From assembly GCA_045805205.1 (NCBI GenBank), contig JBJMLR010000007.1, positions 114,467 to 178,466 of the forward strand: a stretch of DNA of 64,000 bases. The letters are read 5' to 3'. The position numbers and the translations under genes were made by a program. The notes below the pieces were generated by a model. The model did not search any database. It saw nothing but the letters and a program-made list of their open reading frames with translations, and had not been told where the DNA came from. The DNA is from Bacteroidia bacterium (GTDB taxonomy: Bacteria > Bacteroidota > Bacteroidia > 2-12-FULL-35-15). Shown here piece by piece: positions 1 to 64,000 of the stretch (its first letter is position 1; the number at the start of each line of letters is the position of its first letter).

Positions 1-2
1 AC

Positions 3-1055
3 AAGCCCTTTTTTGACGAGTATCGGAAAGTGTTCAGTGATACGCTTGAAAGCGGCTGGTATATTCTGGGAAACCGAGTTCAGGCATTTGAAAAGGAGTT
101 TGCATCCTATTGCGGAACAGCCCATTGTGTCGGACTCGCGAATGGTCTGGATGCATTGATCCTCGCACTTCGTGCGCTTGATCTTGAAAAAGGTTCCGAA
201 GTGATCGTGCCGTCCAATACCTACATTGCCACTATTTTATCTATCGTTCACAATGGCCTGAAGCCCGTGCTTGTCGAGCCGGACCTGTCAACCTATAATA
301 TCGATCCGGCGAGGATCGAGGAAAAGATCACGCCGAAGACCCGAGCGATCATGGTGGTTCACCTGTACGGAAAAATGTGTGAAATGGACAAGATCAATGC
401 GGTTGCAAAGAAACACAAGCTTTCGGTAATTGAAGATTGTGCCCAGGCTCACGGTGCAAAATTCAAAGGAAAAAAGGCTGGAAACTGGGGTGATCTCGGA
501 GCATTCAGCTTTTATCCGACAAAAAACCTTGGCGCATTGGCAGATGCAGGCGCCATGACCGTTAATGATGCGGCTTTGGCAGATTCGATCCGCACGCTGC
601 GGAACTATGGTTCCAAAGCCAAATATTATAACGAGGTTGTGGGATGGAACTCCAGGCTCGATGAAGTGCAGGCGGCATTTCTCTCCGTCAAGCTGAACTA
701 TCTCGATAAGATCAATGCTCACAAAAGAGATTTGGCCGCGTTGTACCTGGATGGATTGAAATCAGACTTTATCCGTCCGGTGGTTAGTTCCGATTATGAA
801 GATGTTTATCACATCTTCAATGTTCGTCATCCCAAACGCGACCTTTTGAAGGAGTATCTTTTGAAGAATGAGATCAAAACCGAAATTCATTATCCCGTTG
901 CTCCGAACAAACAGAAAGCGATGGATGGGATCCTCAGCGGTTTTGAAACTCCGATAGCGGAAGAGATCCACAAAACTACGCTGAGCTTACCGGTTTCATA
1001 TTACCATACAAAAGCGGAGATAGAAAAGGTGATCGATGTGATGAATAAATTCTGA
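3..1055 (+). CDS. DegT/DnrJ/EryC1/StrS aminotransferase, FdtB-like (5'-truncated by window edge)
   Basis: Frame is open from base 3 with no start codon, so the gene begins off-window. Motifs [21 protein letters not shown] (PLP lysine) and NSRLDE. Confidence 0.9.
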
Positions 1056-1056
1056 G

Positions 1057-1866
1057 ATGACCGCATTGTCCATCATAACGATCAACTTCAACGATGCTGC
1101 AGGATTGGAGCGTACGATCCGGAGTGTTGCTGAACAATCTGTCAAAGAACATGAGCTGATCGTCATTGATGGAGGCTCATCCGACGGAAGCACCGATGTT
1201 ATTAAAAAATATGAAAGCTCGATCAGCTCCTGGGTGTCGGAAAAAGACCAAGGAATATACGATGCTCAGAATAAAGGGATCAGCCGGTCGAAAGGAAAAT
1301 ACCTTCTTTTTCTGAATGCAGGTGATCATTTTCATGATAAGGATGTAGAGAGAGATTTTTTAAATTTTATCACAAGCGGTGAAAAAAAGCTGATCTATGG
1401 AAGTGCGCGCATAATCGATGCAGATGGAGCGGAGCGGATCACTTCGCCGCCTGCCGTTCCTGACCTTGATTTCTGGTATGCAAATACGATCACACACCAG
1501 GCAGTTTTCTTTCATTCCGATTTGTTTTCGGCATTGGGGAAATTTAAAACGGAATACCGGTTCGGCGCAGACTATGATTTTTTACTGCGTGTTTTCCTGG
1601 CAATGCCGGCGGAGTTTAAGAAGATGAACCGCATCATTTGTGATTATGACAACACAGGACTCACGTCGAAGGACGAATATCATAAGATGATCATCGAAGA
1701 AAGGAAAAAGATCATGCTGACCCATGTAAGCAAAAGCGAGTTCCGGAGCATGCGTTCACATTACCTTGCAGCATTGCCTTTTAAAAGAAGATATACCGTG
1801 ATCATTCGTGAAAATCCACTGCTCAGGAACTTACTGAGACCATTCTATAAATTGTTCTTCCGTTGA
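1057..1866 (+). CDS. GT2 glycosyltransferase (WcaE-like)
   Basis: SIITINFN start, IDGGSSDGS, KDQGIYDAQNKG, LFLNAGD. Confidence 0.9.
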   Translation: MTALSIITINFNDAAGLERTIRSVAEQSVKEHELIVIDGGSSDGSTDVIKKYESSISSWVSEKDQGIYDAQNKGISRSKGKYLLFLNAGDHFHDKDVERDFLNFITSGEKKLIYGSARIIDADGAERITSPPAVPDLDFWYANTITHQAVFFHSDLFSALGKFKTEYRFGADYDFLLRVFLAMPAEFKKMNRIICDYDNTGLTSKDEYHKMIIEERKKIMLTHVSKSEFRSMRSHYLAALPFKRRYTVIIRENPLLRNLLRPFYKLFFR

Positions 1867-2864
1867 TGATGAGCCCGCTGATTTCTGTGATCATACCGAC
1901 GTTCAATTATGCATCGTTTCTTCCGGAGACGATCGGAAGTGTGATGGCTCAGACCTATGGAAACTGGGAATGTATCGTTGTGGATGACGGATCGACGGAT
2001 GACACAAAAAATGTAATGGACGCGCTTTGCAAAAGCGATCCGCGGATAAAATATTTAGTGCAGAAAAATGACGGGCCTACTATAGCAAGAAACAATGGTC
2101 TTAAAAATGCTTCGGGAGACTTTATCCAGTTTCTCGATGCCGATGACCTGCTTGAAAAGGAGAAGTTTGAAAAGCAGCTGCAGATCTTTGAAAGTGATCC
2201 GTCTGCTGATATCGTTTACGGTGGCGTAAACTATTTCCGGTCCGGTTTTCCGGATCAGCTGTTTGACGGGATCAGCCTGGAAGGATCGAAACCCTGGATG
2301 AAAAAGCTGAGCGGACAAGGGGAGATCATGATAAAAGCATTGCTGAATGAGAACCTGATGGTGATCAGCTCACCATTGGTCCGGAGATCGTTGTTCGAAA
2401 AGCTCGGGAAAATGAATGAGACGCTGCGCTATAATGAGGATTGGGAGCTGTGGGCCCGTTTTGCGATCGGCAATGCGAAATTCCGTTTTGATGAATCGCC
2501 CGGCACGAATGCGCTTGTCAGGGTTCACGACAGTTATAGCAAAGATAATTTTATGATGTTCGCGCACGGATTGAAGGCTTGTCTGCTGCTCGATGAGAAA
2601 GTGAAAGGGCGCAGCTATAAACGCATTATGATTCCGAAAATTAATTATCATAAGCGGATCCTCGACGAAAAGCTCCTGGTTTTGCTGAGGAGCAGCAGGG
2701 AGAAAGCGTCAGCAGAAGCAAAAAAGATATTTGATCATACAGGAATAGGCAGGTACAGAACGTATTCGGAGATCTTCCTGAGCTGGCCGTTCTTTCTGTG
2801 CTACCTGTATGCGAAGATTTGTTTTTTGTTCCCTAAGCTGAAAAATACGATTGTTTACGCCTGA
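1866..2864 (+). CDS. GT2 glycosyltransferase
   Basis: ISVIIPTFN, VVDDGSTD, QFLDADD (DxD). ATG at 1866 overlaps the upstream stop. Confidence 0.9.
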   Translation: MMSPLISVIIPTFNYASFLPETIGSVMAQTYGNWECIVVDDGSTDDTKNVMDALCKSDPRIKYLVQKNDGPTIARNNGLKNASGDFIQFLDADDLLEKEKFEKQLQIFESDPSADIVYGGVNYFRSGFPDQLFDGISLEGSKPWMKKLSGQGEIMIKALLNENLMVISSPLVRRSLFEKLGKMNETLRYNEDWELWARFAIGNAKFRFDESPGTNALVRVHDSYSKDNFMMFAHGLKACLLLDEKVKGRSYKRIMIPKINYHKRILDEKLLVLLRSSREKASAEAKKIFDHTGIGRYRTYSEIFLSWPFFLCYLYAKICFLFPKLKNTIVYA

Positions 2865-2886
2865 ATAAAATGTTCAAACGAAATAG

Positions 2887-3867
2887 GTGAGTTCAAAATT
2901 TCAACGGATGCCGGAAAGAAAGCCAAAAGTCTCAGTATGTATTCCCGCCTACAAGCAGGTCGAATACTTGCGGAAAACACTTTCCACATTGTTGACACAG
3001 GATTTTAATGATTATGAGCTCATTGTTTCGGATGATTCGCCGGATGATTCGGTAGAACGGCTTTTGAGCGAGTTTGATTTCGGCGATAAGCTCAGATATT
3101 CCAGGAACTCGCCGGCTCTCGGCTCTCCGGGCAACTGGAATGCGGCGATGCTCCTGGCAACAGGCGAATATGTCAAGATCATGCATCATGACGACTTCTT
3201 TACTTCTGAAAGCAGTCTGGGCAAGTTTGTTAAGCTGCTCGATAATAATCCCGGCGTATCGCTCGCATTCTCAGGGACCGTGATCGATTTGCTGGCGATG
3301 CGCACAAAAAAGATCCACAGCTGTTCGAACAAACAATTTTCAAAGATGATCAGCCATCCCGACCGTCTCTATTTTTCAAATTATATTGGCGCTCCCAGTG
3401 CAACGATCGTCCGGAACGGCTCGGGAATACTGTTCGACACGCAATTAAAATGGCTTGTGGATGTGGATTGGTACATGCAGTTGATCTACGCCGGTTCCGG
3501 AGTGGTGTTTACAAAAGAGCCGCTCGTATGTACAGTGCATGGTGCGGAGGGACAGATCACGCAGTCGGTTATGGACGACAGGGAGATCCAGATCCGGGAG
3601 CATGCTTATTTACTTGAAAAGCTGAAGGACAAGGGAATAAAGCTAAAAAAGTATTCACTCCTTTTCCAATTGCTTTTCCGGAAGTACGGAATAGATGACT
3701 TATCCGCATTACGCAAAATAGTAAGTGTCTCTGATGAATTGCTCCCTTTTTACAATGGAGTCTTTGAATCGAAGAACAGTGCGATCTTTTTTAAGAAGAT
3801 CATTTTCTGGTTGAATAAAAAATCGCTGAACGATCATTTGTATACATTAAAAACATATCTCAAATGA
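2887..3867 (+). CDS. GT2 glycosyltransferase
   Basis: VSVCIPAY, VSDDSPDD, NWNAAM, KIMHHDD. Alternative ATG at 2908. Confidence 0.85.
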   Translation: MSSKFQRMPERKPKVSVCIPAYKQVEYLRKTLSTLLTQDFNDYELIVSDDSPDDSVERLLSEFDFGDKLRYSRNSPALGSPGNWNAAMLLATGEYVKIMHHDDFFTSESSLGKFVKLLDNNPGVSLAFSGTVIDLLAMRTKKIHSCSNKQFSKMISHPDRLYFSNYIGAPSATIVRNGSGILFDTQLKWLVDVDWYMQLIYAGSGVVFTKEPLVCTVHGAEGQITQSVMDDREIQIREHAYLLEKLKDKGIKLKKYSLLFQLLFRKYGIDDLSALRKIVSVSDELLPFYNGVFESKNSAIFFKKIIFWLNKKSLNDHLYTLKTYLK

Positions 3868-4742
3868 TCATCGTGAAGCTAATGGGCGGACTGGGGAACC
3901 AGCTTTTTCAGTATGCTTTCGGGAAAGCAATGGCACTGAAGCATGGCGTTCAGCTGAAAGTGGATGTTTCCGGGATAGGTGATCATGCCGGTTATACCAG
4001 CCGGGAGCTGGAGCTCGCTCACTTTGATAAGCACATTACAATCGCTTCTGAAAAAGAGCTGGAGCCATACCAGAAAGGCAAATTATCTAAAATTATGGAC
4101 CTGGCTTCCTTATCGGTCGGCTTAAATTCCGGAAGCATGTATGTACGCGAGCCGCATTTTCATTTTTCTGCGCTTGCGATGAAAGCGCCTGAGGATGCAT
4201 ATCTTGACGGCTATTGGCAGAGTGAAAAATATTTTGCTGCTGTGAAAAATGAATTGATTGCTCTATTGACGGACGGCGTTTCTCTGTCGCAGAAAAGTGC
4301 TGGTCTGGCAGACCAAATGCAGAAGGAAAACTCAGTCGCGATCCATGTAAGGAAAGGCGATTACGTCAGTGTAAAACAGAACCAGGAGATCTACGCGGCG
4401 CTTGACGGGGCATATTATCTCGCAGCGATCGAATACATAAAAACACATGTAAAAGATCCGGTTTTTTATATTTTTTCAGATGAGCCCGATTGGTTTACAA
4501 AAAATATAAAGGCAAACGTTCCCGTGGTCAATGTTACTGATAATCGCGGAAGCAGCAGCTACCAGGATCTGTTTCTCATGAGCTGCTGTAAGCACAATAT
4601 CATTGCAAACAGCTCTTTCAGCTGGTGGGGCGCATGGCTGAACAAGCATCCGCAGAAAATTGTGATCGCTCCGGAAAAATGGTTCAATGGCCCATCAAAA
4701 AATGCGAAAGACCTCATCCCTGAAAATTGGATAAAATTATGA
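3864..4742 (+). CDS. Alpha-1,2-fucosyltransferase, GT11 family
   Basis: GGLGNQLFQYA, GYWQSEKYF, HVRKGDY and IIANSSFSWWGAWL are hallmark GT11 motifs. Confidence 0.92.
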   Translation: MIIVKLMGGLGNQLFQYAFGKAMALKHGVQLKVDVSGIGDHAGYTSRELELAHFDKHITIASEKELEPYQKGKLSKIMDLASLSVGLNSGSMYVREPHFHFSALAMKAPEDAYLDGYWQSEKYFAAVKNELIALLTDGVSLSQKSAGLADQMQKENSVAIHVRKGDYVSVKQNQEIYAALDGAYYLAAIEYIKTHVKDPVFYIFSDEPDWFTKNIKANVPVVNVTDNRGSSSYQDLFLMSCCKHNIIANSSFSWWGAWLNKHPQKIVIAPEKWFNGPSKNAKDLIPENWIKL

Positions 4743-5767
4743 ACCCGAAAGTAACTGTCCTGATGCCGGTATATAACGGCGCCCGTTATCTCACCGACGC
4801 TGTCGGGAGTGTATTGGGACAGGATTTTACTGATTTCGAATTGCTGATCATCGATGATGGGTCGGTGGATTCTTCGGTGAAAGTGATCGAATCCTATGCA
4901 GATCCACGGATCCGACTTTTGAAGAACGGGAAGAACAGGGGCCTCGTAATGACATTGAACCGGGGCCTGGAAGAAGCAAAAGGAGAGTATATCGCCAGGA
5001 TGGACTGTGATGACATCTGTATCCGCTCAAGGCTTTCATCGCAGGTTCGGTTCATGGAAAAAAATAAGAACCTGGGTGCCTGCGGTAGCTTTTATTACCT
5101 GCTGCGGAACGGCAAAAAGGTCATTGCCGATTTTCCCGTCAGCAACGAAGAGATAAAAGCTTACCTGGTATTCAATAGTCCGATGGCTCATCCTTCCGTT
5201 ATGATCCGCAGATCCGTGATCGGTAAACATAACCTGAAGTATGATCCGGACTTCATTCATTGTGAGGATTATGACCTGTGGTCGCGCCTGGCGGAATACT
5301 CGGAGCTGGGAAATTGTCCCGAAATATTGCTTGAGTATCGTGTTCATGAAGGCCAGATCACCGGCAATGAAAAGTTTTTTTCTGCGAAGGCCAAGAGCCT
5401 GGATACGATCCGTACCCGCGAGCTCGGAAAGATCGGTATTATACCAACGCCGGAGGAATTAAGAGTTCACAACATCATCAGCAACGGTGAAAAACCAGCA
5501 ACGCCGGAACTGTTTCAGCAAGCGGAAAGCTGGCTCGAAAAGCTGCTCGTGCAGAATGAACAAGGAAAAAAACTGAACAAGGGATATTTTGAAAAGATCA
5601 TCCTGGAGAGGTGGCTGCGTTTATGCTATAATCATCTTGGCTGGAAAAAAGGATTCCGGTATTTTTACGGATCGGCGGTCTATCGGAAAGTTCGCCTGCC
5701 AATAGTTTTGAAGCTGGCACTTTTTCGCCAGGTCTTTTATTCATACAAACGGAAAAAGCAAGGATGA
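4739..5767 (+). CDS. GT2 glycosyltransferase
   Basis: VTVLMPVYN, IIDDGSVD, ARMDCDD, EDYDLW. ATG at 4739 forms an ATGA overlap with the GT11 stop. Confidence 0.9.
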   Translation: MNPKVTVLMPVYNGARYLTDAVGSVLGQDFTDFELLIIDDGSVDSSVKVIESYADPRIRLLKNGKNRGLVMTLNRGLEEAKGEYIARMDCDDICIRSRLSSQVRFMEKNKNLGACGSFYYLLRNGKKVIADFPVSNEEIKAYLVFNSPMAHPSVMIRRSVIGKHNLKYDPDFIHCEDYDLWSRLAEYSELGNCPEILLEYRVHEGQITGNEKFFSAKAKSLDTIRTRELGKIGIIPTPEELRVHNIISNGEKPATPELFQQAESWLEKLLVQNEQGKKLNKGYFEKIILERWLRLCYNHLGWKKGFRYFYGSAVYRKVRLPIVLKLALFRQVFYSYKRKKQG

Positions 5768-6870
5768 AAATATTGATCCTTTCGGATATAAATTCTTCTC
5801 ACACTCAGAAATGGGTTTCCGGGCTGTCGCAGCGTGGTATCGATGTAGCGGTGTTCAGTATTTCCGCTCCCGCATCCGACTGGCACGTGAGAAAGGGAAT
5901 AAAGCTGCTTGGAAACACTCCGGATAATAAAAGAACTGCCGGCCGAAGCCTGCTTTCCAAAGCTTCTTATCTGCAGCTCATTCCCGGTCTGAGGAAAGCG
6001 ATCGATGGATTTCAGCCGGACCTGCTGCATGCGCATTATGCCTCCAGCTATGGCTTCCTTGGAGCGCTCTCCGGTTTTCATCCCTTTGTGATCTCAGCCT
6101 GGGGAAGTGACCTGATGGAGTTTCCGCTTAAGAATATCGTGAACAGGAAGATCGTAAAATACAACCTTGCGAAAGCAGATCTTTTGCTCGCAACAAGCAA
6201 AGTGCTGGTTGATACGATCGCAAAATATTCGGATAAGCGGGCTGTCAGAATTCCATTTGGCATCAATACCGCTCAGTTTGCGCCGGAAACCGTTGCTTCC
6301 TTGTTCCCGGAAAGCAGCACAGTGGTCGGAACGATCAAATCGCTTGAAACGATCTATGGGATCGATGTATTACTGAATGCCTTCCGGATCGCAGCTGATC
6401 AGCCTTCCGGAAGAGAACTTCGTTTGCTGATTGTCGGCGGAGGATCAAAAGAAGAAGAATATAAACGGCTTGCCGGACAGCTTGGGATTTTAGAAAAGGT
6501 TGTGTTTGCCGGGCGCGTGGCGCATGATGAAGCTTCGTATTATCACAATATGATCGATATCTTTGTAAACGTGTCGCGCAACGAAAGCTTCGGTGTTTCG
6601 GTGCTGGAAGCATCGGCTTGCGGAAAGCCGGTGATCGTCAGCGAAGTTGGCGGACTGCCGGAAGTGGTCATAAAAAATGAAACGGGATTTTGTGTTCCGC
6701 CGGAAGGTGCAATGGAGACAGCGAAAGCGATCGGTCAGTTGGCCGGAGATCCGGCTTTGCGCAAACGGATGGGATCCCAGGGAAGAGCATTTGTACAGCA
6801 GCATTTTGACCTGGATAAAAATGTGGACGAGATGCTCCGGGTTTATGAGAAGCTGATCATTAAAAAATAA
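5764..6870 (+). CDS. GT4 glycosyltransferase
   Basis: LHAHYASSYG, AWGSD, ESFGVSVLEA (E-x7-E). Confidence 0.9.
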   Translation: MKILILSDINSSHTQKWVSGLSQRGIDVAVFSISAPASDWHVRKGIKLLGNTPDNKRTAGRSLLSKASYLQLIPGLRKAIDGFQPDLLHAHYASSYGFLGALSGFHPFVISAWGSDLMEFPLKNIVNRKIVKYNLAKADLLLATSKVLVDTIAKYSDKRAVRIPFGINTAQFAPETVASLFPESSTVVGTIKSLETIYGIDVLLNAFRIAADQPSGRELRLLIVGGGSKEEEYKRLAGQLGILEKVVFAGRVAHDEASYYHNMIDIFVNVSRNESFGVSVLEASACGKPVIVSEVGGLPEVVIKNETGFCVPPEGAMETAKAIGQLAGDPALRKRMGSQGRAFVQQHFDLDKNVDEMLRVYEKLIIKK

Positions 6871-6878
6871 AATTCAAC

Positions 6879-7889
6879 GTGAAGTCTGTTGCAATAGTGG
6901 TACCGGCCAGGAATGAGGAAAAGTACATTGGAAAATGTATCGAATCCGTATTGGCGCAGGATCATCCGCAGGAGCTTATCTCATTGTTCATCTGTGACGG
7001 TAAAAGCACCGACGCAACAGCGGCGGTTGTAACCGGTTATTCATCACGGTTCAGCAATGTTCATCTGCTGATCAATGAAAAGCAAAGTACGCCTTACGCG
7101 CTGAATCTCGGGATCAGGGCTTCGGATGCCGACGTCGTGATCATTCTGGGCGCACATGCTGAGCTGGATCGTTCATACGTTTCCAATTGTCTGAAAGCTT
7201 TTCAGCATGATGAACGCATCGGTTGTACCGGCGGGATCATCGAGAATATATACGAAAATGAGACGGCTGAAGTGATCGGTAAAGCCATGTCATCTTCTTT
7301 TGGAGTCGGCAATGCGCATTTCCGGACAGGCAATAAAAGTGGCTTTGTCGACACGGTTGCGTTCGGCGCTTACAAAAGAGAAGTGTTCGAAAAGATCGGC
7401 TGTTTTGATGAGGAGCTGATCAGGAACCAGGACGATGAATTCAATTATCGCCTGACAAATGCGGGATTCCTGGTTTACCTTTCCCGTGATATTCGCTCAA
7501 AGTACTATGTCCGGGCTTCCTATGAGAAGCTCTTCCGCCAGTATTATCAATATGGATACTGGAAAGTTTATGTTGGGAAAAAGCACAAGGCGATCTCCAC
7601 CTTGCGTCAGCTGATCCCGATGCTGTTTGTGCTGTTCCTTTTCATCGGTGCTTTTCTTTCCCCGCTGCACCTATTTATTTTTCGTGCTTACATGGGCGTA
7701 ATGGTTTTGTATTTGCTGGGCGCAGTTTATTTTGCTGCGCAGAAGTCCTCCGGTGTCGCCCAGTTGCCGAAAATTGTCTTTGCATTTATGATCCTCCATT
7801 TTTCTTATGGAACAGGTTATTTAAGAGGTATCTTTGATTTTCTGATCATGAACAGGAGCATAAGAACAGAGGAAAAGCTGACGAGATAA
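6879..7889 (+). CDS. GT2 glycosyltransferase (ExoA-like) with C-terminal TM segments
   Basis: IVVPARNEE, DGKSTD, LGAHA, RNQDDEFNYR, hydrophobic C-terminus. Confidence 0.85.
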   Translation: MKSVAIVVPARNEEKYIGKCIESVLAQDHPQELISLFICDGKSTDATAAVVTGYSSRFSNVHLLINEKQSTPYALNLGIRASDADVVIILGAHAELDRSYVSNCLKAFQHDERIGCTGGIIENIYENETAEVIGKAMSSSFGVGNAHFRTGNKSGFVDTVAFGAYKREVFEKIGCFDEELIRNQDDEFNYRLTNAGFLVYLSRDIRSKYYVRASYEKLFRQYYQYGYWKVYVGKKHKAISTLRQLIPMLFVLFLFIGAFLSPLHLFIFRAYMGVMVLYLLGAVYFAAQKSSGVAQLPKIVFAFMILHFSYGTGYLRGIFDFLIMNRSIRTEEKLTR

Positions 7890-9131
7890 ATGAACGACAG
7901 AAAGACATTACATATCCGCGCACATTATTACCTGGCATTGATGGTCGCACTTTGCCTTCCCATCGGCCGTCTTGCTCCGGTGTTTATCGCTTTGATGTTT
8001 TTGAACTGGCTGCTGGAAGGCGAATTCAGAAGCAAGTTCAGGACGCTTGCCGGAAGTAAATTAGCTCTGCTCTTTATCGCATTTTATCTCCTGCATCTTA
8101 TCGGAATGATCTACACCGAAAATACCGATGCAGGGTGGTTCGATCTCCAGGTAAAGCTGTCGCTGATCATTTTACCGCTGATCATTGCCAGCCGTCCTTT
8201 TAACGAATACCAGCTCAGGAATATTTTCATGATGTTCATTGCCGGCGGGATCATTTCCTCGCTGATCCTTCTTTCCCGCGCGGTCTTTACCTGGTTTGCT
8301 TACGGTGAAAACAATTTCTTTTACCAGGCATTTACGTTCCTCATTCACCCCAGCTATTTGTCGATGTACTTTTGCCTGTGCATCGCCTGGCTGCTGTATA
8401 ATCTTCTGAAACGGGATCCGTCCAATGGAATTCCGACAGGTGTCTCGATCGCGGCGATCCTGTTTTTCTCTTTCATCAATGTGCTTTTGTCATCAAAAAT
8501 GGGACTTCTCGGAATGTTCCTGGTCTATTTCAGCTTTCTTGTTGGTTATATTGTCAGCAGGAAAAAATACATTGCAGGAGGAGCCGGTGTTATCGCTTTC
8601 GTCCTGGTTGTTTTCTGCCTCGTGAAATATGTACCCGAAGTTCGGGATCGCTTCAATGCAGCAGCAACTGCGCTGTCAAAGGACAATACAAACCAGGCGG
8701 AAGGAGAAAGTACAGCGGTCCGCATGCTGATCTGGAAGGCAGGCAATAAACTGATCGGTGATCATTTGCTGTTCGGTGTCGGTACAGGCGATGCGAAGCA
8801 AGAGCTGGTAAAAGAATATAAAGCTAGAGGAATGAGCGGGGCGCTGGAGCATCAGCTGAATGCACACAATGAATTTTACCAGGTATTCATCAGCCTCGGG
8901 CTCGTCGGCTTCACGGTATTTATCATTTCACTTTTGATCCCGGCTTATCTGTCGTTCTGCAGAAAGGATGTCATTTATTTCGTATTTCTTGTACTGATGA
9001 TGATTAACTTTATCCCCGAGTCCATGTTTGAAACACAAGCCGGCGTTATGTTTTACGCGTTTTTTAATTCACTGCTTTGTTTTCGGAGGGATAGCGATAC
9101 TCAGAACCAGCATATAACATCATCCGTTTAG
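7890..9131 (+). CDS. O-antigen ligase / Wzy_C-family membrane protein
   Basis: Many TM segments, HPSYLSMY, periplasmic loop STAVRMLIWKAG...FGVGTGD...NAHNEF. Confidence 0.8.
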   Translation: MNDRKTLHIRAHYYLALMVALCLPIGRLAPVFIALMFLNWLLEGEFRSKFRTLAGSKLALLFIAFYLLHLIGMIYTENTDAGWFDLQVKLSLIILPLIIASRPFNEYQLRNIFMMFIAGGIISSLILLSRAVFTWFAYGENNFFYQAFTFLIHPSYLSMYFCLCIAWLLYNLLKRDPSNGIPTGVSIAAILFFSFINVLLSSKMGLLGMFLVYFSFLVGYIVSRKKYIAGGAGVIAFVLVVFCLVKYVPEVRDRFNAAATALSKDNTNQAEGESTAVRMLIWKAGNKLIGDHLLFGVGTGDAKQELVKEYKARGMSGALEHQLNAHNEFYQVFISLGLVGFTVFIISLLIPAYLSFCRKDVIYFVFLVLMMINFIPESMFETQAGVMFYAFFNSLLCFRRDSDTQNQHITSSV

Positions 9132-9138
9132 CCTATAA

Positions 9139-9186
9139 CTTTTCACCTTTTACTTTTTACTTTTAACAATCATCTTTAACTTTTCA
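9139..9186 (+). repeat. Degenerate 7-bp pyrimidine-rich tandem repeat
   Basis: CTTTTCA CCTTTTA CTTTTTA CTTTTAA ... CTTTTCA in the spacer upstream of the second DegT gene. Confidence 0.5.
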
Positions 9187-9191
9187 CTCCA

Positions 9192-10400
9192 ATGATTCCA
9201 TTTTCACCGCCCCATATCGATCAGAAGATCATCGACGAAGTCACAAAAGTACTGCGCTCCGGCTGGATCACCACCGGCCCCAGAACGAAATTATTTGAAA
9301 AAGAGCTGACAAAGTATTGCGGCAACAAAGCAACCTTATGCCTGAACAGTGCTACTGCAGGGCTGGAGATCATGCTGCGCTGGTTCGGTGTGAAAGAAGG
9401 CGATGAAGTGATCCTGCCGGCGTATACGTATTCCGCTACTGCAAATGTAGTGATCCATTGCGGCGCAAAGCCTGTGTTTGTGGATGTGAATCCGCACGAT
9501 TTCAATATCAGCGCTGCGAATGTTGCAAATGCGATCACGGAGCGGACAAAAGTGATCATGCCTGTTGATTTTGGCGGTTATCCTTGTGATTATGATGAGC
9601 TGAATGCACTCGTGATCCGGCATCGGGACAAATTCAATGCTTCTTCGGATGAGCAGAAAAAGCTGGGGCGCATTCTTGTGCTTTCGGATTCTGCGCATTC
9701 ATTCGGCGCAAGCTACAAAGGAAAAAAAGCAGGTGTCCTTACCGATGTTTCTGTCTTCTCTTTTCATGCCGTTAAGAACCTCACTACCGCAGAAGGCGGA
9801 GCTGTAATGCTTAATCTTCCGGAGCCATTCGATAACGAAGAGGTCTACAAAACGCTTTGTGTAAAAACACTGCACGGACAGGATAAAGATGCGCTGGCAA
9901 AAACGCAGAAAGGAAACTGGCGGTACGATATTGTGGAAGCCGGCTACAAATGCAATATGACCGATATCATGGCTGCGATCGGCCTGGTAGAGCTGGAACG
10001 TTATGATGATCTTACATCCAAAGCGCGGGAGCAGATCTTCAAACGCTACGATGAGGTTTTTTCAAAGTACAGCTGGGCGCAGCTTCCGGAGTATGAAACA
10101 AAGGATAAGCTGTCCTGTTATCATTTATATCCTTTACGCATCAAGGGAATTTCCGAAGCACAGCGCGATCTGATCATCAAAGAGATCTTCGACCAGGATG
10201 TTTCAGTGAATGTTCACTTTATTCCCGTTCCGATGATGAGCTTTTACAAAGGACTGGGCTATGACATCAAAAACTACCCGGTAACATTTGATAATTACTC
10301 CCGCGAGATCTCCCTTCCGGTTTACGTGGATCTCACCGGTGACCTCGTAGAGCGTGTGATCAACGCGGTGATCAATGCAGTGAAGAAGGTGACCGGTTAA
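9192..10400 (+). CDS. DegT-family sugar aminotransferase (PglE/EpsN-like)
   Basis: SGWITTGP, DSAHSFGA, SFHAVKNLTTAEGG, GYKCNMTDI. Confidence 0.9.
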   Translation: MIPFSPPHIDQKIIDEVTKVLRSGWITTGPRTKLFEKELTKYCGNKATLCLNSATAGLEIMLRWFGVKEGDEVILPAYTYSATANVVIHCGAKPVFVDVNPHDFNISAANVANAITERTKVIMPVDFGGYPCDYDELNALVIRHRDKFNASSDEQKKLGRILVLSDSAHSFGASYKGKKAGVLTDVSVFSFHAVKNLTTAEGGAVMLNLPEPFDNEEVYKTLCVKTLHGQDKDALAKTQKGNWRYDIVEAGYKCNMTDIMAAIGLVELERYDDLTSKAREQIFKRYDEVFSKYSWAQLPEYETKDKLSCYHLYPLRIKGISEAQRDLIIKEIFDQDVSVNVHFIPVPMMSFYKGLGYDIKNYPVTFDNYSREISLPVYVDLTGDLVERVINAVINAVKKVTG

Positions 10401-10401
10401 G

Positions 10402-10992
10402 ATGCTGAAGAGAAGCTTCGACATATTTTTTTCATTGCTGGGGCTGCTGGTCCTGATGCCTTTTTTTATCATCGTCTCGATCTGTATCATTATCGATTCA
10501 CGCGGCGGGATCTTCTATCGGCAGGAGCGGGTAGGGAAGGAAGGACAGTTGTTCGGACTGCTGAAATTCCGCTCTATGCGGACCAATGCCGACAAAGCCG
10601 GTCTTTTGACAGTTGGCGGGCGCGACAGCCGCATCACGCGTGTTGGATATTACATCCGCAGGTATAAGATCGATGAATTTCCTCAGCTGCTCAATGTGCT
10701 GGCCGGAGACATGAGCCTTGTCGGACCGAGACCGGAAGTAAAAAAATATGTAGACCTGTATACGCAGGAGCAGCGGAAAGTACTTTCTGTCCGTCCGGGA
10801 ATAACCGATTATGCAAGCATCGAATACAGCAGGGAAAATGAATTGCTGGCCCGCGCAGCCGACCCCGAAAAGACATACATCGAAGAGATAATGCCGGCAA
10901 AGCTGCAGCTGAACATGAAATACATCCGGGAAAAGAGCATCGTGACAGATCTCAGGATCATTTTCCGCACGCTCGGTAAAATAATCGGGTGA
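10402..10992 (+). CDS. Initiating phosphoglycosyltransferase (Bac_transf, PglC/WcaJ-like small form)
   Basis: KRSFDI, KFRSM, RRYKIDEFPQLLNVLAGDMSLVGPRP, RPGITD. Confidence 0.92.
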   Translation: MLKRSFDIFFSLLGLLVLMPFFIIVSICIIIDSRGGIFYRQERVGKEGQLFGLLKFRSMRTNADKAGLLTVGGRDSRITRVGYYIRRYKIDEFPQLLNVLAGDMSLVGPRPEVKKYVDLYTQEQRKVLSVRPGITDYASIEYSRENELLARAADPEKTYIEEIMPAKLQLNMKYIREKSIVTDLRIIFRTLGKIIG

Positions 10993-10994
10993 GC

Positions 10995-11867
10995 CTATCC
11001 TAAGGTATTCAATAATTTTTTCAGCTCGTCGCTCTTATCGGGATAGCCGAGTTTTTCATACGATGTGATGAGATTCCGGAGCAGGCGCTTGATGATCTCC
11101 AGGTTGGAGCAGGGCTCATAAAAGCTGGCAAGCGGTTCCAGCTTCAGCTGTTTCAAAAAAGCATCGATCTCTTTTTGTCCGAATACCGCTCCTTTGCTGA
11201 AAGGGTTAACATAAAAGAAAACATTGCTTCCCTCATTCCCTTCACGTGAAGGTACACCCATGTGTTCCACATCAATGTAGCAAAGAATAAAATGTTCCGG
11301 GAGATTTACACCGTAGATTGGAATTTCAAGGCTTTGCGCGATGATCGTGTAGATGATCGATAACAGCAAAGGATTCCCCTTTTTGCTTTCGAGTACATTG
11401 TTGATATACGAGTTCTGCGGAGCGTGATAATTGGTGGTATTTCCGCTGAAATTATGCACATCGAAAAGAATGTGGTTGATAATTTTCACTTTCTCAAGTG
11501 CAGTAAGGTTTTCATTGAGCTCGAGCCAAACATCCTGCCGGATCTGGTCGATCTGCTTTTTGATCTTTGCCGGATCGATGTCCGGGTACTGATAACGGGC
11601 AATAAGAAGGGCGCCTTCCAGGAGGTTTTGATGATCGGGCTGTGCCCAATCCCTCAGGGAATCTTTAATGAGATCGAACTGGATCTGGTGAATAATATTC
11701 TCGATCCGGTTCTGGATGAGCGTATCAAAGGAATGTTCCCAGGCGTCTTCCAGCACAGGAATAACATCTTCCCCGAGCGACAGGAACTTCATGCTGACCT
11801 CTTTGAACACCAATTCATCCGGATCGTCCAGAAGACTAATAAGTGCTTTGATCTCCTTTTTGTTCAT
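10995..11867 (-). CDS. SirB1 / transglutaminase-like (Transglut_core2) protein
   Basis: VLESKKGNPLLLSIIY, GVNLPEHFIL, RLLRNL. Confidence 0.8.
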   Translation of the reverse strand: MNKKEIKALISLLDDPDELVFKEVSMKFLSLGEDVIPVLEDAWEHSFDTLIQNRIENIIHQIQFDLIKDSLRDWAQPDHQNLLEGALLIARYQYPDIDPAKIKKQIDQIRQDVWLELNENLTALEKVKIINHILFDVHNFSGNTTNYHAPQNSYINNVLESKKGNPLLLSIIYTIIAQSLEIPIYGVNLPEHFILCYIDVEHMGVPSREGNEGSNVFFYVNPFSKGAVFGQKEIDAFLKQLKLEPLASFYEPCSNLEIIKRLLRNLITSYEKLGYPDKSDELKKLLNTLG

Positions 11868-11942
11868 ACTTCCAGGAAAGTTTCCACAAAAATAGAGTGC
11901 CAGGCAGGGGGATTTGTTCCTGTTGTTGAGAAGATTTCAACC

Positions 11943-12818
11943 TTACTTTGTTAATCTCTCCAGTACAAGCTGGATAAGACGCTCCACAGCAGCATGATAG
12001 TTCTTGCTGTACTGCTTTGCAACGCGGTTAGCAATTATGGCGCAAACCGTGCAGGTTTCATGTCCCAGCAAGCCTCCCAGGCCATACAGAGCGGAAGTTT
12101 CCATCTCAAAATTGGTGATCCGCTGTCCCCTGTACTCAAAGTCAGTAAGCTGCTGGTTAAAATCCGCTACCCATGGCGTGAGCCGGAGCTTTCTGCCCTG
12201 CGGTCCGTAAAATCCCGGTGCCGTTGCGGTAATTCCCTTTATCATATCAAACCCTACTTTATTGATCAGCGTTTCTGAACCTTTTACGGCATACGGAAAT
12301 GCAAGATTCTTGCTCCAGTTGGTTTGATCCATGAATGCAGAAGAAAGAAGGTTGTCATTGATCTTTGCGAGATCCTGGTAATAGTTAAGCAGACCGTCGA
12401 ACCCCAGCCCGTGGCTGGAAACAACGAAGCTATCGACCGGAATGTCTTTTTGCAGCGCACCGGAAGTTCCGATCCGGACAATGTTGAGGCGGGTATGCTT
12501 TTCCTTGAGCGTGCGCGTTTCCAGGTCGATATTTACCGCTGCGTCGAGCTCATTCACCAGGATATCGATATTGTCGGTCCCGATGCCGGAAGACAGCACC
12601 ATGATCCTCTTCCCCCGGTAGGTTCCGGTATGTGTAACGAACTCCCGGTTGCTGATCCTGGTATCTACTGTATCGAAAAAGGAAGAAACCGTTTCAACAC
12701 GTCCCGGATCTCCCACAATGATAATATTTTCGCTGATGTGCTCCGGCCGTAATTTAAGGTGATAAACGCTCCCGTCAGGATTCAGTATTAACTCGGTCTC
12801 TGCAATGATCTGGCTCAT
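11943..12818 (-). CDS. Nucleoside (uridine/purine) phosphorylase, PNP_UDP_1 family
   Basis: VGDPGRV, REFVTHTG, GIGTDNIDI, RIGTSG, FYGPQGR, NFEMETS. Confidence 0.9.
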   Translation of the reverse strand: MSQIIAETELILNPDGSVYHLKLRPEHISENIIIVGDPGRVETVSSFFDTVDTRISNREFVTHTGTYRGKRIMVLSSGIGTDNIDILVNELDAAVNIDLETRTLKEKHTRLNIVRIGTSGALQKDIPVDSFVVSSHGLGFDGLLNYYQDLAKINDNLLSSAFMDQTNWSKNLAFPYAVKGSETLINKVGFDMIKGITATAPGFYGPQGRKLRLTPWVADFNQQLTDFEYRGQRITNFEMETSALYGLGGLLGHETCTVCAIIANRVAKQYSKNYHAAVERLIQLVLERLTK

Positions 12819-12844
12819 TTTAAAAGGGTTTAATTGGTGATCTT

Positions 12845-12852
12845 TATATTTG
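12845..12852 (+). promoter_or_regulatory. Bacteroidota -7 promoter box (TATATTTG) for the usp pair
   Basis: Exact TAnnTTTG upstream of ATG 12910. No clear TTTG -33. Confidence 0.5.
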
Positions 12853-12909
12853 TTAAATAAGAATTTAATCGTTTAATTTGTGATACATACTCCAAAAGTA
12901 TCTATAATT

Positions 12910-13797
12910 ATGATTCAGTCCACGAACAAGATCCTGGTGCCGGTCGATTTTTCAGAACAATCCTTAATTGCCTTAGAACAATCCTACAATCTTGCAAGAG
13001 AGTATCATGCCGAGATCACTTTATTACATGTGATCGAAGAAGCAGGGATGCTTGCAAAGTTCTTTTCAAAGCAGCAGCATGATGATCTGAAAAAGAAAGT
13101 GCAGAAAGAGCTCGATGATCTTGCGGCTGACGTGGAAAAGAAAGCCAAAATAAAAGTGAATACGCTGATCGCGAAAGGAGCAGTGTATGAAAAGATCACG
13201 GAGGTAGCTGAGCAGATCAATACAACGATGATCGTAATGGGCACCAATGGCGATGAAGGAATAAAAAAGCGCTTTATCGGTTCCAATGCGCTGCGCGTGG
13301 TGCGTGAATCTTCGGCTCCGGTGATCACGATCAAAGGGAAGCATCATCGCAAAGGCTGCAGGAACATTGTTCTTCCGCTGGACCTGTCAAAAGAAACCCG
13401 CGAGAAGGTAACCAAAGCCATCGAATTATCGCGTCTCTTCAAAGGAGCAACCATCCGGGTCGTTTCCGTTTTATTTACAACCGATGAATTTGTTGTCAAC
13501 CGGCTCACCCGTCAGCTCGGACAAGTGAAAACATTCCTGGAAAAAGAAGGGATCGAATGTACAGCGGAGATCATCAAAGGGATAAAAGGGGAGGAGACAC
13601 TGGCGGAGAACATTCTTGAATACGCTCAGAAAGTAGACGGCGATCTTATTATGATCATGACACAGCAGGAAGTTGACTTTACAAAATATTTTATCGGCTC
13701 CTCAGCGCAGGAGATCATCAACCACTCTAAAATTCCCGTTCTGAGCATTCGTCCGCTCCCGAAAAAGGATATGACCGTTTTCCCGAATCCTTACTAA
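12910..13797 (+). CDS. Universal stress protein (two Usp domains)
   Basis: KILVPVDFSE, IVMGTNG, FIGSNALRVV, second domain FIGSSAQEIINHSKIPVLSI. ATG 12910 preferred to GTG 12880. Confidence 0.9.
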   Translation: MIQSTNKILVPVDFSEQSLIALEQSYNLAREYHAEITLLHVIEEAGMLAKFFSKQQHDDLKKKVQKELDDLAADVEKKAKIKVNTLIAKGAVYEKITEVAEQINTTMIVMGTNGDEGIKKRFIGSNALRVVRESSAPVITIKGKHHRKGCRNIVLPLDLSKETREKVTKAIELSRLFKGATIRVVSVLFTTDEFVVNRLTRQLGQVKTFLEKEGIECTAEIIKGIKGEETLAENILEYAQKVDGDLIMIMTQQEVDFTKYFIGSSAQEIINHSKIPVLSIRPLPKKDMTVFPNPY

Positions 13798-13812
13798 AAT
13801 CCCAAACTATTT

Positions 13813-14694
13813 ATGAAAGCATTTGATATCAAGAAGATCCTCCTTCCGATCGATTTTTCCGAAACCTCCCTGCTCGCGATCGAACATGCGGGATTTACTG
13901 CGCAGCTTTTTAAAGCCGAGCTGGTATTATTGCATGTGGTTGAACAGCATTGGGAACAATTCAGCATTATCGCACCGGAGCTCCGGGTTTCTTCCCCCGA
14001 TGAATTCACCAAAGCGATCGAAAAGAAGCTGGAAGAGACAGCTTCCGCTATCCTTAGCAAGTATGGAGTGAAATCAGCGACCGTTACTTCTACCGGAAAT
14101 ATTTTCAACGAGATCCTGTCCGTTTCCAAAGAGCACAACGTCGATCTTGTAGTGATGGGAACACACGGCACATCCGGCGTTGTTGAGTTCTTCATCGGAA
14201 GCAATACATTTAAAATGGTTACGCAATCGGAATGCCCGGTCATTTCAGTTCAGGCACATGCAATAAAGCTTGGATTCAAGGAGATTCTCCTTCCGATCGA
14301 TGATTCTGCGCATTCCCGTCAGAAAGTGAATCATGCAGTCGTACTTGCCAAGCACTTCGCGTCACGGGTCCATATTTTAGGATTACCGGAATCGCAAGAT
14401 GATTCGGACCGGAAAAAATTTGAGATCAAGCTGGATCAGATCGAAGAGTATGTGAAAAAATGCGGACTGCCTCTGACACGCAAAATGCTCGAAGGAAAGA
14501 ATCAGGCAAAAACGACCTATGATTATGCAAAAACCGTAAATGCAGATCTGATCGTGATCATGACCGACCAGGATGAGGATCTTACCGGAAGATTAATGGG
14601 AACATTTGCACAGCAGATCATCAATCATTCCAAGATCCCGGTGCTTAGCATCCAGCCGAAGATCGCGAATATTCCATGGGTAAATCCGTATTAG
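13813..14694 (+). CDS. Universal stress protein (two Usp domains), paralog
   Basis: KILLPIDFSE, VVMGTHG, FIGSNT, QIINHSKIPVLSI. Confidence 0.9.
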   Translation: MKAFDIKKILLPIDFSETSLLAIEHAGFTAQLFKAELVLLHVVEQHWEQFSIIAPELRVSSPDEFTKAIEKKLEETASAILSKYGVKSATVTSTGNIFNEILSVSKEHNVDLVVMGTHGTSGVVEFFIGSNTFKMVTQSECPVISVQAHAIKLGFKEILLPIDDSAHSRQKVNHAVVLAKHFASRVHILGLPESQDDSDRKKFEIKLDQIEEYVKKCGLPLTRKMLEGKNQAKTTYDYAKTVNADLIVIMTDQDEDLTGRLMGTFAQQIINHSKIPVLSIQPKIANIPWVNPY

Positions 14695-14703
14695 CCTTGC
14701 TGC

Positions 14704-14747
14704 AAAAAAAAGCCCCGCTGTTTCCATGAAACAGCGGGGCTTTTTTT
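14704..14747. terminator. Bidirectional intrinsic terminator
   Basis: Perfect 14-bp stem AGCCCCGCTGTTTC / GAAACAGCGGGGCT with A and T tracts on either side, between convergent genes. Confidence 0.92.
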
Positions 14748-14756
14748 GTAAATGCG

Positions 14757-17700
14757 TTACTTCTTTACAAAGCGGCAGCAGCTGCTCTTTCCATCTCTTG
14801 AAAATATTTTCACTGTGTAGATTCCGTCCGCAACCGGGCGGAATGTAAACGTTGATCCGTTGCTGCCGGTAAACACAGCTTCTCCAAGCTCATTATATAC
14901 GATCACCGAGGCGATCTCCTTAGAGGAAATAATATTCACCATATCTGTGGTTGGATTCGGAAAGATCTGAACTTCCGACGCAGCAGAACGATCAATTGCA
15001 ACGATCCCCGAGTATTCTGAATTGCCGTTAAAATCAATCTGCCTGAGCCGGTAATAGTTCATGCCATTCAACGGTTCGCCGTCGCCAAACTCATAAGAAT
15101 TCATTTCAGTGCTGGTCCCGTTTCCATTTACTGTTCCTATCTTCCTGAAGCCGGTTCCGTCGCTGCTCTTCTCCAGCTCAAAATAGCTGTTGTTTGTTTC
15201 ACTTGCAGTTTCCCAGTTCAGTATGTTGACACTGGCAGCGCTGTGCCCCGTAAAGGAAATAAGCGATACAGGAAGCGGGTTTACACCGGATGGCGTCATG
15301 AATGTAAATGGCATCGCTGTTGAAGCAGTAGTGTAAGTGGCTGTCACCGTCGAAGTAATTGTTCCAGGACCGGCTGCTGTTCCTGTCACCGTTCCGGCAC
15401 CCATGTCCGTCCACGTGGACGAAATGCATTCAGCAACATGTAAGTCTGCAGCGGCGGTAGAGCTGATGGCACTGCCCAGAGTTGTCGAGCTGGAACCCGT
15501 TTCCCAGTATAGCTTAACAGGAGGCGTACTCGTTCCTGTATTTCTTGTCAGCTCCCAGTATTCCTTATAGCTCACGTGATTGATTCCGGCGCCATTCGTC
15601 GGACTCACAACCTGCGACACATTGCAGGGGTCATTTACCTTATGATATTCCGCGGTGAAGGCATCTGTTGTGGATGAAGGAGCAGTCGTGATCGAGATCC
15701 GCGCCCATTTTGCTGTGGACACCGATCCGGTTGCAGTATACACATCACCGGTAGGAAAAATAAAAATGTCGTTCCCGATCTTTTGGATCGGTCCGTCTAC
15801 AAATTTTGCAGCAGCACCGCCCGCCGGTGTAACTACTACGTCATCACCCAAAGTAATGAGATTGGTCGCCGTTGTGATCAGGCGTCCGTTCGTTGTCCCC
15901 CCAAAAGTAAGTCCGCCCGGAGTATTGATGGTAGTCGCCTGGCTGAGCGTAACGCCACCGGATGCAGGAGCAAGCGTGTTGTTGATGCTTAAGGTGCCTG
16001 TCAGGGTTGTCGGAAGTCCGTTACCGGTAACCTGTGCAGCAGTACCATTGTAGGTATAGCTGGCAGCGGAGCTGTAGGATCTCCCTCCCGTTACCTGGAT
16101 GCAGCCCACTGCGCCTGTGGCAAGCGTAGTGATTCCCGACGCATGCTGAGTAATAAGTGTTGCGTCAAGATTAAGATTAAAAGTGCCGGCTCCTGTCGAT
16201 GCATCGGAGATTACATTTCCAAGGAGGTCAAGTGTTGTAAGAGAATTCACGTTCATGATCCCTGAAACTTTCAGCGTGGCACCTGATACCACCTGGAGAT
16301 CGTAACCGGTGTTTGCGCTGTTGTCCTCCAGGTTCAAGGTAGTTCCCGAGTTAACGGTAAATGTTTTTCCCGAAGCAATGGTACATTTGGCTGCTGTCGC
16401 GCCGCCGCCCTGGTCGATATTGAACACGATCGTTCCAGTAAAACCGTTTGTGCTTTCAGCCGTGATCGCTGTGCTGAGGTTATCCATTGTGATCGTCGCG
16501 ATCGCCGAAGCCGAGCCGGTTTTAGTAAATGAAGCAGCAGCAGTTGTATGGCTGAAACTTCCACCTGCAGTGATCGTTCCGTTTCCTGATGATGCCGCCG
16601 ACGTGGTGGATGATGTAATGCTGAAGGTTCCTCCCGACAAGGTCATATTTCCATCGATGTCCATGGTACCGCTTCCGGTTCCCGCACCGCTCGTTGAACA
16701 CAGGTCAAACGATCCTGCGGTCATCGAGAAATTGCTTGTCGTTGCACCCGTTATATTGAAGTATCCGTTGCCGCCGCCGCCCGTTGTCGTACTTGACGTA
16801 ACAATAACAGCCGCCGTTCCGGAGATGTTGCAGGCAACGCCGCCGGTTACTGAAAGCGTTCCGTTCGACCCTGTGGTCCCGGCTGCAGTTGAAGAATTCA
16901 GGTTGAGCGTTCCTCCGCTGATGGTAAGTGCAGCGCCCGAGACGTTGATCTGCCCGCTTCCGCCTCCACCCGTGATCGCACCGGGCGTAAGATTAAATGT
17001 TCCGCTGGAGATCGTCATGCCCGCATTCGCATTAACAATGACTGTACAGCCTGAAGCTCCGGCGACTGCAGCAGATGCCCCCGTAATGATACCTCCGCTT
17101 AATGTCAGCAATGCTCCCGAAACCGATAGTGTGGTTGTGCCTCCGCTGCCGGTTGTGGTACTGTTATTCAGGTTCAGTGTTCCTCCGGCATTTACCGTCA
17201 GACCATTGTTCGCAGTGATCGTTCCACCAACTCCCGAACCGGAAACGGCGCTGCTGGAACAGCCATAAATAGTTCCTGCTCCGGATAATGTAACGAGCCC
17301 GGTAGATTGGAAAATACCATTCCCGTTGGCGCTCGTCCACGTTCCTGTATTCAGATACATAGTGCCACCGGAAATTGTACTTGTTCCGGAAACCGATAAC
17401 GTACCGTTTGTGACGTTCGCTCCGCCAACCAAACCGGAACAATTGGCCAGCGTTATGGTCCCGCCGGTCTGGGTATAATTTAAGCCGACATTGATCGTAC
17501 ATCCTTTATTGATGGAAGCAACTTTCAATATCGTAATGTTCCCGTTGTTCATGATAAAATTTCCGCCGATACTTCCATTCGAGCCGGCGTTGGTGGTGAT
17601 CCAGTTAAGGCTGAAACCATTGGTGCTGTTCATCGTGAAGTCTCCCGTTGTTGCAACGCTCAACGCCCCCAGTAAATTTACATCGACCGGTTGTGTTGTG

Positions 17701-18413
17701 TTGTTCCAGGTAAAATGTCCGAAAGCCTGTCCGAGTCCGCTCGGCGCACTTCCCGAGTTTCCGCAGCAAAGGATCTCGCAGGTAGATGTTGCATTCCAGG
17801 TAGCGGTCGGAATCGTTCCTGCCGCAGCAACAGTACTTACGTAGCTATGTTTGTAAAAGCTGCCCGCTAAAAATTTAACATTGGCTGTTCCGCCGACTGC
17901 AAGGCTGAAGGTCCCGGTATTTGTGATCGTTCCGCTATTGCTGATGATTGCTGTGCTGACGGTTTGAGTGAGGGTACCGTCATTAGCTACGCTGGCACCT
18001 GCGCTTATCGAAAGAGTCCCCGTTCCGGCAAAGGATCGTACAATGCCGCCTGAATTGATCGTCAGATCAGTTCCGGTTCCATTTGCAATGGTAAGCGTTA
18101 CAGCTGTGGGAATAGAAAGGATTGCAGTGTTGCTGACCGTCATTTCATCAGCGCTGACGCTTACATTGACGGTGACGGTATGTCCCGCCATAATTGTGAT
18201 CGCTCCGTCCGTAGCTGCTACACCGGTAGGTGCGGTAGCAGTGGCACCCACCCAGGTTCCGGCGGTAACGCATTTAAGCCACGTTGCGCCCGCATTGTAA
18301 TTGCCCGAAGCGTTCGACTTGAAGTCGCCGACATTCTGTGCAAAGCAATGCGTTCCGGACGTGATTAAAAAAACTCCCAGGAGTATAAGTTTTTTCGATC
18401 CTCTAAGTAACAT
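14757..18413 (-). CDS. T9SS type A cargo protein, Gly/Thr/Ser-rich repeat (beta-solenoid-like) surface protein
   Basis: Signal peptide CFA/QNV, repetitive G/T/S-rich body, PLPVSLISF domain, C-terminal QIFPNPT...GIYTVKI...RFVKK CTD. Confidence 0.85.
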   Translation of the reverse strand: MLLRGSKKLILLGVFLITSGTHCFAQNVGDFKSNASGNYNAGATWLKCVTAGTWVGATATAPTGVAATDGAITIMAGHTVTVNVSVSADEMTVSNTAILSIPTAVTLTIANGTGTDLTINSGGIVRSFAGTGTLSISAGASVANDGTLTQTVSTAIISNSGTITNTGTFSLAVGGTANVKFLAGSFYKHSYVSTVAAAGTIPTATWNATSTCEILCCGNSGSAPSGLGQAFGHFTWNNTTQPVDVNLLGALSVATTGDFTMNSTNGFSLNWITTNAGSNGSIGGNFIMNNGNITILKVASINKGCTINVGLNYTQTGGTITLANCSGLVGGANVTNGTLSVSGTSTISGGTMYLNTGTWTSANGNGIFQSTGLVTLSGAGTIYGCSSSAVSGSGVGGTITANNGLTVNAGGTLNLNNSTTTGSGGTTTLSVSGALLTLSGGIITGASAAVAGASGCTVIVNANAGMTISSGTFNLTPGAITGGGGSGQINVSGAALTISGGTLNLNSSTAAGTTGSNGTLSVTGGVACNISGTAAVIVTSSTTTGGGGNGYFNITGATTSNFSMTAGSFDLCSTSGAGTGSGTMDIDGNMTLSGGTFSITSSTTSAASSGNGTITAGGSFSHTTAAASFTKTGSASAIATITMDNLSTAITAESTNGFTGTIVFNIDQGGGATAAKCTIASGKTFTVNSGTTLNLEDNSANTGYDLQVVSGATLKVSGIMNVNSLTTLDLLGNVISDASTGAGTFNLNLDATLITQHASGITTLATGAVGCIQVTGGRSYSSAASYTYNGTAAQVTGNGLPTTLTGTLSINNTLAPASGGVTLSQATTINTPGGLTFGGTTNGRLITTATNLITLGDDVVVTPAGGAAAKFVDGPIQKIGNDIFIFPTGDVYTATGSVSTAKWARISITTAPSSTTDAFTAEYHKVNDPCNVSQVVSPTNGAGINHVSYKEYWELTRNTGTSTPPVKLYWETGSSSTTLGSAISSTAAADLHVAECISSTWTDMGAGTVTGTAAGPGTITSTVTATYTTASTAMPFTFMTPSGVNPLPVSLISFTGHSAASVNILNWETASETNNSYFELEKSSDGTGFRKIGTVNGNGTSTEMNSYEFGDGEPLNGMNYYRLRQIDFNGNSEYSGIVAIDRSAASEVQIFPNPTTDMVNIISSKEIASVIVYNELGEAVFTGSNGSTFTFRPVADGIYTVKIFSRDGKSSCCRFVKK

Positions 18414-18453
18414 TTACCTTATGGTAACGATTCTTTTATTTTGAGATAATACC

Positions 18454-18461
18454 CAAAAATA
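18454..18461 (-). promoter_or_regulatory. -7 promoter box (TATTTTTG)
   Basis: TAnnTTTG on the minus strand upstream of start 18413. Confidence 0.4.
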
Positions 18462-18522
18462 GACTATTTTTTGAAGGCAGGCTCCGAAAATAGGTAAATG
18501 TTAAGTTTTATGCCGTTGATTT

Positions 18523-19269
18523 TTATTGAGTTAAGCTCCCGAATACCTTTTTCAGGATATCGGTAACCCGGGCAACAGGATCCTTGCGGATTTTTAGCTC
18601 TTCATCCTGGATCAGCTTAAAAAGTCCCTGCATGGCGCGGTCCGTTACATAAGCGGTAAGATCCGGATTTTGTTTTTCCACGAACGGAACTTTGTTGTAC
18701 CCGGTGATGATGGGATTCCAGTATTTCGTTAATTCAACTTTGTTGATCGCATTTTGCACCACAGGTGTGAACTTCTGCCGCAGCTCAGTGCTGGTTTTGT
18801 CTTTCAAATATTCCGTTGCTGCATTATCTGCGCCTTTAAGGATCGCAAAGCCATCGCTGATGCTCATGCCTTTGATCGCATTTACAAATACCGGTCCGGC
18901 ATCTTTTGCCGCTTCCTCGGCGGATCTGTTCAGGGTCATGGTGAATTTATCCACCTGTTCCTGCATTCCGAATTTAATTGCCCAATCCTTTACCTTCTGT
19001 GCTTCCGGTGGAAAAGGAATAAAAAGGCTGGGATTCTTATAGAAACCGTCCACCTTGGATGCAAATGCAGTAGAATTATTGGTTCCTACGGTAAGGGCAT
19101 CTCTCAGGCCGCTGATGACTTCCTCATTTGTAAGCGGTGTCGCAGCCGGTTTTGTTGAACTGTTGATCGCATCTTTTGCGGCGTTCGCTGTATCCTGCAA
19201 TTGCTTGGAAGTACAGCCGATCAAAGCGCTGATGAGGACAACGGATGGAAGAAGAATTTTCTTGATCAT
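18523..19269 (-). CDS. DUF4197 domain lipoprotein
   Basis: Lipobox LIG/C, GLRDALTVG, LNRSAEEAA, GLFKLIQDEELKIRKDP. ATG 19269 preferred (alternative 19290). Confidence 0.85.
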   Translation of the reverse strand: MIKKILLPSVVLISALIGCTSKQLQDTANAAKDAINSSTKPAATPLTNEEVISGLRDALTVGTNNSTAFASKVDGFYKNPSLFIPFPPEAQKVKDWAIKFGMQEQVDKFTMTLNRSAEEAAKDAGPVFVNAIKGMSISDGFAILKGADNAATEYLKDKTSTELRQKFTPVVQNAINKVELTKYWNPIITGYNKVPFVEKQNPDLTAYVTDRAMQGLFKLIQDEELKIRKDPVARVTDILKKVFGSLTQ

Positions 19270-19308
19270 TCTGGATTTTTTTTGGTTCATGAATTCGGAA
19301 TTCGTTTT

Positions 19309-19920
19309 TTATTTTATTTCAAAGGAAAGCAGCTTCTCTTTCCCGATATAGGCTTCCAGTCTATCCGACTTTTTAACCGGCCCAACGCCTTCCGGTGTCC
19401 CGGTATAAATAAGATCACCGGTTTTCAGCGTAAAGAATTTAGATGCATAGCTGATCACTTCATCGAATGAGAACAGCAGATCTTTTGTATTTCCTTTTTG
19501 CACCATTTTGCCATTTATCTCCAGGTGAAAATCGATGTCGCTGATCGCCGGGAGGTCTTTTTTGGGAATGAATCGTCCAACAGGAGCGGAGCCGTCAAAG
19601 GCTTTTGCTTTTTCCCAGGGCAGTCCCTTTTCCTTACACTTCGCCTGAATATCGCGCGCGGTAAAATCAATTCCTATGCCAATTTCCTCGTAGTATTTGT
19701 GTGCGAATTTTGGTTCGATATTCTTGCCGGGTTTGCTGATCTTCACGATCAGCTCCACCTCGTGATGAATGTCCTGCGAGAAATCAGGATAATAAAAAGG
19801 CTGGTCATCGCGAATAATTGCAGTGTCAGGCTTCAGAAAAAGAACAGGTTCTGTGGGTACAGGGGCATTCATTTCTTTTGCGTGCTCTGCATAATTTCTT
19901 CCGATACAAATGATCTTCAT
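19309..19920 (-). CDS. Fumarylacetoacetate hydrolase family protein
   Basis: KIICIGRNYAEH, FLKP, HHEVEL, DFTARD, KAFDGS, TGTPEGVG. Confidence 0.92.
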   Translation of the reverse strand: MKIICIGRNYAEHAKEMNAPVPTEPVLFLKPDTAIIRDDQPFYYPDFSQDIHHEVELIVKISKPGKNIEPKFAHKYYEEIGIGIDFTARDIQAKCKEKGLPWEKAKAFDGSAPVGRFIPKKDLPAISDIDFHLEINGKMVQKGNTKDLLFSFDEVISYASKFFTLKTGDLIYTGTPEGVGPVKKSDRLEAYIGKEKLLSFEIK

Positions 19921-19925
19921 AATTT

Positions 19926-20735
19926 TTACCTGTTAAATGCCATTCTTAGCTTGATGTCCGTGATCACTTTTTTGGTATAGAGCGGAAAATCGCCGTTAAG
20001 CATCCAGGAGTAATAGGATGGCTCTTCACGGAACACCTGTTCCACCGGCTTGCCGATATGCTTTCCGAAATTGAACACTTCCACGCCTTTATCATTAAAG
20101 ATCACTCTTCCGGCGAGATCGGCATTTTTGTTAATGTTGGTAAAATCGTGCAGGGCTTTTATATCATTCTTTACCGGCGTGGATCTGTTTCCTTTCCTGT
20201 CCTCAAATTCAACGCCATCATAACGCTGCAGCTGCGCCAGGAAAATTTCATAGGTCGCCTCGATATCAGCCTGTGCGCTGTGTGCATTGATGATCTCTTT
20301 TCCGCAATAAAATCTGTAAGCAGCTTTCAGCGTCCGCTGTTCCATCTGGTGAAAGATATTCTGTACATCAACGAAGCGCCGTCCCTTCACATCGAAATCG
20401 ATCTCGGCACGGAGGAATTCTTCTACAAGGATGGGAATGTCAAACTTATTTGAGTTATATCCGGCGAGGTCGCAGTCTTTGAGGAATTCAGCAAGACTTT
20501 TAGCGATCCCTTTGAAGGTGGGTTCATTCGCCACATCCTTGTCGTAAATACCGTGAATCTCTGATGACTGGGCAGGGATGGGGATCGTTGGATTGATCCT
20601 TTTTGTTTTTATCTCCTTATCTCCGCCGGGGGAAATTTTAAGGATCGAAATTTCAATGATCCGGTCAGAAGCTACATTTACTCCTGTTGTTTCAAGATCG
20701 AAGAACGCAATGGGTCGGGTGAGATTTAGCTGCAT
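19926..20735 (-). CDS. DEDDh 3'-5' exonuclease (DNA pol III epsilon-like)
   Basis: FFDLETTG, YNSNKFD, AHSAQAD. Start at ATG 20735 (MQLNL) avoids overlap with the upstream gene. Confidence 0.9.
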   Translation of the reverse strand: MQLNLTRPIAFFDLETTGVNVASDRIIEISILKISPGGDKEIKTKRINPTIPIPAQSSEIHGIYDKDVANEPTFKGIAKSLAEFLKDCDLAGYNSNKFDIPILVEEFLRAEIDFDVKGRRFVDVQNIFHQMEQRTLKAAYRFYCGKEIINAHSAQADIEATYEIFLAQLQRYDGVEFEDRKGNRSTPVKNDIKALHDFTNINKNADLAGRVIFNDKGVEVFNFGKHIGKPVEQVFREEPSYYSWMLNGDFPLYTKKVITDIKLRMAFNR

Positions 20736-20748
20736 GCTTTTTTGTTGA

Positions 20749-22326
20749 TTACTGTTTTTGAAGCATGAACACTTTCTTGCTTTCATTCTGGCCGATGCCA
20801 ATGTCAAAAATAAAGAACACATCGGTAAGCGTTTTGTAACCGTCGGCTTCTATGGTTACTTCATACTTACTCGGAGTGAGCGCCATAATGAATTTGCCGC
20901 TTGCGGGATTCGGGTTGTAAGTAAGCTCCGGTGCATCTTTATTTTTCAGATCTCTCACCGTAACGAATGTTACCACGTTCTTCGCGCTGTCCACTGTACT
21001 GATGTATCCCTGGAGGACCGTTGTGCGATCTTCGGCATCGTTGAACTTGATCCGATAGAGGTCAAGGTCGCCGAATCCGCCGTCCCGCACAGCAGAAATA
21101 TAGGCTACGCGGTTATCCTGGGTAAATGAGATACTTCTGTCGTCACCTGCGGAATTGATCGGATATCCGAGGTTTTTAGGTTCTGTCCAGGTATTCTCTT
21201 CTTCGTTCCAGGTGCTTTGAAAAAGGTCGAAGTCGCCCATTCCGGCATGACCCTGCGAAGAAAAATAAAGTGTTTTGCCATCGGGGGCAATGGTCGGGAA
21301 ATCCTCTTTGTATTTTGTATTTATAACATTTCCGAGGTTCTGTGCTTTTGCCCACTGTCCGTTGGGGAGCTTCCGGGCCATGTAGATATCGGTTTCGCCT
21401 GATCCTCCGTCACGTTTACTTGCGAAGAAAATGATGTTTCCATCGGGTGTGATCGAGCCGGCTGTTTCAAAATCGGAATTCACATTTGCATTGAGCTTTC
21501 GCATGCGCTGGAAAGTTCCGGCCTTGTTCATGGAAGAGTATATATTTCCGAGACTGTCGATGTGATCGATGTACATCAGCATGGTTTGTCCATCCGGTGT
21601 TAATCCGACAGCTTGCTCATCGTAGCGAGTGTTTACCGTACCGCCCATATTCTTCGGCTTGGTCCACACATCGTTAACCGGTGTCGAAATGTAGATGTCG
21701 GACGAGTAATAACCATCTACCTCTACCTCTCCGCCGATGTTGTCTTTTCTGCGCGAAGTAAAAACGATGAAGCTTTCATTTTCGGGAACGAAGGGATAGT
21801 AGTCAGGGAATTCAGAATTGATTTCTTTTCCAAGATTCTGGAAGGTAACATCCACCGGGTGTTTTACATATTCTTTTCCATTCTCGCAGGTTTCGATCTG
21901 GTGATCTATCTTCTCCAGCTCGGGACCTTTGAGACCGGCTTTATAAGTTGTGAAGGTCTTGATCGCATCATCGAAGCGGCTTGCATACTGGTAGGCGAGC
22001 CCCAGGTGGTAGAACGCCATTTTATCGGCCTTGGGTGATTTGCAGGCTGTTTCCAGGTAGGGAATCGCCAGCGATTTATTGATATTGGTGTAGAGGTAGC
22101 AGATCCCGAGCTTGTAGTTGTAGTCGATGTTATCGGGTTCCTGCTTCAGAAGCTGTTTGTAAGCCGGGATGGCGAACAGGAAATTACCATGATTAAAGTG
22201 CTCTTTTGCATCGGCAGGATCAATCACCTTGGAGGTTTTTGGTTGAGCGGAAGCACTGACAACAATTAAAAAGATGCATGTAAAAAATACAACTCCCCTG
22301 TAAATTACCGGTCTGAAATTCTTCAC
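20749..22326 (-). CDS. TPR + PD40 + carboxypeptidase-regulatory-like protein, PorE-like, lacking an OmpA domain
   Basis: Signal ASA/QP, TPR helices, PD40 repeats (DIYIS, NLGNVINTKYKEDFP, NLGYPINS), ends after the beta-sandwich. Confidence 0.8.
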   Translation of the reverse strand: MKNFRPVIYRGVVFFTCIFLIVVSASAQPKTSKVIDPADAKEHFNHGNFLFAIPAYKQLLKQEPDNIDYNYKLGICYLYTNINKSLAIPYLETACKSPKADKMAFYHLGLAYQYASRFDDAIKTFTTYKAGLKGPELEKIDHQIETCENGKEYVKHPVDVTFQNLGKEINSEFPDYYPFVPENESFIVFTSRRKDNIGGEVEVDGYYSSDIYISTPVNDVWTKPKNMGGTVNTRYDEQAVGLTPDGQTMLMYIDHIDSLGNIYSSMNKAGTFQRMRKLNANVNSDFETAGSITPDGNIIFFASKRDGGSGETDIYMARKLPNGQWAKAQNLGNVINTKYKEDFPTIAPDGKTLYFSSQGHAGMGDFDLFQSTWNEEENTWTEPKNLGYPINSAGDDRSISFTQDNRVAYISAVRDGGFGDLDLYRIKFNDAEDRTTVLQGYISTVDSAKNVVTFVTVRDLKNKDAPELTYNPNPASGKFIMALTPSKYEVTIEADGYKTLTDVFFIFDIGIGQNESKKVFMLQKQ

Positions 22327-22413
22327 CTTTTTCTCTTTAAATTAGCCCTGGAAACAAGTTTGGTACCAAAGTACAAAAAATGTTTTTTTTATGAAAGGTT
22401 TGTACTCAATAAA

Positions 22414-22447
22414 TAAAAAAACCTCTGCTTTTCTTGGAAACAGAGGC
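22414..22447 (-). terminator. Intrinsic terminator
   Basis: Minus strand CCTCTG...CAGAGG stem followed by a T7 tract, just downstream of the 823-aa gene. Confidence 0.75.
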
Positions 22448-22469
22448 TGTGCTTGACTTTTAAAGCGAT

Positions 22470-24941
22470 CTAGTAGGCGGAGAATTTCACGTATTGGAAC
22501 TTCTCATACATGCCCTTATTGATAAGATAATCGAGATTGTATTGTGGTCCCGAAACGAATGATTTTTCTTTCGCGAAGTTCACTTTTGAAGCATCGATCC
22601 CTTTTGCACTAAGTGCTGCAAGGAGTTGCGACTTTGCTTTTTCCGCTCTTGCAACAGAAAGTTCCTTATTGCTCTTAAATGCCCGGGTCGGTACCTGGGA
22701 AGCGCAGGACTCCATGTTGATGTTGATCTTGCCGTTTTTGTTTGCGAGCTCCACCAGGTTATCAATGTACTGCTTGAATGGATCATCCGACGGATCGATC
22801 TCGGTGACATTGTACTTAAAGTTCATTTTGAAGTTGAGCTTATCAACGCTTGCAAGCTGCTCATGTCCCTGATCGGTATTATGGTCATTAGTATGACCGG
22901 TGTTGTGATCCGTATTAACCGGGTTGTCATTTGTAGTTGTAACCGGTTTCGGGTTGGTCTTGAATTTTATGCTGGTTTTGCCGTAAGTGAATTTGCTGCC
23001 AACCGTTTTCGATTTCAGCAGGTTTCCTTTACCATCCTTGAATTCTGCGTAAGATTTTTTTCCGATCACATGCGTATCATTTTCGTCCATGGCAACCAGG
23101 TATTCCTCACCGATCGGCAGATCCGTAAAGATGAACCATCCGAGCTCATCCGTAGTGGTCGTTTTTACCACTTCACCTTTGGAGTTCAGCAGGTTCACTT
23201 TCAGGTTTGCAAAAGGAGCATCTTTTGGATCAACGATCTTTCCATCGACTGAAACAAAGGCAACATCGGTTGCGGTATTGGTTGTGTTTACAGGATTGGT
23301 AGCGGTAGAATCTGCCGGAGCGCCGCCTAAATGAACGCCGTTCAGCCGCACCTCGCGATTGATCTCCTGGTATGCTGCGCTTGCCGGAACATCGATCACT
23401 TCAGAGAAAAACTCCTGTCCGTCGTTGGTGTAAGAGAGTGTATAATTGCTTCCCGGGGGGATAATGATCGTAAAGCTTCCGTCGCGGACCATTGGTTTAT
23501 AGACTCCCGCAACAACGCCGGTTTCATTGTTCGTAACGGATATTTCAAGGAAAGGAGGCAGTTCCTGGCCGGCTGCCGGAATAATGAATCCTTTGATGAG
23601 CACGAGCGGAACTTCTTTTCTGTCCGGGATCGTAACCATGTAAATGTCTTTTTCTCCATATCCTTCTGCACGGGAAGAGGAGGAGTAATAACCGCGCTTT
23701 CCATCAGGAGAAGTAACGTAAAATACGTCGTCATCCGTGGTGTTGATCGGGTAACCGATGTTCAGCGGCTCATCCCAGTTCCCGGTCTCATCATTTTTTG
23801 AAGAGAAGAAAATATCAAATCCTCCGATCGTGTTGTGCCCGGTAGAGCTGAAAAAAAGCACATTGCCGCTCGGGTGAATGAACGGCGATTCTTCATCATA
23901 GGGAGTGTTTACCGGCGCTCCGAGGTTTTGTGCCTTGGCCCACTTGCCGTTCGGAAGCTTTACACATTTCCAGATGTCACGGCCGCCAAGTCCGCCCGGG
24001 CGATCGCTAACAAAATAAAGTGTATTTCCGTCAGGTGTGATACAGGCGCTGGTTTCCCAGCCGGGGCTATTGATATCGGATCCCATCGCTTGCGGAAAGG
24101 TCCAGTCATTTCCTTCCAGCGTGCTGAAATAGATGTCACCGCCATTGTCGTTCTTGTAAATGAGAAGTGTTTGAGCATCGGCCGAAAGACCTACGCTTGC
24201 CTCGTGGCTGGACTCTTTGTTAATGTTAGAACTGACCGATTTCGGGGTGCTCCAGGTGCTGTCGCTTTTTCTCTGGGAAACATAGATGTCCTCAAAATAC
24301 TGGCCATCGTCCGTTTTTTCGATACCGCCTTCCGGGCGGCGGGAAGTGAACATCAGTGTTTTTTCATCTGCAGAAAGAACGGGACTGTATTCCGGCGCAG
24401 CGGTATTGATGCTGTCGCCGAGGTTCTTCAGAATAATATTGATCGGTGCACCGCACAATGCTTTAGCGGTGTTGCTGATCTCGATCTGGCGATCGACGTC
24501 TTTGATCAGGTCCGCATTTTTGCTGCGAAGAAAAGACTTGAATTTCTCGTAGTTTGCAATGGCATCATCAAAACGGTAGCAAAAGTGAAGTGCCTGTCCG
24601 TAGTAGTAATAGGCATTAACAGGCGCCTGTTTTTGTGAAGGTTCTTCCGGGTTGTACTTTTCAGTCGTTTGAGCAACGGCCTTTTCAAGATAGCTCAGCG
24701 CTTTTTTCTTCTCTGTTTCCGATTTAAGGAAGCAAAGCCCTACTTTGAAGTTGATATTTGCGTTTGTGGAGTCGATGGCATAAGCCTCGAGAAAGTTCTT
24801 CAGCGCCAATCCATAGTTGTTCTCCAGGATGAGGTAATTTCCTTCGGTGAATTTCTGCCTGTATTCGGCTTTACCACCTTGTCCTTTTACGGATGCATTC
24901 AACAGAAAAAGAGAAAAAAATATCGCAACTATTTTTCGCAT
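22470..24941 (-). CDS. PorE-like TPR/PD40 protein with extra beta-sandwich and divergent OmpA-like C-terminus
   Basis: TPR, PD40 repeats, two CRD-like domains, low-complexity linker, C-terminal NFKYN...ESCASQVPT...LSVARA...GPQY...FQYVK. Confidence 0.8.
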   Translation of the reverse strand: MRKIVAIFFSLFLLNASVKGQGGKAEYRQKFTEGNYLILENNYGLALKNFLEAYAIDSTNANINFKVGLCFLKSETEKKKALSYLEKAVAQTTEKYNPEEPSQKQAPVNAYYYYGQALHFCYRFDDAIANYEKFKSFLRSKNADLIKDVDRQIEISNTAKALCGAPINIILKNLGDSINTAAPEYSPVLSADEKTLMFTSRRPEGGIEKTDDGQYFEDIYVSQRKSDSTWSTPKSVSSNINKESSHEASVGLSADAQTLLIYKNDNGGDIYFSTLEGNDWTFPQAMGSDINSPGWETSACITPDGNTLYFVSDRPGGLGGRDIWKCVKLPNGKWAKAQNLGAPVNTPYDEESPFIHPSGNVLFFSSTGHNTIGGFDIFFSSKNDETGNWDEPLNIGYPINTTDDDVFYVTSPDGKRGYYSSSSRAEGYGEKDIYMVTIPDRKEVPLVLIKGFIIPAAGQELPPFLEISVTNNETGVVAGVYKPMVRDGSFTIIIPPGSNYTLSYTNDGQEFFSEVIDVPASAAYQEINREVRLNGVHLGGAPADSTATNPVNTTNTATDVAFVSVDGKIVDPKDAPFANLKVNLLNSKGEVVKTTTTDELGWFIFTDLPIGEEYLVAMDENDTHVIGKKSYAEFKDGKGNLLKSKTVGSKFTYGKTSIKFKTNPKPVTTTNDNPVNTDHNTGHTNDHNTDQGHEQLASVDKLNFKMNFKYNVTEIDPSDDPFKQYIDNLVELANKNGKININMESCASQVPTRAFKSNKELSVARAEKAKSQLLAALSAKGIDASKVNFAKEKSFVSGPQYNLDYLINKGMYEKFQYVKFSAY

Positions 24942-25009
24942 ATCGGAGCAGGCTTAAAACGAAAAATCCCATCCAAAGAACAGCTTTGGGTAGATTTTTA
25001 TAACGTAAG

Positions 25010-25017
25010 CAAAAATA
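25010..25017 (-). promoter_or_regulatory. -7 promoter box (TATTTTTG)
   Basis: TAnnTTTG on the minus strand upstream of start 24941. Confidence 0.4.
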
Positions 25018-25085
25018 TTAAAATTTAGCTAAGTAAAGCGTGGGAGTCAAAAAAGAAATTAACAAAAAAACATACCCGGAAAGCC

Positions 25086-27359
25086 CTATTTCGGCGCGAC
25101 AATCTTCAGCTCAACACGACGGTTCTGCTGCATCCCTTTGAGATCTGGTTTTCCATTTGGCAATGTATTCGGTGCGATCGGCATGGTTTCTCCATAACCT
25201 TTCGCCACAAGATATTTCCCGTTTACGCCTTTCTTGATGAGCGCCGCAACTACCGACTGAGAACGCAGCTGAGAGAGCTTTAAATTTGCAGCGTCATTTC
25301 CTTTGCTATCGGTATGTCCTGCAACTTCGATCGTCAGATCCGGGTATTCCTTCATGAGCTCTTTCAGCTTTTCAAGCTCCAGGTTTGATTCCTTCCGGAG
25401 GGTTGCTTTGTTGGAGTCAAAGAATATGTTGTTCAGGACGATCTTTGAACCGACCTCCACCTTGTCGAGCACAATATTCTTTGTTAAAACAGAATATTCC
25501 GGTTGCTTCGGCACATTCACATTTTCCGATTGAAATAAATAACCTTTGGCCTCATAGGAGAGGTTATAGTTCTGGCCGCGGTTCAGGATAAAGAAGTAGG
25601 AGCCGGAGTCGGATGAAGTGTAGTAGGTATCGATGAGCTTACCGGTTACGTTATCTTTTACAATGATCGCGGCACCTGCCACTGCTTTTCCTTCTTTATT
25701 AGTAATTGTGCCGGCGATGCTGATCGTTCCGAGCGTCTTGCTTTCAAGATTTACGAGCTGCAGAAGGAGCTCTTTCTCCAGTTCCTGGTAAGAGGAATTA
25801 GCCGGGATATTGATGGTCACATCAATTGGCTGATATCCTTCCGCTTCATAGCTGATATTGTATGTTTTTCCTTCGTTACCGGGAGTCAGGATCAGGAGGT
25901 ATTTGCCCGTTGCTTCATTGGGTTTCACGTTCTGAACTACCAGTCCGCTTTCCATGTCGGTTACCATGATCTCCACGCGGGCCAAGCCTTTGGTGCTTCC
26001 ATCGAATGTAACGTAACCTTTGAGGAGCGTCAGCGGCTCAACAATGGTCCGTTCATAATTCACCATGTAGATGTCTTTTTCACCATAACCGCCGCTTCTG
26101 GCGGAGGAGAAGTATCCGCGCTTTCCGTCAGCCGACTGAACATAGAACACATCATCATCCGGCGTATTGATCGGGGAGCGGAGGTTTTCCGGGTCCGACC
26201 ATTTTCCATTATCGTCGCGCGTTGATTTAAAAATATCAAACCCGCCCATGTTCTTGTGTCCTTTTGAGCTGAAGAACAGCGTAACACCGTCCGGGTGAAT
26301 AAAGGGAGCATCCTCGTCATCGGCAGTATTGATCTCAGGACCGAGATTGACAGCCTGGCTCCAGAGTCCGTTCGGAAGCTTTACACAGCGCCAGATATCG
26401 CGTCCTCCATAGCCTCCTTCTTTCCTGTTGCTCACAAAATAAAGTGTATTTCCATCAACGGTCATGGAAGCATGGGTTTCCCAGTCAGGCGAATTTACGG
26501 TTGAGCTCAGCGGTGTGAGCCCGCTCCATGTGTCGCCTTCCAGCGTGCTTGTATAGATATCTCCCCCGTTCACGTCGCGGTATACGAACAGCTGTTGCCC
26601 ATCCGCGGAAAGGCCGATATCGGCTTCATTGCCATTGGTATTAATGCTTGATCCGATCGATTTTGGGCTGGTCCAGGTGCCATCTGCTTTTTTGTTGCAG
26701 TAGTAGATGTCTTCCATGAACTGATCATCGTCCGTTTTATCATTTCCGGTACTTCCGGGCCGGCGGGAAGTAAAAATGAGCGTAGATTCATCGGCTGAGA
26801 TCACCGGGCTGTATTCCGGGTAAACCGTGTTGATGCTGTCGCCTAGATTATTGATGCTGACATTTGCAGAGTCCTTCACCAGCTCAATGGCGGCATAATT
26901 CGTTTCCACCTGCTTTGCGAGGTCGCTTGCCAGATCCTTGTTCCGGCTTCCTACAATGTCCTTGAATTTATTGAAATAAGTAGAAGATTCGTTGAAACGG
27001 TAGGCCAGGCGATAGGCCACCCCCAGCGAGTAATAAGCCATTTCAGGGGCTTTTTTCTCCCGCGGGTCCTCCGGATTATAATTGTGTCCGACATTCTGAA
27101 CCGCTTTTTCGAGATAGCTGAGGGCTTTTCCTTTTTCAGAAGCCGACTGAAGGTAGCAATACCCGAGCTTGTAATTGATATTTGCGTTGCTTGAATCGAC
27201 CTGGTAGGCCTCTTTGAAGTATTTCAGGGCCAGGGCATAATTCTGTTCCAGGATGAGGTAGTTCCCCTGCACAAAATTCCCTTTGTAATCACCTTTTTCG
27301 ACCTGTGAAAAGCTTATCTGCGCAATGAAAAAGAATAAGAAACCGGGAATTTTCTTCAT
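25086..27359 (-). CDS. PorE-like TPR/PD40/CRD/OmpA_C protein
   Basis: Canonical OmpA C-domain NIFFD...GHTD...NLKLSQLRS...GYGE...NRRVE. Confidence 0.88.
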   Translation of the reverse strand: MKKIPGFLFFFIAQISFSQVEKGDYKGNFVQGNYLILEQNYALALKYFKEAYQVDSSNANINYKLGYCYLQSASEKGKALSYLEKAVQNVGHNYNPEDPREKKAPEMAYYSLGVAYRLAYRFNESSTYFNKFKDIVGSRNKDLASDLAKQVETNYAAIELVKDSANVSINNLGDSINTVYPEYSPVISADESTLIFTSRRPGSTGNDKTDDDQFMEDIYYCNKKADGTWTSPKSIGSSINTNGNEADIGLSADGQQLFVYRDVNGGDIYTSTLEGDTWSGLTPLSSTVNSPDWETHASMTVDGNTLYFVSNRKEGGYGGRDIWRCVKLPNGLWSQAVNLGPEINTADDEDAPFIHPDGVTLFFSSKGHKNMGGFDIFKSTRDDNGKWSDPENLRSPINTPDDDVFYVQSADGKRGYFSSARSGGYGEKDIYMVNYERTIVEPLTLLKGYVTFDGSTKGLARVEIMVTDMESGLVVQNVKPNEATGKYLLILTPGNEGKTYNISYEAEGYQPIDVTINIPANSSYQELEKELLLQLVNLESKTLGTISIAGTITNKEGKAVAGAAIIVKDNVTGKLIDTYYTSSDSGSYFFILNRGQNYNLSYEAKGYLFQSENVNVPKQPEYSVLTKNIVLDKVEVGSKIVLNNIFFDSNKATLRKESNLELEKLKELMKEYPDLTIEVAGHTDSKGNDAANLKLSQLRSQSVVAALIKKGVNGKYLVAKGYGETMPIAPNTLPNGKPDLKGMQQNRRVELKIVAPK

Positions 27360-27391
27360 ATATATTGCAAAAGCCCGTTTTAAAGGCCATG

Positions 27392-27399
27392 CAAATATA
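27392..27399 (-). promoter_or_regulatory. -7 promoter box (TATATTTG)
   Basis: TAnnTTTG on the minus strand upstream of start 27359. Confidence 0.5.
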
Positions 27400-27456
27400 G
27401 TTTTTATGGGGACTTAACGAAATTATTTGCCTAAAATCTTTGTGTCGGAAACCGTG

Positions 27457-29514
27457 TTATTTTTTAGCGGCAGCTTTCACTTTGATATATTGAAACTGCT
27501 CGTATGTGGCCATATTTTCCGCAGCGTCTTTATTGTATTCCGGTCCCTGGACGCGGGCATCCGTCTCGCTGAAAACGATCTGCTTTTCTTTGATCCCCTT
27601 TTTCCTGAGCGCTTTGGTTACTTTTTCACGCGCTGCTTTTCCTCTCAGGCCTGCAAGATTTTCATTGCTCCGGAATGTGCTGGTCGGTACCCTGGATGCG
27701 CTGGATTCGATGCTGATCACCAGGTCCGGATTATTGCGGATGCAAGAGCTCAGCCTGTCGATAAATGCGGCAAAGTCAGCAGCAGACTCATCAATTTCTT
27801 TTTTGTTATACTTGAAATTCAGCTGAAAAACAGCTTTCGGATCGCAGAGGGCCCCGGTACTATTATTGTTTCCGTTCCTGCCTGCTATTGCCGCGCTGTC
27901 GCCGTAATAAGGAACTTCGATCCGGATCACCTGGTAACCTTTTCCTTTCGGGGCATCCAGGATCTCTGAGTGAAATTCTTTACCGTTCATCGTGAAAACC
28001 GCTTTGTATGATTTGCCGACCGGAAGATTGGCGCCGAATTTACCGGAAGAGGAATTTGCAGTGAGTACCTGCAACGTATCATTTTTATCAGTGCTCAGGA
28101 GATAGATCTTGTTTCCGCTGATGCTTTCAGAAGAATTGTTCTGAAGCTTTCCAAGCAGAATTGAAATATCACGCGGTTCATTTTCGGGGAACTTGATCAT
28201 GTAAATATCTTTTTCGCCAAATCCGCCTGGCTTGTCGGAAGAGAAAAAAGCTCTTTTTCCGTCCGCCGTAGTGATCAGGAATACGTCGTCATCAGTGGTA
28301 TTTACCGGGTAGCCGTAATTTACCGGGGGCGACCAGTAACCATTTTCATCATCGACAATAGATGTGAAGATGTCGAAACCTCCCATGGAGTTATGTCCTT
28401 TAGAGGAAAAGAAGATCTGTTTTCCATCCGGGTGAATGAAAACGCCATCTTCATCATATTTGGTGTTGATCACATCCCCAAGATTCTGTGCAGGGCCCCA
28501 TTCTCCGTTCGGAAGCTTGAGGCACTTGTAAATGTCACGTCCTCCGTATCCTCCGGGTCTGTCGCTTACAAAATACAATACCCGGTTATCGGAGCTCAGG
28601 CAGGCATGTGATTCCCAGGAAGAGGAATTGATCGGAGCAGAAGCATATTCCGGCGGTCCCCATTCAGATCCTTTCAGCTCACTGATGTATATGTTCCCGT
28701 TTCCGCCATCGTCCTTGTAAATGAATAATTTTTGTCCGTCCGCCGAAAGATTTATCGTTGCTTCATGTCCCTGCGAGTTGACGCTTTTTCCGATCGATAC
28801 AGCCTTGCCCCATTTTTCTCCGTCGTAAGTTGAAACAAAGATGTCTTCAAAATACTCTCCGGTAGGGAGGAGCTTATCGGTCGTTCCGCCCTTCCTGCGT
28901 GTGGTGAAGATGAGTGTTTGCTCATCCAGCGACACGACCGGCGAGTATTCCGGATATTTTGTGTTGATCCCGTCGCCGAGATTTTCGACGATCATTGTTT
29001 TCGGCGCTTTTACCAGCTCTTTCCCGAAGTTGCAGGTTTCGATGTCATGATTAACATCGGCAATTTCCTTTGCAAACTTTGGATCCGTTCCGAGGTCGGT
29101 GATATAGCGCTGATACATTTCAATCGCTTTATCAAATTCATAGTTGAGGTGATACGCTTTTGCAAGGTAATAGGTGCTTGACATCGGCGCTTTGCGTTCT
29201 TTTATTTCGCCTTCTTCGTATAGTCTTGCAACATGCTGAACAGCGTCTTCCAGATATGGAATTGCATTGGTCTTGTAGGTAGGTGATTTGAGGTAGCAGA
29301 TGCCGATCTTGAAATGGAGATTGGGATTTCCCTGGTCCATTGAATCGAGCTTCATGTAGAGCGGGAGCGCCGCAACATAATTCTCATTCACAAAATAATC
29401 TTCCGCCTGGAGATAGATCTTCTTATAATCGCCGCCGTTTCCTGCAATGGCGGCAGTTCGGGTCAAACATAGTAAGAAAACAATCAGGTAAAAAAGCGGG
29501 AGTTTTTTTTGCAT
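27457..29514 (-). CDS. PorE-like TPR/PD40 protein with divergent OmpA-like C-terminus
   Basis: TPR, PD40 repeats, C-terminal NFKYN...ESSASRVPT...LAGLRG...GPEY...FQYIK. Confidence 0.8.
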   Translation of the reverse strand: MQKKLPLFYLIVFLLCLTRTAAIAGNGGDYKKIYLQAEDYFVNENYVAALPLYMKLDSMDQGNPNLHFKIGICYLKSPTYKTNAIPYLEDAVQHVARLYEEGEIKERKAPMSSTYYLAKAYHLNYEFDKAIEMYQRYITDLGTDPKFAKEIADVNHDIETCNFGKELVKAPKTMIVENLGDGINTKYPEYSPVVSLDEQTLIFTTRRKGGTTDKLLPTGEYFEDIFVSTYDGEKWGKAVSIGKSVNSQGHEATINLSADGQKLFIYKDDGGNGNIYISELKGSEWGPPEYASAPINSSSWESHACLSSDNRVLYFVSDRPGGYGGRDIYKCLKLPNGEWGPAQNLGDVINTKYDEDGVFIHPDGKQIFFSSKGHNSMGGFDIFTSIVDDENGYWSPPVNYGYPVNTTDDDVFLITTADGKRAFFSSDKPGGFGEKDIYMIKFPENEPRDISILLGKLQNNSSESISGNKIYLLSTDKNDTLQVLTANSSSGKFGANLPVGKSYKAVFTMNGKEFHSEILDAPKGKGYQVIRIEVPYYGDSAAIAGRNGNNNSTGALCDPKAVFQLNFKYNKKEIDESAADFAAFIDRLSSCIRNNPDLVISIESSASRVPTSTFRSNENLAGLRGKAAREKVTKALRKKGIKEKQIVFSETDARVQGPEYNKDAAENMATYEQFQYIKVKAAAKK

Positions 29515-29535
29515 ATTGTTTTGTTTGTGGTTCTT

Positions 29536-30834
29536 TTAGAAGTCCCTGTTGATGTCCCACTGCTCCAGGTAATCGGCAACCTTCCTCACAAATTTCCCTC
29601 CGAGCGAGCCATCCACGATCCGGTGATCATATGAGTGGGATAAGTACATAAAGTGCCTGATCCCGATGAGGTCCCCGTCTGGTGTTTCGATCACTGCGGG
29701 CTTCTTCTTTATTGCGCCTACGGCCATGATCGCAACCTGCGGCTGGTTGATGATGGGTGTTCCCATTACGTTACCGAAAGAGCCCACGTTGGTGATCGTG
29801 TAGGTTCCGCCGCTGATCTCGTCAGGAGAAAGTTTATTGTTTCGTGCCCGGTTCGCGAGATCGTTTACCTGCTTGGTCAGTCCGGTCAGGTTAAGCATGT
29901 CCGCATTTTTGATCACGGGAACAATAAGATTTCCGCTCGGAAGAGCCGTTGCCATGCCGATATTGATATTTTTTCTCTTGATGATCTTGCTTCCATCAAG
30001 TGAAACATTGATCATCGGGAAATCTTTGATCGCCTTAACAAGTGCTTCGATGAAGATCGGGGTAAATGTGAGCTTTTCTCCTTCCCGTTTTTCAAAACTG
30101 CCTTTTACTTTATCTCTCCACTTCACGATATTCGTCACATCGGCTTCAACAAAGGAAGTTACATGCGGTGACGTATGCTTGCTCATCACCATGTGATCGG
30201 CGATCAGCTTGCGCATGCGATCCATTTCAATGATCTCATCGCCTGCGTTCACGGAAATCGCCGGTTTTGCATGAGCTGATCCGTTGGAGGAAGGCTCCTG
30301 CACTACTTTCGGCTGAACTGTCGTTTGCTTGCCCTTGTTCGGGATGTAGGCGAGAATATCATTTTTTGTCACCCGTCCGTTCATACCGGTCCCTTCAATG
30401 CTTTCCAGCTCGGTCATCGTGATGCCTTCCTGTTTTGCAATGTTTTTTACAAGAGGAGAATAGAATTTTCCGGAAGCACTTTTTTCAAGCGTTATTGTTT
30501 CCTTCACCGCGGAGGCAGCCAGCTCTTTCTGGACATTATTGGATTGTGCAGCCACCGGCGTTTTTACTTCAGGTACTTCAACTGCTGCATTTGCATCGGT
30601 CGAGATGATCGCGATCGCTTTTCCAACCTGCACCACGTCTCCTTCATTGAAAAGCCGCTTGACCAGTGTGCCTTCAGCAGTGGAAGGAATCTCAGAATCT
30701 ACTTTATCGGTTGCAATCTCGAGTACGGTTTCGTCCGCCGCGATCTTGTCTCCTTCTTTTTTCAGCCACTTGATGATCGTTGCTTCCGCAACACTTTCGC
30801 CCATTTTAGGCATAATCAGCTCTACCTGTGCCAT
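29536..30834 (-). CDS. 2-oxoacid dehydrogenase E2 (dihydrolipoamide acyltransferase), single lipoyl domain
   Basis: MPKMGESV...ATDKVDSE lipoyl site, E3-binding SPLVKNIA...GRVTKND, catalytic DHRIVDG. Confidence 0.93.
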   Translation of the reverse strand: MAQVELIMPKMGESVAEATIIKWLKKEGDKIAADETVLEIATDKVDSEIPSTAEGTLVKRLFNEGDVVQVGKAIAIISTDANAAVEVPEVKTPVAAQSNNVQKELAASAVKETITLEKSASGKFYSPLVKNIAKQEGITMTELESIEGTGMNGRVTKNDILAYIPNKGKQTTVQPKVVQEPSSNGSAHAKPAISVNAGDEIIEMDRMRKLIADHMVMSKHTSPHVTSFVEADVTNIVKWRDKVKGSFEKREGEKLTFTPIFIEALVKAIKDFPMINVSLDGSKIIKRKNINIGMATALPSGNLIVPVIKNADMLNLTGLTKQVNDLANRARNNKLSPDEISGGTYTITNVGSFGNVMGTPIINQPQVAIMAVGAIKKKPAVIETPDGDLIGIRHFMYLSHSYDHRIVDGSLGGKFVRKVADYLEQWDINRDF

Positions 30835-30873
30835 GTCTTTTATGCTATTGAATTAAATTATTTAATAGAATGA

Positions 30874-30881
30874 CAAAAATA
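30874..30881 (-). promoter_or_regulatory. -7 promoter box (TATTTTTG)
   Basis: TAnnTTTG on the minus strand upstream of the E2 gene. Confidence 0.45.
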
Positions 30882-30949
30882 AGCTAATATTTCAGATGTA
30901 CAAGGAGTCCAGGGCAGTTTAAATTAGCATTCGGGAAGGTATGAAAGGA

Positions 30950-30988
30950 GTGAAAATGAAAGAGCCCTCCTTTCAAAAAAGAGGGCCC
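30950..30988 (-). terminator. Probable intrinsic terminator after glyA
   Basis: Minus strand GGGCCCTC...GAGGGCTC stem followed by TTTTCATTTT. Confidence 0.6.
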
Positions 30989-31013
30989 GGTATAAAATGG
31001 CGATAAAAAAAGA

Positions 31014-32285
31014 TCAGGCGAAAAGAGGGTAGACCTTCATCAGCTTATTCACTTCTTTTTTTACTTCTGCGATCGCTTTTTCGTTATCGTGATTCATCAA
31101 TACTTTATCGATGAGGTTAACGATTTTCGGAATTTGCTTTTCTTTGATTCCGCGGGTGGTGATAGCCGATGTTCCGATCCGGATCCCCGATGTAACGAAC
31201 GGCGACTTATCATCGAAAGGAACCATGTTCTTGTTCACGGTGATATCGGCTTTAACGAGTGTTGTTTCCGCCAGTTTTCCCGTAAGGTTCTTTGAGCGAA
31301 GATCGATAAGCATGCAATGGTTATCAGTTCCGTTCGAAATTACTTTATAGCCTTTATCAACGAAGCACTGCGCCATCAGCTTTGCATTCTTCATTACCTG
31401 GATGCAATATTTCATATAGCTGTCATCCAGCGCTTCGCCGAATGCCACGGCTTTTGCAGCGATCACATGCTCGAGCGGTCCTCCCTGTGTGCCGGGAAAA
31501 ACAGCAGCATCGAGCATCTGCGACATCATCTTGATCTCACCTTTCGGCGTTTTTTCGCCCCATGGATTCGGAAAGTCCTTTCCGATCATGATCATTCCAC
31601 CGCGCGGTCCGCGAAGCGTTTTATGCGTCGTTGTTGTCACCACATGACAATATGGAAGCGGATCATTCATTAATCCTCTTGCGATCAGTCCGGAAGGATG
31701 TGAAATATCTGCCATCAGCAGCGCACCGACCTTATCCGCGATCTGGCGAAGTTTTTTGTAATCCCAGTCGCGGGAATAAGACGAAGCGCCGCAGATAATA
31801 AGCTTTGGCTGCTCTTTCACGGCGATCTGCTCTACTTTATTAAAATCAACGCGTCCGGTTTTTTCTTCGACGCCATAGAAGCTCGGAACATACAGCTTCC
31901 CGGAAAAGTTCACGGGCGAACCGTGGGTCAGGTGTCCGCCATGCGAGAGATCGAATCCGAGGATCTTGTCGCCGGGCTTCAGAATGGCCAGCATCACCGC
32001 CGCATTTGCCTGTGCTCCGGAATGAGGCTGAACATTCACCCACTCCGCGTTAAATAATTTTTTAGCTCTGTCGATCGCAAGCTGTTCCACTTTGTCGACA
32101 ACTTCACAACCGCCATAATAGCGCTTTCCGGGCAGTCCTTCTGCATATTTGTTCGTGAGGACGGAGCCCATAGCCTTCATCACACTTTCGCTGACATAAT
32201 TTTCAGAAGCGATCAATTCAAGTCCAATGGTCTGACGTTTTTTCTCTTCTGCAATAAGCTCGAAAACTGCGGTGTCTTTTTTCAT
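31014..32285 (-). CDS. glyA: Serine hydroxymethyltransferase
   Basis: [42 protein letters not shown] (PLP lysine). ATG 32285 preferred to TTG 32315. Confidence 0.97.
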
Positions 32286-32331
32286 AAGTGGATCGGATAA
32301 ATTTAATTCAGGCAAAAATAAAATTTAGTTT

Positions 32332-32832
32332 TTAACTATTTCGCCTTTGTGCTTTTTCTTTTTCAGAAAGTTTCAGCGCAGGGATCAGGATCATCAGGAG
32401 CACGGGCGATTGTGCCATCCCCATCAGGTAACGGGCGAATTCATACATTTTTTCTGAAATGCCCGTGAACATGTACCCCGAGGCGATAAAAATGCCGGAA
32501 ATGGTAATTATCCCTGCATAGGTCAACAAGCAGAGCTTTCGATATCGGTGATCGCCGAACAGCAGCCGGAGTGCCCAGACGGAAAGCAAAAAATAAAATA
32601 GACTGAAAAGCAGGGTAAGTAACCATTTTAGATTCACCAGCGTATCATAGTCGTAATTTTCCAGGAAGGAAAGCGGCGCGGGAAGAAAGTAATCCTGGTC
32701 GTTATCCCACGCCCGGAGAAGTGCATTTATCGATTTGAAGATATAGTCTCTGAAATAGCCGGACAGGATGATCAAGGAAAGCAAAAGGGTGGCGTAAATA
32801 AAGAATTTTATGCTTTTTCTACCTTTTGTCAT
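32332..32832 (-). CDS. Exosortase-associated membrane protein (XrtX/XrtF-associated type)
   Basis: About 4 TM segments, KWLLTLLF and ARYLMGMAQSPVLLMIL motifs, 5.8 kb from an exosortase gene. Family recognised from memory, not searched. Confidence 0.55.
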   Translation of the reverse strand: MTKGRKSIKFFIYATLLLSLIILSGYFRDYIFKSINALLRAWDNDQDYFLPAPLSFLENYDYDTLVNLKWLLTLLFSLFYFLLSVWALRLLFGDHRYRKLCLLTYAGIITISGIFIASGYMFTGISEKMYEFARYLMGMAQSPVLLMILIPALKLSEKEKAQRRNS

Positions 32833-32836
32833 GGTT

Positions 32837-32868
32837 CAAAAGTAGGATTATTCCCCGTTTGTCGCAAA
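32837..32868 (-). promoter_or_regulatory. Full Bacteroidota sigma-70 promoter (TTTG-N20-TACTTTTG)
   Basis: Minus strand TTTG at 32868-32865 and TACTTTTG at 32844-32837, 20-nt spacer. Confidence 0.65.
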
Positions 32869-32957
32869 AAAGGAGCCTAACGTCTAAAAATCACTTAGAT
32901 TATTTCGTTTTTCTCGTATATTTAGAGTGCAAATAAGCTTTCGGGCTGAAACCATCT

Positions 32958-32965
32958 TACTTTTG
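32958..32965 (+). promoter_or_regulatory. -7 promoter box (TACTTTTG) for the 1884-aa gene
   Basis: Exact TAnnTTTG upstream of ATG 33014. Confidence 0.5.
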
Positions 32966-33013
32966 ACATAGTTCCGTGTAGTAATTGCTTTTGAATCCGG
33001 ACTTAAACTTTAT

Positions 33014-36000
33014 ATGAATAGAAAAAGCTACTCCCTTTTTTTAATTCTTTTTTTTGCGCTTTCTGCAGGGAAAATATTTTCAGCTACTTTTTATTGTCGT
33101 GCGAATGGGAATTGGGCAACCGCATCTACCTGGTCGGTCGTTTCCTGCAGCGGTGCATCTGCGGCCTCTATTCCCGGGGCGGGTGATGCTGTGGTCATTT
33201 GCGCAGGCCGTACCGTTACCATGAATGGCAATCCCGGCGCGTGTCTGTCACTTATCGTTAACGGAACGGCTAACTGGACCTCTGCATTTACGACGAATGT
33301 CGGTGCGGGCGGACTGACCCTGAATACCGGTGCAGTATTATCGGGAACGGCGGTCGGAACTTTGAATGTCGCCGGTACGCTCACTCAATCGGGAACAGCT
33401 ACGATCGGAGGCATCACGCTTGCGGTGACGGGAGCGACAAGTGTTTCCGGAACAATGACATTTAATAATGCGGGTGGCACAAAAACATTTTCGAGCGTAA
33501 CGATCAATGCTCCCGGGGACTTTAGCAGCTCAGTGGCGGAAACATACGCCGTGAGCGGAAATCTCGTAATGAACGGAGGAAGCCTCACGGGATCCAGCAG
33601 TGGTATCATGACAGTGGGCGGCACATTTACGATCATGGCCGGCACTTCAGCGGCGCTGGGAAATATGAACCTCTCGGTAACCGGCCTGACGTCTATTAAC
33701 GGAGCGCTTACGGATAACAGCACAGGCGGCTCGAATGTATTTAATAACGTGGATCTTAATTCTACCGGTAGCTTTAACAATACTGCGGCGGAAACCTATA
33801 CGATCAATGGCAATCTCAGCACATACGGGGGAGATTTTATTGCGACGGGTGCCACTCCTGTTTTCAATATTGCGGGTAATTTCAATGTGGTATCGGGTGT
33901 TTGTGATGTGAGCCGCATTAAGTTCACGATCGGCGGAACTACAACAATCGCGGGGACGCTGGATATAAACAGCGTCCGGGGAACGAAGACATTCAATAAC
34001 ATCGTTGTCACATCTACGGGAACATTTAATTCTACTGTTGCTGAAAATTATGCTGTTAATGGAAATATCCAGGTTGACGGAACTTTTAATGCTAATTCAG
34101 GAGTGTGGACGCTTTCGGGATCAGGAAAAACGATCAGCGGAACAACTGCGATCACCTTCGATGACATTACCGACAACGGTTCATATACCAACAGCGCATC
34201 TGTTACGCTGGGCACAAGCCTGGGCGGAACCGGAACCTGGAGCCAGGCTGCAACCGGAACAGTGAACCTGCCGATCAGCAATGCAAATTTTTCGGTCAAC
34301 ATTTTCAATGCCTCTGCGGCCGGAAATACGGTGATCTACAGCCGTGCCGGAAATCAGACCGTGATCGCGCCGAATGACGGAAGCTATTCCAATCTTACGC
34401 TGTCGAATAGCGGAACCAAGCAGCTTGCCGCGGCTACCGTCGTGGGAAAAAATGTATTGATAAGCGGCTCCGCTGCATTCGATTCAAATAATAAGAACCT
34501 GACGGTTGGCGGTAATTTTACTAATAACAGCACATTTACGCCTGGAACGGCAACTGTTACCTTGAATGGTTCTTCAGCTCAAACCCTGGGCGGAACATCC
34601 GTTACCGGCTTTAATAATCTCACAGTAAACAACGCGGCCGGAATTACACTGGGAAACAGTATTACTGTCGGCGGAGCGCTTGCGTTCACTTCCGGCGTGA
34701 TCACCACTTCAGCAAATAAAGTAACGATCAATTCGGGTGGTTCTGTTTCCGGTGCGGGAACTTCTAAATTTGTCAACGGATTCCTTGAAAAAGCTGTTTC
34801 CATCGGCTCTTCGGTTTCGCGCACATTTGAAGTGGGATCCGGCACTACGGATTATCTCCCGCTGACACTCCTGTTCGGAACGGTTTCATCGGTCGCGGGG
34901 AAGATCACTGTGAAAGTTAACAACGGCGATCATCCGAATATCGGTACATCCGTAATTGATGATCTGAAAAGTGTTAATCGTTACTGGTCGATCACCAACT
35001 CAGGAACAACATTTACCAACTATACGGCAACCTGTAATTTTATCGGGGTGCCTTCCGATGCGGATGCAGGCTCGATAACTGCGAACTATTACATGGCGAT
35101 CTATAACGCCGGTGCATGGACCTTGCTTACAAGAGGAACTGTTGCTGCTACATCCAACCAGGCAACGGGCGTCACAACTGTCGGAGATCTCCAGATCGGG
35201 GAAAAGCGTCAGTCGAGCGTTGTGATCACTGCAAGTCCTTCGGGTACTGTTTGTGCGGGTACCAATGTAACATTTACTGCAACTCCGACGAACGGGGGAA
35301 CGACACCAACGTACCAGTGGAAAAAGAATGGTGTGAATATCGGCGGTGCAACTGCATCCACTTATTCGACCACAACGCTTGTCACGGGCGATGTGATCAC
35401 TTGTCTCATGACTTCCAGTCTTGTGGGTGTTCTTGGCAGCCCGTCGCTTTCCAATTCAATTACAATGACCGTAACTCCAAGTGTTCCGGTAAGCGTAAGC
35501 ATTGCGGTCAGTCCTTCCCCGACCATCTGTGCCGGAGCCAGCGTGACGTTTACTGCGACACCAACGAACGGCGGAACGGTTCCGTTTTACCAGTGGCAGG
35601 TGAATGGTTCCAATGTAGGAACGAACAGTCCGACGTATACCAGCTCGACGCTGACGAACGGACAGATCGTGACGTGTATCCTGACCTCGAATGTGACTTG
35701 TCCTTCCGGGAACCCTGCAACATCGAATGCGATCACGATGACCGTGAACCCTGTACTTCCTGTGAGTATTTCAATTTCAGCAAGTCCGTCATCAACCGTT
35801 TGTGCCGGAACAAATGTGACTTTCACAGCAACACCGACGAACGGCGGCGCAACGCCAGCATATCAATGGAAGAAGAATGCTGTGAACATCGGCGGTGCTA
35901 CAGCTTCCACTTATTCCTCTTCGGCACTGGTTACGGGTGATGTGATCACCTGCCAGCTGACATCCAGCGCTACCTGTATCAGTGGAAGTCCTGCTACATC

Positions 36001-38668
36001 GAATGCGATCACTATGACGGTGAATCCAAATTTACCGGTGAGCGTGAGCATTTCTGCAAGTCCATCATCAACGATCTGCTCGGGAACGAATGTGACTTTC
36101 ACGGCAACTCCGACAAACGGCGGTGGCGCTCCTGTATATCAATGGAAGAAGAACGCTGTGAACATCGGCGGTGCCACATCATCCACTTATTCTACAACAA
36201 CACTTGTGAACGGTGATGTGATCACTTGTCAGCTTACTTCCAGCGCAACCTGTATTACCGGCAGTCCGGCAACTTCCAATTCGATCACGATAACAGTGAA
36301 TCCGAATTTACCGGTGAGTGTCACTATTGCTGCGAGTCCTTCGTCAACGATTTGTGCCGGAACCAGCGTAACATTTACCGCGACACCGACGAACGGCGGA
36401 ACGGTTCCATCCTACCAGTGGCAGGTGAATGGTTCCAATGTGGGAACAAACAGCCCGACGTATACCAGCTCAGCGCTGACGAACGGACAGATCGTGACGT
36501 GTATCCTGACCTCGAATGTTACGTGTCCTTCCGGGAATCCGGCGACATCGAATGCGATCACGATGACCGTAAACCCGATCGTTACAGCAAGTGTTACCAT
36601 TGCAGCAAGTCCATCGGGAACGATCTGCTCGGGTACTTCTGTTACATTCACAGCTACGCCTGTAAATGGCGGGGCAGCTCCTGTATATCAGTGGAAGCTG
36701 AACGGAAGCAGTGTAGGAATTAATTCTCCGACATATACAAACGCTTCGCTTGCAAGCGGTGATGCGATCACGTGCGTGATGACCTCCAATGCAGCCTGCG
36801 TAGTAACCGCAACGGTCAACAGCAATACGATCAACATGACTGTTACCGCACCGGGAACGTGGCTTGGAACAGTTTCTAACAATTGGAACGCAGCCGGAAA
36901 TTGGTGCGGAGGAGTTCCCACATCGACAACGGATGTAACCATTCCTGCCGGTGCGAGCTTCTATCCGCAGCTTACAGCGAATGCCAGTTGCCGCGGCATC
37001 AATATTAACGCGGGCGGGTCATTCAGTCTCAGCAGCTTCAACATTAATGTAAAAGGCAACTGGGTGAACAATGGTACATTTAACCAGGGAACCGGAACCG
37101 TAGTATTTGACGGAGCAGCAGCGCAAACGATCCTGACGGCAGGAACCATGAGCTTCAACAACCTAACCATCAACAACGCTGCGGGTGTGATGCTCGCCGG
37201 AGGTTCATACAGCCTGGACGGAGCATTAACCTGCAGTGCAGGAACTTTCAACACCAATGGCAAGAGCTTTACGATGACATCAACGGCAGCCCGGACGGCA
37301 CGCATTGCTCCGATCACGGGAACCGGTGCAATTACCGGTGATTTTACCGTCCAGCGATTCCTGTCGGCACGTGATACTACCTTCTGTGATCTTGCTTCGC
37401 CGGTCGCCGGAACTAATTTCGATGACTGGAACGCGGAATTGCCGGCCATAAGCTATAGCTATTCACCACCGTATAATGAGCCATCGGCGTACACCTACGA
37501 TGAGACCGGTGATGTGTATGTACCGATCACATCTTCGGCAACAGCGCTGACCTCGGGTAAAGGATACGAAATTTTTGTCGCAGGTGATTTCAGCTATTCG
37601 GGTCTTCCGAATACGACACTTAACCTGACCGGTATACCTGCACAGGGGACAAGAAATCTGAGTGCGTTCATTTCAAATAATGCACAGGGCTGGAACCTTG
37701 TGGGTAATCCTTTTGCTTCCAGCATTTCGTGGGCATCGGTGTACGCTGCTTCCGGTGCGGCATCCAGCGGACTCTATGATTATATCGAGATGTATGACTA
37801 TACGATCGCCGACTGGAACGGATATACGTCTGCCGATGGAATTGAAATTGGTTCGGGACAAGGCTTCTGGGTTTACGGTTTGCCAGGCGCAACAGGTCTC
37901 ACGCTGATCATTCCGGAATCATCGAAAACAAGCTCATCGAACAGCTCTATCAAAACAATGACGAACGGCCAATACCTTTCGCTGCAATTGTCGGGAGATC
38001 AGCATTCGTTTGCGCATACGTTCCGCGTGCGTGTATTGCCTGATGCGTTGAATGGCATCGATGCACTCGATATCCCGTTCAGAAAAAGCCCGAACCTCGC
38101 CACACCTCAGTTATATTCTGTCGTTGAAGGAAGAAAGATCAATACCAATTCATTTAATGGCTCGGATGACAATTATACTATTCCCTTAGAGTCAAAAGCA
38201 ACTTATAGCGGACATTACAGCCTGGATGTTTCCGGGGTCCGGAATATTTCCCGGTATGCGTGCATCAGTCTTGAAGACAAATTCCTTGGAAAAACGATCG
38301 ATCTCACAGCGGTAAGCCGTTATGAGTTTGATATGGATACGGCGGATCGCGCTGATCGTTTTGCCTTGCATTTCAGCAAAACCGGCGACTGTAAAGCAAC
38401 GCAGGCTCAGCAAAACGCGGAGGGGAACCAGTTTGTAGAGGTGCTGCCATCTGCTGCCGGAAGTCATATCAACTTCAGCTTTAATGAATCCACGCCGGTA
38501 ACGGTTGAGGTAATGAACACACTCGGACAGTCGATCGTTCCGGAATTGGAAACAACGGCGGGTTATTCATCGCAGGAGATCCGCTTGCCGGATGATTATT
38601 CGGGACTTTATATTGTTCGCATCACTTCTGCGAAGGGCGTTGTGGTAAAGAAGCTTTACCGGAACTGA
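33014..38668 (+). CDS. Large T9SS cargo / adhesin: beta-helix-like N-terminus, six Ig-like repeats, GWNLVGNP module, type A CTD
   Basis: Signal peptide, G8-like N-terminal motif, tandem Ig repeats, C-terminal NTLGQ...GLYIVRI...KKL. Confidence 0.85.
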   Translation: MNRKSYSLFLILFFALSAGKIFSATFYCRANGNWATASTWSVVSCSGASAASIPGAGDAVVICAGRTVTMNGNPGACLSLIVNGTANWTSAFTTNVGAGGLTLNTGAVLSGTAVGTLNVAGTLTQSGTATIGGITLAVTGATSVSGTMTFNNAGGTKTFSSVTINAPGDFSSSVAETYAVSGNLVMNGGSLTGSSSGIMTVGGTFTIMAGTSAALGNMNLSVTGLTSINGALTDNSTGGSNVFNNVDLNSTGSFNNTAAETYTINGNLSTYGGDFIATGATPVFNIAGNFNVVSGVCDVSRIKFTIGGTTTIAGTLDINSVRGTKTFNNIVVTSTGTFNSTVAENYAVNGNIQVDGTFNANSGVWTLSGSGKTISGTTAITFDDITDNGSYTNSASVTLGTSLGGTGTWSQAATGTVNLPISNANFSVNIFNASAAGNTVIYSRAGNQTVIAPNDGSYSNLTLSNSGTKQLAAATVVGKNVLISGSAAFDSNNKNLTVGGNFTNNSTFTPGTATVTLNGSSAQTLGGTSVTGFNNLTVNNAAGITLGNSITVGGALAFTSGVITTSANKVTINSGGSVSGAGTSKFVNGFLEKAVSIGSSVSRTFEVGSGTTDYLPLTLLFGTVSSVAGKITVKVNNGDHPNIGTSVIDDLKSVNRYWSITNSGTTFTNYTATCNFIGVPSDADAGSITANYYMAIYNAGAWTLLTRGTVAATSNQATGVTTVGDLQIGEKRQSSVVITASPSGTVCAGTNVTFTATPTNGGTTPTYQWKKNGVNIGGATASTYSTTTLVTGDVITCLMTSSLVGVLGSPSLSNSITMTVTPSVPVSVSIAVSPSPTICAGASVTFTATPTNGGTVPFYQWQVNGSNVGTNSPTYTSSTLTNGQIVTCILTSNVTCPSGNPATSNAITMTVNPVLPVSISISASPSSTVCAGTNVTFTATPTNGGATPAYQWKKNAVNIGGATASTYSSSALVTGDVITCQLTSSATCISGSPATSNAITMTVNPNLPVSVSISASPSSTICSGTNVTFTATPTNGGGAPVYQWKKNAVNIGGATSSTYSTTTLVNGDVITCQLTSSATCITGSPATSNSITITVNPNLPVSVTIAASPSSTICAGTSVTFTATPTNGGTVPSYQWQVNGSNVGTNSPTYTSSALTNGQIVTCILTSNVTCPSGNPATSNAITMTVNPIVTASVTIAASPSGTICSGTSVTFTATPVNGGAAPVYQWKLNGSSVGINSPTYTNASLASGDAITCVMTSNAACVVTATVNSNTINMTVTAPGTWLGTVSNNWNAAGNWCGGVPTSTTDVTIPAGASFYPQLTANASCRGININAGGSFSLSSFNINVKGNWVNNGTFNQGTGTVVFDGAAAQTILTAGTMSFNNLTINNAAGVMLAGGSYSLDGALTCSAGTFNTNGKSFTMTSTAARTARIAPITGTGAITGDFTVQRFLSARDTTFCDLASPVAGTNFDDWNAELPAISYSYSPPYNEPSAYTYDETGDVYVPITSSATALTSGKGYEIFVAGDFSYSGLPNTTLNLTGIPAQGTRNLSAFISNNAQGWNLVGNPFASSISWASVYAASGAASSGLYDYIEMYDYTIADWNGYTSADGIEIGSGQGFWVYGLPGATGLTLIIPESSKTSSSNSSIKTMTNGQYLSLQLSGDQHSFAHTFRVRVLPDALNGIDALDIPFRKSPNLATPQLYSVVEGRKINTNSFNGSDDNYTIPLESKATYSGHYSLDVSGVRNISRYACISLEDKFLGKTIDLTAVSRYEFDMDTADRADRFALHFSKTGDCKATQAQQNAEGNQFVEVLPSAAGSHINFSFNESTPVTVEVMNTLGQSIVPELETTAGYSSQEIRLPDDYSGLYIVRITSAKGVVVKKLYRN
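35216..36850 (+). repeat. Six tandem ~91-92-aa Ig-like repeats
   Basis: Unit SVxIxASPSxTICxGTxVTFTATPTNGG..PxYQW..NG...TY....L..GD.ITC..TS...C....A.SN.ITMTV. Confidence 0.92.
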
Positions 38669-39187
38669 TCAGGTCCTGTCAGCGAAACGGTTCACCCAGA
38701 TCATCCATAACCAGAAAATGAATCCGAGGATCACAATGTTGAATGTATAGGCGTGATTGAACTCCGTCCAGGCCCGTGAATGGGTGTCGAGGATGGCAAG
38801 GATGACCACCCGGAGTACATTGAGAAGATGGATCAGGATAATCCCTGCGGGGATGAAGAACAGCTTATAGCGGATCCTTCCCTTGTACGCGATGATGAAA
38901 CATGTGAACAAGGCGAATAAGGTGATCCCATTGCAATTATCTCCCATCCAAAGGCCCGAAGCGCCATCGATCCCGATCAGGCGATCGGCTCCGGTAAAAA
39001 CAAGATATCCCATTGCTTCCAGGATCCATTTAGCCATGGAGAGTGTAAGATCAACAATAAAAAGATCGAAGCGTTCGTCGGGGTGGAGCCAGAGATCGTA
39101 TACGAGATACCAGGAAATATAAAGTGAGAAAATGATCAGAAGAAACCGGGCTACAGGATTCTTCAGGAAAGCGATGTTCATGAACAA
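38669..39187 (-). CDS. Short exosortase (XrtF/XrtX type; Exosortase_EpsH superfamily)
   Basis: TM-rich, catalytic triad context DNCNG (Cys), NVLRV (Arg), NHAYTF (His). Confidence 0.85.
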   Translation of the reverse strand: MFMNIAFLKNPVARFLLIIFSLYISWYLVYDLWLHPDERFDLFIVDLTLSMAKWILEAMGYLVFTGADRLIGIDGASGLWMGDNCNGITLFALFTCFIIAYKGRIRYKLFFIPAGIILIHLLNVLRVVILAILDTHSRAWTEFNHAYTFNIVILGFIFWLWMIWVNRFADRT

Positions 39188-39207
39188 CTATAAATAAAGA
39201 ATCCCGG

Positions 39208-39450
39208 TTAAGCGGGATTCTTTTTTAGTGAGCAATATAATTTGTATCCTCCATATGATATGCCTGCGATCAGCAGCAGTACGATCCCACTATCCAACGG
39301 AATCGGACAGGGAGGAAACGGTCCGCCGCAAGGCGTAGGAACTCCCATTCCCATTCCCATACCCATACCGACAGCGAAAGTATTGGAAATGAAAGCCGGT
39401 GCTGCGATGAACACGACGGAGAGCACTATTTTTAAAAATTTCTTATTCAT
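39208..39450 (-). CDS. PID-CTERM sorting-signal mini-protein (80 aa)
   Basis: Signal peptide, (GM)4, PCGGPFPPCPI, PLDSG, TM helix IVLLLIAGISYGGY, basic tail. Directly upstream of the exosortase. Confidence 0.8.
   Translation of the reverse strand: MNKKFLKIVLSVVFIAAPAFISNTFAVGMGMGMGMGVPTPCGGPFPPCPIPLDSGIVLLLIAGISYGGYKLYCSLKKNPA
39343..39369 (-). repeat. Hexamer tandem repeat (GGWATG)x4 encoding GMGMGMGM
   Basis: Plus strand TCCCAT x3 + ACCCAT + ACC. Confidence 0.9.
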
Positions 39451-39468
39451 ATGATCTTATTTGCTTGG

Positions 39469-39476
39469 CAAAGTTA
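39469..39476 (-). promoter_or_regulatory. -7 promoter box (TAACTTTG) for PID-CTERM/exosortase
   Basis: Exact TAnnTTTG in the 46-bp spacer upstream of start 39450. Confidence 0.5.
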
Positions 39477-39496
39477 GTTAATCGGCGGTGCCGGAT

Positions 39497-41920
39497 TTAT
39501 TTTTTTACAAATTTTTTGGTAACAGCACCTTTTGCTGATTCCACTTTCACGATGTACATGCCGTTAAATCCTTCCGGCAATGTGATGTTTACCGATTGAT
39601 CAAGTGCATTCACGCTCATTGTTTCGGTAATGTTCTGCCCGAGCATGTTGATCACAGAGATGTTTGTGTTCGCAGCTTCTGTATAGCTGAAATTGATCGT
39701 GTTTCCGGTTGCGTTCGGAAGGATCTCAACTTCGTTGCTCAGAGAAGGTGTTGATGAAGCGACCGAGGACTTGCAGTTGCTGTCTTTGCTCAGCACCAGT
39801 GTAAAACGATCAGGGTTATCGTTTGGATCAGCCATGAAGCAGTAGCCATTACCGTCGTTCAGGTCGATCACCTCTCCGGACTGCTTATCCAGCAATTTTA
39901 CGCAGGTATACTCCGGAATAAAGCTGTAGCCTGCAGGATCAAGACGATATTTGCCTGCAACGCTGACCTTTGTCCGCAGCGGAATAGAATAATTTTCATT
40001 AGCAGAATTAAAGCTGAAGATATTGATCTTCTTGCCTTCCAGCATCGTATACATTTCAGGTGTAGTAGCGTTGATACTCTTATGGAACGGGATGTCCTTT
40101 GAGTCGAGTGCATCGATGCCGTCGCCTTCAGCAGAAACCTTGAAGATGTGAGCTGCTTTGGATGTTGTGCTGCTCAGTTTCAGCGTGAAATAAGGCTGCA
40201 TGCGTTCTCCGGCTTTGAGTGAGCTGTTTGAAGAAGTTGTTTTAGCGGACTCAGGGATGATCAGGGTCATCGGGCCGGCAAGTCCGTATACCCAGAAGCC
40301 CTGTGTAGATCCGATCTCCTGGCCGGATGCAGAGGTGTATCCGTTCCAATCCGCGATCGTGTAATCATACATTTCGAAATAATCGTACATGCCGCTTCCT
40401 GCACCGCCGGATGCAGTGTAAACACTCGACCAGGAAATGCTGGATGCAAACGGATTACCAACGAGGTTCCATCCCTGTACCGTATTTGAAACGGAGCTGC
40501 TCAGGTCAAAATCACCCTGGTTCGGCACGCCAACGGTGGTTAGGGTGGTAGCTGGAAAATTCGCATAGCTGTAATCACCTGAGAGGAAAACTTCAAAGCC
40601 TTGTCCGGCATTTAATGACGTTCCCGAAGAAGTTACAGGTACATAAGCATCTGCCATTTCATCATACGTAGCGGCCGAGGCATAGTCGTTGGGAGGATTG
40701 TCAGTATAGCTGACTGCCGGCAATTCATTATCCCAGTCGTTGAACGTTGTGCTTTGCACCGGTGAGGAAAGATCTGCCCAGGTAGTGTCTCTTGCGGTAA
40801 TAAAGCGCTGGATCGTGAAGTTTCCGGCAATGGCTCCGGTGCCTGCGATCGGTGCAATACGGGCTGTCTGAGCGGCGGTAGAGGTCATGGTGAATGGTCG
40901 TCCGCCGGTATTGAAAGTTCCATTTGAAACCGTGAGGACCTCATTCAGATTATATGTTCCGCTGGTGAGTGTTACACCCGCAGTATTATTGATCACCAGC
41001 CTTTTAAAGGTAGTTGTTCCGGATGTATTGGAAACCGTTTGTGATGTTGTTCCGCTGAACGTCACGCTTTTTCCGGCGCTGGCCACAAATGTAGCGGAGC
41101 TGGACCAGTTTCCGTTAACGGTGATGTTAAAGTTGTTGGAATTGAATGTAAGCGTGCTTCCCAATGTAAGGTTTTTGCGGACCAGCAGATCCTGGAGAAT
41201 GGTTTTTGTCCCGGCGCTGGTAGCAATGGTAAGGTTGTAATAGCCGTTATTGGCGCCGGCGATTGTCAGCGGAACATTTCCGGCTCCGTAGTTCAGGATC
41301 ACGGTGTTGTTATTAGCGGAGCAGTCAAGGGTTGAGCCGGCAAAAAAGCCGTTTTTACGGATATCAAGCGTTGCTGATGTGCCATTGATGAATTTTGCAG
41401 TTGAATGCGAAATAACGGTTCCGAAAACAAAGCTTCCAAGGTTGGTTGTCACCGACAGAGAGCTGAATGATGGTGTACAGCCCAGCTTGCTGATGACAGA
41501 GCCGGCAAGGATCGTACGTGTGCCCGTGAATGCATAACGGACCTGGGAGCCCGAACCTGCTGCAACCGAAATAGTAGTTCCGGGAGCAGCGAACTGCATG
41601 ATCCCGATTCCGGTTTCAGAACCAGTGGCGGAGACCACATAATTCCCTTTCACGTTCAGTATGATGTTTGCAAGATAGGAGATTGTACCATTTACCGTAA
41701 GGTTATTGCAGTTTGCAGCTGCAGCGAGTGTGATAGTGCTGCCCGCAGTGATCGTGACATTATCAGAAGCACCGGGAATTCCGGCAGGTGACCATGAACT
41801 GGAAGTATTCCAATCTGCCGAACCGGCAGCTGCGGGAACATAATTGACGCCGATCGCGTCAATGCAAATTCCACATGCAAATAAAGCAGTGGCCGCGAGT
41901 GTTTTTTTGAATAGCTTCAT
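39497..41920 (-). CDS. T9SS cargo protein, paralog of the 1884-aa protein's C-terminal module
   Basis: Signal peptide, G8-like DWNTSSSW..GIPGASDNVTI, shared ARIAPI..QRF..GWNLVGNPFASSISW module, CTD NMLGQ...GMYIVKV...KKFVKK. Confidence 0.85.
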   Translation of the reverse strand: MKLFKKTLAATALFACGICIDAIGVNYVPAAAGSADWNTSSSWSPAGIPGASDNVTITAGSTITLAAAANCNNLTVNGTISYLANIILNVKGNYVVSATGSETGIGIMQFAAPGTTISVAAGSGSQVRYAFTGTRTILAGSVISKLGCTPSFSSLSVTTNLGSFVFGTVISHSTAKFINGTSATLDIRKNGFFAGSTLDCSANNNTVILNYGAGNVPLTIAGANNGYYNLTIATSAGTKTILQDLLVRKNLTLGSTLTFNSNNFNITVNGNWSSSATFVASAGKSVTFSGTTSQTVSNTSGTTTFKRLVINNTAGVTLTSGTYNLNEVLTVSNGTFNTGGRPFTMTSTAAQTARIAPIAGTGAIAGNFTIQRFITARDTTWADLSSPVQSTTFNDWDNELPAVSYTDNPPNDYASAATYDEMADAYVPVTSSGTSLNAGQGFEVFLSGDYSYANFPATTLTTVGVPNQGDFDLSSSVSNTVQGWNLVGNPFASSISWSSVYTASGGAGSGMYDYFEMYDYTIADWNGYTSASGQEIGSTQGFWVYGLAGPMTLIIPESAKTTSSNSSLKAGERMQPYFTLKLSSTTSKAAHIFKVSAEGDGIDALDSKDIPFHKSINATTPEMYTMLEGKKINIFSFNSANENYSIPLRTKVSVAGKYRLDPAGYSFIPEYTCVKLLDKQSGEVIDLNDGNGYCFMADPNDNPDRFTLVLSKDSNCKSSVASSTPSLSNEVEILPNATGNTINFSYTEAANTNISVINMLGQNITETMSVNALDQSVNITLPEGFNGMYIVKVESAKGAVTKKFVKK

Positions 41921-41995
41921 AGGGTTTATTGTTTAATACGTAAAAATATGAATTTATTTTTTATCTGCCAAGGAAACATTGTCCATTTCTGCCTA

Positions 41996-42003
41996 CAAAA
42001 TTA
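41996..42003 (-). promoter_or_regulatory. -7 promoter box (TAATTTTG)
   Basis: TAnnTTTG on the minus strand upstream of start 41920. Confidence 0.4.
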
Positions 42004-42114
42004 ATTCGTTAGCCTCATTTAAGATATAGCTGTGATAATGTTTTCCGTGTAGGAGAAATCACTACAAAAAGCCCGCAAAAAACGTTTTAAAACATGTCGT
42101 CCGCATATAATTTC

Positions 42115-42122
42115 TATATTTG
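42115..42122 (+). promoter_or_regulatory. -7 promoter box (TATATTTG) for the wzc operon
   Basis: Exact TAnnTTTG upstream of ATG 42145. Confidence 0.55.
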
Positions 42123-42144
42123 CAAAAATCCCATCCGGTAAAAT

Positions 42145-44526
42145 ATGGCAGACAAAAAAGGGTCCAACATCATAGAAATGGACGATATCAGGTCGTTCCT
42201 GAAAGTCTTTTCCAAGAACTGGTACATCCTTATTCTGGCTGTCATCGTTTCTGCTGTAATTGCCTATTTTTATACCTACAAGCTTCCTGATATTTATGCT
42301 GCCAAATCACAGGTACTCCTGAAATCGGATCAGACCTATGATTACCAGACAAAGCTTTATAACGGTCTTGGTTATTATCCCATTTACCAGGACAACGCCA
42401 ACCAGATCCGGGTATTGACCTCTAATGATCTTATTGAAAAGGCGCTTGAGAAACTGAAGCTTGATGTTTCCTATTATATCGTCGGCCGCCTCAAAACGAC
42501 CGAAGTGTATGATGCGATGCCGTTTGATTTTTCGGCGAAGCTGCTGGACGGAAAGCTGTACGAAAAAGAGATCAGGTTCAAGATCCTCGACAAGCAGCGA
42601 TTCCGGATCACGTATCAGAAGGGAGATAAAGAAGTAGTGAAGGAATTCCCGTTCGATAAGGATATCTACGACAATGATTTTGTGCTGAACGTAAAAAAGA
42701 ACGATAACATCAACGACAAAACGATCCAGAACATCAGCGAGAATGACTACATGATCAAGGTGCATAATATGGGTAGCATGGTGGGTCATTATAAAGGTGC
42801 ATTAAGTGTGGAGGAAGTTGAAAATACTTCCATTCTTGAGCTTTCGGTAGAGGATGAGATCGCTGCCCGTGCGATCACTTTCCTGGATACACTCTCTAAA
42901 GTATATATCGATTATACGGCATCTGCGCAGTACACGGTGAATGAGAATACGCTGAATAATATCGACAAGCAGCTGGCGGGTGTAACGGAAGTGCTTACAT
43001 CGATCGAGGACGATCTTGAAAATTACAAAGCGAACAAGGAAGTACTGGATCTTCCAAAACAGGAGGACCAGTATTTCGACAAGCTGGTGGAATACGACGC
43101 GCAGAAAAGGGAGCTGGAGCTTTGGATCGGATCCCTCGAGGCGCTGGAAAAATATATTATTGCGATCGGAGAGCAAAAAGATGAGAAACTTTTGCCGCCT
43201 TCTTTTTATATCGGAAAAGATGATGACTATCTGAAGACCGCGATCAACGAGCTGTATACATTGCAGATGAACCGGAATTCCAGGCTATTCAATTCTACAG
43301 AAGAAAATAAGAATATCTCCGAATTGGATCAGACGGTGGTACTTCTCAAAAAAAATATCCTCACGTACATCAAGAATTCGAAAGAGGGCATCCAGAATAA
43401 GATCAAAGATATCGATAAGCAGATCGCCGATTATACTGCGATCATTAAAGGGATCCCAAAAACGCAGCGGGATCTTCTGACGATCCAGCGCAAGGTGGAT
43501 GTGAATGAAAAAATGTATGTCTACCTGCTGGAGCAGCGGGCGAACACGATCATTGCGCGTGCGGGGATCCTTCCGCAAACGGATATTATTGAATCGGCGC
43601 ACTCGATCGGGATCATTAAGCCAAACAAAAGAAAGATCCTTTATTATTTTATGACGGTCGGATTGCTCCTCAGCCTTATTGTCGTATTCATCCGCACGGT
43701 GCTGTTCTCAACGATCGAAAATATCCTCGAGCTGAAGCGCCTGACCAGCCTGCCCGTTCTGGGAGAAGTATTGCTTTCGGACGATGCGAAGTTTAACTAT
43801 ATCATTGTGGACAAAGATCCGAAATCGGCGGTCACGGAGAGCTTCCGGGCCATCCGGACCAACCTGGAATACATGGCAAGCAATGCGCGCTCAAAAGTGA
43901 TCCTGATCACTTCGTACAATCCGGGTGAAGGAAAAACATTCTGTTCGGTGAACCTTGCTACGATCCTTGCCAAAGCCGGAAAAAAAGTGCTGATCCTGGA
44001 ATTGGATCTTCATAAGCCGAAAGTGCAGAAGGCGCTGAATATGTCGTCCGAGATGGGAGTAAGTACAGTGCTGATCGGCAGGAATACAATAGAAGAAGCC
44101 ATTCTAACTACGGAAATTGAAAACCTGTCGGTTGTGCTTTCAGGTCCGACTCCTCCGAATGCATCGGAGATCATATTGAGCCCGCAGCTGAGTGAGATCA
44201 TGGAGTATGGGCGTACCCATTACGATTATGTGATCGTGGATACTCCGCCTGTCGGGTTGATCACCGATGCATTGGTCATCATGAAGCACGTGGATGTATC
44301 TCTTTTTGTACTCAATGCAAAATATGCCAAGAAACAGATCGTGAAGATCGCAGAAGAAATTGTTGAAGCAAATAAGCTGAAGAATTTCGGGCTCATCCTG
44401 AATGGTGTCAAACGCACCCGCCGCGGATATTATAACAGCTATGGCTACGGCTATGGTTATGGCTACGGATATAGCTATGGCTACGGCTACGGCGGTTACG
44501 GTTATGGAAATTCCAAGAAAAAATAA
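42145..44526 (+). CDS. wzc: Wzc-type polysaccharide co-polymerase / BY tyrosine kinase
   Basis: Two TM segments flanking a periplasmic coiled region, ESFRAIRTNL, Walker A GEGKT, Walker B VIVDTPP, C-terminal Tyr cluster. Confidence 0.92.
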   Translation: MADKKGSNIIEMDDIRSFLKVFSKNWYILILAVIVSAVIAYFYTYKLPDIYAAKSQVLLKSDQTYDYQTKLYNGLGYYPIYQDNANQIRVLTSNDLIEKALEKLKLDVSYYIVGRLKTTEVYDAMPFDFSAKLLDGKLYEKEIRFKILDKQRFRITYQKGDKEVVKEFPFDKDIYDNDFVLNVKKNDNINDKTIQNISENDYMIKVHNMGSMVGHYKGALSVEEVENTSILELSVEDEIAARAITFLDTLSKVYIDYTASAQYTVNENTLNNIDKQLAGVTEVLTSIEDDLENYKANKEVLDLPKQEDQYFDKLVEYDAQKRELELWIGSLEALEKYIIAIGEQKDEKLLPPSFYIGKDDDYLKTAINELYTLQMNRNSRLFNSTEENKNISELDQTVVLLKKNILTYIKNSKEGIQNKIKDIDKQIADYTAIIKGIPKTQRDLLTIQRKVDVNEKMYVYLLEQRANTIIARAGILPQTDIIESAHSIGIIKPNKRKILYYFMTVGLLLSLIVVFIRTVLFSTIENILELKRLTSLPVLGEVLLSDDAKFNYIIVDKDPKSAVTESFRAIRTNLEYMASNARSKVILITSYNPGEGKTFCSVNLATILAKAGKKVLILELDLHKPKVQKALNMSSEMGVSTVLIGRNTIEEAILTTEIENLSVVLSGPTPPNASEIILSPQLSEIMEYGRTHYDYVIVDTPPVGLITDALVIMKHVDVSLFVLNAKYAKKQIVKIAEEIVEANKLKNFGLILNGVKRTRRGYYNSYGYGYGYGYGYSYGYGYGGYGYGNSKKK
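44440..44508 (+). repeat. (TAY GGN)n repeat encoding the YG tyrosine cluster
   Basis: YGYGYGYGYGYSYGYGYGGYGYG. Confidence 0.9.
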
Positions 44527-44547
44527 GCCGGTGTGCGGCAAACAGCG

Positions 44548-45399
44548 ATGAACAAACGAGAGGAAGACTGGACACTTGTCGTAAGACCGCAGAATAAATT
44601 GCTGCAGCTGAACTTACGGGAGCTGTGGCATTACCGTGATCTGGTGATCCTCTTTGTCAGGAGAGATTTTGTGTCGTACTACAAGCAGACCATTCTCGGT
44701 CCTTTGTGGTATATTATTCAACCGGTTCTCACCGCGATCATGTACTCGTTCGTTTTCGGAACAATCGCAAACATCGATACCCCGGGACTTCCGAAATTCC
44801 TCTTCTATCTTTCCAGCATCACGATGTGGAATTATTTTGCGGAAACGCTGAATAAAACCTCGAATACGTTCATTGCCAATGCACAGATCTTCGGTAAGGT
44901 ATATTTTCCGAGACTAACAGTTCCTTTGTCGATCGTGATCAGCAGCCTGATCGCGTTCCTGATCCAGCTCGCCGTATTTGTGACGGTTTTACTCTATTAT
45001 AATTTTGCCGGGACTCCCTTGCATCCCAACATCTACCTGCTGCTGCTGCCGCTGCTTGTTTTGGTAATGGCCGGGATCGGGCTGGGAGCGGGGATGATCA
45101 TTTCATCTTTAACAACCAAATACCGCGACCTTCGTTTTCTCATTACGTTCGGAGTGCAGCTGCTGATGTTCGCCACACCGGTGATCTATCCATTATCGGC
45201 GGTGATGGGAAAAAAGAAATTGCTGCTGATCGCGAATCCGCTGAGCTCTGTGATCGAAACGTTCCGCTATGGTTTCACCGGTGTCGGGGAATTTCACTGG
45301 GGATATCTTTTGTACAGCGTTGTGTTCATGGTAGCGGTGGTAGCGGCCGGCTCGGTGCTTTTTAACAAGGTTGAAAAATCATTCATGGATACCGTTTAA
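44548..45399 (+). CDS. wzm: ABC-2 polysaccharide exporter permease
   Basis: YKQTILGPLW, VYFPRL, KYRDL, TPVIYP, NPLSSVIETFR. Alternative GTG at 44533. Confidence 0.9.
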   Translation: MNKREEDWTLVVRPQNKLLQLNLRELWHYRDLVILFVRRDFVSYYKQTILGPLWYIIQPVLTAIMYSFVFGTIANIDTPGLPKFLFYLSSITMWNYFAETLNKTSNTFIANAQIFGKVYFPRLTVPLSIVISSLIAFLIQLAVFVTVLLYYNFAGTPLHPNIYLLLLPLLVLVMAGIGLGAGMIISSLTTKYRDLRFLITFGVQLLMFATPVIYPLSAVMGKKKLLLIANPLSSVIETFRYGFTGVGEFHWGYLLYSVVFMVAVVAAGSVLFNKVEKSFMDTV

Positions 45400-45403
45400 C
45401 AAA

Positions 45404-46681
45404 GTGAAAACAGTTATCAAGGTCGATCATCTCTCAAAAGAATACCGCCTCGGTGAGGTGGGCACCGGTACGTTTTCCCGCGATCTGAACAGCTGGTGGG
45501 CTAAGCTCAGCGGAAAAGAGGATCCGAATGCAAAGATCGATCTGCTGAATAATAAAAATGGTAGCAGCGAAGGTATTCACAAGGCGCTGACCGATGTTTC
45601 TTTTGAAGTTCAGGAAGGAGAAGTGCTCGGGATCATCGGGAAAAACGGTGCGGGAAAATCAACCTTGCTGAAAGTGCTTTCGCGTGTAACCACACCGACT
45701 GCCGGTGAATTCAAGGTCCGCGGACGAATTGCGAGCTTGCTTGAAGTAGGAACAGGCTTTCACCCGGAACTTACCGGGAGAGAAAATATCTTTCTCAACG
45801 GAGCGATCCTCGGTATGAAAAAGGCGGAGATCAGCAGAAAGTTTGATGAGATCGTTGATTTTTCCGGTGTGGAAAAATTCATCGATACACCTGTAAAGAG
45901 ATATTCATCCGGAATGTATGTACGCCTGGCTTTCGCCGTAGCGGCGCACCTGGAACCGGAGATCCTTGTCGTGGATGAAGTACTGGCGGTAGGTGACATT
46001 GCTTTCCAGAACAAATGCATGGGAAAAATGAATGAAGTCAGCAAGCAGGGGCGGACCATTCTTTTTGTCAGTCATAATATGCAGGCGCTCAGCCAGCTTT
46101 GCACACGCGGGATCCTGCTGCAGAATGGCAGCGTTGTTCAGAACGGAAGCATTACCGAGTCGATCAGGAACTACCTGAGCAACTCGATCAGCACCACCGG
46201 TCCGGCTTATGATCTTTCCCTGAATACCGATCGAAGAGGAACGGGGCTGCTCCGGTTCACGAAACTGGAAATGTATAACAAAGGCTCTCTGAGCAATAAT
46301 TATGTGATCGGGGATGACATGGAGCTGCGGTTGACGGTGAAAGCCATCAAGCCGGTGAAAAATGTGAGCATTGCGATCCATCTTTATCGTTATGATGAGA
46401 TCGTGCTTGCTAACATTGAAAATATAGATTCGGGTTTCATCATCGACCAGGTGGAAGGAGAAACTACTTTTAATATTAAGTTCAGCAATCTTAACTTTTA
46501 TCCTGAGACCTATAAGCTTGGTTTTTGGATCGCCAGCTCCGACAGCCAGGAAACACATGACCACCTGAAGTATTGCGCAGAATTCCACATAATGGAAGGA
46601 TCACCGCTGGTCAAGCGAAAGCTGCTCAGGACCGGCGGCTCGATCTACCTGACACCGGAGTGGGGATCCGGCGGCCGTTAA
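45404..46681 (+). CDS. wzt: ABC polysaccharide exporter ATPase with Wzt_C domain
   Basis: GKNGAGKST, YSSGM, VVDE, SHN, C-terminal carbohydrate-binding-like domain. GTG 45404 preferred. Confidence 0.92.
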   Translation: MKTVIKVDHLSKEYRLGEVGTGTFSRDLNSWWAKLSGKEDPNAKIDLLNNKNGSSEGIHKALTDVSFEVQEGEVLGIIGKNGAGKSTLLKVLSRVTTPTAGEFKVRGRIASLLEVGTGFHPELTGRENIFLNGAILGMKKAEISRKFDEIVDFSGVEKFIDTPVKRYSSGMYVRLAFAVAAHLEPEILVVDEVLAVGDIAFQNKCMGKMNEVSKQGRTILFVSHNMQALSQLCTRGILLQNGSVVQNGSITESIRNYLSNSISTTGPAYDLSLNTDRRGTGLLRFTKLEMYNKGSLSNNYVIGDDMELRLTVKAIKPVKNVSIAIHLYRYDEIVLANIENIDSGFIIDQVEGETTFNIKFSNLNFYPETYKLGFWIASSDSQETHDHLKYCAEFHIMEGSPLVKRKLLRTGGSIYLTPEWGSGGR

Positions 46682-46718
46682 TGGCCTGCTGGCAAAAATT
46701 CCATTATCTTTATTTTCT

Positions 46719-47750
46719 GTGAGTTCTCAAGAACAACATATAAAGCCGCTTGCTACGGTGCTGATGCCGGTACACAATGTGGAAAAGTATCTGCATGAGG
46801 CTATTGACAGTATTCTCGGACAGACTTTCCGGGATTATATTTTCCTGATCATTAATGACGGATCAACTGACAACAGCGAAGAGATTGTTTTATCGTATGC
46901 TGATCCGAGGATCCGTTATGTAAGAAATGAAAAAAACATCGGGCTGGTTGCGACGCTGAACAGGGGGCTGGAACTGATCGACACGCGTTACATCATCCGC
47001 ATGGATTCGGATGATATTTCTGTTCCCGAGCGGTTTGAGATCCTTGTGAATTACATGGAGCTGCATCAGCACGTGGGTGTGTTTAGCTCGGCTCTTGAGC
47101 GTTTCGGCTCCGAGTCTGCGATCTGGACATCACCGCTTTCCAACGACGAGATTAAAGCGCATCTCTTGTTCGGATCATCCATCGGTCATGCTCCTTCTAT
47201 CATCAGAACCTCGGTTTTAAAAGAAAATCAGCTTTATTTCCGGGATGTTCATCCGCACATGGAAGATTATGATCTCTGGTTCCGGATGAAGGACCTGACA
47301 GATTTTGCCAACACTTCTGAAGTACTTTACAAATACCGTGTCGCTGATCACAATGTAACGGTGGTGAACCGGGAGTCGGTGATCGACCGGAAGAAAAAAA
47401 TATTTTCCTGGATCCTCGGCTCTATTGGCATCCAGCCGACCGATGAGGAATTATTATTTCATATTGGTTTTGGTGGAGAGCACCTGAAACCTTCCAGGGA
47501 AATCGTGAAAAAATACAGGGCCTGGCTTGACAAGCTGGTTGAAGCAAACCGGCGTACTCAGAGCTTTCCGCATGAGGCGCTGAAAAAAGAAATTGAGAAG
47601 CGATGGAACCGGTTGTTCTATTTTCTTCCGGACAGCTCATTCGGAAGCATCCCTGTTTATGCGCGATTGTCGGGAGGTCTCACCTGGGCGCAAATCGTGT
47701 ACATGTCAAAGTTCACCGTCAGTAAATTCGTGTTCCGCAAAGGGCAGTAA
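46719..47750 (+). CDS. GT2 glycosyltransferase
   Basis: TVLMPVHN, INDGSTD, RMDSDD, EDYDLW. Similar to the GT2 at 4739. Confidence 0.9.
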   Translation: MSSQEQHIKPLATVLMPVHNVEKYLHEAIDSILGQTFRDYIFLIINDGSTDNSEEIVLSYADPRIRYVRNEKNIGLVATLNRGLELIDTRYIIRMDSDDISVPERFEILVNYMELHQHVGVFSSALERFGSESAIWTSPLSNDEIKAHLLFGSSIGHAPSIIRTSVLKENQLYFRDVHPHMEDYDLWFRMKDLTDFANTSEVLYKYRVADHNVTVVNRESVIDRKKKIFSWILGSIGIQPTDEELLFHIGFGGEHLKPSREIVKKYRAWLDKLVEANRRTQSFPHEALKKEIEKRWNRLFYFLPDSSFGSIPVYARLSGGLTWAQIVYMSKFTVSKFVFRKGQ

Positions 47751-47789
47751 GAATATTTTTAGTATATTTACAGGACAGTATAAGCGAAC

Positions 47790-48287
47790 ATGAAATTAAG
47801 TCTCCTGCTTCCATGTGCTTTCTTCTTTTGCTGCTCACTGGGGTACGCTCAGTATGTGGAGCGGCCTACAGATTTTTCTTCTTCGGGATCATACGGATAT
47901 AATACCACCAACCAGCTTCAATCCAATATCGGTGAGTTGATGATAACGACATTCAGCTCTTCCGCCGGAATGCTGACGCAAGGGTATATTCAGCCTGAAC
48001 CGGGCGTCATCACTGTTGCCGGAAATATCGGGACAGGACAGGCGCTGGTGTATCCGAATCCTTTTACCGATCAGTTTTTTGTTGATCTTCCTTCTGCTGC
48101 TGACCAGCCTTCAATTGAAGTGTATGATGTGACGGGTCGGTTGTGCTCTGCTTCACTTGAGTCCGTAACTATCTCCGGCCGGCTGCGTTACTCACTCCGC
48201 TTAGCTGAAAGTGCCGGCGGAATTTATTTTGTAAGAATTCATTCTGCGCAGATCAATGCCACGATCAAAATAATTAAGCTCGGATGA
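47790..48287 (+). CDS. Small T9SS type A cargo protein (165 aa)
   Basis: Signal GYA/QY, short SNIGE...LTQGYIQP domain, CTD VYPNPF...YDVTGR...GIYFVRI...KIIK. Confidence 0.85.
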   Translation: MKLSLLLPCAFFFCCSLGYAQYVERPTDFSSSGSYGYNTTNQLQSNIGELMITTFSSSAGMLTQGYIQPEPGVITVAGNIGTGQALVYPNPFTDQFFVDLPSAADQPSIEVYDVTGRLCSASLESVTISGRLRYSLRLAESAGGIYFVRIHSAQINATIKIIKLG

Positions 48288-50245
48288 AAAAGAATTTTCT
48301 ATATCTCCTCTTTTTTTTCATCGGACTTTTTGGATCCGTGCGGGTAGTGGAAGCGCAAGGTGTTCCGCAAGGCTTCAACTACCAAGCGGCGGTGCGCGAT
48401 AATTCCGGGAACCTGCTCATTTCACAACCGTTGAGTTTTCGCTTTTCATTCTACTCAGGAAGTTCTTCGGGACCGCTGCAGTGGCAGGAAACGCAATCGG
48501 TCACATCAGACAGTCGTGGAAATATTCATCTCGTGATCGGAACCGGAACATCCACCGGTGCCGGACTCTACACCGCATTCAGTAATGTGGACTGGTCTTC
48601 CGGGACTTATTACCTGAAGGTTTCAATAGACGTGACCGGCGGAAGCAGCTATACAGATATGGGAACAGCACAGCTATTCTCAGTTCCTTATGCATTTTAT
48701 TCCGGGACGACTTATGGCAGTCCGGGCATTGGCCTCATTGATTTTAATGATGTGGATCTGAGCGGTATTTCCAGCGGAAAATTACTGAAATGGAATGGGA
48801 ACCACTGGGTCCCCTCGATCGATAATCACTCAGATACGGTCTCCTATGCTTATTTTTCCGGTCATTCTATCACAACTGACACTGCGTACAATGTTTTAAG
48901 CTCCGCGCCGATCGATACGGTGCTGTTTGCATATGAAACTGCAAATACTGTGGCTGCGGGCAGTGCACAAAATGCGGTAAGTGCAGTAAGTTCTACCTGG
49001 TCGGATACTGCAACTTATGCTTTCGCAACCAACACCTGGAAAAGGAACGGGAACGCACTGGGAAGTACAGCCGGGTTTGCAGGTTCTGTAGATCCGCAGG
49101 CTGTGGAGTTCAGGACCAACGGCATTCGTTCACTAAAGATCGATGTAAATGGAAATGTGCTTACGCGCAATACGGTTAATATTGCGGATCTCAGTATTTC
49201 CGGAAATGACGGCTTTGTGGATGCAGGAACGTTTGGAAGTGGAATGTCATCGAATGTGGGTGCGGGTACGCGGCTGGCATGGCTGCCTTCAAAGGCTGCA
49301 TTCAGGATCGGTGCTGTTGCGACCCCGGCATGGGGTGATAGTATTGATATTTATTCTTTTTCTTCGGGATATGACAACCGGGTTGGAAAATATTCCATGA
49401 CGAGCGGATATAAATGCCTTGCCGGAGATTATACTGTAGCGATCGGCAGAAAGTCGGAAGCAAGTGCAAGGGGTGCATACCCCAATGGAACCGGGATAGC
49501 GCTTGGAGACAGCTGTACCGCAAATGCCCAGCGTACGATCTCCATGGGCAGGGGAAACCTTTCAACGTTGACAACAGCGGTCTCCATCGGAACATTCAAC
49601 AAAGCTACGGGTAATGTTTCGCTGGCATTGGGAAGCTACTCCAATTCGAATGGTTATTACTCAACGGTGATCGGCTATCACGGTTCGGCAAATGTGAAAC
49701 AGTCAGGGTTTCTGTATGCCGATGCCTCATCCGCCGCGGTAACGAATGCGACCGCAAATTACCAGTTCATGGTACGGGCTGCGGGAGGAACGATCTTCTA
49801 CACGGATTCCTTGTGCACAATGGGAGTGACTTTGTTCCCGGGTAGTGGAAGCTGGGCAAGTGTTTCAGACAGGAACAAAAAAGAAAATTTCAAAGAAACG
49901 GATCCGGAGGAGATCCTCTCGAAGATCACCGGGCTAAAGATCAGGAACTGGAGCTATCGTTCACAGAGCAGGAATATCAGGCATATCGGGCCAATGGCCC
50001 AGGACTTCTATCGTTTGTTCGGAGTGGGAGAAAACAATATAACGATCACCGGGATCGATATGGATGGTGTTGTGATCGCCGGGATCCAGGCATTGAATCT
50101 CCGTTTGAATCATCTTGAGCCGCTGCGGCACCTGGATACACTGGAGGCAAAGACTGCAGCAATTGAAAAAGACGAAAAGAATATGAAGGAGCGGCTCGAT
50201 GCGATCGAAGCTGCACTCGACAATAAAAAGAATATTGAAAAATAA
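48284..50245 (+). CDS. Secreted tail-fibre-like protein with YadA-like repeats and Peptidase_S74 chaperone
   Basis: Signal VEA/QG, PQGFNYQA N-domain, GxxS.A.G repeats, SDRNKK cleavage motif, RHIGPMAQDF, coiled-coil end. Confidence 0.82.
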   Translation: MKKNFLYLLFFFIGLFGSVRVVEAQGVPQGFNYQAAVRDNSGNLLISQPLSFRFSFYSGSSSGPLQWQETQSVTSDSRGNIHLVIGTGTSTGAGLYTAFSNVDWSSGTYYLKVSIDVTGGSSYTDMGTAQLFSVPYAFYSGTTYGSPGIGLIDFNDVDLSGISSGKLLKWNGNHWVPSIDNHSDTVSYAYFSGHSITTDTAYNVLSSAPIDTVLFAYETANTVAAGSAQNAVSAVSSTWSDTATYAFATNTWKRNGNALGSTAGFAGSVDPQAVEFRTNGIRSLKIDVNGNVLTRNTVNIADLSISGNDGFVDAGTFGSGMSSNVGAGTRLAWLPSKAAFRIGAVATPAWGDSIDIYSFSSGYDNRVGKYSMTSGYKCLAGDYTVAIGRKSEASARGAYPNGTGIALGDSCTANAQRTISMGRGNLSTLTTAVSIGTFNKATGNVSLALGSYSNSNGYYSTVIGYHGSANVKQSGFLYADASSAAVTNATANYQFMVRAAGGTIFYTDSLCTMGVTLFPGSGSWASVSDRNKKENFKETDPEEILSKITGLKIRNWSYRSQSRNIRHIGPMAQDFYRLFGVGENNITITGIDMDGVVIAGIQALNLRLNHLEPLRHLDTLEAKTAAIEKDEKNMKERLDAIEAALDNKKNIEK

Positions 50246-52236
50246 TGGAAATGGAAAAACTTTATAGCAACAGCCGGCTCCTGCTTTTGCTGCTCACTGT
50301 GTCCTTTGTGTCACGTGCGCAGACTGTGCCGCAGGGGATCACCTACCAGGGAATTGCCCGCGATGCATCAGGCGTGATCCTTACATCGCAGCCGGTGAGC
50401 ATCCGCCTGGGAATCTATTCACCGACGGTAACCGGCACACTCGAATGGCAGGAGATCCACAATGTCACGACCAATCAGCTTGGATTATTTTATTTTATCA
50501 TCGGACAAGGCACATCTACCGGTTCGGGATCTGTATCTTCTTTCGCTAACATCAACTGGGGAGCAGGAAATCATTTTGTCAGGATAGAGATGGATCCTGC
50601 GGGCGGAAGCAGTTATACCGATATCGACACCATGCAATTCTGGTCGGTTCCTTATGCAATGCAGTCGGGTTCAGCTGCCGTTGTTGCACAGTCATTCAGG
50701 CTTCACCAGCTGGCGGATGTGGATACGATCGGGGTGGTGACCGGTGATGTTTTGAAATGGAACGGATCATTGTGGCTTCCGGCACCGGATAATAATTCAG
50801 ATACTGCCATGTATGCGTATAGCTCCGGACATGCGGCTACTGCAGATACAGCAAGTTATGCGCTGAATGTGCTGTCGGTAGTAGATACGGTCCAGTTCTC
50901 CTATAATGCGGATTCAGCGGTGTTTGCCCAGAATGCCTCATCGGCGGTGAATGCGCAGTCATCTACTTATTCAGACACAGCGACGTATGCGCTGAATTCA
51001 ATCAATGCGTGGAACATAACGGGTAACTCAGGAACGAACCCGGTTTCCAATTTTATAGGTACTACCGATAATACGGATCTTGTAATCAAGACAAACAATA
51101 CAGAGAAAATGAGACTGACTTCTGCCGGCAAAGTAGGGATCGGAATCACAGCGCCTGTTGCATCCGTGCATATTGTCGGTACGGATGGATTGCTTGCGGA
51201 AGGAACATTTGGCTCAGGAACCATCGGGACTACGGGAACCGGAACACGGATGATGTGGTATCCGAAAAGAGGAGCTTTCAGAGCGGGCGGTGTTGCCACG
51301 ACAAACTGGGATGACGCTAATACCGGGAACTATTCACTTGGCGGAGGATATAACACGAAAGCATCCGGTGCTTATTCCACTGCTTTTGGAAACGGATGCA
51401 CAGCGAGCGGAGCTTATTCATTCGCAGCGGGAGACGGAAGCATCGCGTCGGGAATTTCCTCCATTGCGGTGGGAAGTGCTGCCGGAACAGGGGGAGCATA
51501 TGCCGTGGGAATCGGAAGAGATGTGATCTCCTCTGATTCCGGATCAGTGGCGATCGGCTATACGGTCCGGGCAACCGGAAAATATTCGCTTGCGATGGGC
51601 GGATATGGTATTGCTTCGGGCGACTATTCTGTTGCGATGGGCTTCCATGGGAATACCAACGGGCACCGCGGAAGCTTTGTGTTTGCAGATGGTTCATCGG
51701 CAGCGGTCACTTACAATTCAATGGACAATCAATTTATGGCAAGAGCGAGTGGTGGTGTGATCTTTTATTCCAATACTGCACTTACCAGCGGAGTATCCTT
51801 GCCGGCGGGCGGAGGGAGCTGGGCAAGCGTTTCCGACCGGAATAAAAAGCGCAACTTCAAAGCTGTTGATCAGGATGACGTTCTCGCCAGGCTTTGCAGC
51901 ATGAGCGTTACCAGCTGGAACTACAAATCACAGGATGAATCGATCCGCCACATGGGTCCGATGGCGCAGGATTTCTATTCTTTGTTCAAACTGGGTGAAA
52001 GTGATACGACCATCACAACGATCGACGTCGATGGTGTGAGCCTTGCGGCGATCCAGAGCCTTGCCAAAAAAACGGATGAGCTGAACAAAAAGAGCGAAGA
52101 AGTTGCTTTGCTGAAGGAAAAGATCGAGCAGCTTGAAAAAGAAAAGATGTTTCTTGAAAAGCGCATCTCGACGATCGAAAAGAAAATTAACTTGTCTAAC
52201 GAAAATGAAGAAACCGCTTCTGCAGGTAATAAGTAA
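50245..52236 (+). CDS. Secreted tail-fibre-like protein with YadA-like repeats and Peptidase_S74 chaperone (paralog)
   Basis: Signal SRA/QT, PQGITYQG, GTTDNTDL..KTN, ASGxYSxAxG repeats, SDRNKK, RHMGPMAQDF. Confidence 0.82.
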   Translation: MEMEKLYSNSRLLLLLLTVSFVSRAQTVPQGITYQGIARDASGVILTSQPVSIRLGIYSPTVTGTLEWQEIHNVTTNQLGLFYFIIGQGTSTGSGSVSSFANINWGAGNHFVRIEMDPAGGSSYTDIDTMQFWSVPYAMQSGSAAVVAQSFRLHQLADVDTIGVVTGDVLKWNGSLWLPAPDNNSDTAMYAYSSGHAATADTASYALNVLSVVDTVQFSYNADSAVFAQNASSAVNAQSSTYSDTATYALNSINAWNITGNSGTNPVSNFIGTTDNTDLVIKTNNTEKMRLTSAGKVGIGITAPVASVHIVGTDGLLAEGTFGSGTIGTTGTGTRMMWYPKRGAFRAGGVATTNWDDANTGNYSLGGGYNTKASGAYSTAFGNGCTASGAYSFAAGDGSIASGISSIAVGSAAGTGGAYAVGIGRDVISSDSGSVAIGYTVRATGKYSLAMGGYGIASGDYSVAMGFHGNTNGHRGSFVFADGSSAAVTYNSMDNQFMARASGGVIFYSNTALTSGVSLPAGGGSWASVSDRNKKRNFKAVDQDDVLARLCSMSVTSWNYKSQDESIRHMGPMAQDFYSLFKLGESDTTITTIDVDGVSLAAIQSLAKKTDELNKKSEEVALLKEKIEQLEKEKMFLEKRISTIEKKINLSNENEETASAGNK

Positions 52237-52247
52237 GATCAGCATGT

Positions 52248-53453
52248 ATGCCTGAAAAGAATTTACACATTATTACTTCTTCTTTTCCATTTGGTAAAGC
52301 TGAGCAGTTCTTCGAGGCAGAGGTTTTAGAGTTAAGCAGAAATTTCGATCGGATCATCTTGTATCCTTTGAATCTGCCCGGTGAACAGCGGGTACTTCCG
52401 GCAAATGTTTCTGTAAATACAGTTTTGGCAACATCCAGCCGCAGGGTATCAAAATCATACTACCTTAAAAATATCCCGATCGTATTATCAATATTGAGCG
52501 GCGAGTTTTTTCACACAAAAAAGAAAAAAGCCCTGCTTGCGGATCTGAGGGACTATGCCAACTCTGTTTTACAATCGAAGCTCCTTTCGGAAGTATTCAT
52601 TAAGCAGGCTGTTACGCCAGGACAAAATTATTTTTACTCTTTCTGGATGAATGACGGCGCCTTGCTGTTGTCGCTGCTAAAGCGCCGGAAAAGCATTCCT
52701 GACTTTGTATTCCGGGTGAATGGCTTCGATCTTTTCGATGACCGGACGAAAAAAGGCTACATGCCGTTCCGGTATTTTAACTTCAGCCAGGCTAAAAAGG
52801 TGATCGTGCTTTCGGAAGTCGGCTTCAATTACCTGGCAGAAAAAAAGATCTTTCCGGAAAAGCTTTACCTGAGCTACTACGGCATTTACGACCAGGGCCT
52901 GAATCCTTTTGATGAGAAAGGGATCTTTACGATCGTTTCCTGCTCGAACATGATCCCTTTAAAAAGGATCGATAAGATCGTTCGTGCGCTGCAGCATGTT
53001 TCCTTCCCGGTGAAATGGTTCCATTTCGGGGATGGCGTGCTGATGAGCGAGATCAAAGCAATGGCGGAAAAGCTGCCAGCCAATATCCACTGTGAATTAA
53101 GGGGGAGCAGGCCGAACTCAGAAGTGATCGGGCTATACAAAGAACAAAGTATAAATTTGTTCATGCACATGAGCGATACGGAAGGCCTGGGCCTGGCGAT
53201 CATTGAAGCGCAGAGCTTTGGAATCCCTGCGCTGGCGGTGGCTGCAGGAGGTGTGGTGAATGTGGTCAACGAAAGAACAGGACTGCTCATTGATCATCAT
53301 ACAACGCCACAGGAAACCGCAGCGCTGATCACGCAGTTTGCCGGAAGCGAAAAGAATGCTCCTGCCTACCGCAGAAAAGTAAAGGAGCACTGGGATGAAA
53401 AATTCAATGCGAAGAAAAATTATTTTGCTTTATTTGAAAAAATAACCGGATAA
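52248..53453 (+). CDS. GT4 glycosyltransferase
   Basis: TSSFPFGKAEQF, SFWM, EGLGLAIIEA (E-x7-E). Confidence 0.85.
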   Translation: MPEKNLHIITSSFPFGKAEQFFEAEVLELSRNFDRIILYPLNLPGEQRVLPANVSVNTVLATSSRRVSKSYYLKNIPIVLSILSGEFFHTKKKKALLADLRDYANSVLQSKLLSEVFIKQAVTPGQNYFYSFWMNDGALLLSLLKRRKSIPDFVFRVNGFDLFDDRTKKGYMPFRYFNFSQAKKVIVLSEVGFNYLAEKKIFPEKLYLSYYGIYDQGLNPFDEKGIFTIVSCSNMIPLKRIDKIVRALQHVSFPVKWFHFGDGVLMSEIKAMAEKLPANIHCELRGSRPNSEVIGLYKEQSINLFMHMSDTEGLGLAIIEAQSFGIPALAVAAGGVVNVVNERTGLLIDHHTTPQETAALITQFAGSEKNAPAYRRKVKEHWDEKFNAKKNYFALFEKITG

Positions 53454-53470
53454 AAAGACAGAACCGAACC

Positions 53471-54889
53471 ATGTTGTTTAATTCTTTTGCTTTCGCGGTT
53501 TTTTTCATTCTTGTCACAAGCCTCTATTTCATTATTCCATACAAGTACCGGTGGCTCCTGCTGCTGGCGGCCAGCTGTTATTTCTACATGGCTTTCATTC
53601 CATACTATATCCTGATCCTGGGAGGGACCATTGTCATTGATTATTTTGCCGGCATCCTGATCGAAGGCGCTCCTCGCGGCGCGAAAAGAAAGCTATTCCT
53701 TGTGATGAGCCTTGTTGCAAATATCGGTGTGCTGGCCGTATTTAAATATTACAATTTTTTCATGGATAATATCAATTCCATGTCGGGAGCTTCCCTGCCA
53801 TTGCTGTCCATCATATTGCCGATCGGCCTTTCTTTCCATACGTTCCAGGCAATGAGCTACACGATCGAAGTGTACAGGGGGAATTTCCGCGCGGAACGGC
53901 ATTTCGGGATCTATGCGCTGTATGTGATGTTTTATCCGCAGCTGGTGGCCGGCCCGATCGAGCGTCCGCAGAACATTCTTCCCCAGCTCAGGAAGAAGAA
54001 TGATTTGGATTACACACGGATAGCCGCCGGGCTGAAGCAGATGCTCTGGGGTTTTTTTAAGAAGATCGTGATCGCGGACCGGCTGGCGGTAGTGGTGAAC
54101 AGCGTGTACGATTCACCGGGGAAGTTCGATGGCGGCTCCGTGCTGATCGCCACCTATTTTTTCGCATTCCAGATCTATTGTGATTTTTCAGGATATTCGG
54201 ATATCGCTATCGGAGCTGCGAAAGTGATGGGCTATGACCTGATGGAGAATTTCAGGACGCCTTATGTTTCCCGGTCGATCAGGGAATTCTGGGAGCGCTG
54301 GCACATTTCCCTGTCGACATGGTTCAGGGACTATCTGTACATTCCTTTGGGAGGCAACCGTGTTGTGAAGTGGCGCTGGTATTATAACCTGTTCATCGTG
54401 TTCATCGTGAGCGGCTTTTGGCACGGTGCCAACTGGACGTTCATCGTTTGGGGAGCATTGCATGGATTTTACCTGGTTGTTTCCATCCTGCTTGGAAGGA
54501 AGGAACGAAAGGAAAATGACTTCAGTGCAAAGGTCGTTCGCTGCGGCAGAATCCTGCTGACCTTTCATCTCGTGGTTTTTGCATGGATCTTCTTCCGTGC
54601 GAAGAACATGACTGAAGCCATGCTAATCATAAAAAAGCTGGGTAATTTTTTTGTCTCTGCCGGAAATCACCTGAAGCTCCTGGACGCAGTGAAGCCGGCA
54701 ATGCTGCTGGTCACGTTGTTTCTGCTCCTGCTGTTCCTGTTCATCGATCCTTTTTTTGATGCCCTCGTGAAGGAACGAAAACAGCCGGGCTCGCGACTGC
54801 TGAATCTCGGTGTATATTCATTGCTCCTGGTGGTGATATTGCTCTTCGGATATTTTGGTAAAACAGATTTTATTTATTTTCAGTTCTGA
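53471..54889 (+). CDS. MBOAT O-acyltransferase (AlgI/PatA/DltB family)
   Basis: MLFNS, LPIGLSFHTFQ, QLVAGPIER, DFSGYSDIA, FWERWHISLS, GFWHGA (catalytic His). Confidence 0.93.
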   Translation: MLFNSFAFAVFFILVTSLYFIIPYKYRWLLLLAASCYFYMAFIPYYILILGGTIVIDYFAGILIEGAPRGAKRKLFLVMSLVANIGVLAVFKYYNFFMDNINSMSGASLPLLSIILPIGLSFHTFQAMSYTIEVYRGNFRAERHFGIYALYVMFYPQLVAGPIERPQNILPQLRKKNDLDYTRIAAGLKQMLWGFFKKIVIADRLAVVVNSVYDSPGKFDGGSVLIATYFFAFQIYCDFSGYSDIAIGAAKVMGYDLMENFRTPYVSRSIREFWERWHISLSTWFRDYLYIPLGGNRVVKWRWYYNLFIVFIVSGFWHGANWTFIVWGALHGFYLVVSILLGRKERKENDFSAKVVRCGRILLTFHLVVFAWIFFRAKNMTEAMLIIKKLGNFFVSAGNHLKLLDAVKPAMLLVTLFLLLLFLFIDPFFDALVKERKQPGSRLLNLGVYSLLLVVILLFGYFGKTDFIYFQF

Positions 54890-55827
54890 TGGAGCTTAAA
54901 AAGATCATAAGGAACGGCGTTCTGCTTTTTATTGTAACGGCCCTCATCTACCTGGGAGTGATGTTCGTTCTTGTGAATGTGCGGAGCGGGCGTGTTCCAT
55001 TGGTATATAAAGTGGTGGAAGGATTGAGCTGGAAAGGGGGGAACAGCTACCGGAAGTTTATTGATTTTGATAAAAAAGCACATTATAATGTTCTTGTTCT
55101 CGGCTCTTCACATGCATACAGAGGTTATGATCCGAGGATCTTCGCTGCTTCGGGTTATACAATGTTTAACCTCGGTACCAGCGGTCAATCCCTGCTGAAC
55201 TCTTACTATATCGCAACGGAATACATCGACGCAGGGAGCTGCGATCTGCTGATCCTTGATATTTATGACGGAGCATTGTCGGGTGATGGCTTTGAATCGG
55301 GTTCCGACCTGTTACAAAATATTTCCTCCGACAGGGCCGCTTTCCGAATGGGACTCAGCTACAAGGATCCGCGCATGATCAATATGCTGACAGTGCGGAT
55401 GATGAGCAAATCACAGCCTCCGCTGTATGTGGATTCACTCTACGCAGGAAATGGTTTCAGTGAAAAATGGGATAGCCTGACTACGGCGCTGCCGGCAGAA
55501 GCTTACAAAACAAAGTTCAGGATCAATGAACGCCAGTTGTGTTATCTCGATCAATTGCTGGCTTACCTGCAGCGGATCAAAATGCCGGTAGTGCTGGTGA
55601 GCCATCCTTCCCCGAAAGAACGAGATCAGGAGGATCATGTCGGGATCTCGCGAACGCTGAAAGCGCTGTGCACCAAATATCGCCTGCAATACCTGGATTA
55701 TTCTTTTGACGGATCGCTGGACACGAGAAAGCATTTCTACGATTCGCATCACCTGAATCAGGCGGGCGTGATACTATTCAACAAGGTCCTTCTTAACGAT
55801 CTGAAAAAGGATCGCTATCTTCATTGA
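54889..55827 (+). CDS. Membrane-anchored SGNH-like acyltransferase (AlgJ/PatB/DltD-like partner)
   Basis: N-terminal TM, LGSSH (Ser), NLG, FYDSHHLN (D-x-x-H). Coupled to the MBOAT gene. Confidence 0.7.
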   Translation: MELKKIIRNGVLLFIVTALIYLGVMFVLVNVRSGRVPLVYKVVEGLSWKGGNSYRKFIDFDKKAHYNVLVLGSSHAYRGYDPRIFAASGYTMFNLGTSGQSLLNSYYIATEYIDAGSCDLLILDIYDGALSGDGFESGSDLLQNISSDRAAFRMGLSYKDPRMINMLTVRMMSKSQPPLYVDSLYAGNGFSEKWDSLTTALPAEAYKTKFRINERQLCYLDQLLAYLQRIKMPVVLVSHPSPKERDQEDHVGISRTLKALCTKYRLQYLDYSFDGSLDTRKHFYDSHHLNQAGVILFNKVLLNDLKKDRYLH

Positions 55828-55862
55828 TTCATGCACCGGTCTGCTTTTTCCTTAAAAGATAG

Positions 55863-55870
55863 TACATTTG
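55863..55870 (+). promoter_or_regulatory. -7 promoter box (TACATTTG)
   Basis: Exact TAnnTTTG upstream of the SDR gene. Confidence 0.5.
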
Positions 55871-55898
55871 AAGACAAATAAAACACAGCGGAAAGATA

Positions 55899-56561
55899 AT
55901 GAAACACATTGCAATATTTGGAGGTACGGGAGGGCTCGGAAGTAAGCTGGCAGAGGAACTGGCAGGCAGCTTTAAAGTTACCGCGCTTGGCTCAAAGGAT
56001 GTGGATGTAACGGATTACTCCCAGGTCAGGGCTTTCTTTGAGGAGCAAACAGTAGACATTGTGCTGAATTTCAGCGGCACAAATATCGACGGCTTCATGC
56101 ATAAATATAATTCAGAGAACCAGTCGAACATTGATGTGCAGATCAATACGAATATCCGGGGAACCATTAATATTCTCAGTTGCTGTCTTGGGCAAATGCG
56201 GGAAAGGGGTTACGGAAGGATCGTCCTGGTCTCTTCCATTCTTGCTCATTCACCCGTGGTCGGCACCGGTGTATACTCCGGCTGCAAAGGATTCATCGAT
56301 AGCATTGTAAAAACAGTTGCACTTGAAAATGCCGCGAAAGGGATCACCTGCAACAGTCTGCAACTGGGCTATTTTGACGGAGGACTTACTTACCGGATTC
56401 CTGAAGAGGTACGGGAAGGCATTGTGAAATCTATACCAGCCGGGCGTCTCGGAATGATCCGTGAACTTGCAAATGTGACCAGGATGCTCATCGATACAGA
56501 GTACATGAACGGTGTGAACTTAAAAGTAAACGGGGGACTGGACATATTCAAAGAGATGTAA
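55899..56561 (+). CDS. SDR oxidoreductase (FabG-like)
   Basis: GGTGGLG, GRIVLVSS, YSGCK (YxxxK), IPAGRLG, VNGG. Confidence 0.88.
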   Translation: MKHIAIFGGTGGLGSKLAEELAGSFKVTALGSKDVDVTDYSQVRAFFEEQTVDIVLNFSGTNIDGFMHKYNSENQSNIDVQINTNIRGTINILSCCLGQMRERGYGRIVLVSSILAHSPVVGTGVYSGCKGFIDSIVKTVALENAAKGITCNSLQLGYFDGGLTYRIPEEVREGIVKSIPAGRLGMIRELANVTRMLIDTEYMNGVNLKVNGGLDIFKEM

Positions 56562-56654
56562 CAGCATTGCATGGATTTTCCTTTCGGTGCCTTGTGGTCT
56601 CCCGGATAATGATTAAACGATTTGCAGTCTTAAACAGAGAAGCTGAGGACATTC

Positions 56655-57923
56655 ATGAATACGAATGAACAGAGTCATATTTTATTAATTGCATATACGT
56701 TTCCTCCGGCTCCGGGAATAGGAGGAAGGCGCTGGGCAAAATTTGCAAAATACCTTGCTGCCAGAGGTTATGTTGTTCACGTGATTACGGCAAAGAGTAC
56801 TTCCGGGGACACGTCGCTTTGGTATGAAGACGTGCATGGAAATAAAAACATCAGGATCTGTACACTTCCTCCAAGATATCCTGCCGCGCTCACAGCGGCC
56901 TCCAGTCATGGAGTTTCTGCAAAGATCCGGTATCATTTCTGGAAACGATTGCTGCCTGTTATTGCAGGAGGAAGTATCTACGACCGATCCGTGCTTTGGG
57001 AAGGTGCAATGCTGAAGGCAGCCGGAAAAATCATCCGGGAGAATAACATCCGGAATGTGATCGCTACGGGCGCTCCCTTCCGTGTACTTTATTTTTCCTG
57101 CAAATTAAAAGAGCTGTTTCCCGGTATTCATCTTATCAGCGACCTTCGTGATCCCTGGACAGAAGGGAAGAGCTATGGCTTTGAAAATCTTTCGGAGAAG
57201 CGGAAAGAATACGAAGTCAGCCTGGAGAAACATGTCTTTAAAAATACGGATGTCATCACAGCACCTTCTGAAAAGATCCTGGATTATCTTGAAAAGCACT
57301 ATCGTCCATCCAAAGTAAAAACAACAGTGCTTCCCCATGCATTCGACACCGATGAATTTGCTGAGGCAGTAGCCGTTTCACCGGATCCGGGAAAGGTCAG
57401 GATCACATTTGTGGGTACTGTGTATGAGCACACCGGTCATTATATTGAGGCTTTTATGCTTGCGCTGCAGAAAATAAAAATGTCGGCACCCGTTGTATAT
57501 GACAAGCTTTCACTCCGCTTTTATACCTGGAGCAGAAATAATATCGTCGAAATTGCCGGGAAACACGGCGTTTCAGAAAAGGTTGAGATGCACGGTCCGC
57601 TTCCTCCGAAAAGAATGTTTGCAACCCTCGCCGGTTCCGATTATGTACTGATCATTTTTACAGAAAAGTACAAAGACTATATCAGCACAAAGTTTTATGA
57701 GATCATTTACCTCAACCGCTTCATTATTTACATCGGGCCTGAAGGAAAAGTGAGTGAATTTATCCGGGAGAATAACCTGGGAATAGCGATCAGCCACGAG
57801 GAGGAGATAGAGCCGGCGCTTGTCTCCCTGTTATCCGATGTAAAAAAAAGCGTACCTTATCCGCACATTAAAGACCTTTCATTCGAAAAAATAACGGATC
57901 AGCTCGAGAGCTTATTCATTTAA
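56655..57923 (+). CDS. GT4-like glycosyltransferase
   Basis: AYTFPP...GGRRWAKFAKYL, DLRDPW, FVGTVY, STKFYE. Confidence 0.8.
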   Translation: MNTNEQSHILLIAYTFPPAPGIGGRRWAKFAKYLAARGYVVHVITAKSTSGDTSLWYEDVHGNKNIRICTLPPRYPAALTAASSHGVSAKIRYHFWKRLLPVIAGGSIYDRSVLWEGAMLKAAGKIIRENNIRNVIATGAPFRVLYFSCKLKELFPGIHLISDLRDPWTEGKSYGFENLSEKRKEYEVSLEKHVFKNTDVITAPSEKILDYLEKHYRPSKVKTTVLPHAFDTDEFAEAVAVSPDPGKVRITFVGTVYEHTGHYIEAFMLALQKIKMSAPVVYDKLSLRFYTWSRNNIVEIAGKHGVSEKVEMHGPLPPKRMFATLAGSDYVLIIFTEKYKDYISTKFYEIIYLNRFIIYIGPEGKVSEFIRENNLGIAISHEEEIEPALVSLLSDVKKSVPYPHIKDLSFEKITDQLESLFI

Positions 57924-57929
57924 GAAATT

Positions 57930-59027
57930 ATGAAAAAGAAAATCTTAATTGTTGTCGGCACACGTCCCAATTTCATTAAGGTAACTCAATTCAAAAAGGA
58001 GGCTGCCCATTTTCCCGGGATAGAGATCCGGATTGTTCATACCGGTCAGCATTTCGATGCTCAAATGGCGGATGTATTTTTTGAGCAGTTTGCCCTTCAG
58101 CCGGATTACTTTCTTAATATTTCCCAGGGATCTGCAAACCAGCAGATGTCGCAGATCATGACCAGGCTGGAAGAGCTGATCGCTGCTACTTTTAAGCCAG
58201 ACCTGGTAATGGTGGTAGGAGATGTGAACTCTACATTTGCCGCAGCGCTGACAGCGAAAAAGCTGAACATCCGGATCGCTCACCTGGAAAGCGGTTTACG
58301 AAGCTTTGATAAATCGATGCCCGAAGAAGACAACCGTGTACTAACGGATGCGATCACCGATCTTTTTTTCGTCACAGAACAATCAGGCATTGATAATCTT
58401 TTGAATGAGAAGGTGCCGGCTGAGAAGATCTTCTTTGTCGGTAATACGATGATCGATACGCTGGTGGCATACAAGGAGAAGATCATGGCATCGGACATTC
58501 TCGAAAAGCTGAAAATAGTCAAAGGAAATTATGTGCTGATGACCATGCACCGGCCGGCTACCGTTGATGACAGGGCCGGATTGCTTGAGCTGATCGGCCT
58601 CATCGAGGATGTAACGAGCTCAGAAAAACTGGTGTTCCCTGTTCATCCGCGCACATTGAAAAATATCACTGCCCAGGGTCTGATCAGTCATTTTGAAAGG
58701 AATAAAAACCTCGTAACGACTCCGCCGCTTGACTACTTTGCATTTCAGAAGCTCGCCGCCAGCTGTCATTACATCCTTACCGACAGCGGCGGGATCCAGG
58801 AAGAATCTACTCACCTGGGAGTTCCCTGTCTTACCTTAAGACCCAATACGGAACGCCCTGTTACTTGTTCCATCGGAACAAATACGCTGGTACCTTTTGA
58901 TCGCGCGGTGATCGGGAAAAATATCGCTGATATTAAGAGCGGCCGCTATAAAAAAGGAGTGAACCCGCCTCTGTGGGATGGCAGATCGACGTTTCGGATA
59001 TTGGAGATCATAAATTCCCTTCCGTGA
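57930..59027 (+). CDS. wecB: UDP-N-acetylglucosamine 2-epimerase (non-hydrolysing)
   Basis: VGTRPNFIK, HTGQH, VGDVNST, HLESGLRS, MPEEDNR, TDSGGIQEE. Confidence 0.93.
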   Translation: MKKKILIVVGTRPNFIKVTQFKKEAAHFPGIEIRIVHTGQHFDAQMADVFFEQFALQPDYFLNISQGSANQQMSQIMTRLEELIAATFKPDLVMVVGDVNSTFAAALTAKKLNIRIAHLESGLRSFDKSMPEEDNRVLTDAITDLFFVTEQSGIDNLLNEKVPAEKIFFVGNTMIDTLVAYKEKIMASDILEKLKIVKGNYVLMTMHRPATVDDRAGLLELIGLIEDVTSSEKLVFPVHPRTLKNITAQGLISHFERNKNLVTTPPLDYFAFQKLAASCHYILTDSGGIQEESTHLGVPCLTLRPNTERPVTCSIGTNTLVPFDRAVIGKNIADIKSGRYKKGVNPPLWDGRSTFRILEIINSLP

Positions 59028-60178
59028 TGAAATACCTCACCTACAACGATCAGCCGTCCGGTGTTTATTTCAGCCAGGTAACAGATGTATGTAATTTTGT
59101 GAGGAAAGAGCTGAATGTCGATCTGGGTCTGATCGCATTTATCTCGCTGCGGGGATTTTCATCTAACCGTAAGAAGATCAAAAAACATTTTCCACAGGCG
59201 CTCGTGCTCCCGATGTTTCCGAAAAGCAAAAACTGGAGAATGAACCGGCTGCTGCTTTCGCTTCTATTCACTTTCAAAGGCCCTGAAAGCTTATGGTGCA
59301 GGGGGATCTTTGCAGCCAATCTCGCATTGGATCTGAAAGCAAAACGCAAAGTGCAAAAAGTAGTATTCGATGGGAGAGGGGCTTACAAGGCCGAATTCAG
59401 CGAATATCTTCATAAGATCACCGGACTGAATGAAGACTTTGATGCGCTGGAAAAAAGAGCGGTCCGTGAATCTGATTACCGTCTGGCCGTTTCGGGTAAG
59501 CTGGTTGATTACTGGAGAAGAGAATTCGGCTACGGATCGGATGAGCATGTGATCATCCCCTGCACACTTTCGGCGGCGGAAAATAATACCGCTCCGGGAG
59601 AAAAAGAGATCGTGAAAAAAAGAGTACGAACTGAGCTGGGCGAAAATAAAACCGTTTTTGTGTACTCGGGGTCTTCGGCCGATTGGCAATCCATTCATCT
59701 CATTGATGACGTGATGTTCCCGGTAATGCGGGACAATCCGCACAGCGTATTGCTTGTGCTTTCAACGATGGATCTGTCCGGCCTTAAGGTTACGACTGGT
59801 TTTCCCGACAGAGTCCACAAAAAATGGCTGAAGCCCGAAGACGTGATGCCGGTGCTTTCTGCATGTGATTACGGCTTAATGATCCGCGAACGTTCTGTAA
59901 CGAATGAAGTAGCTTCACCTACGAAATTTGCAGAGTATCTTTCCGCCGGGCTGGACGTATTGATCTCCGAAGGAATTGGGGACTTTACTACATTTGTAGC
60001 GGTGAATAACTGTGGCACCGTGATCGGGGAACCGAATAAAAAGTATACTTTTAATCAGGTTTCCGAATCACGTAAAAATAAGAACAGGGAGCTCTCGCGG
60101 GTGTTTGAAAAAACGAATTATCTCGCAGAATTTAAAAAGATCATAAGTGTCCTGTCGCATGAACAGGAAAGTAAATAG
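59027..60178 (+). CDS. GT4-like glycosyltransferase
   Basis: FDGRGA..AE, VYSGS, ASPTKFAEYL. ATG 59027 overlaps the wecB stop. Confidence 0.75.
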   Translation: MKYLTYNDQPSGVYFSQVTDVCNFVRKELNVDLGLIAFISLRGFSSNRKKIKKHFPQALVLPMFPKSKNWRMNRLLLSLLFTFKGPESLWCRGIFAANLALDLKAKRKVQKVVFDGRGAYKAEFSEYLHKITGLNEDFDALEKRAVRESDYRLAVSGKLVDYWRREFGYGSDEHVIIPCTLSAAENNTAPGEKEIVKKRVRTELGENKTVFVYSGSSADWQSIHLIDDVMFPVMRDNPHSVLLVLSTMDLSGLKVTTGFPDRVHKKWLKPEDVMPVLSACDYGLMIRERSVTNEVASPTKFAEYLSAGLDVLISEGIGDFTTFVAVNNCGTVIGEPNKKYTFNQVSESRKNKNRELSRVFEKTNYLAEFKKIISVLSHEQESK

Positions 60179-60185
60179 TATCATT

Positions 60186-61094
60186 ATGAAAAAAATAGTA
60201 GTTACCGGGGGAGCAGGATTTATAGGTTCTGCGATCATTTCGGAGCTCCAGAAGCACGGCCATGAGATCTTCGTGATCGATAATCTTTCGTTCGGTAACC
60301 GCAGCTTCATTTCGGTTCCGGATGATCATTTTTTTAAGACGGATATCCTCGACAAGGACCGGATGAATGAAATCATCACCGGCATCTGCCCGCACAAGAT
60401 CATTCATCTTGCCGCGATCCACTTTATTCCATATTGCAACCAGCATCCTTTTGAATCCTCCAATATCAATATTCAGGGTACGATCAATGTTTTGAATGCG
60501 GCTGCAAAAGTACCGGGCCTGGAATCGGTGTTGTTTGCATCCACTGCTGCCGTTTACCCGATCTCGGATGTTGCCGTAAAGGAAACGCATGTATTGGATC
60601 CGCTGGATGTATATGGGCTGTCTAAGCTCACGGGCGAGCATCTCTGCAGGGAATTTCATCTTCAGACCGGGAAGCCGGTGATCGTATGCCGGTTCTTTAA
60701 TGCGTTCGGACCCAATGAAACGAATCCTCACCTGATCCCGGAGATCCAGCAGCAATTGCTTGCCGGGAAGAGAACGATCAAGCTTGGGAATCTTACTCCG
60801 AAGCGTGATTTTATTCATACACATGATATGGCAAATGCGATCCGTTTGCTGCTTGACAAATTCAATGAAGGAATGGAAACATTCAATCTCGGTCGGGGCA
60901 TCGAGTATTCTGTTTCTGAGATCGTGGAGGCATTTGAGCGGCAGCTCGGAGAAAAGATAACGATCGAAGTGGAAGCATCCCGTTTGCGTAAAGTGGAGCG
61001 GATGCACCTTCTTGCGGATATTTCCAGGCTCAAAGCTTTTACCGGCTGGGAACCGAAGATCAGCATCGATGAAGGAATCAAAACAATGATCTAA
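60186..61094 (+). CDS. NAD-dependent sugar epimerase/dehydratase (extended SDR)
   Basis: TGGAGFIG, HLAA, STAAVY, YGLSK, RFFNAFGP, RDFIH. ATG 60186 preferred. Confidence 0.9.
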   Translation: MKKIVVTGGAGFIGSAIISELQKHGHEIFVIDNLSFGNRSFISVPDDHFFKTDILDKDRMNEIITGICPHKIIHLAAIHFIPYCNQHPFESSNINIQGTINVLNAAAKVPGLESVLFASTAAVYPISDVAVKETHVLDPLDVYGLSKLTGEHLCREFHLQTGKPVIVCRFFNAFGPNETNPHLIPEIQQQLLAGKRTIKLGNLTPKRDFIHTHDMANAIRLLLDKFNEGMETFNLGRGIEYSVSEIVEAFERQLGEKITIEVEASRLRKVERMHLLADISRLKAFTGWEPKISIDEGIKTMI

Positions 61095-61103
61095 GCGATT
61101 CAG

Positions 61104-62213
61104 TTGAAAGTGAAAGTCATATTTTGCACGGATGGGATCTTCCCTCATGACGTAGGAGGAATGCAGCGTCATTCGAGGTTCCTGGCAGAGTACTTGGCGA
61201 AAAGCGGAAAGGTGGAGCTCACAGTGATCCATCCCCATCCCGAAAATGTATTTGAAAGTGCTCTCGGCATCACCGAGCTGAGAATTCAACCGATCGACAA
61301 AAAAAAAAATTACCTCCTGGAATGCTACCGGTATTCCAAAAGAGTAAATGCCCTGCTGCTGCAATACCCGGAACATATTGTCTATTCACAGGGTCTGAGC
61401 GTATGGTCTGGAATAAAAAAAGTTGCTCCGCGTCTCATTGTCAATCCCCACGGCCTGGAGCCATACCAGGCGATCAGCGGAAAGGATAAAGCGGCCGGCA
61501 TTCCTTTCCGGATGATCTTCAATTATATCTTTTCAAATGCAGCAAGAGTAGTTTCGCTCGGAGGAAAGCTGACAAACATCCTTGAAAAGAATATAAAAAA
61601 CACTAAAAAGATCATAGAGCTTCCGAATGCGGTAGTGCTGCCTCCTGTGAATCCTAAAGTGTTCAATCAGCAGATCCGTTGCCTGTTCGTAGGAAGGTTT
61701 GCAGGAAATAAAGGGATCCATATCCTGATCGAAGCGATCAAGCAGCTGAATGAAGAAGGTTACGGTGATAAAATGATCTTTAACCTCGGCGGAAAAGGTC
61801 CCCTGTTTGAGCACTATTCAACTTCATCTCAATACCCGAACCTGAATTATCTTGGATTCATTTCGGATGAGCAGCTGTTTGAACTGTACCGCTCCAATGA
61901 CCTTTTTGTCCTTCCGACGCTGTTCGAAGGGATGCCCACCGTTGTGCTGGAAGCGATGAGCTATGGAATGCCCGTGATCGTTTCGGATGTGGGAGCAACC
62001 TCTGTCCAGGTAGATGTCTCGAATGGCTACCTGATCCGGCGGAACGATGTGGATGTTTTGAAAGATGCGCTGAAAAAATTTTACGCATTGGATGCATCTC
62101 AAAAGGAAAAAATGTCGGAAGCTTCCCGCCGTAAAATTGAAAAGCAGTTCACCTGGGAAAAAGTAGCGGAAGCACATGTTCAGGAATTCTTAAAGCTGGC
62201 AGCGGCAAAATGA
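61104..62213 (+). CDS. GT4 glycosyltransferase
   Basis: GGMQRH, FVGRF..NKG, EGMPTVVLEA. Confidence 0.9.
   Translation: MKVKVIFCTDGIFPHDVGGMQRHSRFLAEYLAKSGKVELTVIHPHPENVFESALGITELRIQPIDKKKNYLLECYRYSKRVNALLLQYPEHIVYSQGLSVWSGIKKVAPRLIVNPHGLEPYQAISGKDKAAGIPFRMIFNYIFSNAARVVSLGGKLTNILEKNIKNTKKIIELPNAVVLPPVNPKVFNQQIRCLFVGRFAGNKGIHILIEAIKQLNEEGYGDKMIFNLGGKGPLFEHYSTSSQYPNLNYLGFISDEQLFELYRSNDLFVLPTLFEGMPTVVLEAMSYGMPVIVSDVGATSVQVDVSNGYLIRRNDVDVLKDALKKFYALDASQKEKMSEASRRKIEKQFTWEKVAEAHVQEFLKLAAAK
61299..61309 (+). repeat. A11 homopolymer inside a GT4 gene
   Basis: GAC AAA AAA AAA AAT (DKKKN). Confidence 0.9.
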
Positions 62214-63685
62214 AGATCGGCGCCAGATATAAAGATCCCCGGAATTTTTTGTTATGGATCAGCCTCGCTATCCTGATCAGGGGATGTATTCTATCTTTTT
62301 TTATTCACGAATCCCACCAGCTCACACCGGAAAGGATCGTCGGCGGGATCGCCGTGAAACAAAATGACTACTACATGTTCTTTGGGCCCGTGGAAGAGTA
62401 TTTCAAGTCGGGCTCTTTTTCCCTGGATGGCATTAAACCGTTTGCGGGACGGATCCCCGGCTATAGTACGCCGTATTTTATTCTCCGCATGGCTTTTAGC
62501 GAACCAACTGCTGTCGCGATCCTGATCATTTTTCAATTCCTGCTGTCAGCGGTATGTGTCTACCTCCTTTCTCTAATGGCGTTGCGGCAATTCAGGCATG
62601 CACGCTATTTTTATCTTACGTTCTTTATTTCGGCCGTCAGTATGTATACCGCACTGTACGATATTTTTACGCTTGCAGAAAGTTTTTCGGTCTCGGCCAT
62701 CACCCTTTGCCTGTATTTTGTTTTTCGTTTCCTGGACACCGAGAAAAAACGTTTTCTTGTGTTCGCCGGGATCTTCCTTGGCTGGGCAGTATTTCTGCGT
62801 TTGTTCCTGGGCATCCTGATCGTTCTGGTACCTCTTCTGCTGTTCATTTATTTGTGGAAGAAAAATAATTTCAAAAAAGCGTTCTGGTATGTATTTCTTT
62901 TCCTGCTTCCTTTTTGCATTTTTGAATCCGCCTGGGTCACCCGGAATTTTATCAGCTTAAAAAAGTTCGTTCCGCTCGAGACTTCTCTTGACGAATCATA
63001 CGGAAACCGTGGTTCCTACCGGTCATCGGCTCTTGCGGTCCGCCGGCTGATCATTGCCTGGGGAGGCGAGCCGGGAGAATTTTATGATCATTCCGAAGGA
63101 TGGTGGTTCAGAGAAGCGGAAGGCAAAGATGCCGATGAGTATGTATTTCAGCCCGGTGTTTTCCGGGGCAATTTTACAAAGGATTCATTGGTTTACCTGA
63201 AAATGCTTTTCAACGAGAGCATCTCAAAAGAGCGGACCGCTTCCGAACAGGATTCACTGAACCTGCTTGCGGAGAAAACCGCGGATCGTTTCCGGGAAGG
63301 ATATGTTACAAAAAATTTTATGTCGGTGTATCTGCTGAATCCATTGAAACGGGCGAGGCGACTCGTGTTCTCCAATCCCGGACTTGCAATGCCGCTTCCG
63401 CGTTATGCGGAGATGAGTATCTTTGAAAAGGGAATAAAATTCTTTTACACCGCTTTGTATTTCCTTATTATTTCAGGCGCCTGTGGAGCTGTTCTTCTTA
63501 TGCTGCTGAAGCGAAAATTTACGTTTGAGTGGTTGCTTTTGCTGACATTCCCGGCAGCGATCATTTTAACGCTGACATTTTTCCCGCTTTCCATCATGGA
63601 GAACCGCTATTTCCTTTCAGCCTACCCGATCTGTATTCTCTTCGTGATGTACCTGTTATCTTTACGATATGAAAAGAACCAGTGA
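62210..63685 (+). CDS. Multi-pass membrane protein, GT-C / ArnT-like
   Basis: N-terminal TM, NDY loop, RIPGY motif, about 10 TM segments, C-terminal ENRYF. Confidence 0.55.
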   Translation: MKIGARYKDPRNFLLWISLAILIRGCILSFFIHESHQLTPERIVGGIAVKQNDYYMFFGPVEEYFKSGSFSLDGIKPFAGRIPGYSTPYFILRMAFSEPTAVAILIIFQFLLSAVCVYLLSLMALRQFRHARYFYLTFFISAVSMYTALYDIFTLAESFSVSAITLCLYFVFRFLDTEKKRFLVFAGIFLGWAVFLRLFLGILIVLVPLLLFIYLWKKNNFKKAFWYVFLFLLPFCIFESAWVTRNFISLKKFVPLETSLDESYGNRGSYRSSALAVRRLIIAWGGEPGEFYDHSEGWWFREAEGKDADEYVFQPGVFRGNFTKDSLVYLKMLFNESISKERTASEQDSLNLLAEKTADRFREGYVTKNFMSVYLLNPLKRARRLVFSNPGLAMPLPRYAEMSIFEKGIKFFYTALYFLIISGACGAVLLMLLKRKFTFEWLLLLTFPAAIILTLTFFPLSIMENRYFLSAYPICILFVMYLLSLRYEKNQ

Positions 63686-64000
63686 GCTGATCCGTCGTAT
63701 TTTTATGAAGCAAGGCTGGTTTACCATCCCGAACGCGATCCTGCTGTTCATCAGTGTTTCCATTTTTTCGATCTGCATCTGGAAGCAGTATCCTGACATT
63801 CCGATCCACAATGAATTTGTGCATGAAGTGCATCTGGGGGAAAAAACACTGCCGGTCCACTTTCTTTATTTTCTGATCCTTCTTTTGCCTGAGCTGCTTT
63901 TCAAGAGCATCAAGGCTGTGAATATTTTCTCCGTGATCATTCTTTCCGTTTGTGTGCTCTTCAAGTACAGGGTCGTAAGAAATATTTTCAGTGAGGAGCT
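63669..64000 (+). CDS. Membrane protein, 3'-truncated by window edge (absent from the ORF track)
   Basis: Open frame from ATG 63669 to the end: MKRTSELIRR...TM...YPDIPIHNEF...PVHFLYFL...TM. Confidence 0.65.
   Translation, partial: MKRTSELIRRIFMKQGWFTIPNAILLFISVSIFSICIWKQYPDIPIHNEFVHEVHLGEKTLPVHFLYFLILLLPELLFKSIKAVNIFSVIILSVCVLFKYRVVRNIFSEE

Follow-up and report, generated by a model that had tools for sequence, protein, structure and literature searches.

Gene content of the cassette

The window, the 64-kb stretch of DNA analyzed here, is as a whole a glycan locus with two DegT aminotransferases. The initial annotation had placed five genes between glyA and a Wzc-type gene, and all five open reading frames are present (Table 1). 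Each of the encoded proteins scores above the cutoff of its curated model in profile searches, in agreement with the families assigned earlier. The description of the locus as self-contained was overstated, because the cassette lies within a large glycan-biosynthesis locus and Pfam annotation of the window revealed no T9SS machinery genes.

Table 1. Features of the cassette and its surroundings, with positions in the window
Feature	Position	Strand	Evidence or detail
glyA	31014-32315	-	label of the initial annotation; SHMT Pfam match of the syntenic counterpart in locus L042
XrtX-associated membrane protein (partner protein), 166 aa	32332-32832	-	NF046082, 75.7 bits (cutoff 75); about 4 TM segments by hydropathy
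cargoL, T9SS type-A cargo, 1884 aa	33014-38668	+	TIGR04183, 35.8 (cutoff 23); Ig_3, PKD_3 and G8 matches
cargoL, repeats and cap			N-terminal beta-helix-like repeats, Ig/PKD-like repeats (TRF array 35714-36399), G8-like cap
cargoL, shared module, aa 1336-1811	37019-38446
cargoL, CTD, aa 1812-1884	38447-38665
xrtX, exosortase X, 170 aa	38669-39181	-	NF046081, 177.2 bits (cutoff 170)
Terminator-like hairpin	39196-39223	-	AAAGAATCCCG-cttaac-CGGGATTCTTT, then T-rich tail; scan and sequence inspection
PID-CTERM mini-protein (mini), 80 aa	39208-39450	-	NF046080, 28.8 bits (cutoff 26)
mini, TM helix and KKNPA tail, aa 54-80	39211-39291
mini, predicted mature peptide, aa 27-53	39292-39372		VGMGMGMGMGVPTPCGGPFPPCPIPLD
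mini, signal peptide, aa 1-26	39373-39450
cargoS, T9SS type-A cargo, 807 aa, operon gene 1	39497-41920	-	TIGR04183, 47 bits (cutoff 23); PF18962, 30.8 (cutoff 27)
cargoS, CTD, aa 731-807	39500-39730		preceded by disordered linker, aa 718-726
cargoS, RemA-like conserved module, aa 343-716	39773-40894		invariant N485-L-x-G-N-P490
cargoS, beta-helix, about aa 26-340	40901-41845		preceded by signal peptide
Divergent cargoS/wzc intergenic region, 224 bp	41921-42144	.	AT-rich; from gene coordinates
Partner block Wzc/Wzm/Wzt	42145-46681	+	Pfam
Wzc-type PCP/tyrosine-kinase gene	42145-44526	+	Wzz, GNVR and P-loop; Tyr-rich tail
ABC-2 permease Wzm	44533-45399	+
ATPase Wzt	45371-46681	+	Wzt_C domain

XrtX is a polytopic membrane protein that also matches the exosortase/archaeosortase signature TIGR04178 (48, cutoff 23) and PF09721. 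The intact Cys/Arg/His set reported for it was confirmed by alignment, with Cys83, Arg124, and His143 invariant in 26 homologues. The length of 170 residues is counted from the ATG at 39181; the reading frame extends to a TTG at 39187 (172 residues, 38669-39187), and among 312 homologues the identical database copy has 170 residues. A search with the XrtF, near-exosortase, XrtX, and PID-CTERM models identified the enzyme as XrtX and the mini as PID_CTERM. XrtF was the second-best model for the enzyme and was rejected at 78.9 bits, below its cutoff of 90, and the partner protein gave no match to TIGR04127 at E <= 0.1. The clade lies at the edge of the XrtX model, with scores of 162-190 bits around the cutoff.

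The mini contains two hydrophobic segments by hydropathy, at residues 8-26 and 48-66. Across 40 other loci, the block PCGGPFPPCP-[IV]-P-[LI]-D is highly conserved and departs from this pattern by single residues only, and the Cys-x6-Cys loop is invariant in 46 aligned close homologues and conserved in 41 loci; most distant minis have a comparable loop, C-x(4-8)-C. In its N-terminal half, the mature peptide is of low complexity and varies freely from lineage to lineage (GMGMG, GPPGPPGGGG, PPPPPGG). All 121 close homologues fall within 48-89 residues. Clustered at 50% identity, the proteins recovered by an exhaustive profile search form 298 clusters. Of the best 150, 148 are 54-130 residues long; two large proteins match through internal low-complexity stretches and not through C-terminal tails. 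The earlier observation that neither cargo carries a PID tail and that the mini has no CTD was borne out by profile and tail searches. Besides the mini, no PID tail was found in the window, in the 41 loci compared, or in about 0.9 Mb around XrtX genes. The mini thus appears to be the only recognizable XrtX substrate of the cassette.

The two cargos were correctly described as paralogues. They are 53% identical over 552 residues, covering the C-terminal ~550 residues and including QGWNLVGNPFASSISW. Conservation within the cargos is highest in this C-terminal module, and the N-terminal payloads vary; in cargoL the tandem repeat has a unit of 276 bp. The AF2 model of cargoS has a pLDDT of 90.5, and its CTD superposes on the solved T9SS CTDs 8gl6_D, 8gl8_D, and 8qb1_A. 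Structure comparison of the predicted model gave no informative structural relative for the module, so the structure points to no binding function. The cargoS family profile matches Flavobacterium johnsoniae RemA with E = 5.9e-15, over residues 885-1055 (beta-helix cap) and 1056-1435 (NL[IV]GNP…DRF module and type-A CTD). Judged from this match, the pre-CTD module of the cargos is homologous to that of the gliding adhesin RemA. In contrast, RemA shows no orthology in its first 880 residues, a Pfam search found no lectin domain in the window cargos, and remA is, to our knowledge, not next to an exosortase. Longer paralogues with the same GWNLVGNP module are situated far from any exosortase, so the module by itself needs no XrtX in cis. 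The conserved linker motif E-x-x-K-T is not restricted to cargos linked to XrtX.

The hairpin encloses the stop codon of the mini, about 15 nt ahead of the xrtX start. It occurs at the same position in 40 of the 41 loci (z < -2; median dG -15.7 kcal/mol), with a helix of at least 9 bp in 39 of them and 26 distinct sequences of the 5' arm. Both arms change jointly in four loci (L007, L023, L029, and L038), and in L037 the hairpin is relocated. Among the distant loci it is present in L049 and absent from L050-L056, that is, from most distant systems. The hairpin is probably an attenuator, and its presence at this position would imply an excess of cargo and mini over the enzyme.

Conservation of the gene order

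For comparison, 41 loci from species-level genomes were assembled, 40 of which are informative for gene order. All are metagenome-assembled genomes (MAGs) of related uncultured Bacteroidia, and the DNA examined amounts to 64 kb of the source genome and about 20 kb from each related one. The cassette is found across dozens of uncultured freshwater Bacteroidota. The order of a cargo of ~800 residues, the mini, and xrtX on one strand is present in 37 of the 40 informative loci, with median gaps of 46.5 bp between cargo and mini (range 21-105) and 26 bp between mini and xrtX. The arrangement recurs in other species-level genomes and is beyond chance.

The triad keeps its order after a translocation that replaced both flanks by unrelated housekeeping genes, UvrD-like/GPx genes upstream and an RluD-like gene downstream, and across at least five types of downstream junction. 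In the distant locus L049 the same order is present, although the cargo is only 27% identical over 568 residues (E = 3e-43); the mini of this locus scores 44.2 bits against the PID_CTERM cutoff of 26. A second distant locus, L051, from a hydrothermal-vent metagenome, also has this order, and in L056 a different T9SS type-A protein precedes the mini. The mini is followed by xrtX without an adjacent cargo in L026, L032, and the distant L052-L055, and L039 contains only xrtX and the partner gene. The succession of mini, xrtX, and partner gene is the universal core in every lineage sampled, and T9SS type-A cargos are recurrent partners of it. The proposed genetic coupling of an exosortase/PID-CTERM system with T9SS cargos is therefore strongly supported but is not obligatory. 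The possibility that such cargos would show no enrichment next to xrt/PID genes in other genomes is decisively contradicted.

The coupled unit is narrower than first described, however, and consists of the ~800-residue cargo, the mini, and XrtX on one strand. In basal loci the partner gene directly follows and overlaps xrtX; the two genes are adjacent in L010, L016, L018, L028, L031, L037-L039, and the distant L052-L055. In the window they are separated by cargoL, which is convergent with xrtX so that the stop codons abut. Large cargos such as cargoL are found between xrtX and the partner gene in one subclade only, and cargoL is a later insertion there.

The Wzc-type gene, regarded initially as a mere boundary, belongs to a divergent Wzc/ABC-2 glycan-export block that is an equally recurrent partner. 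This Wzc/Wzm-Wzt block adjoins the cassette in 20-25 of the 41 loci, and among the distant loci, L053 and L055 have a divergent wzc beside the mini. In 25 of the 41 loci, wzc and cargo diverge; the intergenic sequence, which presumably holds promoters in both directions, cannot be aligned between loci. Further features common to many loci are glyA, an E2 gene, and PD40/OmpA genes.

Comparison with known sorting systems

Three proteins of the window pass the cutoffs for XrtX, PID-CTERM (NF046080; Pfam PF28310 PID_CTERM), and XrtX-associated protein. These families are annotation models only, and a literature search found no paper on them. The families are already curated; what is new is the conserved context, because the models omit the upstream T9SS cargo, the linkage to Wzc, the restriction of substrates to minis, and the hairpin.

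Exosortase F of F. johnsoniae (XrtF, Fjoh_1448, with Fjoh_1449) resembles the present system in that a small exosortase from Bacteroidota lies next to a small membrane partner. Deletion mutants of the XrtF system lose surface colonization, biofilm, and zorbs exactly like ΔporU and ΔporZ, and the full phenotype profile of ΔxrtF and ΔFjoh_1449 is that of ΔporU, ΔporZ, and a ΔDegT mutant (PMC10936215). Neither the enzyme nor the partner protein of the window belongs to the XrtF models by score, and XrtF has no known substrate, whereas XrtX has an obvious candidate. With PEP-CTERM/XrtA (EpsH), the locus shares the enzyme superfamily (TIGR04178, PF09721), a tripartite C-terminal signal, and an association with exopolysaccharide-export genes. 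The motif in the window is P-[IV]-P-[LI]-D and not P-E-P, and there is one tiny substrate, in contrast to the many, often large, PEP-CTERM proteins; the genetic companion is a T9SS cargo. A typical XrtA is much larger than the 170-residue XrtX.

In the ArtA/PGF-CTERM and rhombosortase/GlyGly-CTERM systems, the C-terminal helix is cut off at the membrane and a lipid-type moiety is attached to the newly formed C terminus; the rhombosortase product then crosses an outer-membrane secretion system and stays on the surface (summarized in PMC7468200). Both may serve as models for the chemistry proposed here, although rhombosortase is an enzyme family unrelated to exosortases. There, processing acts on the surface protein itself, whereas the mini would yield a peptide of ~25 residues, and a different gene encodes the secreted protein, with its T9SS CTD. 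Operons for T9SS type-B substrates with the PorP-SprF shuttle and the PorE anchor offer a precedent for adhesins encoded with surface-fixing components (PMC12618676). The partners there are outer-membrane beta-barrels, whereas the window combines a type-A CTD with an exosortase of the inner membrane and a peptide.

A possible role in adhesin attachment

We propose, tentatively, that the XrtX/PID-CTERM cassette, with its single small precursor in an operon with a RemA-like T9SS adhesin, produces a peptide conjugate that acts in attachment of the adhesin; we consider this quite possible, if short of probable. From the gene arrangement, cargoS and mini would share a transcript, starting from the promoter region that also serves the divergent wzc. 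The hairpin would pass only part of the transcripts into xrtX, and ancestrally also into the partner gene, so that adhesin and peptide are made at roughly matched, high amounts and the enzyme at a low amount. The architecture of the mini suggests that it is exported by Sec and that signal peptidase I removes residues 1-26, while the C-terminal helix and KKNPA tail keep the rest in the inner membrane. XrtX, working with its four-helix partner protein, would cut at P-[IV]-P-[LI]-D via Cys83, with Arg124 and His143. By analogy with ArtA and rhombosortase, it may transfer the Gly/Met/Pro-rich peptide of ~25 residues with its C-x6-C loop to a non-protein acceptor, either the head group of a lipid or an amino sugar in the glycan that the surrounding DegT/GT/Wzm-Wzt/Wzc locus makes and exports. 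We know of no bacterial exosortase product that has been chemically defined. The adhesin is assigned to the type-A CTD family and would leave via the T9SS. Because the gene linkage is conserved, conjugate and adhesin may act in one surface structure, with the conjugate most likely forming or completing the attachment site of the adhesin.

In sortase A systems, the surface protein is attached to the pentaglycine of lipid II. By analogy, a short Gly-containing peptide carried by an envelope glycolipid might offer its free amine to a transpeptidase for the attachment of a surface protein, with the N terminus of the mini-derived peptide as a PorU acceptor. PorU joins cargo C termini to an amino acid-substituted sugar, the Gly/Ser-substituted linking sugar of A-LPS, and a similar acceptor for exosortases has already been speculated upon (PMC7468200); for the mini this comparison is an analogy only. 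Type-B T9SS substrates are encoded in operons with anchoring partners (PMC12618676).

Cargo and exosortase could instead be co-regulated but functionally independent surface components. XrtX would then mature the peptide for a role of its own in the envelope or exopolysaccharide matrix, along the lines of the classical PEP-CTERM/EPS idea, and the adhesin would share the regulon without any physical or enzymatic interaction. The core without a cargo in six loci, the module paralogues away from exosortases, and the position within a large surface-glycan region with its cluster of many surface genes are all consistent with this. Co-regulation alone, however, would predict neither a single cargo subfamily immediately upstream on the same strand, through translocation and down to 27% identity, nor the joint location of cargo and mini ahead of the hairpin, and we regard this explanation as rather unlikely. 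It is scarcely credible that the genes are adjacent only through synteny inherited in one lineage, without functional significance. The genomes are all related uncultured Bacteroidia with a strong shared background of glyA, E2, and PD40/OmpA genes, but the idea is already largely refuted by the triad that stays intact when both flanks are replaced and by its recurrence in the vent sample and beside the divergent cargo and mini of L049.

Two further explanations concern the mini itself. It may be the precursor of a released or bioactive peptide (for example a signal, an antimicrobial, a metal-binding peptide with Met/Cys, or a product of head-to-tail cyclization or of polymerization, made by XrtX through transpeptidation onto the Gly-rich N terminus of the peptide itself), with the adhesin unrelated or acting as receptor or carrier. 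The conserved Cys loop, recurring in similar form in most distant minis, and the high expression that the transcript layout may imply point in this direction, as would the precursor-hairpin-enzyme layout, which we take to resemble peptide-maturation operons, and the (G-M)n stretch, which presumably could bind Cu(I). A freely variable, low-complexity N-terminal half fits a spacer better than a specific ligand, however, and conservation is concentrated beside the cleavage motif, as enzyme recognition would predict. No exporter, immunity, or receptor gene is conserved in the cassette across the 41 loci, and a released peptide is improbable. We consider it decidedly improbable that the mini accompanies XrtX as a small membrane subunit with an accessory, regulatory, or decoy function, with larger proteins from other parts of the genome as the true PID-CTERM substrates. 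NCBIfam classes PID_CTERM as a "domain" model, the mini of the window scores just above the cutoff, and the view is limited to the 64 kb and about 20 kb per genome given above. Nevertheless, the mini has a complete sorting architecture, with an N-terminal signal peptide and the motif, TM helix, and basic tail at the extreme C terminus; the profile search recovers small proteins almost exclusively, and the ~0.9 Mb around XrtX genes contains no other PID tail.

The operon of XrtX with a T9SS cargo links two protein-sorting systems that have been thought separate, and the cassette offers a simple handle on what bacterial exosortases make.

The XrtX core and its predicted small substrate

The initial annotation had placed five genes in this part of the window: an exosortase, its associated membrane protein, an 80-residue PID-CTERM protein and two large T9SS cargos. 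All five open reading frames are present, and each scores above a curated family cutoff.

Features of the exosortase X locus, in window coordinates
Feature	Position	Strand	Size	Family model	Score (bits)	Cutoff (bits)	Remarks
XrtX-associated membrane protein (partner)	32332-32832	-	166 aa	NF046082	75.7	75	
Large T9SS cargo	33014-38668	+	1884 aa	TIGR04183	35.8	23	
Exosortase X (XrtX)	38669-39187	-	172-aa ORF	NF046081	177.2	170	
Terminator-like hairpin	39196-39223	-	11-bp stem				T-rich tail; encloses stop codon of the PID-CTERM gene; ~15 nt before xrtX start
PID-CTERM mini-protein	39208-39450	-	80 aa	NF046080	28.8	26	match at residues 51-72
Small T9SS cargo	39497-41920	-	807 aa	TIGR04183	47	23	

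The database twin of XrtX is 170 residues long and starts at the ATG at 39181. Relatives of XrtX score between 161.8 and 189.7 bits against NF046081, so the clade straddles the cutoff of 170. The protein carries the exosortase/archaeosortase signature TIGR04178 (48 bits, cutoff 23), and the initial reading of an intact Cys/Arg/His set was borne out, as Cys-83, Arg-124, and His-143 are invariant in 26 diverse homologues. XrtX is not XrtF, since it scores 78.9 bits against TIGR04128, where the cutoff is 90. The XrtX-associated protein gave no match at E ≤ 0.1 to TIGR04127, the model for the XrtF partner. Membership of the PEP-CTERM/XrtA system was also ruled out, because the substrate motif is P-[IV]-P-[LI]-D and not P-E-P, and no XrtA model was among the matches. 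The partner gene is parted from xrtX by the 1884-aa cargo gene in the window and directly adjoins xrtX in basal and distant loci. A literature search on PID-CTERM or XrtX found nothing relevant, the families being known from annotation alone; a more recent Pfam release includes PF28310 (PID_CTERM) as well, and this is the precomputed label on the mini-protein. The core of XrtX, PID-CTERM protein, and partner is an already known, curated kind of system.

The mini-protein gene lies about 25 bp upstream of xrtX in the window, and likewise adjoins xrtX in 40 of 41 related loci. Its product has an N-terminal signal peptide and two hydrophobic segments, at residues 8–26 and 48–66. The C-terminal region consists of P-I-P-L-D, a transmembrane helix, and KKNPA at the extreme end. 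The 41 close loci show strong conservation of the block PCGGPFPPCP-[IV]-P-[LI]-D, broken by a few single-residue changes, and no core residue of the block varies among 46 aligned close homologues; the (G-M)n stretch preceding it is variable in length. Cleavage by signal peptidase at …TFA|V and a second cut at the PID motif would yield an uncharged peptide of about 25 residues that could form a disulfide loop. A 70-aa open reading frame antisense to this gene (39242–39454, forward strand) is not a gene, because it is a shadow of the G-M/Pro-rich coding sequence and gave a marginal self-match only (E = 9e-4).

The mini-protein is the sole PID-tailed open reading frame in the window and in the 41 loci. 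Family models and the PID-tail search agree with the initial annotation that neither large cargo has a PID tail and that the mini-protein has no T9SS C-terminal domain (CTD). There are 121 close homologues, all of 48–89 residues. An index-free HMMER search with the mini-protein profile against 1.84 billion representatives (E ≤ 1e-3) returned 298 clusters at 50% identity. Among the best 150 of these 298, 148 are 54–130 residues long, and the two large matches are internal low-complexity stretches. The distant proteins share a plan of signal peptide, short and freely varying Gly/Pro/Met-rich stretch, [PV]-[IP]-[ILP]-D-G-G, transmembrane helix, and basic tail, with a small C-x(4–8)-C loop between the Gly/Pro/Met-rich stretch and the motif in most of them. 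In the loci examined, the XrtX system has one small type of predicted substrate. As a group, PID-CTERM proteins are a large class of mini-proteins; their small size makes it easy for annotation to overlook them or to call them "hypothetical".

Conserved coupling to a RemA-like T9SS cargo

Taking one genome per species, 41 XrtX loci were collected, all from metagenome-assembled genomes, many of them lake-derived, of uncultured Bacteroidia or Flavobacteriales. Their XrtX proteins are 49–73% identical to the window copy. Six-frame open reading frames were searched with the five window proteins, and all neighboring genes were clustered. A cargo of about 800 residues, the mini-protein, and XrtX are encoded in this order on one strand in 37 of the 40 loci for which the upstream region is present, with median gaps of 46.5 bp (cargo to mini-protein) and 26 bp (mini-protein to xrtX). 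Exceptions are L026 and L032, where the mini-protein and xrtX occur without the cargo. Locus L039 has only xrtX and the partner, and no remnant of a degraded mini-protein gene was found upstream of its xrtX. The partner gene comes immediately after xrtX and overlaps it in the loci that branch deepest. The large reversed cargo paralogue between the two is confined to one subclade, to which the window belongs. We infer an ancestral arrangement with wzc divergent from cargo–mini–xrtX–partner–glyA, into which the 1884-aa gene was inserted later.

In one monophyletic group the triad of cargo, mini-protein, and xrtX has genes for a UvrD-like helicase and glutathione peroxidase on one side and an RluD-like gene on the other. 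The triad is intact there with both flanks replaced; at least five different downstream junctions occur across the loci. This argues against plain synteny. No conserved promoter or operator was found in the cargo-wzc intergenic region, whose AT-rich sequences do not align across loci. The cargo orthologue P0233 (about 840 residues) is encoded within a full triad, and two longer paralogues with the same C-terminal module, P0227 and P0238, are encoded far from any exosortase; the tie to XrtX is limited to one cargo subfamily. The initial annotation had proposed that exosortase/PID-CTERM and T9SS sorting are genetically fused, with the small peptide possibly an acceptor, chaperone, or signal for the cargos. 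The coupling is real and conserved, as the 37 of 40 loci and the rearrangements show, whereas the mechanistic part of that proposal stays a matter of interpretation.

The hairpin that encloses the stop codon of the mini-protein gene is predicted at the same position in 40 of the 41 loci (z < -2 versus shuffles; median ΔG -15.7 kcal/mol). Its helix has at least 9 bp in 39 of the 41, with 26 different 5' arm sequences, and the two arms change together in L007, L023, L029, and L038. In L037 the KKNPA codons are absent, and an unrelated hairpin lies just downstream. These results come from folding each sequence with shuffles and from direct comparison of the arms, not from a formal covariation count; in a MAFFT alignment, loops of unequal length misaligned the 3' arms. 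The hairpin has the marks of a putative intrinsic terminator or attenuator: a stable GC-containing stem followed by a U-tract, a conserved position, and co-varying arms. The interval from the hairpin to xrtX is too short to hold a promoter. Partial termination is the simplest reading, on which the cargo and mini-protein would be produced at similar, surplus levels and XrtX less abundantly.

Eight distant PID-CTERM loci (L049–L056) were examined for context. In L049 a cargo-family protein with a type-A CTD (27% identity to the 807-aa cargo over 568 residues, E = 3e-43) is encoded 24 bp upstream on the same strand, and a 40-aa reverse-strand fragment follows the mini-protein before the contig ends. 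L051, from a hydrothermal vent, also has a cargo-family protein upstream and xrtX downstream. In L050 xrtX follows, and the contig is too short to identify the upstream gene. The mini-protein is followed by xrtX and the partner in L052–L055; the upstream gene is a divergent undecaprenyl-diphosphate synthase gene in L052, a divergent wzc in L053 and L055, and a ribosomal protein gene in L054. In L056 a different, PKD-type T9SS type-A protein is encoded upstream, and there is no xrtX downstream. The order mini-protein, xrtX, partner is the universal core. It has two recurrent partners, both found in the window: a T9SS type-A cargo encoded directly before the mini-protein, and a Wzc-type export gene in divergent orientation. 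Of the distant loci only L049 has the hairpin; it is absent from L050–L056, where the gap between mini-protein and xrtX is 2–34 bp; it belongs to the cargo-bearing clade and not to the PID-CTERM family as a whole.

Two of these distant loci have further features. In L052 (686–2717) the cassette divergently adjoins the prenyltransferase gene, which is of the PF01255 undecaprenyl-diphosphate-synthase type; this single case fits a connection to lipid-linked glycans. In L056 (334–1848) the mini-protein gene lies 156 bp downstream of the gene for the 368-aa PKD-type protein, which has no RemA-like module, and no exosortase was found in the 8 kb downstream of the mini-protein, with 1.6 kb covered upstream. 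From L056, the pairing of T9SS cargo and mini-protein may extend beyond one cargo family.

Architecture of the cargos and the surrounding glycan locus

Both cargos are T9SS type-A proteins, with an N-terminal hydrophobic (Sec) segment and a CTD above the TIGR04183 cutoff; with Pfam alone, the CTD of the 1884-aa cargo falls just under threshold (25.6 versus 27). That the two are paralogues was upheld, with 53% identity over the final ~550 residues. An AlphaFold2 model of the 807-aa cargo from a 66-sequence alignment (pLDDT 90.5) consists of a signal peptide, a β-helix (about residues 26–340), β-rich domains (343–560 and 578–711), a disordered linker, and the CTD (731–806). The modeled CTD superposes on solved T9SS CTDs, among them those of RemA and mirolase (Foldseek against the PDB, probability 1.0, target-normalized TM-score 0.60–0.66). 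When the whole chain was searched against the PDB, the CTD alone was matched, and the top entry, an S-layer protein, had a TM-score of 0.09. The shared module before the CTD, modeled separately (pLDDT 73.4), had no PDB match at E ≤ 0.001. No catalytic signature was found in the cargo, and its β-helix has no invariant charged residues. The best match in a viral library was a further family member on a mis-binned contig.

The cargo family profile matches Flavobacterium johnsoniae RemA (E = 5.9e-15), a T9SS-secreted surface adhesin that takes part in gliding (PMC12618676, PMC8269157). The match covers RemA residues 885–1055, a β-helix cap, and 1056–1435, which hold the NL[IV]GNP…DRF module and the CTD. 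The cargos are not orthologues of RemA, because similarity is confined to residues 885–1435 and Pfam finds no lectin domain in them; they are RemA-like in the C-terminal region only. Mean column identity in the family is 0.7–0.8 in the C-terminal module versus 0.35–0.6 in the N-terminal part, and the most conserved C-terminal module is the part common to both cargos. This fits a constrained, cell-proximal module that would bear variable distal payloads. In the 1884-aa cargo about seven Ig/PKD-like domains were recognized by eye over residues 700–1290; a 276-bp tandem repeat at 35714–36399 (2.5 copies, 78% match) encodes such domains with a recurring CxGxxVTFTATPTNGG…YQW.

A linker motif, [IV]-P-E-S-[AS]-K-T-[TS]-S-S-N-S-S, is found at residues 553–566 of the 807-aa cargo (window ~40223–40264) and 1630–1646 of the 1884-aa cargo. 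It sits in a flexible stretch between two β domains, and Glu-557 and Lys-560 (IPESAKTTSSNSS) are invariant. By comparison with the lysine of the pilin motif, this linker (IPESAKTTSSNSS) was considered as an acceptor site for XrtX. It was rejected as evidence because E-x-x-K-T is kept in all module paralogues, also those far from exosortases. The E-x-x-K-T linker could be a processing or modification site.

No genes for the T9SS machinery (SprA/Sov, PorV, PorU, and others) were found within the 64-kb window; the presence of a T9SS in the genome is implied by the CTD proteins, of which the window encodes at least four. A further type-A CTD protein of 1218 residues without another Pfam domain is encoded at 14757–18413 on the reverse strand. 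Two tandem genes at 12880–14694, each with a double universal-stress-protein (Usp) domain, lie between it and glycan genes.

The window is largely a surface-glycan locus, with two DegT aminotransferases, a phosphoglycosyl transferase, about ten GT2, GT4, and GT11 genes, a Wzy_C/ligase-like gene, an MBOAT acyltransferase, and a UDP-GlcNAc 2-epimerase. Export genes are Wzm/Wzt (with a Wzt_C domain) and the Wzc-type gene. At the C terminus of the Wzc-type protein is a Tyr-Gly run of unusual regularity (44440–44526, YGYGYGYGYGYSYGYGYGGYGYG), presumably the autophosphorylation cluster. At 47790–52236 a 165-aa protein with little beyond a type-A CTD is followed by two paralogues of ~655 residues. 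Both have a C-terminal Peptidase_S74 domain (endosialidase intramolecular chaperone), one also has YadA-head repeats, and they resemble tail-fiber-like surface fibers. The same three-gene set (clusters c9 and c8) is found again downstream of wzc/ABC genes in ~10 related loci. An array of four paralogous TPR/PD40 β-propeller proteins is encoded at 20749–29514; CarboxypepD_reg and OmpA domains occur in at least one of them. Eight loci keep paralogues of this family downstream of glyA and the E2 gene.

A possible role for the peptide product

We propose that XrtX may cleave the mini-protein at the PID motif and, by analogy with ArtA and rhombosortase, whose chemistry is summarized in PMC7468200, place the resulting peptide on an acceptor, either a lipid or an amino sugar. 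At the cell surface this product would act together with the adhesin from the same transcript, and its role there would most likely be in adhesin attachment. A more specific version, which we consider improbable, is that XrtX joins the C terminus of the mini-peptide to an amino sugar or a lipid belonging to the glycan that the neighboring DegT/GT/Wzm-Wzt/Wzc locus produces. After export, the free Gly-rich N terminus of the peptide would then be an amine acceptor, to which the T9SS sortase PorU would ligate the RemA-like adhesin at CTD removal.

Precedents in the literature give circumstantial support to the mechanism. Deletion of F. johnsoniae xrtF or its associated gene gives a phenotype in seven assays identical to those of ΔporU, ΔporZ, and a ΔDegT mutant, whereas ΔsprA and ΔporV differ from the ΔxrtF profile in one assay (PMC10936215). 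PorU joins cargos to a Gly- or Ser-substituted sugar, and the enzyme building that sugar has been noted as linked to exosortase-associated FemAB-like proteins (PMC7468200). Type-B T9SS substrates share operons with their anchors (PMC12618676). Against attachment stand the observations that the cargo is not always beside the mini-protein and that module paralogues are encoded elsewhere in the genome. There is also no known route that carries an inner-membrane product to the surface.

Exosortases are widespread, and to our knowledge the chemical product of any bacterial exosortase has never been defined, in part because typical systems have many large, heterogeneous substrates. The XrtX system, with one enzyme, one small partner protein, and one predicted product of ~25 residues, is well suited to mass spectrometry. 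New relative to the descriptions found are the conserved association of the core with a RemA-like T9SS adhesin and with Wzc-type export genes, the substrate class made up of mini-proteins only, and the layout of precursor, hairpin, and enzyme. The conserved operon with a RemA-like adhesin and its recurrent Wzc/ABC glycan-export neighbor provide a testable hypothesis for surface retention of type-A cargos outside the Porphyromonas A-LPS paradigm, and offer a rationale for the so far unexplained porU/porZ-like phenotype of F. johnsoniae xrtF mutants (PMC10936215). If the peptide does prove to be a dedicated anchor, the system would parallel, in Gram-negative bacteria, sortase A and the lipid II pentaglycine bridge, with two unrelated transpeptidases acting in series on one tether, and would give the first defined product and role for XrtF/XrtX-type exosortases.

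Follow-up and report, generated by a model that had tools for sequence, protein, structure and literature searches.

A PID-CTERM mini-protein encoded beside exosortase X, a probable dedicated exosortase substrate in Bacteroidota

The window analyzed here, a 64,000-nt stretch of a Bacteroidia bacterium contig (JBJMLR010000007.1), carries on its minus strand a small gene (nt. 39208..39450) of 80 a.a. plus a stop codon, the translated product of which is MNKKFLKIVLSVVFIAAPAFISNTFAVGMGMGMGMGVPTPCGGPFPPCPIPLDSGIVLLLIAGISYGGYKLYCSLKKNPA. This translation is identical to that given in the first-pass annotation of the window, and the assignment draws on the open reading frame, a match to the NCBIfam model NF046080, homologs, and dN/dS analysis. 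The ORF is a real gene under purifying selection. An antisense ORF of 70 a.a. (39242..39454, plus strand) was dismissed as simply reflecting the coding strand opposite, since the dN/dS constraint lies in the minus-strand frame. Between a predicted export signal and a PID-CTERM tag, the mini-protein has little more than a Gly/Met/Pro/Cys peptide of ~24 residues, and its hydrophobic peaks lie at residues 8–22 and about 50–69 by hydropathy.

Residues 1–26 (MNKKFLK / IVLSVVFIAAPAF / ISNTFA; 39373..39450, minus strand) look like a Sec/SPase I signal peptide, based on hydropathy and small residues at −3 and −1, with an n-region containing K3, K4, and K7, an h-region spanning residues 8–22, T-F-A at positions −3 to −1, and a predicted cut after A26. 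Close homologs display A-x-A/G at the aligned cleavage junction, followed by GMG. The h-region is not followed by a Cys, which led us to discard a lipoprotein (SPase II) reading. Residues 28–36 form a GMGMGMGMG tract (39343..39369, minus strand), the DNA of which had been described in the first pass as a hexamer repeat, and Tandem Repeats Finder confirmed a 6-bp tandem repeat of ~4 copies (4.0–4.3). From the alignment, we also delimited a Cys loop, CGGPFPPC (residues 41–48; 39307..39330, minus strand), which abuts the sorting motif on its N-side.

The C-terminus of the mini-protein carries a tripartite PID-CTERM sorting signal (39211..39300, minus strand), identified via NF046080 and hydropathy and comprising PLDSG, a TM helix (residues ~55–72), and a basic tail (K70/K76/K77). 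PLDSG is followed by IVLLLIAGISYGGY and then the three lysines, with the protein ending at residue 80, and this layout is kept in an alignment of 120 homologs. The second hydrophobic segment, directly after P-L-D-S-G, is the predicted TM helix. The PID_CTERM model (NF046080, NCBIfam) matched residues 51–72 with 28.8 bits against a curated cut-off of 26, a narrow margin given the 36–48 bits scored by core members of the wider family, and this match bears out the earlier proposal of a sorting-signal mini-protein of the PID-CTERM type. No match was found in the copy of Pfam searched; precomputed matches of homologs point to PF28310.1, a model newer than that copy.

A homolog search against 5.8 billion proteins (E ≤ 8e-15) recovered at least 120 clusters of 48–89 a.a., which come throughout from metagenomes or Bacteroidota MAGs. 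Most of these close homologs are unnamed or annotated as 'hypothetical protein' in public protein sets, and their very presence there shows that the earlier expectation that small-ORF cut-offs would miss the protein was wrong in practice. In the alignment of 120 clusters, P40, C41, G42, P47, C48, P51, L59, and G63 are invariant, the stretch PCGGPFPPCP[IV]PLD is nearly so, and CGGPFPPC itself is found in 104 clusters. The number of GM units varies from 0 to 4 between lineages (0 in 3 clusters, 1 in 11, 2 in 34, 3 in 31, and 4 in 41), consistent with the length-variable tract described in the first-pass annotation, and the first GMG is nearly invariant, yet several lineages carry G, S, or T in place of Met. 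The alignment, which had been suggested as a check, therefore returned a conserved Cys loop preceded by a variable tract. The conservation envisaged for both Cys and Met held for the former, with C41 and C48 invariant, but not for the latter, as 14 of the 120 clusters have 0–1 GM unit. Variation in GM number was seen between lineages only, and an exact-flank search of metagenome contigs for strain-level variants in repeat number gave 0 matches.

Pairwise comparison of the window protein with seven 80-a.a. homologs gave dN/dS values of 0.09–0.2 with saturated dS; for the whole protein the ratio is about 0.1, falling to about 0.04 within the mature region. Across residues 27–56, the window and one close locus (L005) differ by 13 synonymous and 3 non-synonymous changes, indicating that it is the peptide, not the DNA repeat, that is under selection. 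Close loci were collected from 31 genomes, one per GTDB species, all of which are MAGs of uncultured Bacteroidota.

By motif match, we located a Bacteroidota-type −7 promoter box, TAACTTTG (TAnnTTTG; 39469..39476, minus strand), 26 nt 5′ of the ATG of the mini-protein gene. This agrees with the first-pass proposal that the gene has its own promoter-like −7 box, and an exact TAnnTTTG lies ≤60 nt 5′ of the ATG in 20 of the 31 close loci, mostly at −22 to −32. A TTTG of the −33 type occurs, but at 31 nt from the −7 box it exceeds the usual spacing, so we assign the −7 box alone. A sigma-70 promoter scan performed at chance (6 found vs. 5.9 expected), its consensus not being applicable to Bacteroidota.

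The 3′ end of the mini-protein gene coincides with a terminator-like hairpin (39196..39223, minus strand), comprising an 11-bp stem, a 6-nt loop that includes the TAA stop codon, and a T-rich run. Folding gave −16.1 kcal/mol (z = −5.1 vs. shuffles), and a terminator scan picked the same element. The 5′ arm and part of the loop are formed by the last codons of the gene, AAA-AAG-AAT-CCC-GCT-TAA (KKNPA and stop). This stop-codon-spanning hairpin was absent from the first-pass annotation and is new in the present analysis. A hairpin at ≤ −12.3 kcal/mol is found in 29 of the 31 close loci, with a compensated CCT/AGG pair in one (L023) and a wholly different, perfectly paired stem in another (L024), and the third base of the Lys codon and its partner form G-C in 12 cases, A-U in 11, G-U in 6, and A-C in none. 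One locus (L028), with no xrtX downstream, is without the hairpin and likewise without the KKNPA tail. Given the compensatory changes and this joint absence, we attribute the conservation of the KKNPA tail at least in part to constraint on the RNA. An Rfam search of nt. 38000..42200 returned no family above its gathering score, the rimP score of 24.7 bits (vs. 47) being at chance level.

The xrtX gene (38669..39181, minus strand), encoding exosortase X of 170 a.a. from an ATG at nt. 39181, starts 26 nt 3′ of the mini-gene stop on the same strand. XrtX scored 177.2 bits on NF046081 (NCBIfam; cut-off of 170), with other matches to TIGR04178 (48 bits) and PF09721, and reached 78.9 bits on the XrtF model TIGR04128, which is under the cut-off of 90 and leaves XrtF as the closest named paralog. 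Residues C83, R124, H143, and N121 are invariant across 74 sequences, and a Cys/Arg/His triad has been described for exosortases and archaeosortases (Haft 2023, bioRxiv 10.1101/2023.06.07.544157). With its Cys/Arg/His residues invariant, XrtX is a catalytically plausible exosortase. Our XrtX homolog search gave only close relatives (identity ≥59%), and the enzyme family was not widened thereby.

In 29 of the 30 testable close loci, a same-strand xrtX begins 13–78 nt after the mini-protein stop codon, nearly always at ~30 nt or less; the 31st locus (L005) ends before the xrtX position. In the exception, L028, xrtX lies 6.8 kb away on the opposite strand. No ORF other than the mini-protein ends in a PID-CTERM tail within the 431 kb covered by the window and the 31 loci. 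Because only about 26 nt separate the two genes in the window, xrtX is probably transcribed by read-through, and the combination of the −7 box and the terminator-like hairpin would be expected to yield far more mini-protein transcript than xrtX transcript. This stoichiometry argument is limited to the clade of the window protein, given that the mini-protein and xrtX genes of most wider-family members overlap or directly adjoin each other, with no stop-codon hairpin.

A third component, the XrtX-associated membrane protein (166 a.a.; 32332..32832, minus strand), was recognized with NF046082 (75.7 bits vs. a cut-off of 75), and its gene lies ~6 kb beyond xrtX in the window. The window thus yields above-cut-off matches to all three models of the PID-CTERM/XrtX system (NF046080, NF046081, and NF046082). 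Databases already list this system, through its NCBIfam models, through product names in RefSeq, and through a Pfam accession among the precomputed matches; a literature search for PID-CTERM, XrtX, and 'exosortase X' found no relevant publication.

Between xrtX and the XrtX-associated gene sits a giant convergent gene (33014..38668, plus strand) encoding a T9SS-tail protein of 1884 a.a. (TIGR04183) with Ig/PKD-like repeats. Its paralog directly upstream of the mini-protein gene (39497..41920, minus strand) encodes a T9SS-tail protein of 807 a.a. (TIGR04183, 47 bits), which shares 53% identity over 552 a.a. with the C-terminal part of the 1884-a.a. protein. Homologs of the 807-a.a. protein are found upstream in 28 of 32 close loci, and a T9SS-tail protein of ~1000 a.a. 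lies upstream in 42 of 80 loci of the wider family (see below). Given the 30% identity over 570 a.a. between the 807-a.a. protein and the neighbor at a Crocinitomicaceae-type locus (L034), we regard it as a conserved companion of the mini/xrtX cassette.

Divergent from these genes is a conserved neighbor encoding a Wzc-like polysaccharide co-polymerase/tyrosine autokinase (42145..44526, plus strand), followed by Wzm/Wzt-like ABC genes and a GT2 glycosyltransferase. Of the 32 close loci, 21 include the Wzc-like gene, as do 41 of the 80 loci of the wider family. The order in the window is therefore Wzt/Wzm/Wzc (divergent), then the 807-a.a. T9SS gene, the mini-protein gene, and xrtX on the minus strand, the convergent 1884-a.a. 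gene, the XrtX-associated gene, and glyA; annotations between nt. 27457 and 50245 include an OmpA/PorE-like protein, an E2 acyltransferase, and SHMT. Conserved neighbors across loci are XrtX, the XrtX-associated membrane protein, the T9SS-tail protein, the Wzc-like kinase, and ABC-2 transporter genes. These annotations place the cassette in a setting of polysaccharide-export and T9SS genes.

A profile search of 1.84 billion representatives returned 362 matches (E ≤ 1e-3), nearly all of 55–117 a.a., which share a plan of signal peptide, Pro/Gly-rich spacer (P 26%, G 18%), P-[IL]-D-G-G, TM helix, and KK. In 93 of 147 representatives, the signal peptide ends in a small-residue/Gln junction, which fits the Q-rule for SPase I substrates of Bacteroidetes (PMC5837995). 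About half carry a Cys loop before the motif (CWPPPC, CGGEFGPC, CGEPFGAVC, and others); of 141 sequences, 76 have two Cys and 42 (~30%) have none. In RefSeq, the member from Ferruginibacter sp. HRS2-29 is named 'PID-CTERM protein-sorting domain-containing protein'.

Using an alignment of the 10-sequence CWPPPC subfamily, we found 80 wider-family loci in Crocinitomicaceae, Flavobacteriales, Owenweeksia, Ferruginibacter, Niastella, and others. All of the matched ORFs are short (≤146 codons, stop to stop), and two loci (L081 and L086) have two mini-protein genes in tandem. An XrtX-like gene lies directly 3′ of the mini-protein gene in about 50 of these loci, a few of the enzymes being XrtY-like and below cut-off, while about 30 have no exosortase gene within 5 kb of the mini-protein gene. 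The gene order of mini followed by xrtX in the window is thus shared with the wider family. The XrtX-associated gene directly follows xrtX in 36 of the 80 loci, whereas in the window it is displaced by the giant T9SS gene.

By sequence, the window protein belongs to one peripheral clade of this larger PID-CTERM mini-protein family. Core members display a P-I-D-G-G motif, in contrast to P-L-D-S/G-G in the clade of the window protein, which adds (GM)n, the invariant CGGPFPPC, and a KKNPA tail doubling as a terminator arm. The GM tract and the stop-codon hairpin are restricted to this clade, in which we infer the tract to be the local form of the family's flexible Gly/Pro spacer.

Taken together, the mini-protein is probably a dedicated, one-to-one substrate of exosortase X in a PID-CTERM/XrtX system of Bacteroidota. 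We favor this reading given that PID_CTERM, XrtX, and the XrtX-associated protein all score above curated cut-offs; that the mini-protein gene adjoins xrtX in 29 of 30 close and ~50 of 80 wider loci; that C83, R124, and H143 of XrtX are invariant and match the exosortase/archaeosortase triad; that no other ORF in 431 kb has the PID-CTERM tail; that selection is strong and the promoter box and hairpin are conserved; and that the 362 representatives have the same architecture, with one named PID-CTERM by RefSeq. It is weakened by the ~30 of 80 wider-family mini-proteins without an exosortase gene within 5 kb, by the broken pairing in L028, and by the narrow pass of the PID_CTERM cut-off (28.8 vs. 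26). Systems in which the target and the enzyme are encoded by consecutive genes have been termed 'dedicated' (Haft 2023, bioRxiv 10.1101/2023.06.07.544157).

Under this dedicated-substrate reading, the precursor would be exported by Sec and cut by SPase I after TFA26, with the C-terminal helix holding it in the inner membrane. XrtX, a presumed membrane-embedded Cys protease and probable transpeptidase, would then remove the helix at or next to P51-L52-D53 and hand the ~25-residue peptide (V)GMGMGMGMGVPTP-C-GGPFPP-C-PIP to an acceptor, which may be a lipid, by analogy with the archaeosortase ArtA, or, as the other candidate, a cell-surface glycan. The outcome would be a short peptide present in abundance and anchored to the envelope, as opposed to a folded cargo protein. 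An excess of substrate transcript over xrtX transcript would be in keeping with these roles, one gene giving a structural product and the other the enzyme that processes it. The mechanistic analogy is drawn from ArtA because it is the only member of the family with a demonstrated outcome, in that it strips the PGF-CTERM helix with attachment of a lipid (PMC7157517). The PGF-CTERM/ArtA system of Haloferax volcanii has a homologous enzyme family and the same conserved Cys/Arg/His, but it is archaeal, with large S-layer and other glycoprotein substrates and an archaeal lipid acceptor.

The PEP-CTERM/exosortase A system (XrtA, EpsH) is similarly alike in its tripartite signal, its homologous enzyme family, and its site beside Wzc-type EPS genes. 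However, one XrtA serves many, often large, substrates, whereas here a single enzyme is paired with one adjacent, cargo-poor mini-protein, and both the motif (PLD/PID here) and the phylum differ. Among Cys-containing signals, those of the MYXO-CTERM and JDVT-CTERM systems (Haft 2023) also have a Cys at the signature motif, and JDVT-CTERM is likewise dedicated, with adjacent genes; these are, however, processed by CPBP/Rce1-like myxosortases instead of exosortases, and the Cys is missing in ~30% of PID-CTERM mini-proteins. For the invariant Cys loop beside the motif in the window protein, a place within an extended recognition or structural element seems likelier than a role as free 'cargo'.

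A bolder extension of the dedicated-substrate reading, which we put forward tentatively and rate as possible rather than probable, is that the mini-proteins are 'cargo-less' substrates, whereby the ~15–30-residue peptide is itself the product and is ligated by XrtX to a membrane lipid or surface glycan, giving an abundant ribosomal lipopeptide or glycan-linked peptide. Lineages would tune the chemistry of this peptide, in the present clade via a slippage-prone (GM)n tract reactive to soft metals and oxidants and a disulfide-locked Phe/Pro loop. If true, this would, owing to its small size, be the first exosortase substrate with a cleavage site and an acceptor directly readable by mass spectrometry.

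The strict gene pairing and the practical absence of a cargo domain would also suit a mini-protein that is never cleaved and instead acts as a small bitopic membrane subunit or regulator of XrtX, i.e., as a pseudo-substrate, activator, or scaffold. The related XrtF, the closest named paralog of XrtX, likewise has a small membrane partner, and in Flavobacterium johnsoniae this pair (Fjoh_1448/1449) is required for the bacterium to colonize surfaces and form biofilms (PMC10936215). However, a separate curated partner already exists in the XrtX-associated membrane protein, the C-terminus of the mini-protein is a full tripartite sorting signal matching the curated model, the promoter and the terminator-like hairpin suggest a large excess over the enzyme, and two loci (L081 and L086) encode two mini-proteins in tandem, which together make an uncleaved subunit unlikely. 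Unlike XrtF, the substrates of which are unknown (PMC12188702), XrtX has an obvious adjacent candidate substrate.

We consider it still more improbable that the mini-protein is a periplasmic or surface peptide that binds Cu(I)/Ag(I) or scavenges oxidants, with the Met tract, with or without the Cys, acting as the chelator and XrtX serving only as its anchor. MxM-type motifs bind Cu(I)/Ag(I) in other proteins, and the mature part resembles the Met-rich motifs of CusF, PcoC/CopC, and the CueO insert, as well as Sec-exported RiPP metallophores, in its alternating Met, its two Cys, and its predicted periplasmic location. Four Met and two Cys occur within 22 residues, the mature part is under strong purifying selection in this clade, and 3–4 GM units are kept in 72 of the 120 clusters. 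On the other hand, Met is replaceable by G, S, or T, with 0–1 GM unit in 14 of the 120 clusters, and is not conserved across the family, the wider members of which have Met-free Pro/Gly spacers and in 30% of cases lack any Cys. No cop, cus, sil, mer, or MNIO/DUF692 genes were found in the window neighborhood or among conserved neighbors, and the conserved context is instead polysaccharide export and T9SS. The metal sink or sensor raised at first pass is therefore unsupported, given the lack of copper and silver genes nearby, the variable Met, and the absence of the tract in the wider family.

Lastly, a RiPP-like peptide (a signal or bacteriocin) that is cyclized, by disulfide or head-to-tail through XrtX transpeptidation, and secreted would explain the short conserved core with two invariant Cys and the precursor–terminator–enzyme order also typical of RiPP loci, but we judge it very improbable, as genes for a maturase, for immunity, or for a dedicated exporter of the peptide are all missing from the conserved neighbors, the N-terminus resembles a Sec-type signal peptide and not a leader, and the 93 of 147 small-residue/Gln junctions would give a pyroglutamate-blocked N-terminus under the Q-rule (PMC5837995). 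Such likely blocked N-termini disfavor head-to-tail ligation, so that polymerization or cyclization of this kind, given Gln(+1) junctions in most of the wider family, is unlikely as a family mechanism. The RiPP-like, cyclic-peptide fate proposed in the first-pass annotation accordingly found no support, with no RiPP-modifying enzyme (radical SAM, YcaO, LanM/LanB, or MNIO) present between nt. 27457 and 50245 or among conserved neighbors at 111 loci.

Exosortases occur widely and have been tied to the formation of biofilms and flocs; for the bacterial enzymes, neither the point of cleavage nor the acceptor of the substrate is known. The XrtX cassette offers a minimal, probably one-to-one pair of enzyme and substrate, and its predicted mature peptide, at ~25 residues, is tractable by mass spectrometry, so that its main value lies in offering a minimal model substrate for what exosortases do. 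The Met tract, the Cys loop, and the terminator-like element in the coding tail are experimental handles on this pair, though on their own they are not enough to define a novel type of system. Members of the wider family also occur in cultured organisms, such as Ferruginibacter sp. HRS2-29.

The 80-aa PID-CTERM protein encoded by the mini-gene (39208..39450, minus strand) belongs to a group in which most homologs carry a precomputed Pfam match to PF28310.1. The coding tail of this gene is under RNA-structure constraint. The five KKNPA codons that close the reading frame fold, together with the stop codon and the start of the spacer before the exosortase X gene, xrtX, into a terminator-like hairpin (39196..39223, minus strand), and this stop-codon hairpin is conserved, with compensatory changes, among the 31 loci encoding close homologs (L001-L031). 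Among the loci compared, the hairpin is missing from L028, which is also the sole locus in this set lacking xrtX downstream of the mini-gene, and whose tail does not read KKNPA.

Just upstream of the mini/xrtX cassette lie T9SS-tail proteins sharing a C-terminal module of ~550 aa (with motifs such as SPVQSTTFNDWDNELP and GWNLVGNPFASSISW), which is common to the products of 39497..41920 (minus strand), 33014..38668 (plus strand), and L034:1877-4903, and to which no Pfam or NCBIfam family corresponds. This placement is kept across distant Bacteroidota, a hint that the XrtX system and a T9SS cargo may be functionally connected. In most of the wider mini family (L032-L111), xrtX is followed immediately by the gene for the XrtX-associated membrane protein; in the window's clade the two genes are ~6 kb apart (32332..32832, minus strand, for the associated gene in the window), separated by a convergent giant T9SS gene, whose product is 1884 aa in the window.

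The mini-then-exosortase arrangement may reach beyond XrtX proper, given that PID-CTERM minis devoid of Cys (e.g., ...GGPGGDPDTEIPIDGG...) were found directly upstream of two exosortases, L070:5226-5942 and L083:5213-5863, for which the best model is XrtY (116 and 96 bits, respectively, below the cut-off of 160). Nor is the mini copy number always one, as two tandem mini genes each occur at L081:336-1029 and L086:4574-5171. In ~30 of the 80 wider-family loci (including L039, L056, L058, L060, L064-L067, L072, L073, and L078), no exosortase gene was found within 5 kb of the mini. These are mainly Chitinophagaceae/Ferruginibacter types (DPGCDPLDPxCPIDGG), together with Owenweeksia types lacking Cys; such minis must either depend on an exosortase gene at another site or be orphans.

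Near the mini-gene, we noted a second small protein that is mostly sorting signal, a 165-aa ORF (47790..48287, plus strand) with little in it beyond a signal sequence and a T9SS type A sorting domain, the latter scoring 43 bits on TIGR04183. Separately, the C-terminal Tyr cluster of BY-kinases takes an extreme form in the Wzc-like tyrosine autokinase (42145..44526, plus strand), whose C-terminal end is a Tyr-Gly repeat of unusual regularity, RRGYYNSYGYGYGYGYGYSYGYGYGGYGYGNSKKK.

Follow-up and report, generated by a model that had tools for sequence, protein, structure and literature searches.

The analysed window, i.e. the whole 64-kb stretch of DNA from a Bacteroidia bacterium (contig JBJMLR010000007.1 of assembly GCA_045805205.1), contains a cassette of three genes for a small T9SS substrate and two fibre proteins (fib1 and fib2), located between polysaccharide genes. 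The features are as follows:

42145..47750, + strand: upstream genes for a Wzc-like PCP/tyrosine kinase, Wzm, Wzt (with Wzt_C) and GT2
47790..48287, + strand: small T9SS substrate gene, 165 aa (ORF list); signal peptide at aa 1-20, cleavage between GYA and Q (by inspection)
47850..48017, + strand: small-N module of the small protein, aa 21-76 (alignments)
48048..48275, + strand: type A T9SS C-terminal sorting domain (CTD) of the small protein, aa 87-162 (PF18962, TIGR04183)
48284..50245, + strand: fib1 gene, 653 aa (ORF list)
48356..48712, + strand: fib1 N-domain (NF053851, local fibN HMM)
49865..50017, + strand: fib1 Peptidase_S74 core, aa 528-578 (SDRNKK, Ser528...Lys533)
50245..52236, + strand: fib2 gene, 663 aa (ORF list)
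50320..50673, + strand: fib2 N-domain (NF053851, AF2)
51058..51219, + strand: fib2 segment matching beta-helix structures, aa 272-325, GTTDNTDLVIKTNNTEKMRLTSAGKVGIGITAPVASVHIVG (PDB matches)
51280..51705, + strand: fib2 YadA-head-like repeats, aa 346-487 (PF05658, PDB)
51832..51987, + strand: fib2 Peptidase_S74 core, aa 530-581 (SDRNKK, Ser530...Lys535)
52248..59027, + strand: downstream genes for GT4, MBOAT, a 312-aa protein, SDR, GT4 and UDP-GlcNAc 2-epimerase

The stop of the small gene overlaps the start of fib1 (ATGA, 48284-48287), and the stop of fib1 overlaps the start of fib2 (TAATG, 50243-50247; one base is common to TAA and ATG); the three overlapping genes were thus found exactly as given in a preliminary description of this DNA.

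The small protein had been described as little more than a short domain plus a type A CTD, and this holds: about 65 residues separate the signal peptide from the CTD, including an N-terminal part of approximately 55 aa, and the CTD (aa 87-162) was detected above cutoff with both Pfam Por_Secre_tail PF18962 (E 7.5e-11, 42.6 bits; cutoff 27) and TIGR04183 (type A; E 2.5e-11, 43.4 bits; cutoff 23). With this CTD and a Sec leader (by inspection), the protein is classed as a T9SS type A cargo. It shares both signals with known cargo of this type (P. gingivalis gingipains, T. forsythia S-layer proteins), but its short passenger has no enzyme or adhesin domain, and the large functional proteins encoded next door are without a CTD. 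No T9SS machinery genes were found in the window; three further CTD proteins are encoded in it, hence the organism presumably has a T9SS.

The small-N module matches no Pfam or NCBIfam model; its alignments display an invariant core, LQSNIGELM ... L(T/S)QG(F/Y)xQP. A small-N profile searched against 1.84 billion representative proteins yielded 348 matches at E<=1e-3, and of the 150 listed, nearly all measure 150-180 aa and are matched over residues ~20-75. An AF2 model of the small protein, computed from a four-sequence alignment, predicts the CTD as a beta-sandwich with a pLDDT of about 80 and gives values below 50 for aa 19-71; the low confidence for small-N on its own fits folding on a partner, or may result from the four-sequence alignment only. 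We propose that small-N is the fibre-binding part of the protein.

The two fibres align colinearly from end to end, with 42% identity. Fib1 comprises a signal peptide (aa 1-24), a MAT-like N-domain (aa 25-143; see below), a repeat-rich shaft, the S74 domain and a C-terminal helical tail; the layout of fib2 is the same. The N-domains begin at aa 25 or 26, directly after leaders that end in VEA (fib1) and SRA (fib2), and both contain VPQG..YQ; hence, the Sec signals with a Gln at position +1 (by inspection) and the common PQG..YQ domain of the preliminary description were recovered. The fib2 N-domain is predicted by AF2 as a six-strand beta-sandwich (pLDDT 87) with a poorly defined, conserved SVPYA tail, and a Foldseek search with this model returned generic Ig-like matches only, the weak ones mostly to phage proteins.

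Peptidase_S74 (PF13884) was detected in both fibres (fib1, 39.8 bits; fib2, 44.3 bits; cutoff 22), and the catalytic S-D-x3-K motif (Ser-Lys dyad) is positioned at the start of the domain, with SDRNKK beginning at nt 49865 in fib1 and at nt 51832 in fib2, as claimed earlier. The YadA-like repeats that had been attributed to both fibres were confirmed for fib2 (YadA_head PF05658, 27.8 bits, cutoff 25, best stretch aa 443-467; the extent of aa 346-487 was taken from the PDB matches BpaC 7o23 and Hep_Hag 3s6l), but not for fib1, whose repeats have no Pfam or PDB match. The reported lack of a CTD and of a beta-barrel also stands, in that no CTD and no YadA_anchor was matched in either fibre at E<=0.1 (Pfam, NCBIfam), nor a CTD with a local CTD HMM.

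The N-domain relates the fibres to the mosaic adhesive trimer (MAT) fibres of Bdellovibrio. The model NF053851 (Bdello_MAT_N) matched fib1 with E 6.4e-8 (32.6 bits) and fib2 with E 3e-10 (40.2 bits; with the isolated domain, 2e-11 and 43.9 bits), under its curated cutoff of 60 bits; the local fibN HMM matched the fib1 N-domain with E 8e-56. Since these E-values are significant and NF053851 matches 109 of the 109 N-domain relatives in the alignment (best E 5.7e-15), yet fib1 and fib2 score below cutoff, the proteins are best regarded as homologues outside of the Bdellovibrio subfamily, i.e. by profile comparison the fibres are remote Bacteroidota relatives of MAT fibres. In addition, aa 272-325 of fib2 matched the solved Bdellovibrio MAT beta-helix (PDB 8ojn/8onb/8onc, E 6.8e-7; bd2133, 8ond, E 0.0036) and resemble the published MAT capping-loop motif (PMC10769870).

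The MAT fibres of Bdellovibrio bacteriovorus (Bd3182 of the S74 type, Bd2133 non-S74) likewise consist of a signal peptide and a beta-rich N-domain of ~120-130 aa, followed by a repeat-rich shaft, which in the present fibres would be trimeric and in fib2 contains the segment that resembles the capping-loop motif, and by mosaic tips that end in S74 with SDxxxK or in another tip. The MAT N-domain is located next to the cell, after the signal peptide, and 'would presumably tightly bind' a not yet identified surface element (PMC10769870). The present module differs in its host, a non-predatory soil member of the Bacteroidota, in the small T9SS-CTD partner gene that is joined to it, for which there is no report from Bdellovibrio, and in its position within a polysaccharide operon. 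Trimeric autotransporter adhesins (YadA, BpaC) resemble fib2 in the YadA-head-like repeats (PF05658; PDB 7o23, 3s6l), but the fibres carry S74 instead of a C-terminal YadA_anchor barrel and are of reversed polarity, with their base at the N-terminus.

The cassette had also been called a domesticated phage-fibre system, which is only partly apt, as the nearest relatives were found in bacteria, namely the MAT fibres. In common with phage S74 fibres and spikes (K1F endosialidase, T5 L-shaped fibre pb1), the proteins have an intramolecular chaperone at the C-terminus that carries a Ser-Lys dyad, as well as presumed trimerisation-dependent self-cleavage and presumed glycan-binding tips; their N-terminal domain is another one. 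That they are tail-fibre genes left in the chromosome by a prophage or tailocin is highly improbable: S74, beta-helical repeats and the mostly phage-derived weak Foldseek matches of the N-domain would suit such an origin, but both fibres have Sec signal peptides, their partner is a T9SS substrate, no phage genes were found within the 64-kb window, and five MAGs have the genes at the same place in the chromosome. The earlier statement that no phage genes lie nearby was therefore correct, but it was incomplete, for the neighbouring polysaccharide operon had been missed.

The GT2 gene ends 39 nt upstream of the small gene, and GT4 begins 11 nt downstream of fib2. The order of the operon including the cassette is kept in the five MAGs (loci L007 and L009-L012), of which L011 and L012 lack the GT2 gene between Wzt and the small gene, and the small protein is only 33-39% identical. 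In this clade the cassette would be co-transcribed with the Wzm/Wzt polysaccharide operon, and the fibres probably act together with the polysaccharide, by binding it or by being glycosylated. In another explanation, the fibres would work for the polysaccharide pathway, for example by tethering the polymer exported by Wzm/Wzt or by trimming it in the manner of a depolymerase, and the small protein would be a separate passenger of the operon. This would be consistent with the conserved position, with the absence of a Poly_export (Wza) match among the ORFs of the locus, and with the description of phage S74 fibres and spikes and of the MAT fibre Bd3182 as glycan binders (PMC10769870). We consider it improbable, however, because neither fibre yielded a glycosidase or lyase domain (Pfam, NCBIfam, PDB comparison), because outside of the clade the module occurs in other contexts (no EPS-gene homologues at the small-plus-fibre loci L015-L095), and because the general pairing of small-N with fibres is left unexplained.

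This pairing was surveyed from both sides, with 73 fibre arrays retrieved by the fibre N-domain alone and 77 small-N genes retrieved by small-N alone. A small-N gene is located directly upstream in 54 of the 73 arrays, and 53 of these 54 carry a CTD; conversely, a fibre N-domain gene adjoins 52 of the 77 small-N genes, 70 of which encode a CTD. Roughly one fibre array in four has no small gene next to it, and roughly one small gene in three has no fibre next to it. The gap between the small gene and the fibre gene has a median of 4 nt, and the genes overlap in 24 of 65 pairs. The pairing extends across Bacteroidota classes, including genomic contexts unrelated to the polysaccharide operon; together with the five MAGs, gene order, on which the preliminary description had staked its proposal, is conserved. 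It could be argued that the adjacency is coincidental, CTD proteins being common in Bacteroidota with many such genes per genome, several of them near fibres at locus L015; the neighbour is, however, one specific family (the 348 small-N clusters), and the counts from the two independent samples refute this explanation, which we regard as having next to no probability.

On a constant N-domain base, the fibres of the relatives end in S74, collagen-like, C1q or other domains, and the pairing holds with non-S74 tips, with additional PKD or fn3 domains on the small-N protein, and with reversed gene order. One small gene precedes one to four fibres, often with different tips, hence the linked feature is probably the shared fibre N-domain. 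A single fibre is present in 43 of the 54 arrays with a small gene, and the suggested heterotrimeric fibres thus found no support. Covariation at the 99.9th percentile was higher for small-N and fibre-N (0.297) than for CTD and fibre-N (0.193), as was the partial distance correlation (0.51 versus 0.38); these values are only suggestive, since a single division into two classes and the joint inheritance of neighbouring genes dominate them. The occurrence of the pairing across Bacteroidota suggests export or anchoring of the fibres by the small protein, and the adaptor role put forward in the preliminary description is supported in part; no description of such a pairing was found in the literature searched.

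On the basis of domain content, homology, gene coupling and the conserved pairing, we therefore lean, by a modest degree, towards a two-component surface fibre module, in which the small protein, as an anchor or export adaptor, would lend its CTD to the fibres in trans. The fibres would be Sec-exported, trimeric adhesins of the MAT kind, built on an Ig-like N-domain that stays constant while shaft and tip vary, and equipped at the C-terminal end with an S74 intramolecular chaperone that would remove itself at Ser528 (fib1) or Ser530 (fib2) after trimerisation; they themselves carry no signal for targeting to the outer membrane. Binding of the fibre N-domain by small-N (~55 aa) would then provide the T9SS CTD in trans. 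T9SS cargo of P. gingivalis is exported, its CTD is removed, and it may be attached via the new C-terminus. Correspondingly, the small protein may be exported first, lose its CTD and be fixed to the surface by its new C-terminus as in Porphyromonas gingivalis, and it would then hold the fibre base with the tip pointing outward; alternatively, the complex of small protein and fibre may pass out through the T9SS. A conceptual analogue of the latter is Tat 'hitchhiker' export, where subunits without a signal travel in complex with a partner that has one, i.e. the targeting signal acts in trans for a folded complex, although the membrane, the machinery and the signal are others; no precedent for such piggyback secretion through the T9SS was found in the literature searched.

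Alternatively, the small protein may be functionally linked to the fibres but be neither anchor nor export adaptor: periplasmic or secreted, it could block premature assembly, cap the N-domain or mark the assembly site, and the fibres would exit by another route, e.g. in vesicles or by an unknown pathway. Conserved adjacency and gene coupling suit any tight functional link, and there are small genes without a fibre as well as fibre arrays without a small gene, which also counts against the anchor or adaptor. The same is true of Bdellovibrio, which to our knowledge has no T9SS, yet whose MAT fibres reach the surface, hence the N-domain does not need a small partner in every lineage. MAT fibres function in Bdellovibrio without one (PMC10769870). 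We nevertheless regard an accessory role of this kind as unlikely, because the CTD is kept in 53 of 54 and in 70 of 77 small proteins, and T9SS export is thus clearly part of the role, and because the larger variants are stalk-like CTD proteins with small-N at the far N-terminus, a topology that suits an anchor.

For the anchor or export adaptor, we put forward the complete mechanism as a tentative proposal, against which we lean slightly: a T9SS sorting signal acting in trans, with small-N gripping the fibre base, passage through the T9SS or later docking, and a tether at the processed C-terminus. If true, the small protein would be the first T9SS sorting signal that acts in trans, and it would represent one kind of cell-side partner for MAT-type N-domains, which the work on Bdellovibrio left open; it would also account for the way in which fibres of Bacteroidota, in their hundreds and with collagen-like, S74 or lectin tips, arrive at the cell surface.

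The cassette comprises three genes:

47790-48287, + strand, small protein, 165 aa
48284-50245, + strand, fibre fib1, 653 aa
50245-52236, + strand, fibre fib2, 663 aa

The small-protein and fib1 genes overlap by ATGA at 48284-48287, and fib1 and fib2 by TAATG at 50243-50247. Apart from a type A T9SS sorting domain (CTD) at aa 87-162 (PF18962, E 7.5e-11; TIGR04183, 43.4 bits against a cutoff of 23), no domain of the small protein was recognised in Pfam or NCBIfam. Fib1 and fib2 are colinear paralogues (42% identity) with leaders that, judged by eye, are Sec-type and end immediately before Gln; both contain Peptidase_S74 above the Pfam threshold, with SDRNKK motifs starting at nt 49865 (fib1) and nt 51832 (fib2), and neither contains a CTD or an autotransporter barrel (Pfam, NCBIfam, local HMM). 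The preliminary description is borne out to the nucleotide for the gene overlaps and the autocleavage motifs, and also in its account of a first gene made of a short part and a type A CTD, and of fibres with Sec signals before Gln that lack CTD and barrel; the YadA-like repeats it ascribed to both fibres reach the Pfam threshold (YadA-head) in fib2 but not in fib1. By their predicted features, the small protein is typical of T9SS substrates, and the fibres have Sec leaders and no outer-membrane targeting feature.

Both fibres carry DT[AV]xYA repeat units (window 48830-49015, fib1 aa 184-244; window 50800-50980, fib2 aa 186-244), which by inspection are kept in the fibre orthologues. The units fit the Bacteroidota O-glycosylation sequon D-(S/T)-(A/I/L/V/M/T), for which 7 sites were counted in fib1 and 8 in fib2 against 2.5 and 2.9 expected, respectively (shuffling, P about 0.01); the repeats could thus reflect glycosylation of the fibres, or be merely structural.

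The domain after the signal peptide of the fibres (fibre N-domain) is homologous to that of the Bdellovibrio mosaic adhesive trimer (MAT) fibres. The NCBIfam model Bdello_MAT_N (NF053851) matches the N-terminus of fib1 at E 6.4e-8 and that of fib2 at E 3e-10, both below the curated 60-bit cutoff, and is matched by all 109 members of the alignment of N-domain relatives (best E 5.7e-15). MAT fibres are also the top solved-structure matches of fib2 (8ojn/8onb/8onc, aa 272-325, E 6.8e-7, a region resembling the published MAT capping-loop motif; bd2133, 8ond, E 0.0036), ahead of the YadA-type heads BpaC and Hep_Hag. In each of the 21 trimeric MAT fibres described, a signal peptide precedes a beta-rich N-domain of ~130 aa that is invariant across the set; the tips are mosaic, and 13 fibres end in S74; their N-domain is thought to sit beside the cell, where it 'would presumably tightly bind' a surface element (PMC10769870). 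AF2 models the fib2 N-domain with confidence (pLDDT 87) as a six-strand beta-sandwich, in which the conserved SVPYA tail is poorly defined; in PDB and BFVD, Foldseek matched the model to generic Ig-like sandwiches only (TM <= 0.5), none of them a specific relative, and these therefore give no functional lead. On the strength of the profile matches, the structure matches and the N-domain model, fib1 and fib2 are remote Bacteroidota relatives of the MAT fibres and not leftover phage genes. A local S74 HMM, which was built from close relatives and is too narrow, matched none of the distant fibres, though several of their C-termini look S74-like.

The most conserved region of the small protein is its N-part (small-N, aa 21-76), with the motif LQSNIGELM ... 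L(T/S)QG(F/Y)xQP; Pfam has no model for small-N or for the fibre N-domain, and no NCBIfam model scores as high as its curated cutoff on either. Searched by itself against 1.84 billion representative proteins, the small-N profile matched 348 clusters (E<=1e-3), and among the 150 matches listed nearly all are proteins of 150-180 aa with the match at residues ~20-75. Two large proteins with several matching stretches (P0128, P0136) were rejected as relatives, being low-complexity or repeat proteins. The fibre N-domain was found in at least 598 stretches in a genome scan, in Flavobacteriia, Chitinophagia, Saprospiria and others.

The pairing of the two gene types was surveyed from both sides. In the forward survey, 77 loci were fetched by the fibre N-domain alone, using its closer alignment (A4), and yielded 105 N-domain ORFs, which form 80 tandem arrays with one to four fibres each; the upstream sequence sufficed for 73 arrays, and in 54 of these (74%) a small-N ORF lies directly upstream, with a CTD in 53 of the 54. 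In the reverse survey, 79 loci were fetched by small-N alone; a fibre N-domain gene adjoins 52 of the 77 assessable small-N ORFs (68%; 48 downstream, 4 upstream), and a CTD is present in 70 of the 77. Of the 25 unpaired small-N ORFs, some head a tandem of two small genes and others stand as orphans. The intergenic distance between small and fibre genes has a median of 4 nt (65 pairs), and 24 of these pairs overlap, usually by 1 or 4 nt. In all, roughly 90 non-redundant gene pairs were obtained, and culturable carriers include Flavobacterium sp. DSR3-2 (L033), Aquimarina litoralis (L082), Maribellus maritimus (L142) and Lewinella sp. W8 (L156). Chance adjacency is rejected, since it is excluded by these counts, and the gene order on which the adaptor idea of the preliminary description depended is conserved (54/73 and 52/77). 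Two tandem small-N/CTD genes precede a single fibre gene at four loci (L108, L110, L112, L117), and partner stoichiometry or specificity may therefore vary.

The pairing persists with collagen-like repeats (L015), a C1q head (L096), C-terminal endings that by eye are Fib_succ-like or DUF1566-like, and a non-S74, cysteine-containing fibre end in Saprospiraceae (L013, L014), as well as with small proteins enlarged by PKD or fn3 spacers and with reversed gene order (L018, L097). Throughout, the small protein keeps small-N and the CTD, and the fibre keeps the MAT-like N-domain. The link to the fibre N-domain is stronger than could be known when it was first proposed. These comparisons show that the small and fibre gene types are genetically coupled phylum-wide via the constant base of the fibre.

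The tips on the one N-domain are very varied (C-termini of L019-L095; L096 30-464). Collagen-like G-x-y runs were seen in 25 ORFs (fibres of L019-L095/L096); other endings, by eye, are ...SVRCVKD (Fib_succ_major-like), ...VRAVRKF (DUF1566/Lcl-like), leucine-rich or DUF285-like ends and the C1q head, and ~10 N-domain relatives match the NCBIfam models of the Lcl and Scl collagen adhesins. A 143-aa protein composed of signal peptide and fibre N-domain only (P0046; L015 6001-6432) is surrounded by CTD proteins and full fibres, and four similar stand-alone 143-aa proteins were found (P0054, P0060, P0068, P0069); such proteins might act as caps or compete for the small-N partner. A small gene split by a frameshift (L017 5473-5994) and a fibre broken into six or seven ORFs beside an integrase (L018 6001-9668) are probably long-read assembly errors, not pseudogenes. 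One EV/OMV proteome table lists a 362-aa 'tail fiber domain-containing protein' of Tannerella forsythia (WP_046825792.1), predicted 'Outer membrane' (PMC10682907).

The cassette is embedded in a polysaccharide operon of closely spaced, co-directional genes, with Wzc, Wzm, Wzt (with Wzt_C) and GT2 genes and a 39-nt gap upstream, and an 11-nt gap followed by GT4, MBOAT, a 312-aa protein, SDR, GT4 and epimerase genes downstream; this context had been overlooked in the preliminary description, which was right that no phage genes lie near. A prophage remnant is rejected because the fibres have signal peptides, phage genes are absent from the window and the chromosomal position is conserved. The whole operon order is kept in five MAGs of Bacteroidota (L007, L009-L012), two of which, L011 and L012, have no GT2 separating Wzt from the small gene; the identities are 33-39% for the small protein, 48-52% for fib1 and 60-64% for fib2. 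A small-fibre pair lies behind GT2 in L004 and in a different context in another MAG (L001/L008). The loci of other lineages have no polysaccharide genes near the pair, so the operon embedding is specific to this clade. A role of the fibres within the polysaccharide pathway would match the local operon and the tendency of S74 fibres to bind glycans, but is quite improbable given the many small-fibre loci in non-polysaccharide contexts; it may describe the fibre ligand in this clade.

Promoter and terminator counts equalled chance in a scan whose consensus is ill-suited to Bacteroidota promoters, and the sequencing runs containing the locus are soil metagenome DNA runs only. Upstream of the cassette are genes for an exosortase-like 172-aa membrane protein (38669-39187, - strand), an 807-aa G8-domain protein with a T9SS CTD (39497-41920, - strand) and an 1884-aa G8/Ig/PKD protein with a T9SS CTD (33014-38668, + strand); in L007, L009, L011 and L012 the first two are kept beside the Wzc operon, and the C-terminal end of the third matches at the locus edge. 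The Wzc-like protein ends (about 44440-44520) in a long tail of Tyr and Gly, YGYGYGYGYGYSYGYGYGGYGYG, in which the tyrosines cluster with a regularity unusual for a PCP tyrosine kinase. No ORF of the Wzc/Wzm/Wzt locus (window 38600-63700) matched Poly_export (Wza/OPX), and three ORFs had no Pfam match (54889-55827; 58973-60178; 60141-61376, - strand). A second, separate polysaccharide cluster (window 30-10992) encodes two DegT-type aminotransferases, seven glycosyltransferases (GT2, GT4, GT11), a Wzy_C/O-antigen-ligase-like protein and a Bac_transf initiating transferase.

The periplasm is where T9SS cargo folds, and S74 domains cleave once the trimer is assembled. In P. gingivalis, T9SS cargo loses its CTD and can then be attached to the surface by the C-terminus so exposed. 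In the proposed mechanism, small-N would bind the fibre base and the small protein would supply a CTD in trans for piggyback export, C-terminal anchorage, or both, with the fibre tip pointing outward and the base held N-terminally. The topology fits, because small-N lies at the very N-terminal end of its protein, in some variants on a PKD or fn3 stalk, and the fibre base is N-terminal as well. Small-N is disordered, with no fold, in the monomer AF2 model of the small protein; together with the poorly defined SVPYA tail, this lends the binding model weak support. Covariation (99.9th percentile) is 0.297 for small-N and fibre N-domain against 0.193 for CTD and fibre N-domain, with partial distance correlations of 0.51 and 0.38; these covariation and mirror-tree signals are suggestive only, because they largely reflect one two-class split (QGF-type small-N with V/G/L fibres, GNGY-type with T/S/Q fibres; both among records labelled Flavobacterium) and adjacent genes are co-inherited. 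An accessory role of the small protein without anchoring would be compatible with the synteny, yet appears unlikely, as it accounts less well for the near-universal CTD and the stalked small-N variants. We lean slightly towards the small protein as anchor or adaptor on the fibre base, an idea of the preliminary description that is partly supported, through the conserved gene order and the N-domain link, but had missed the operon context; true export of the fibres by a CTD in trans via T9SS is a tentative and rather doubtful proposition.

MAT fibres were known before, as were S74 domains and T9SS CTDs. Nothing relevant was found in the literature on S74/tail-fibre proteins with T9SS, piggyback or hitchhiker T9SS secretion, or collagen-like T9SS fibres, and no description of a dedicated mini-substrate partner of fibres was found in the literature searched; apparently new here are the pairing of such a small T9SS mini-substrate with MAT-like fibres, and small-N, which has no Pfam or NCBIfam model. 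Models of small-N and the fibre N-domain would improve the annotation of many proteins now labelled 'hypothetical', 'collagen-like' or 'tail fiber domain-containing'. At present a protein counts as T9SS cargo if it bears a CTD of its own, and widespread CTD-less fibres, each with a neighbouring dedicated mini-substrate, would extend this rule. The model, which also ties the fibres to the MAT family of Bdellovibrio, suggests a candidate for the partner bound by the MAT N-domain and, if true, provides a testable surface-display route for the many unannotated adhesins of Bacteroidota from soil, freshwater and the sea.
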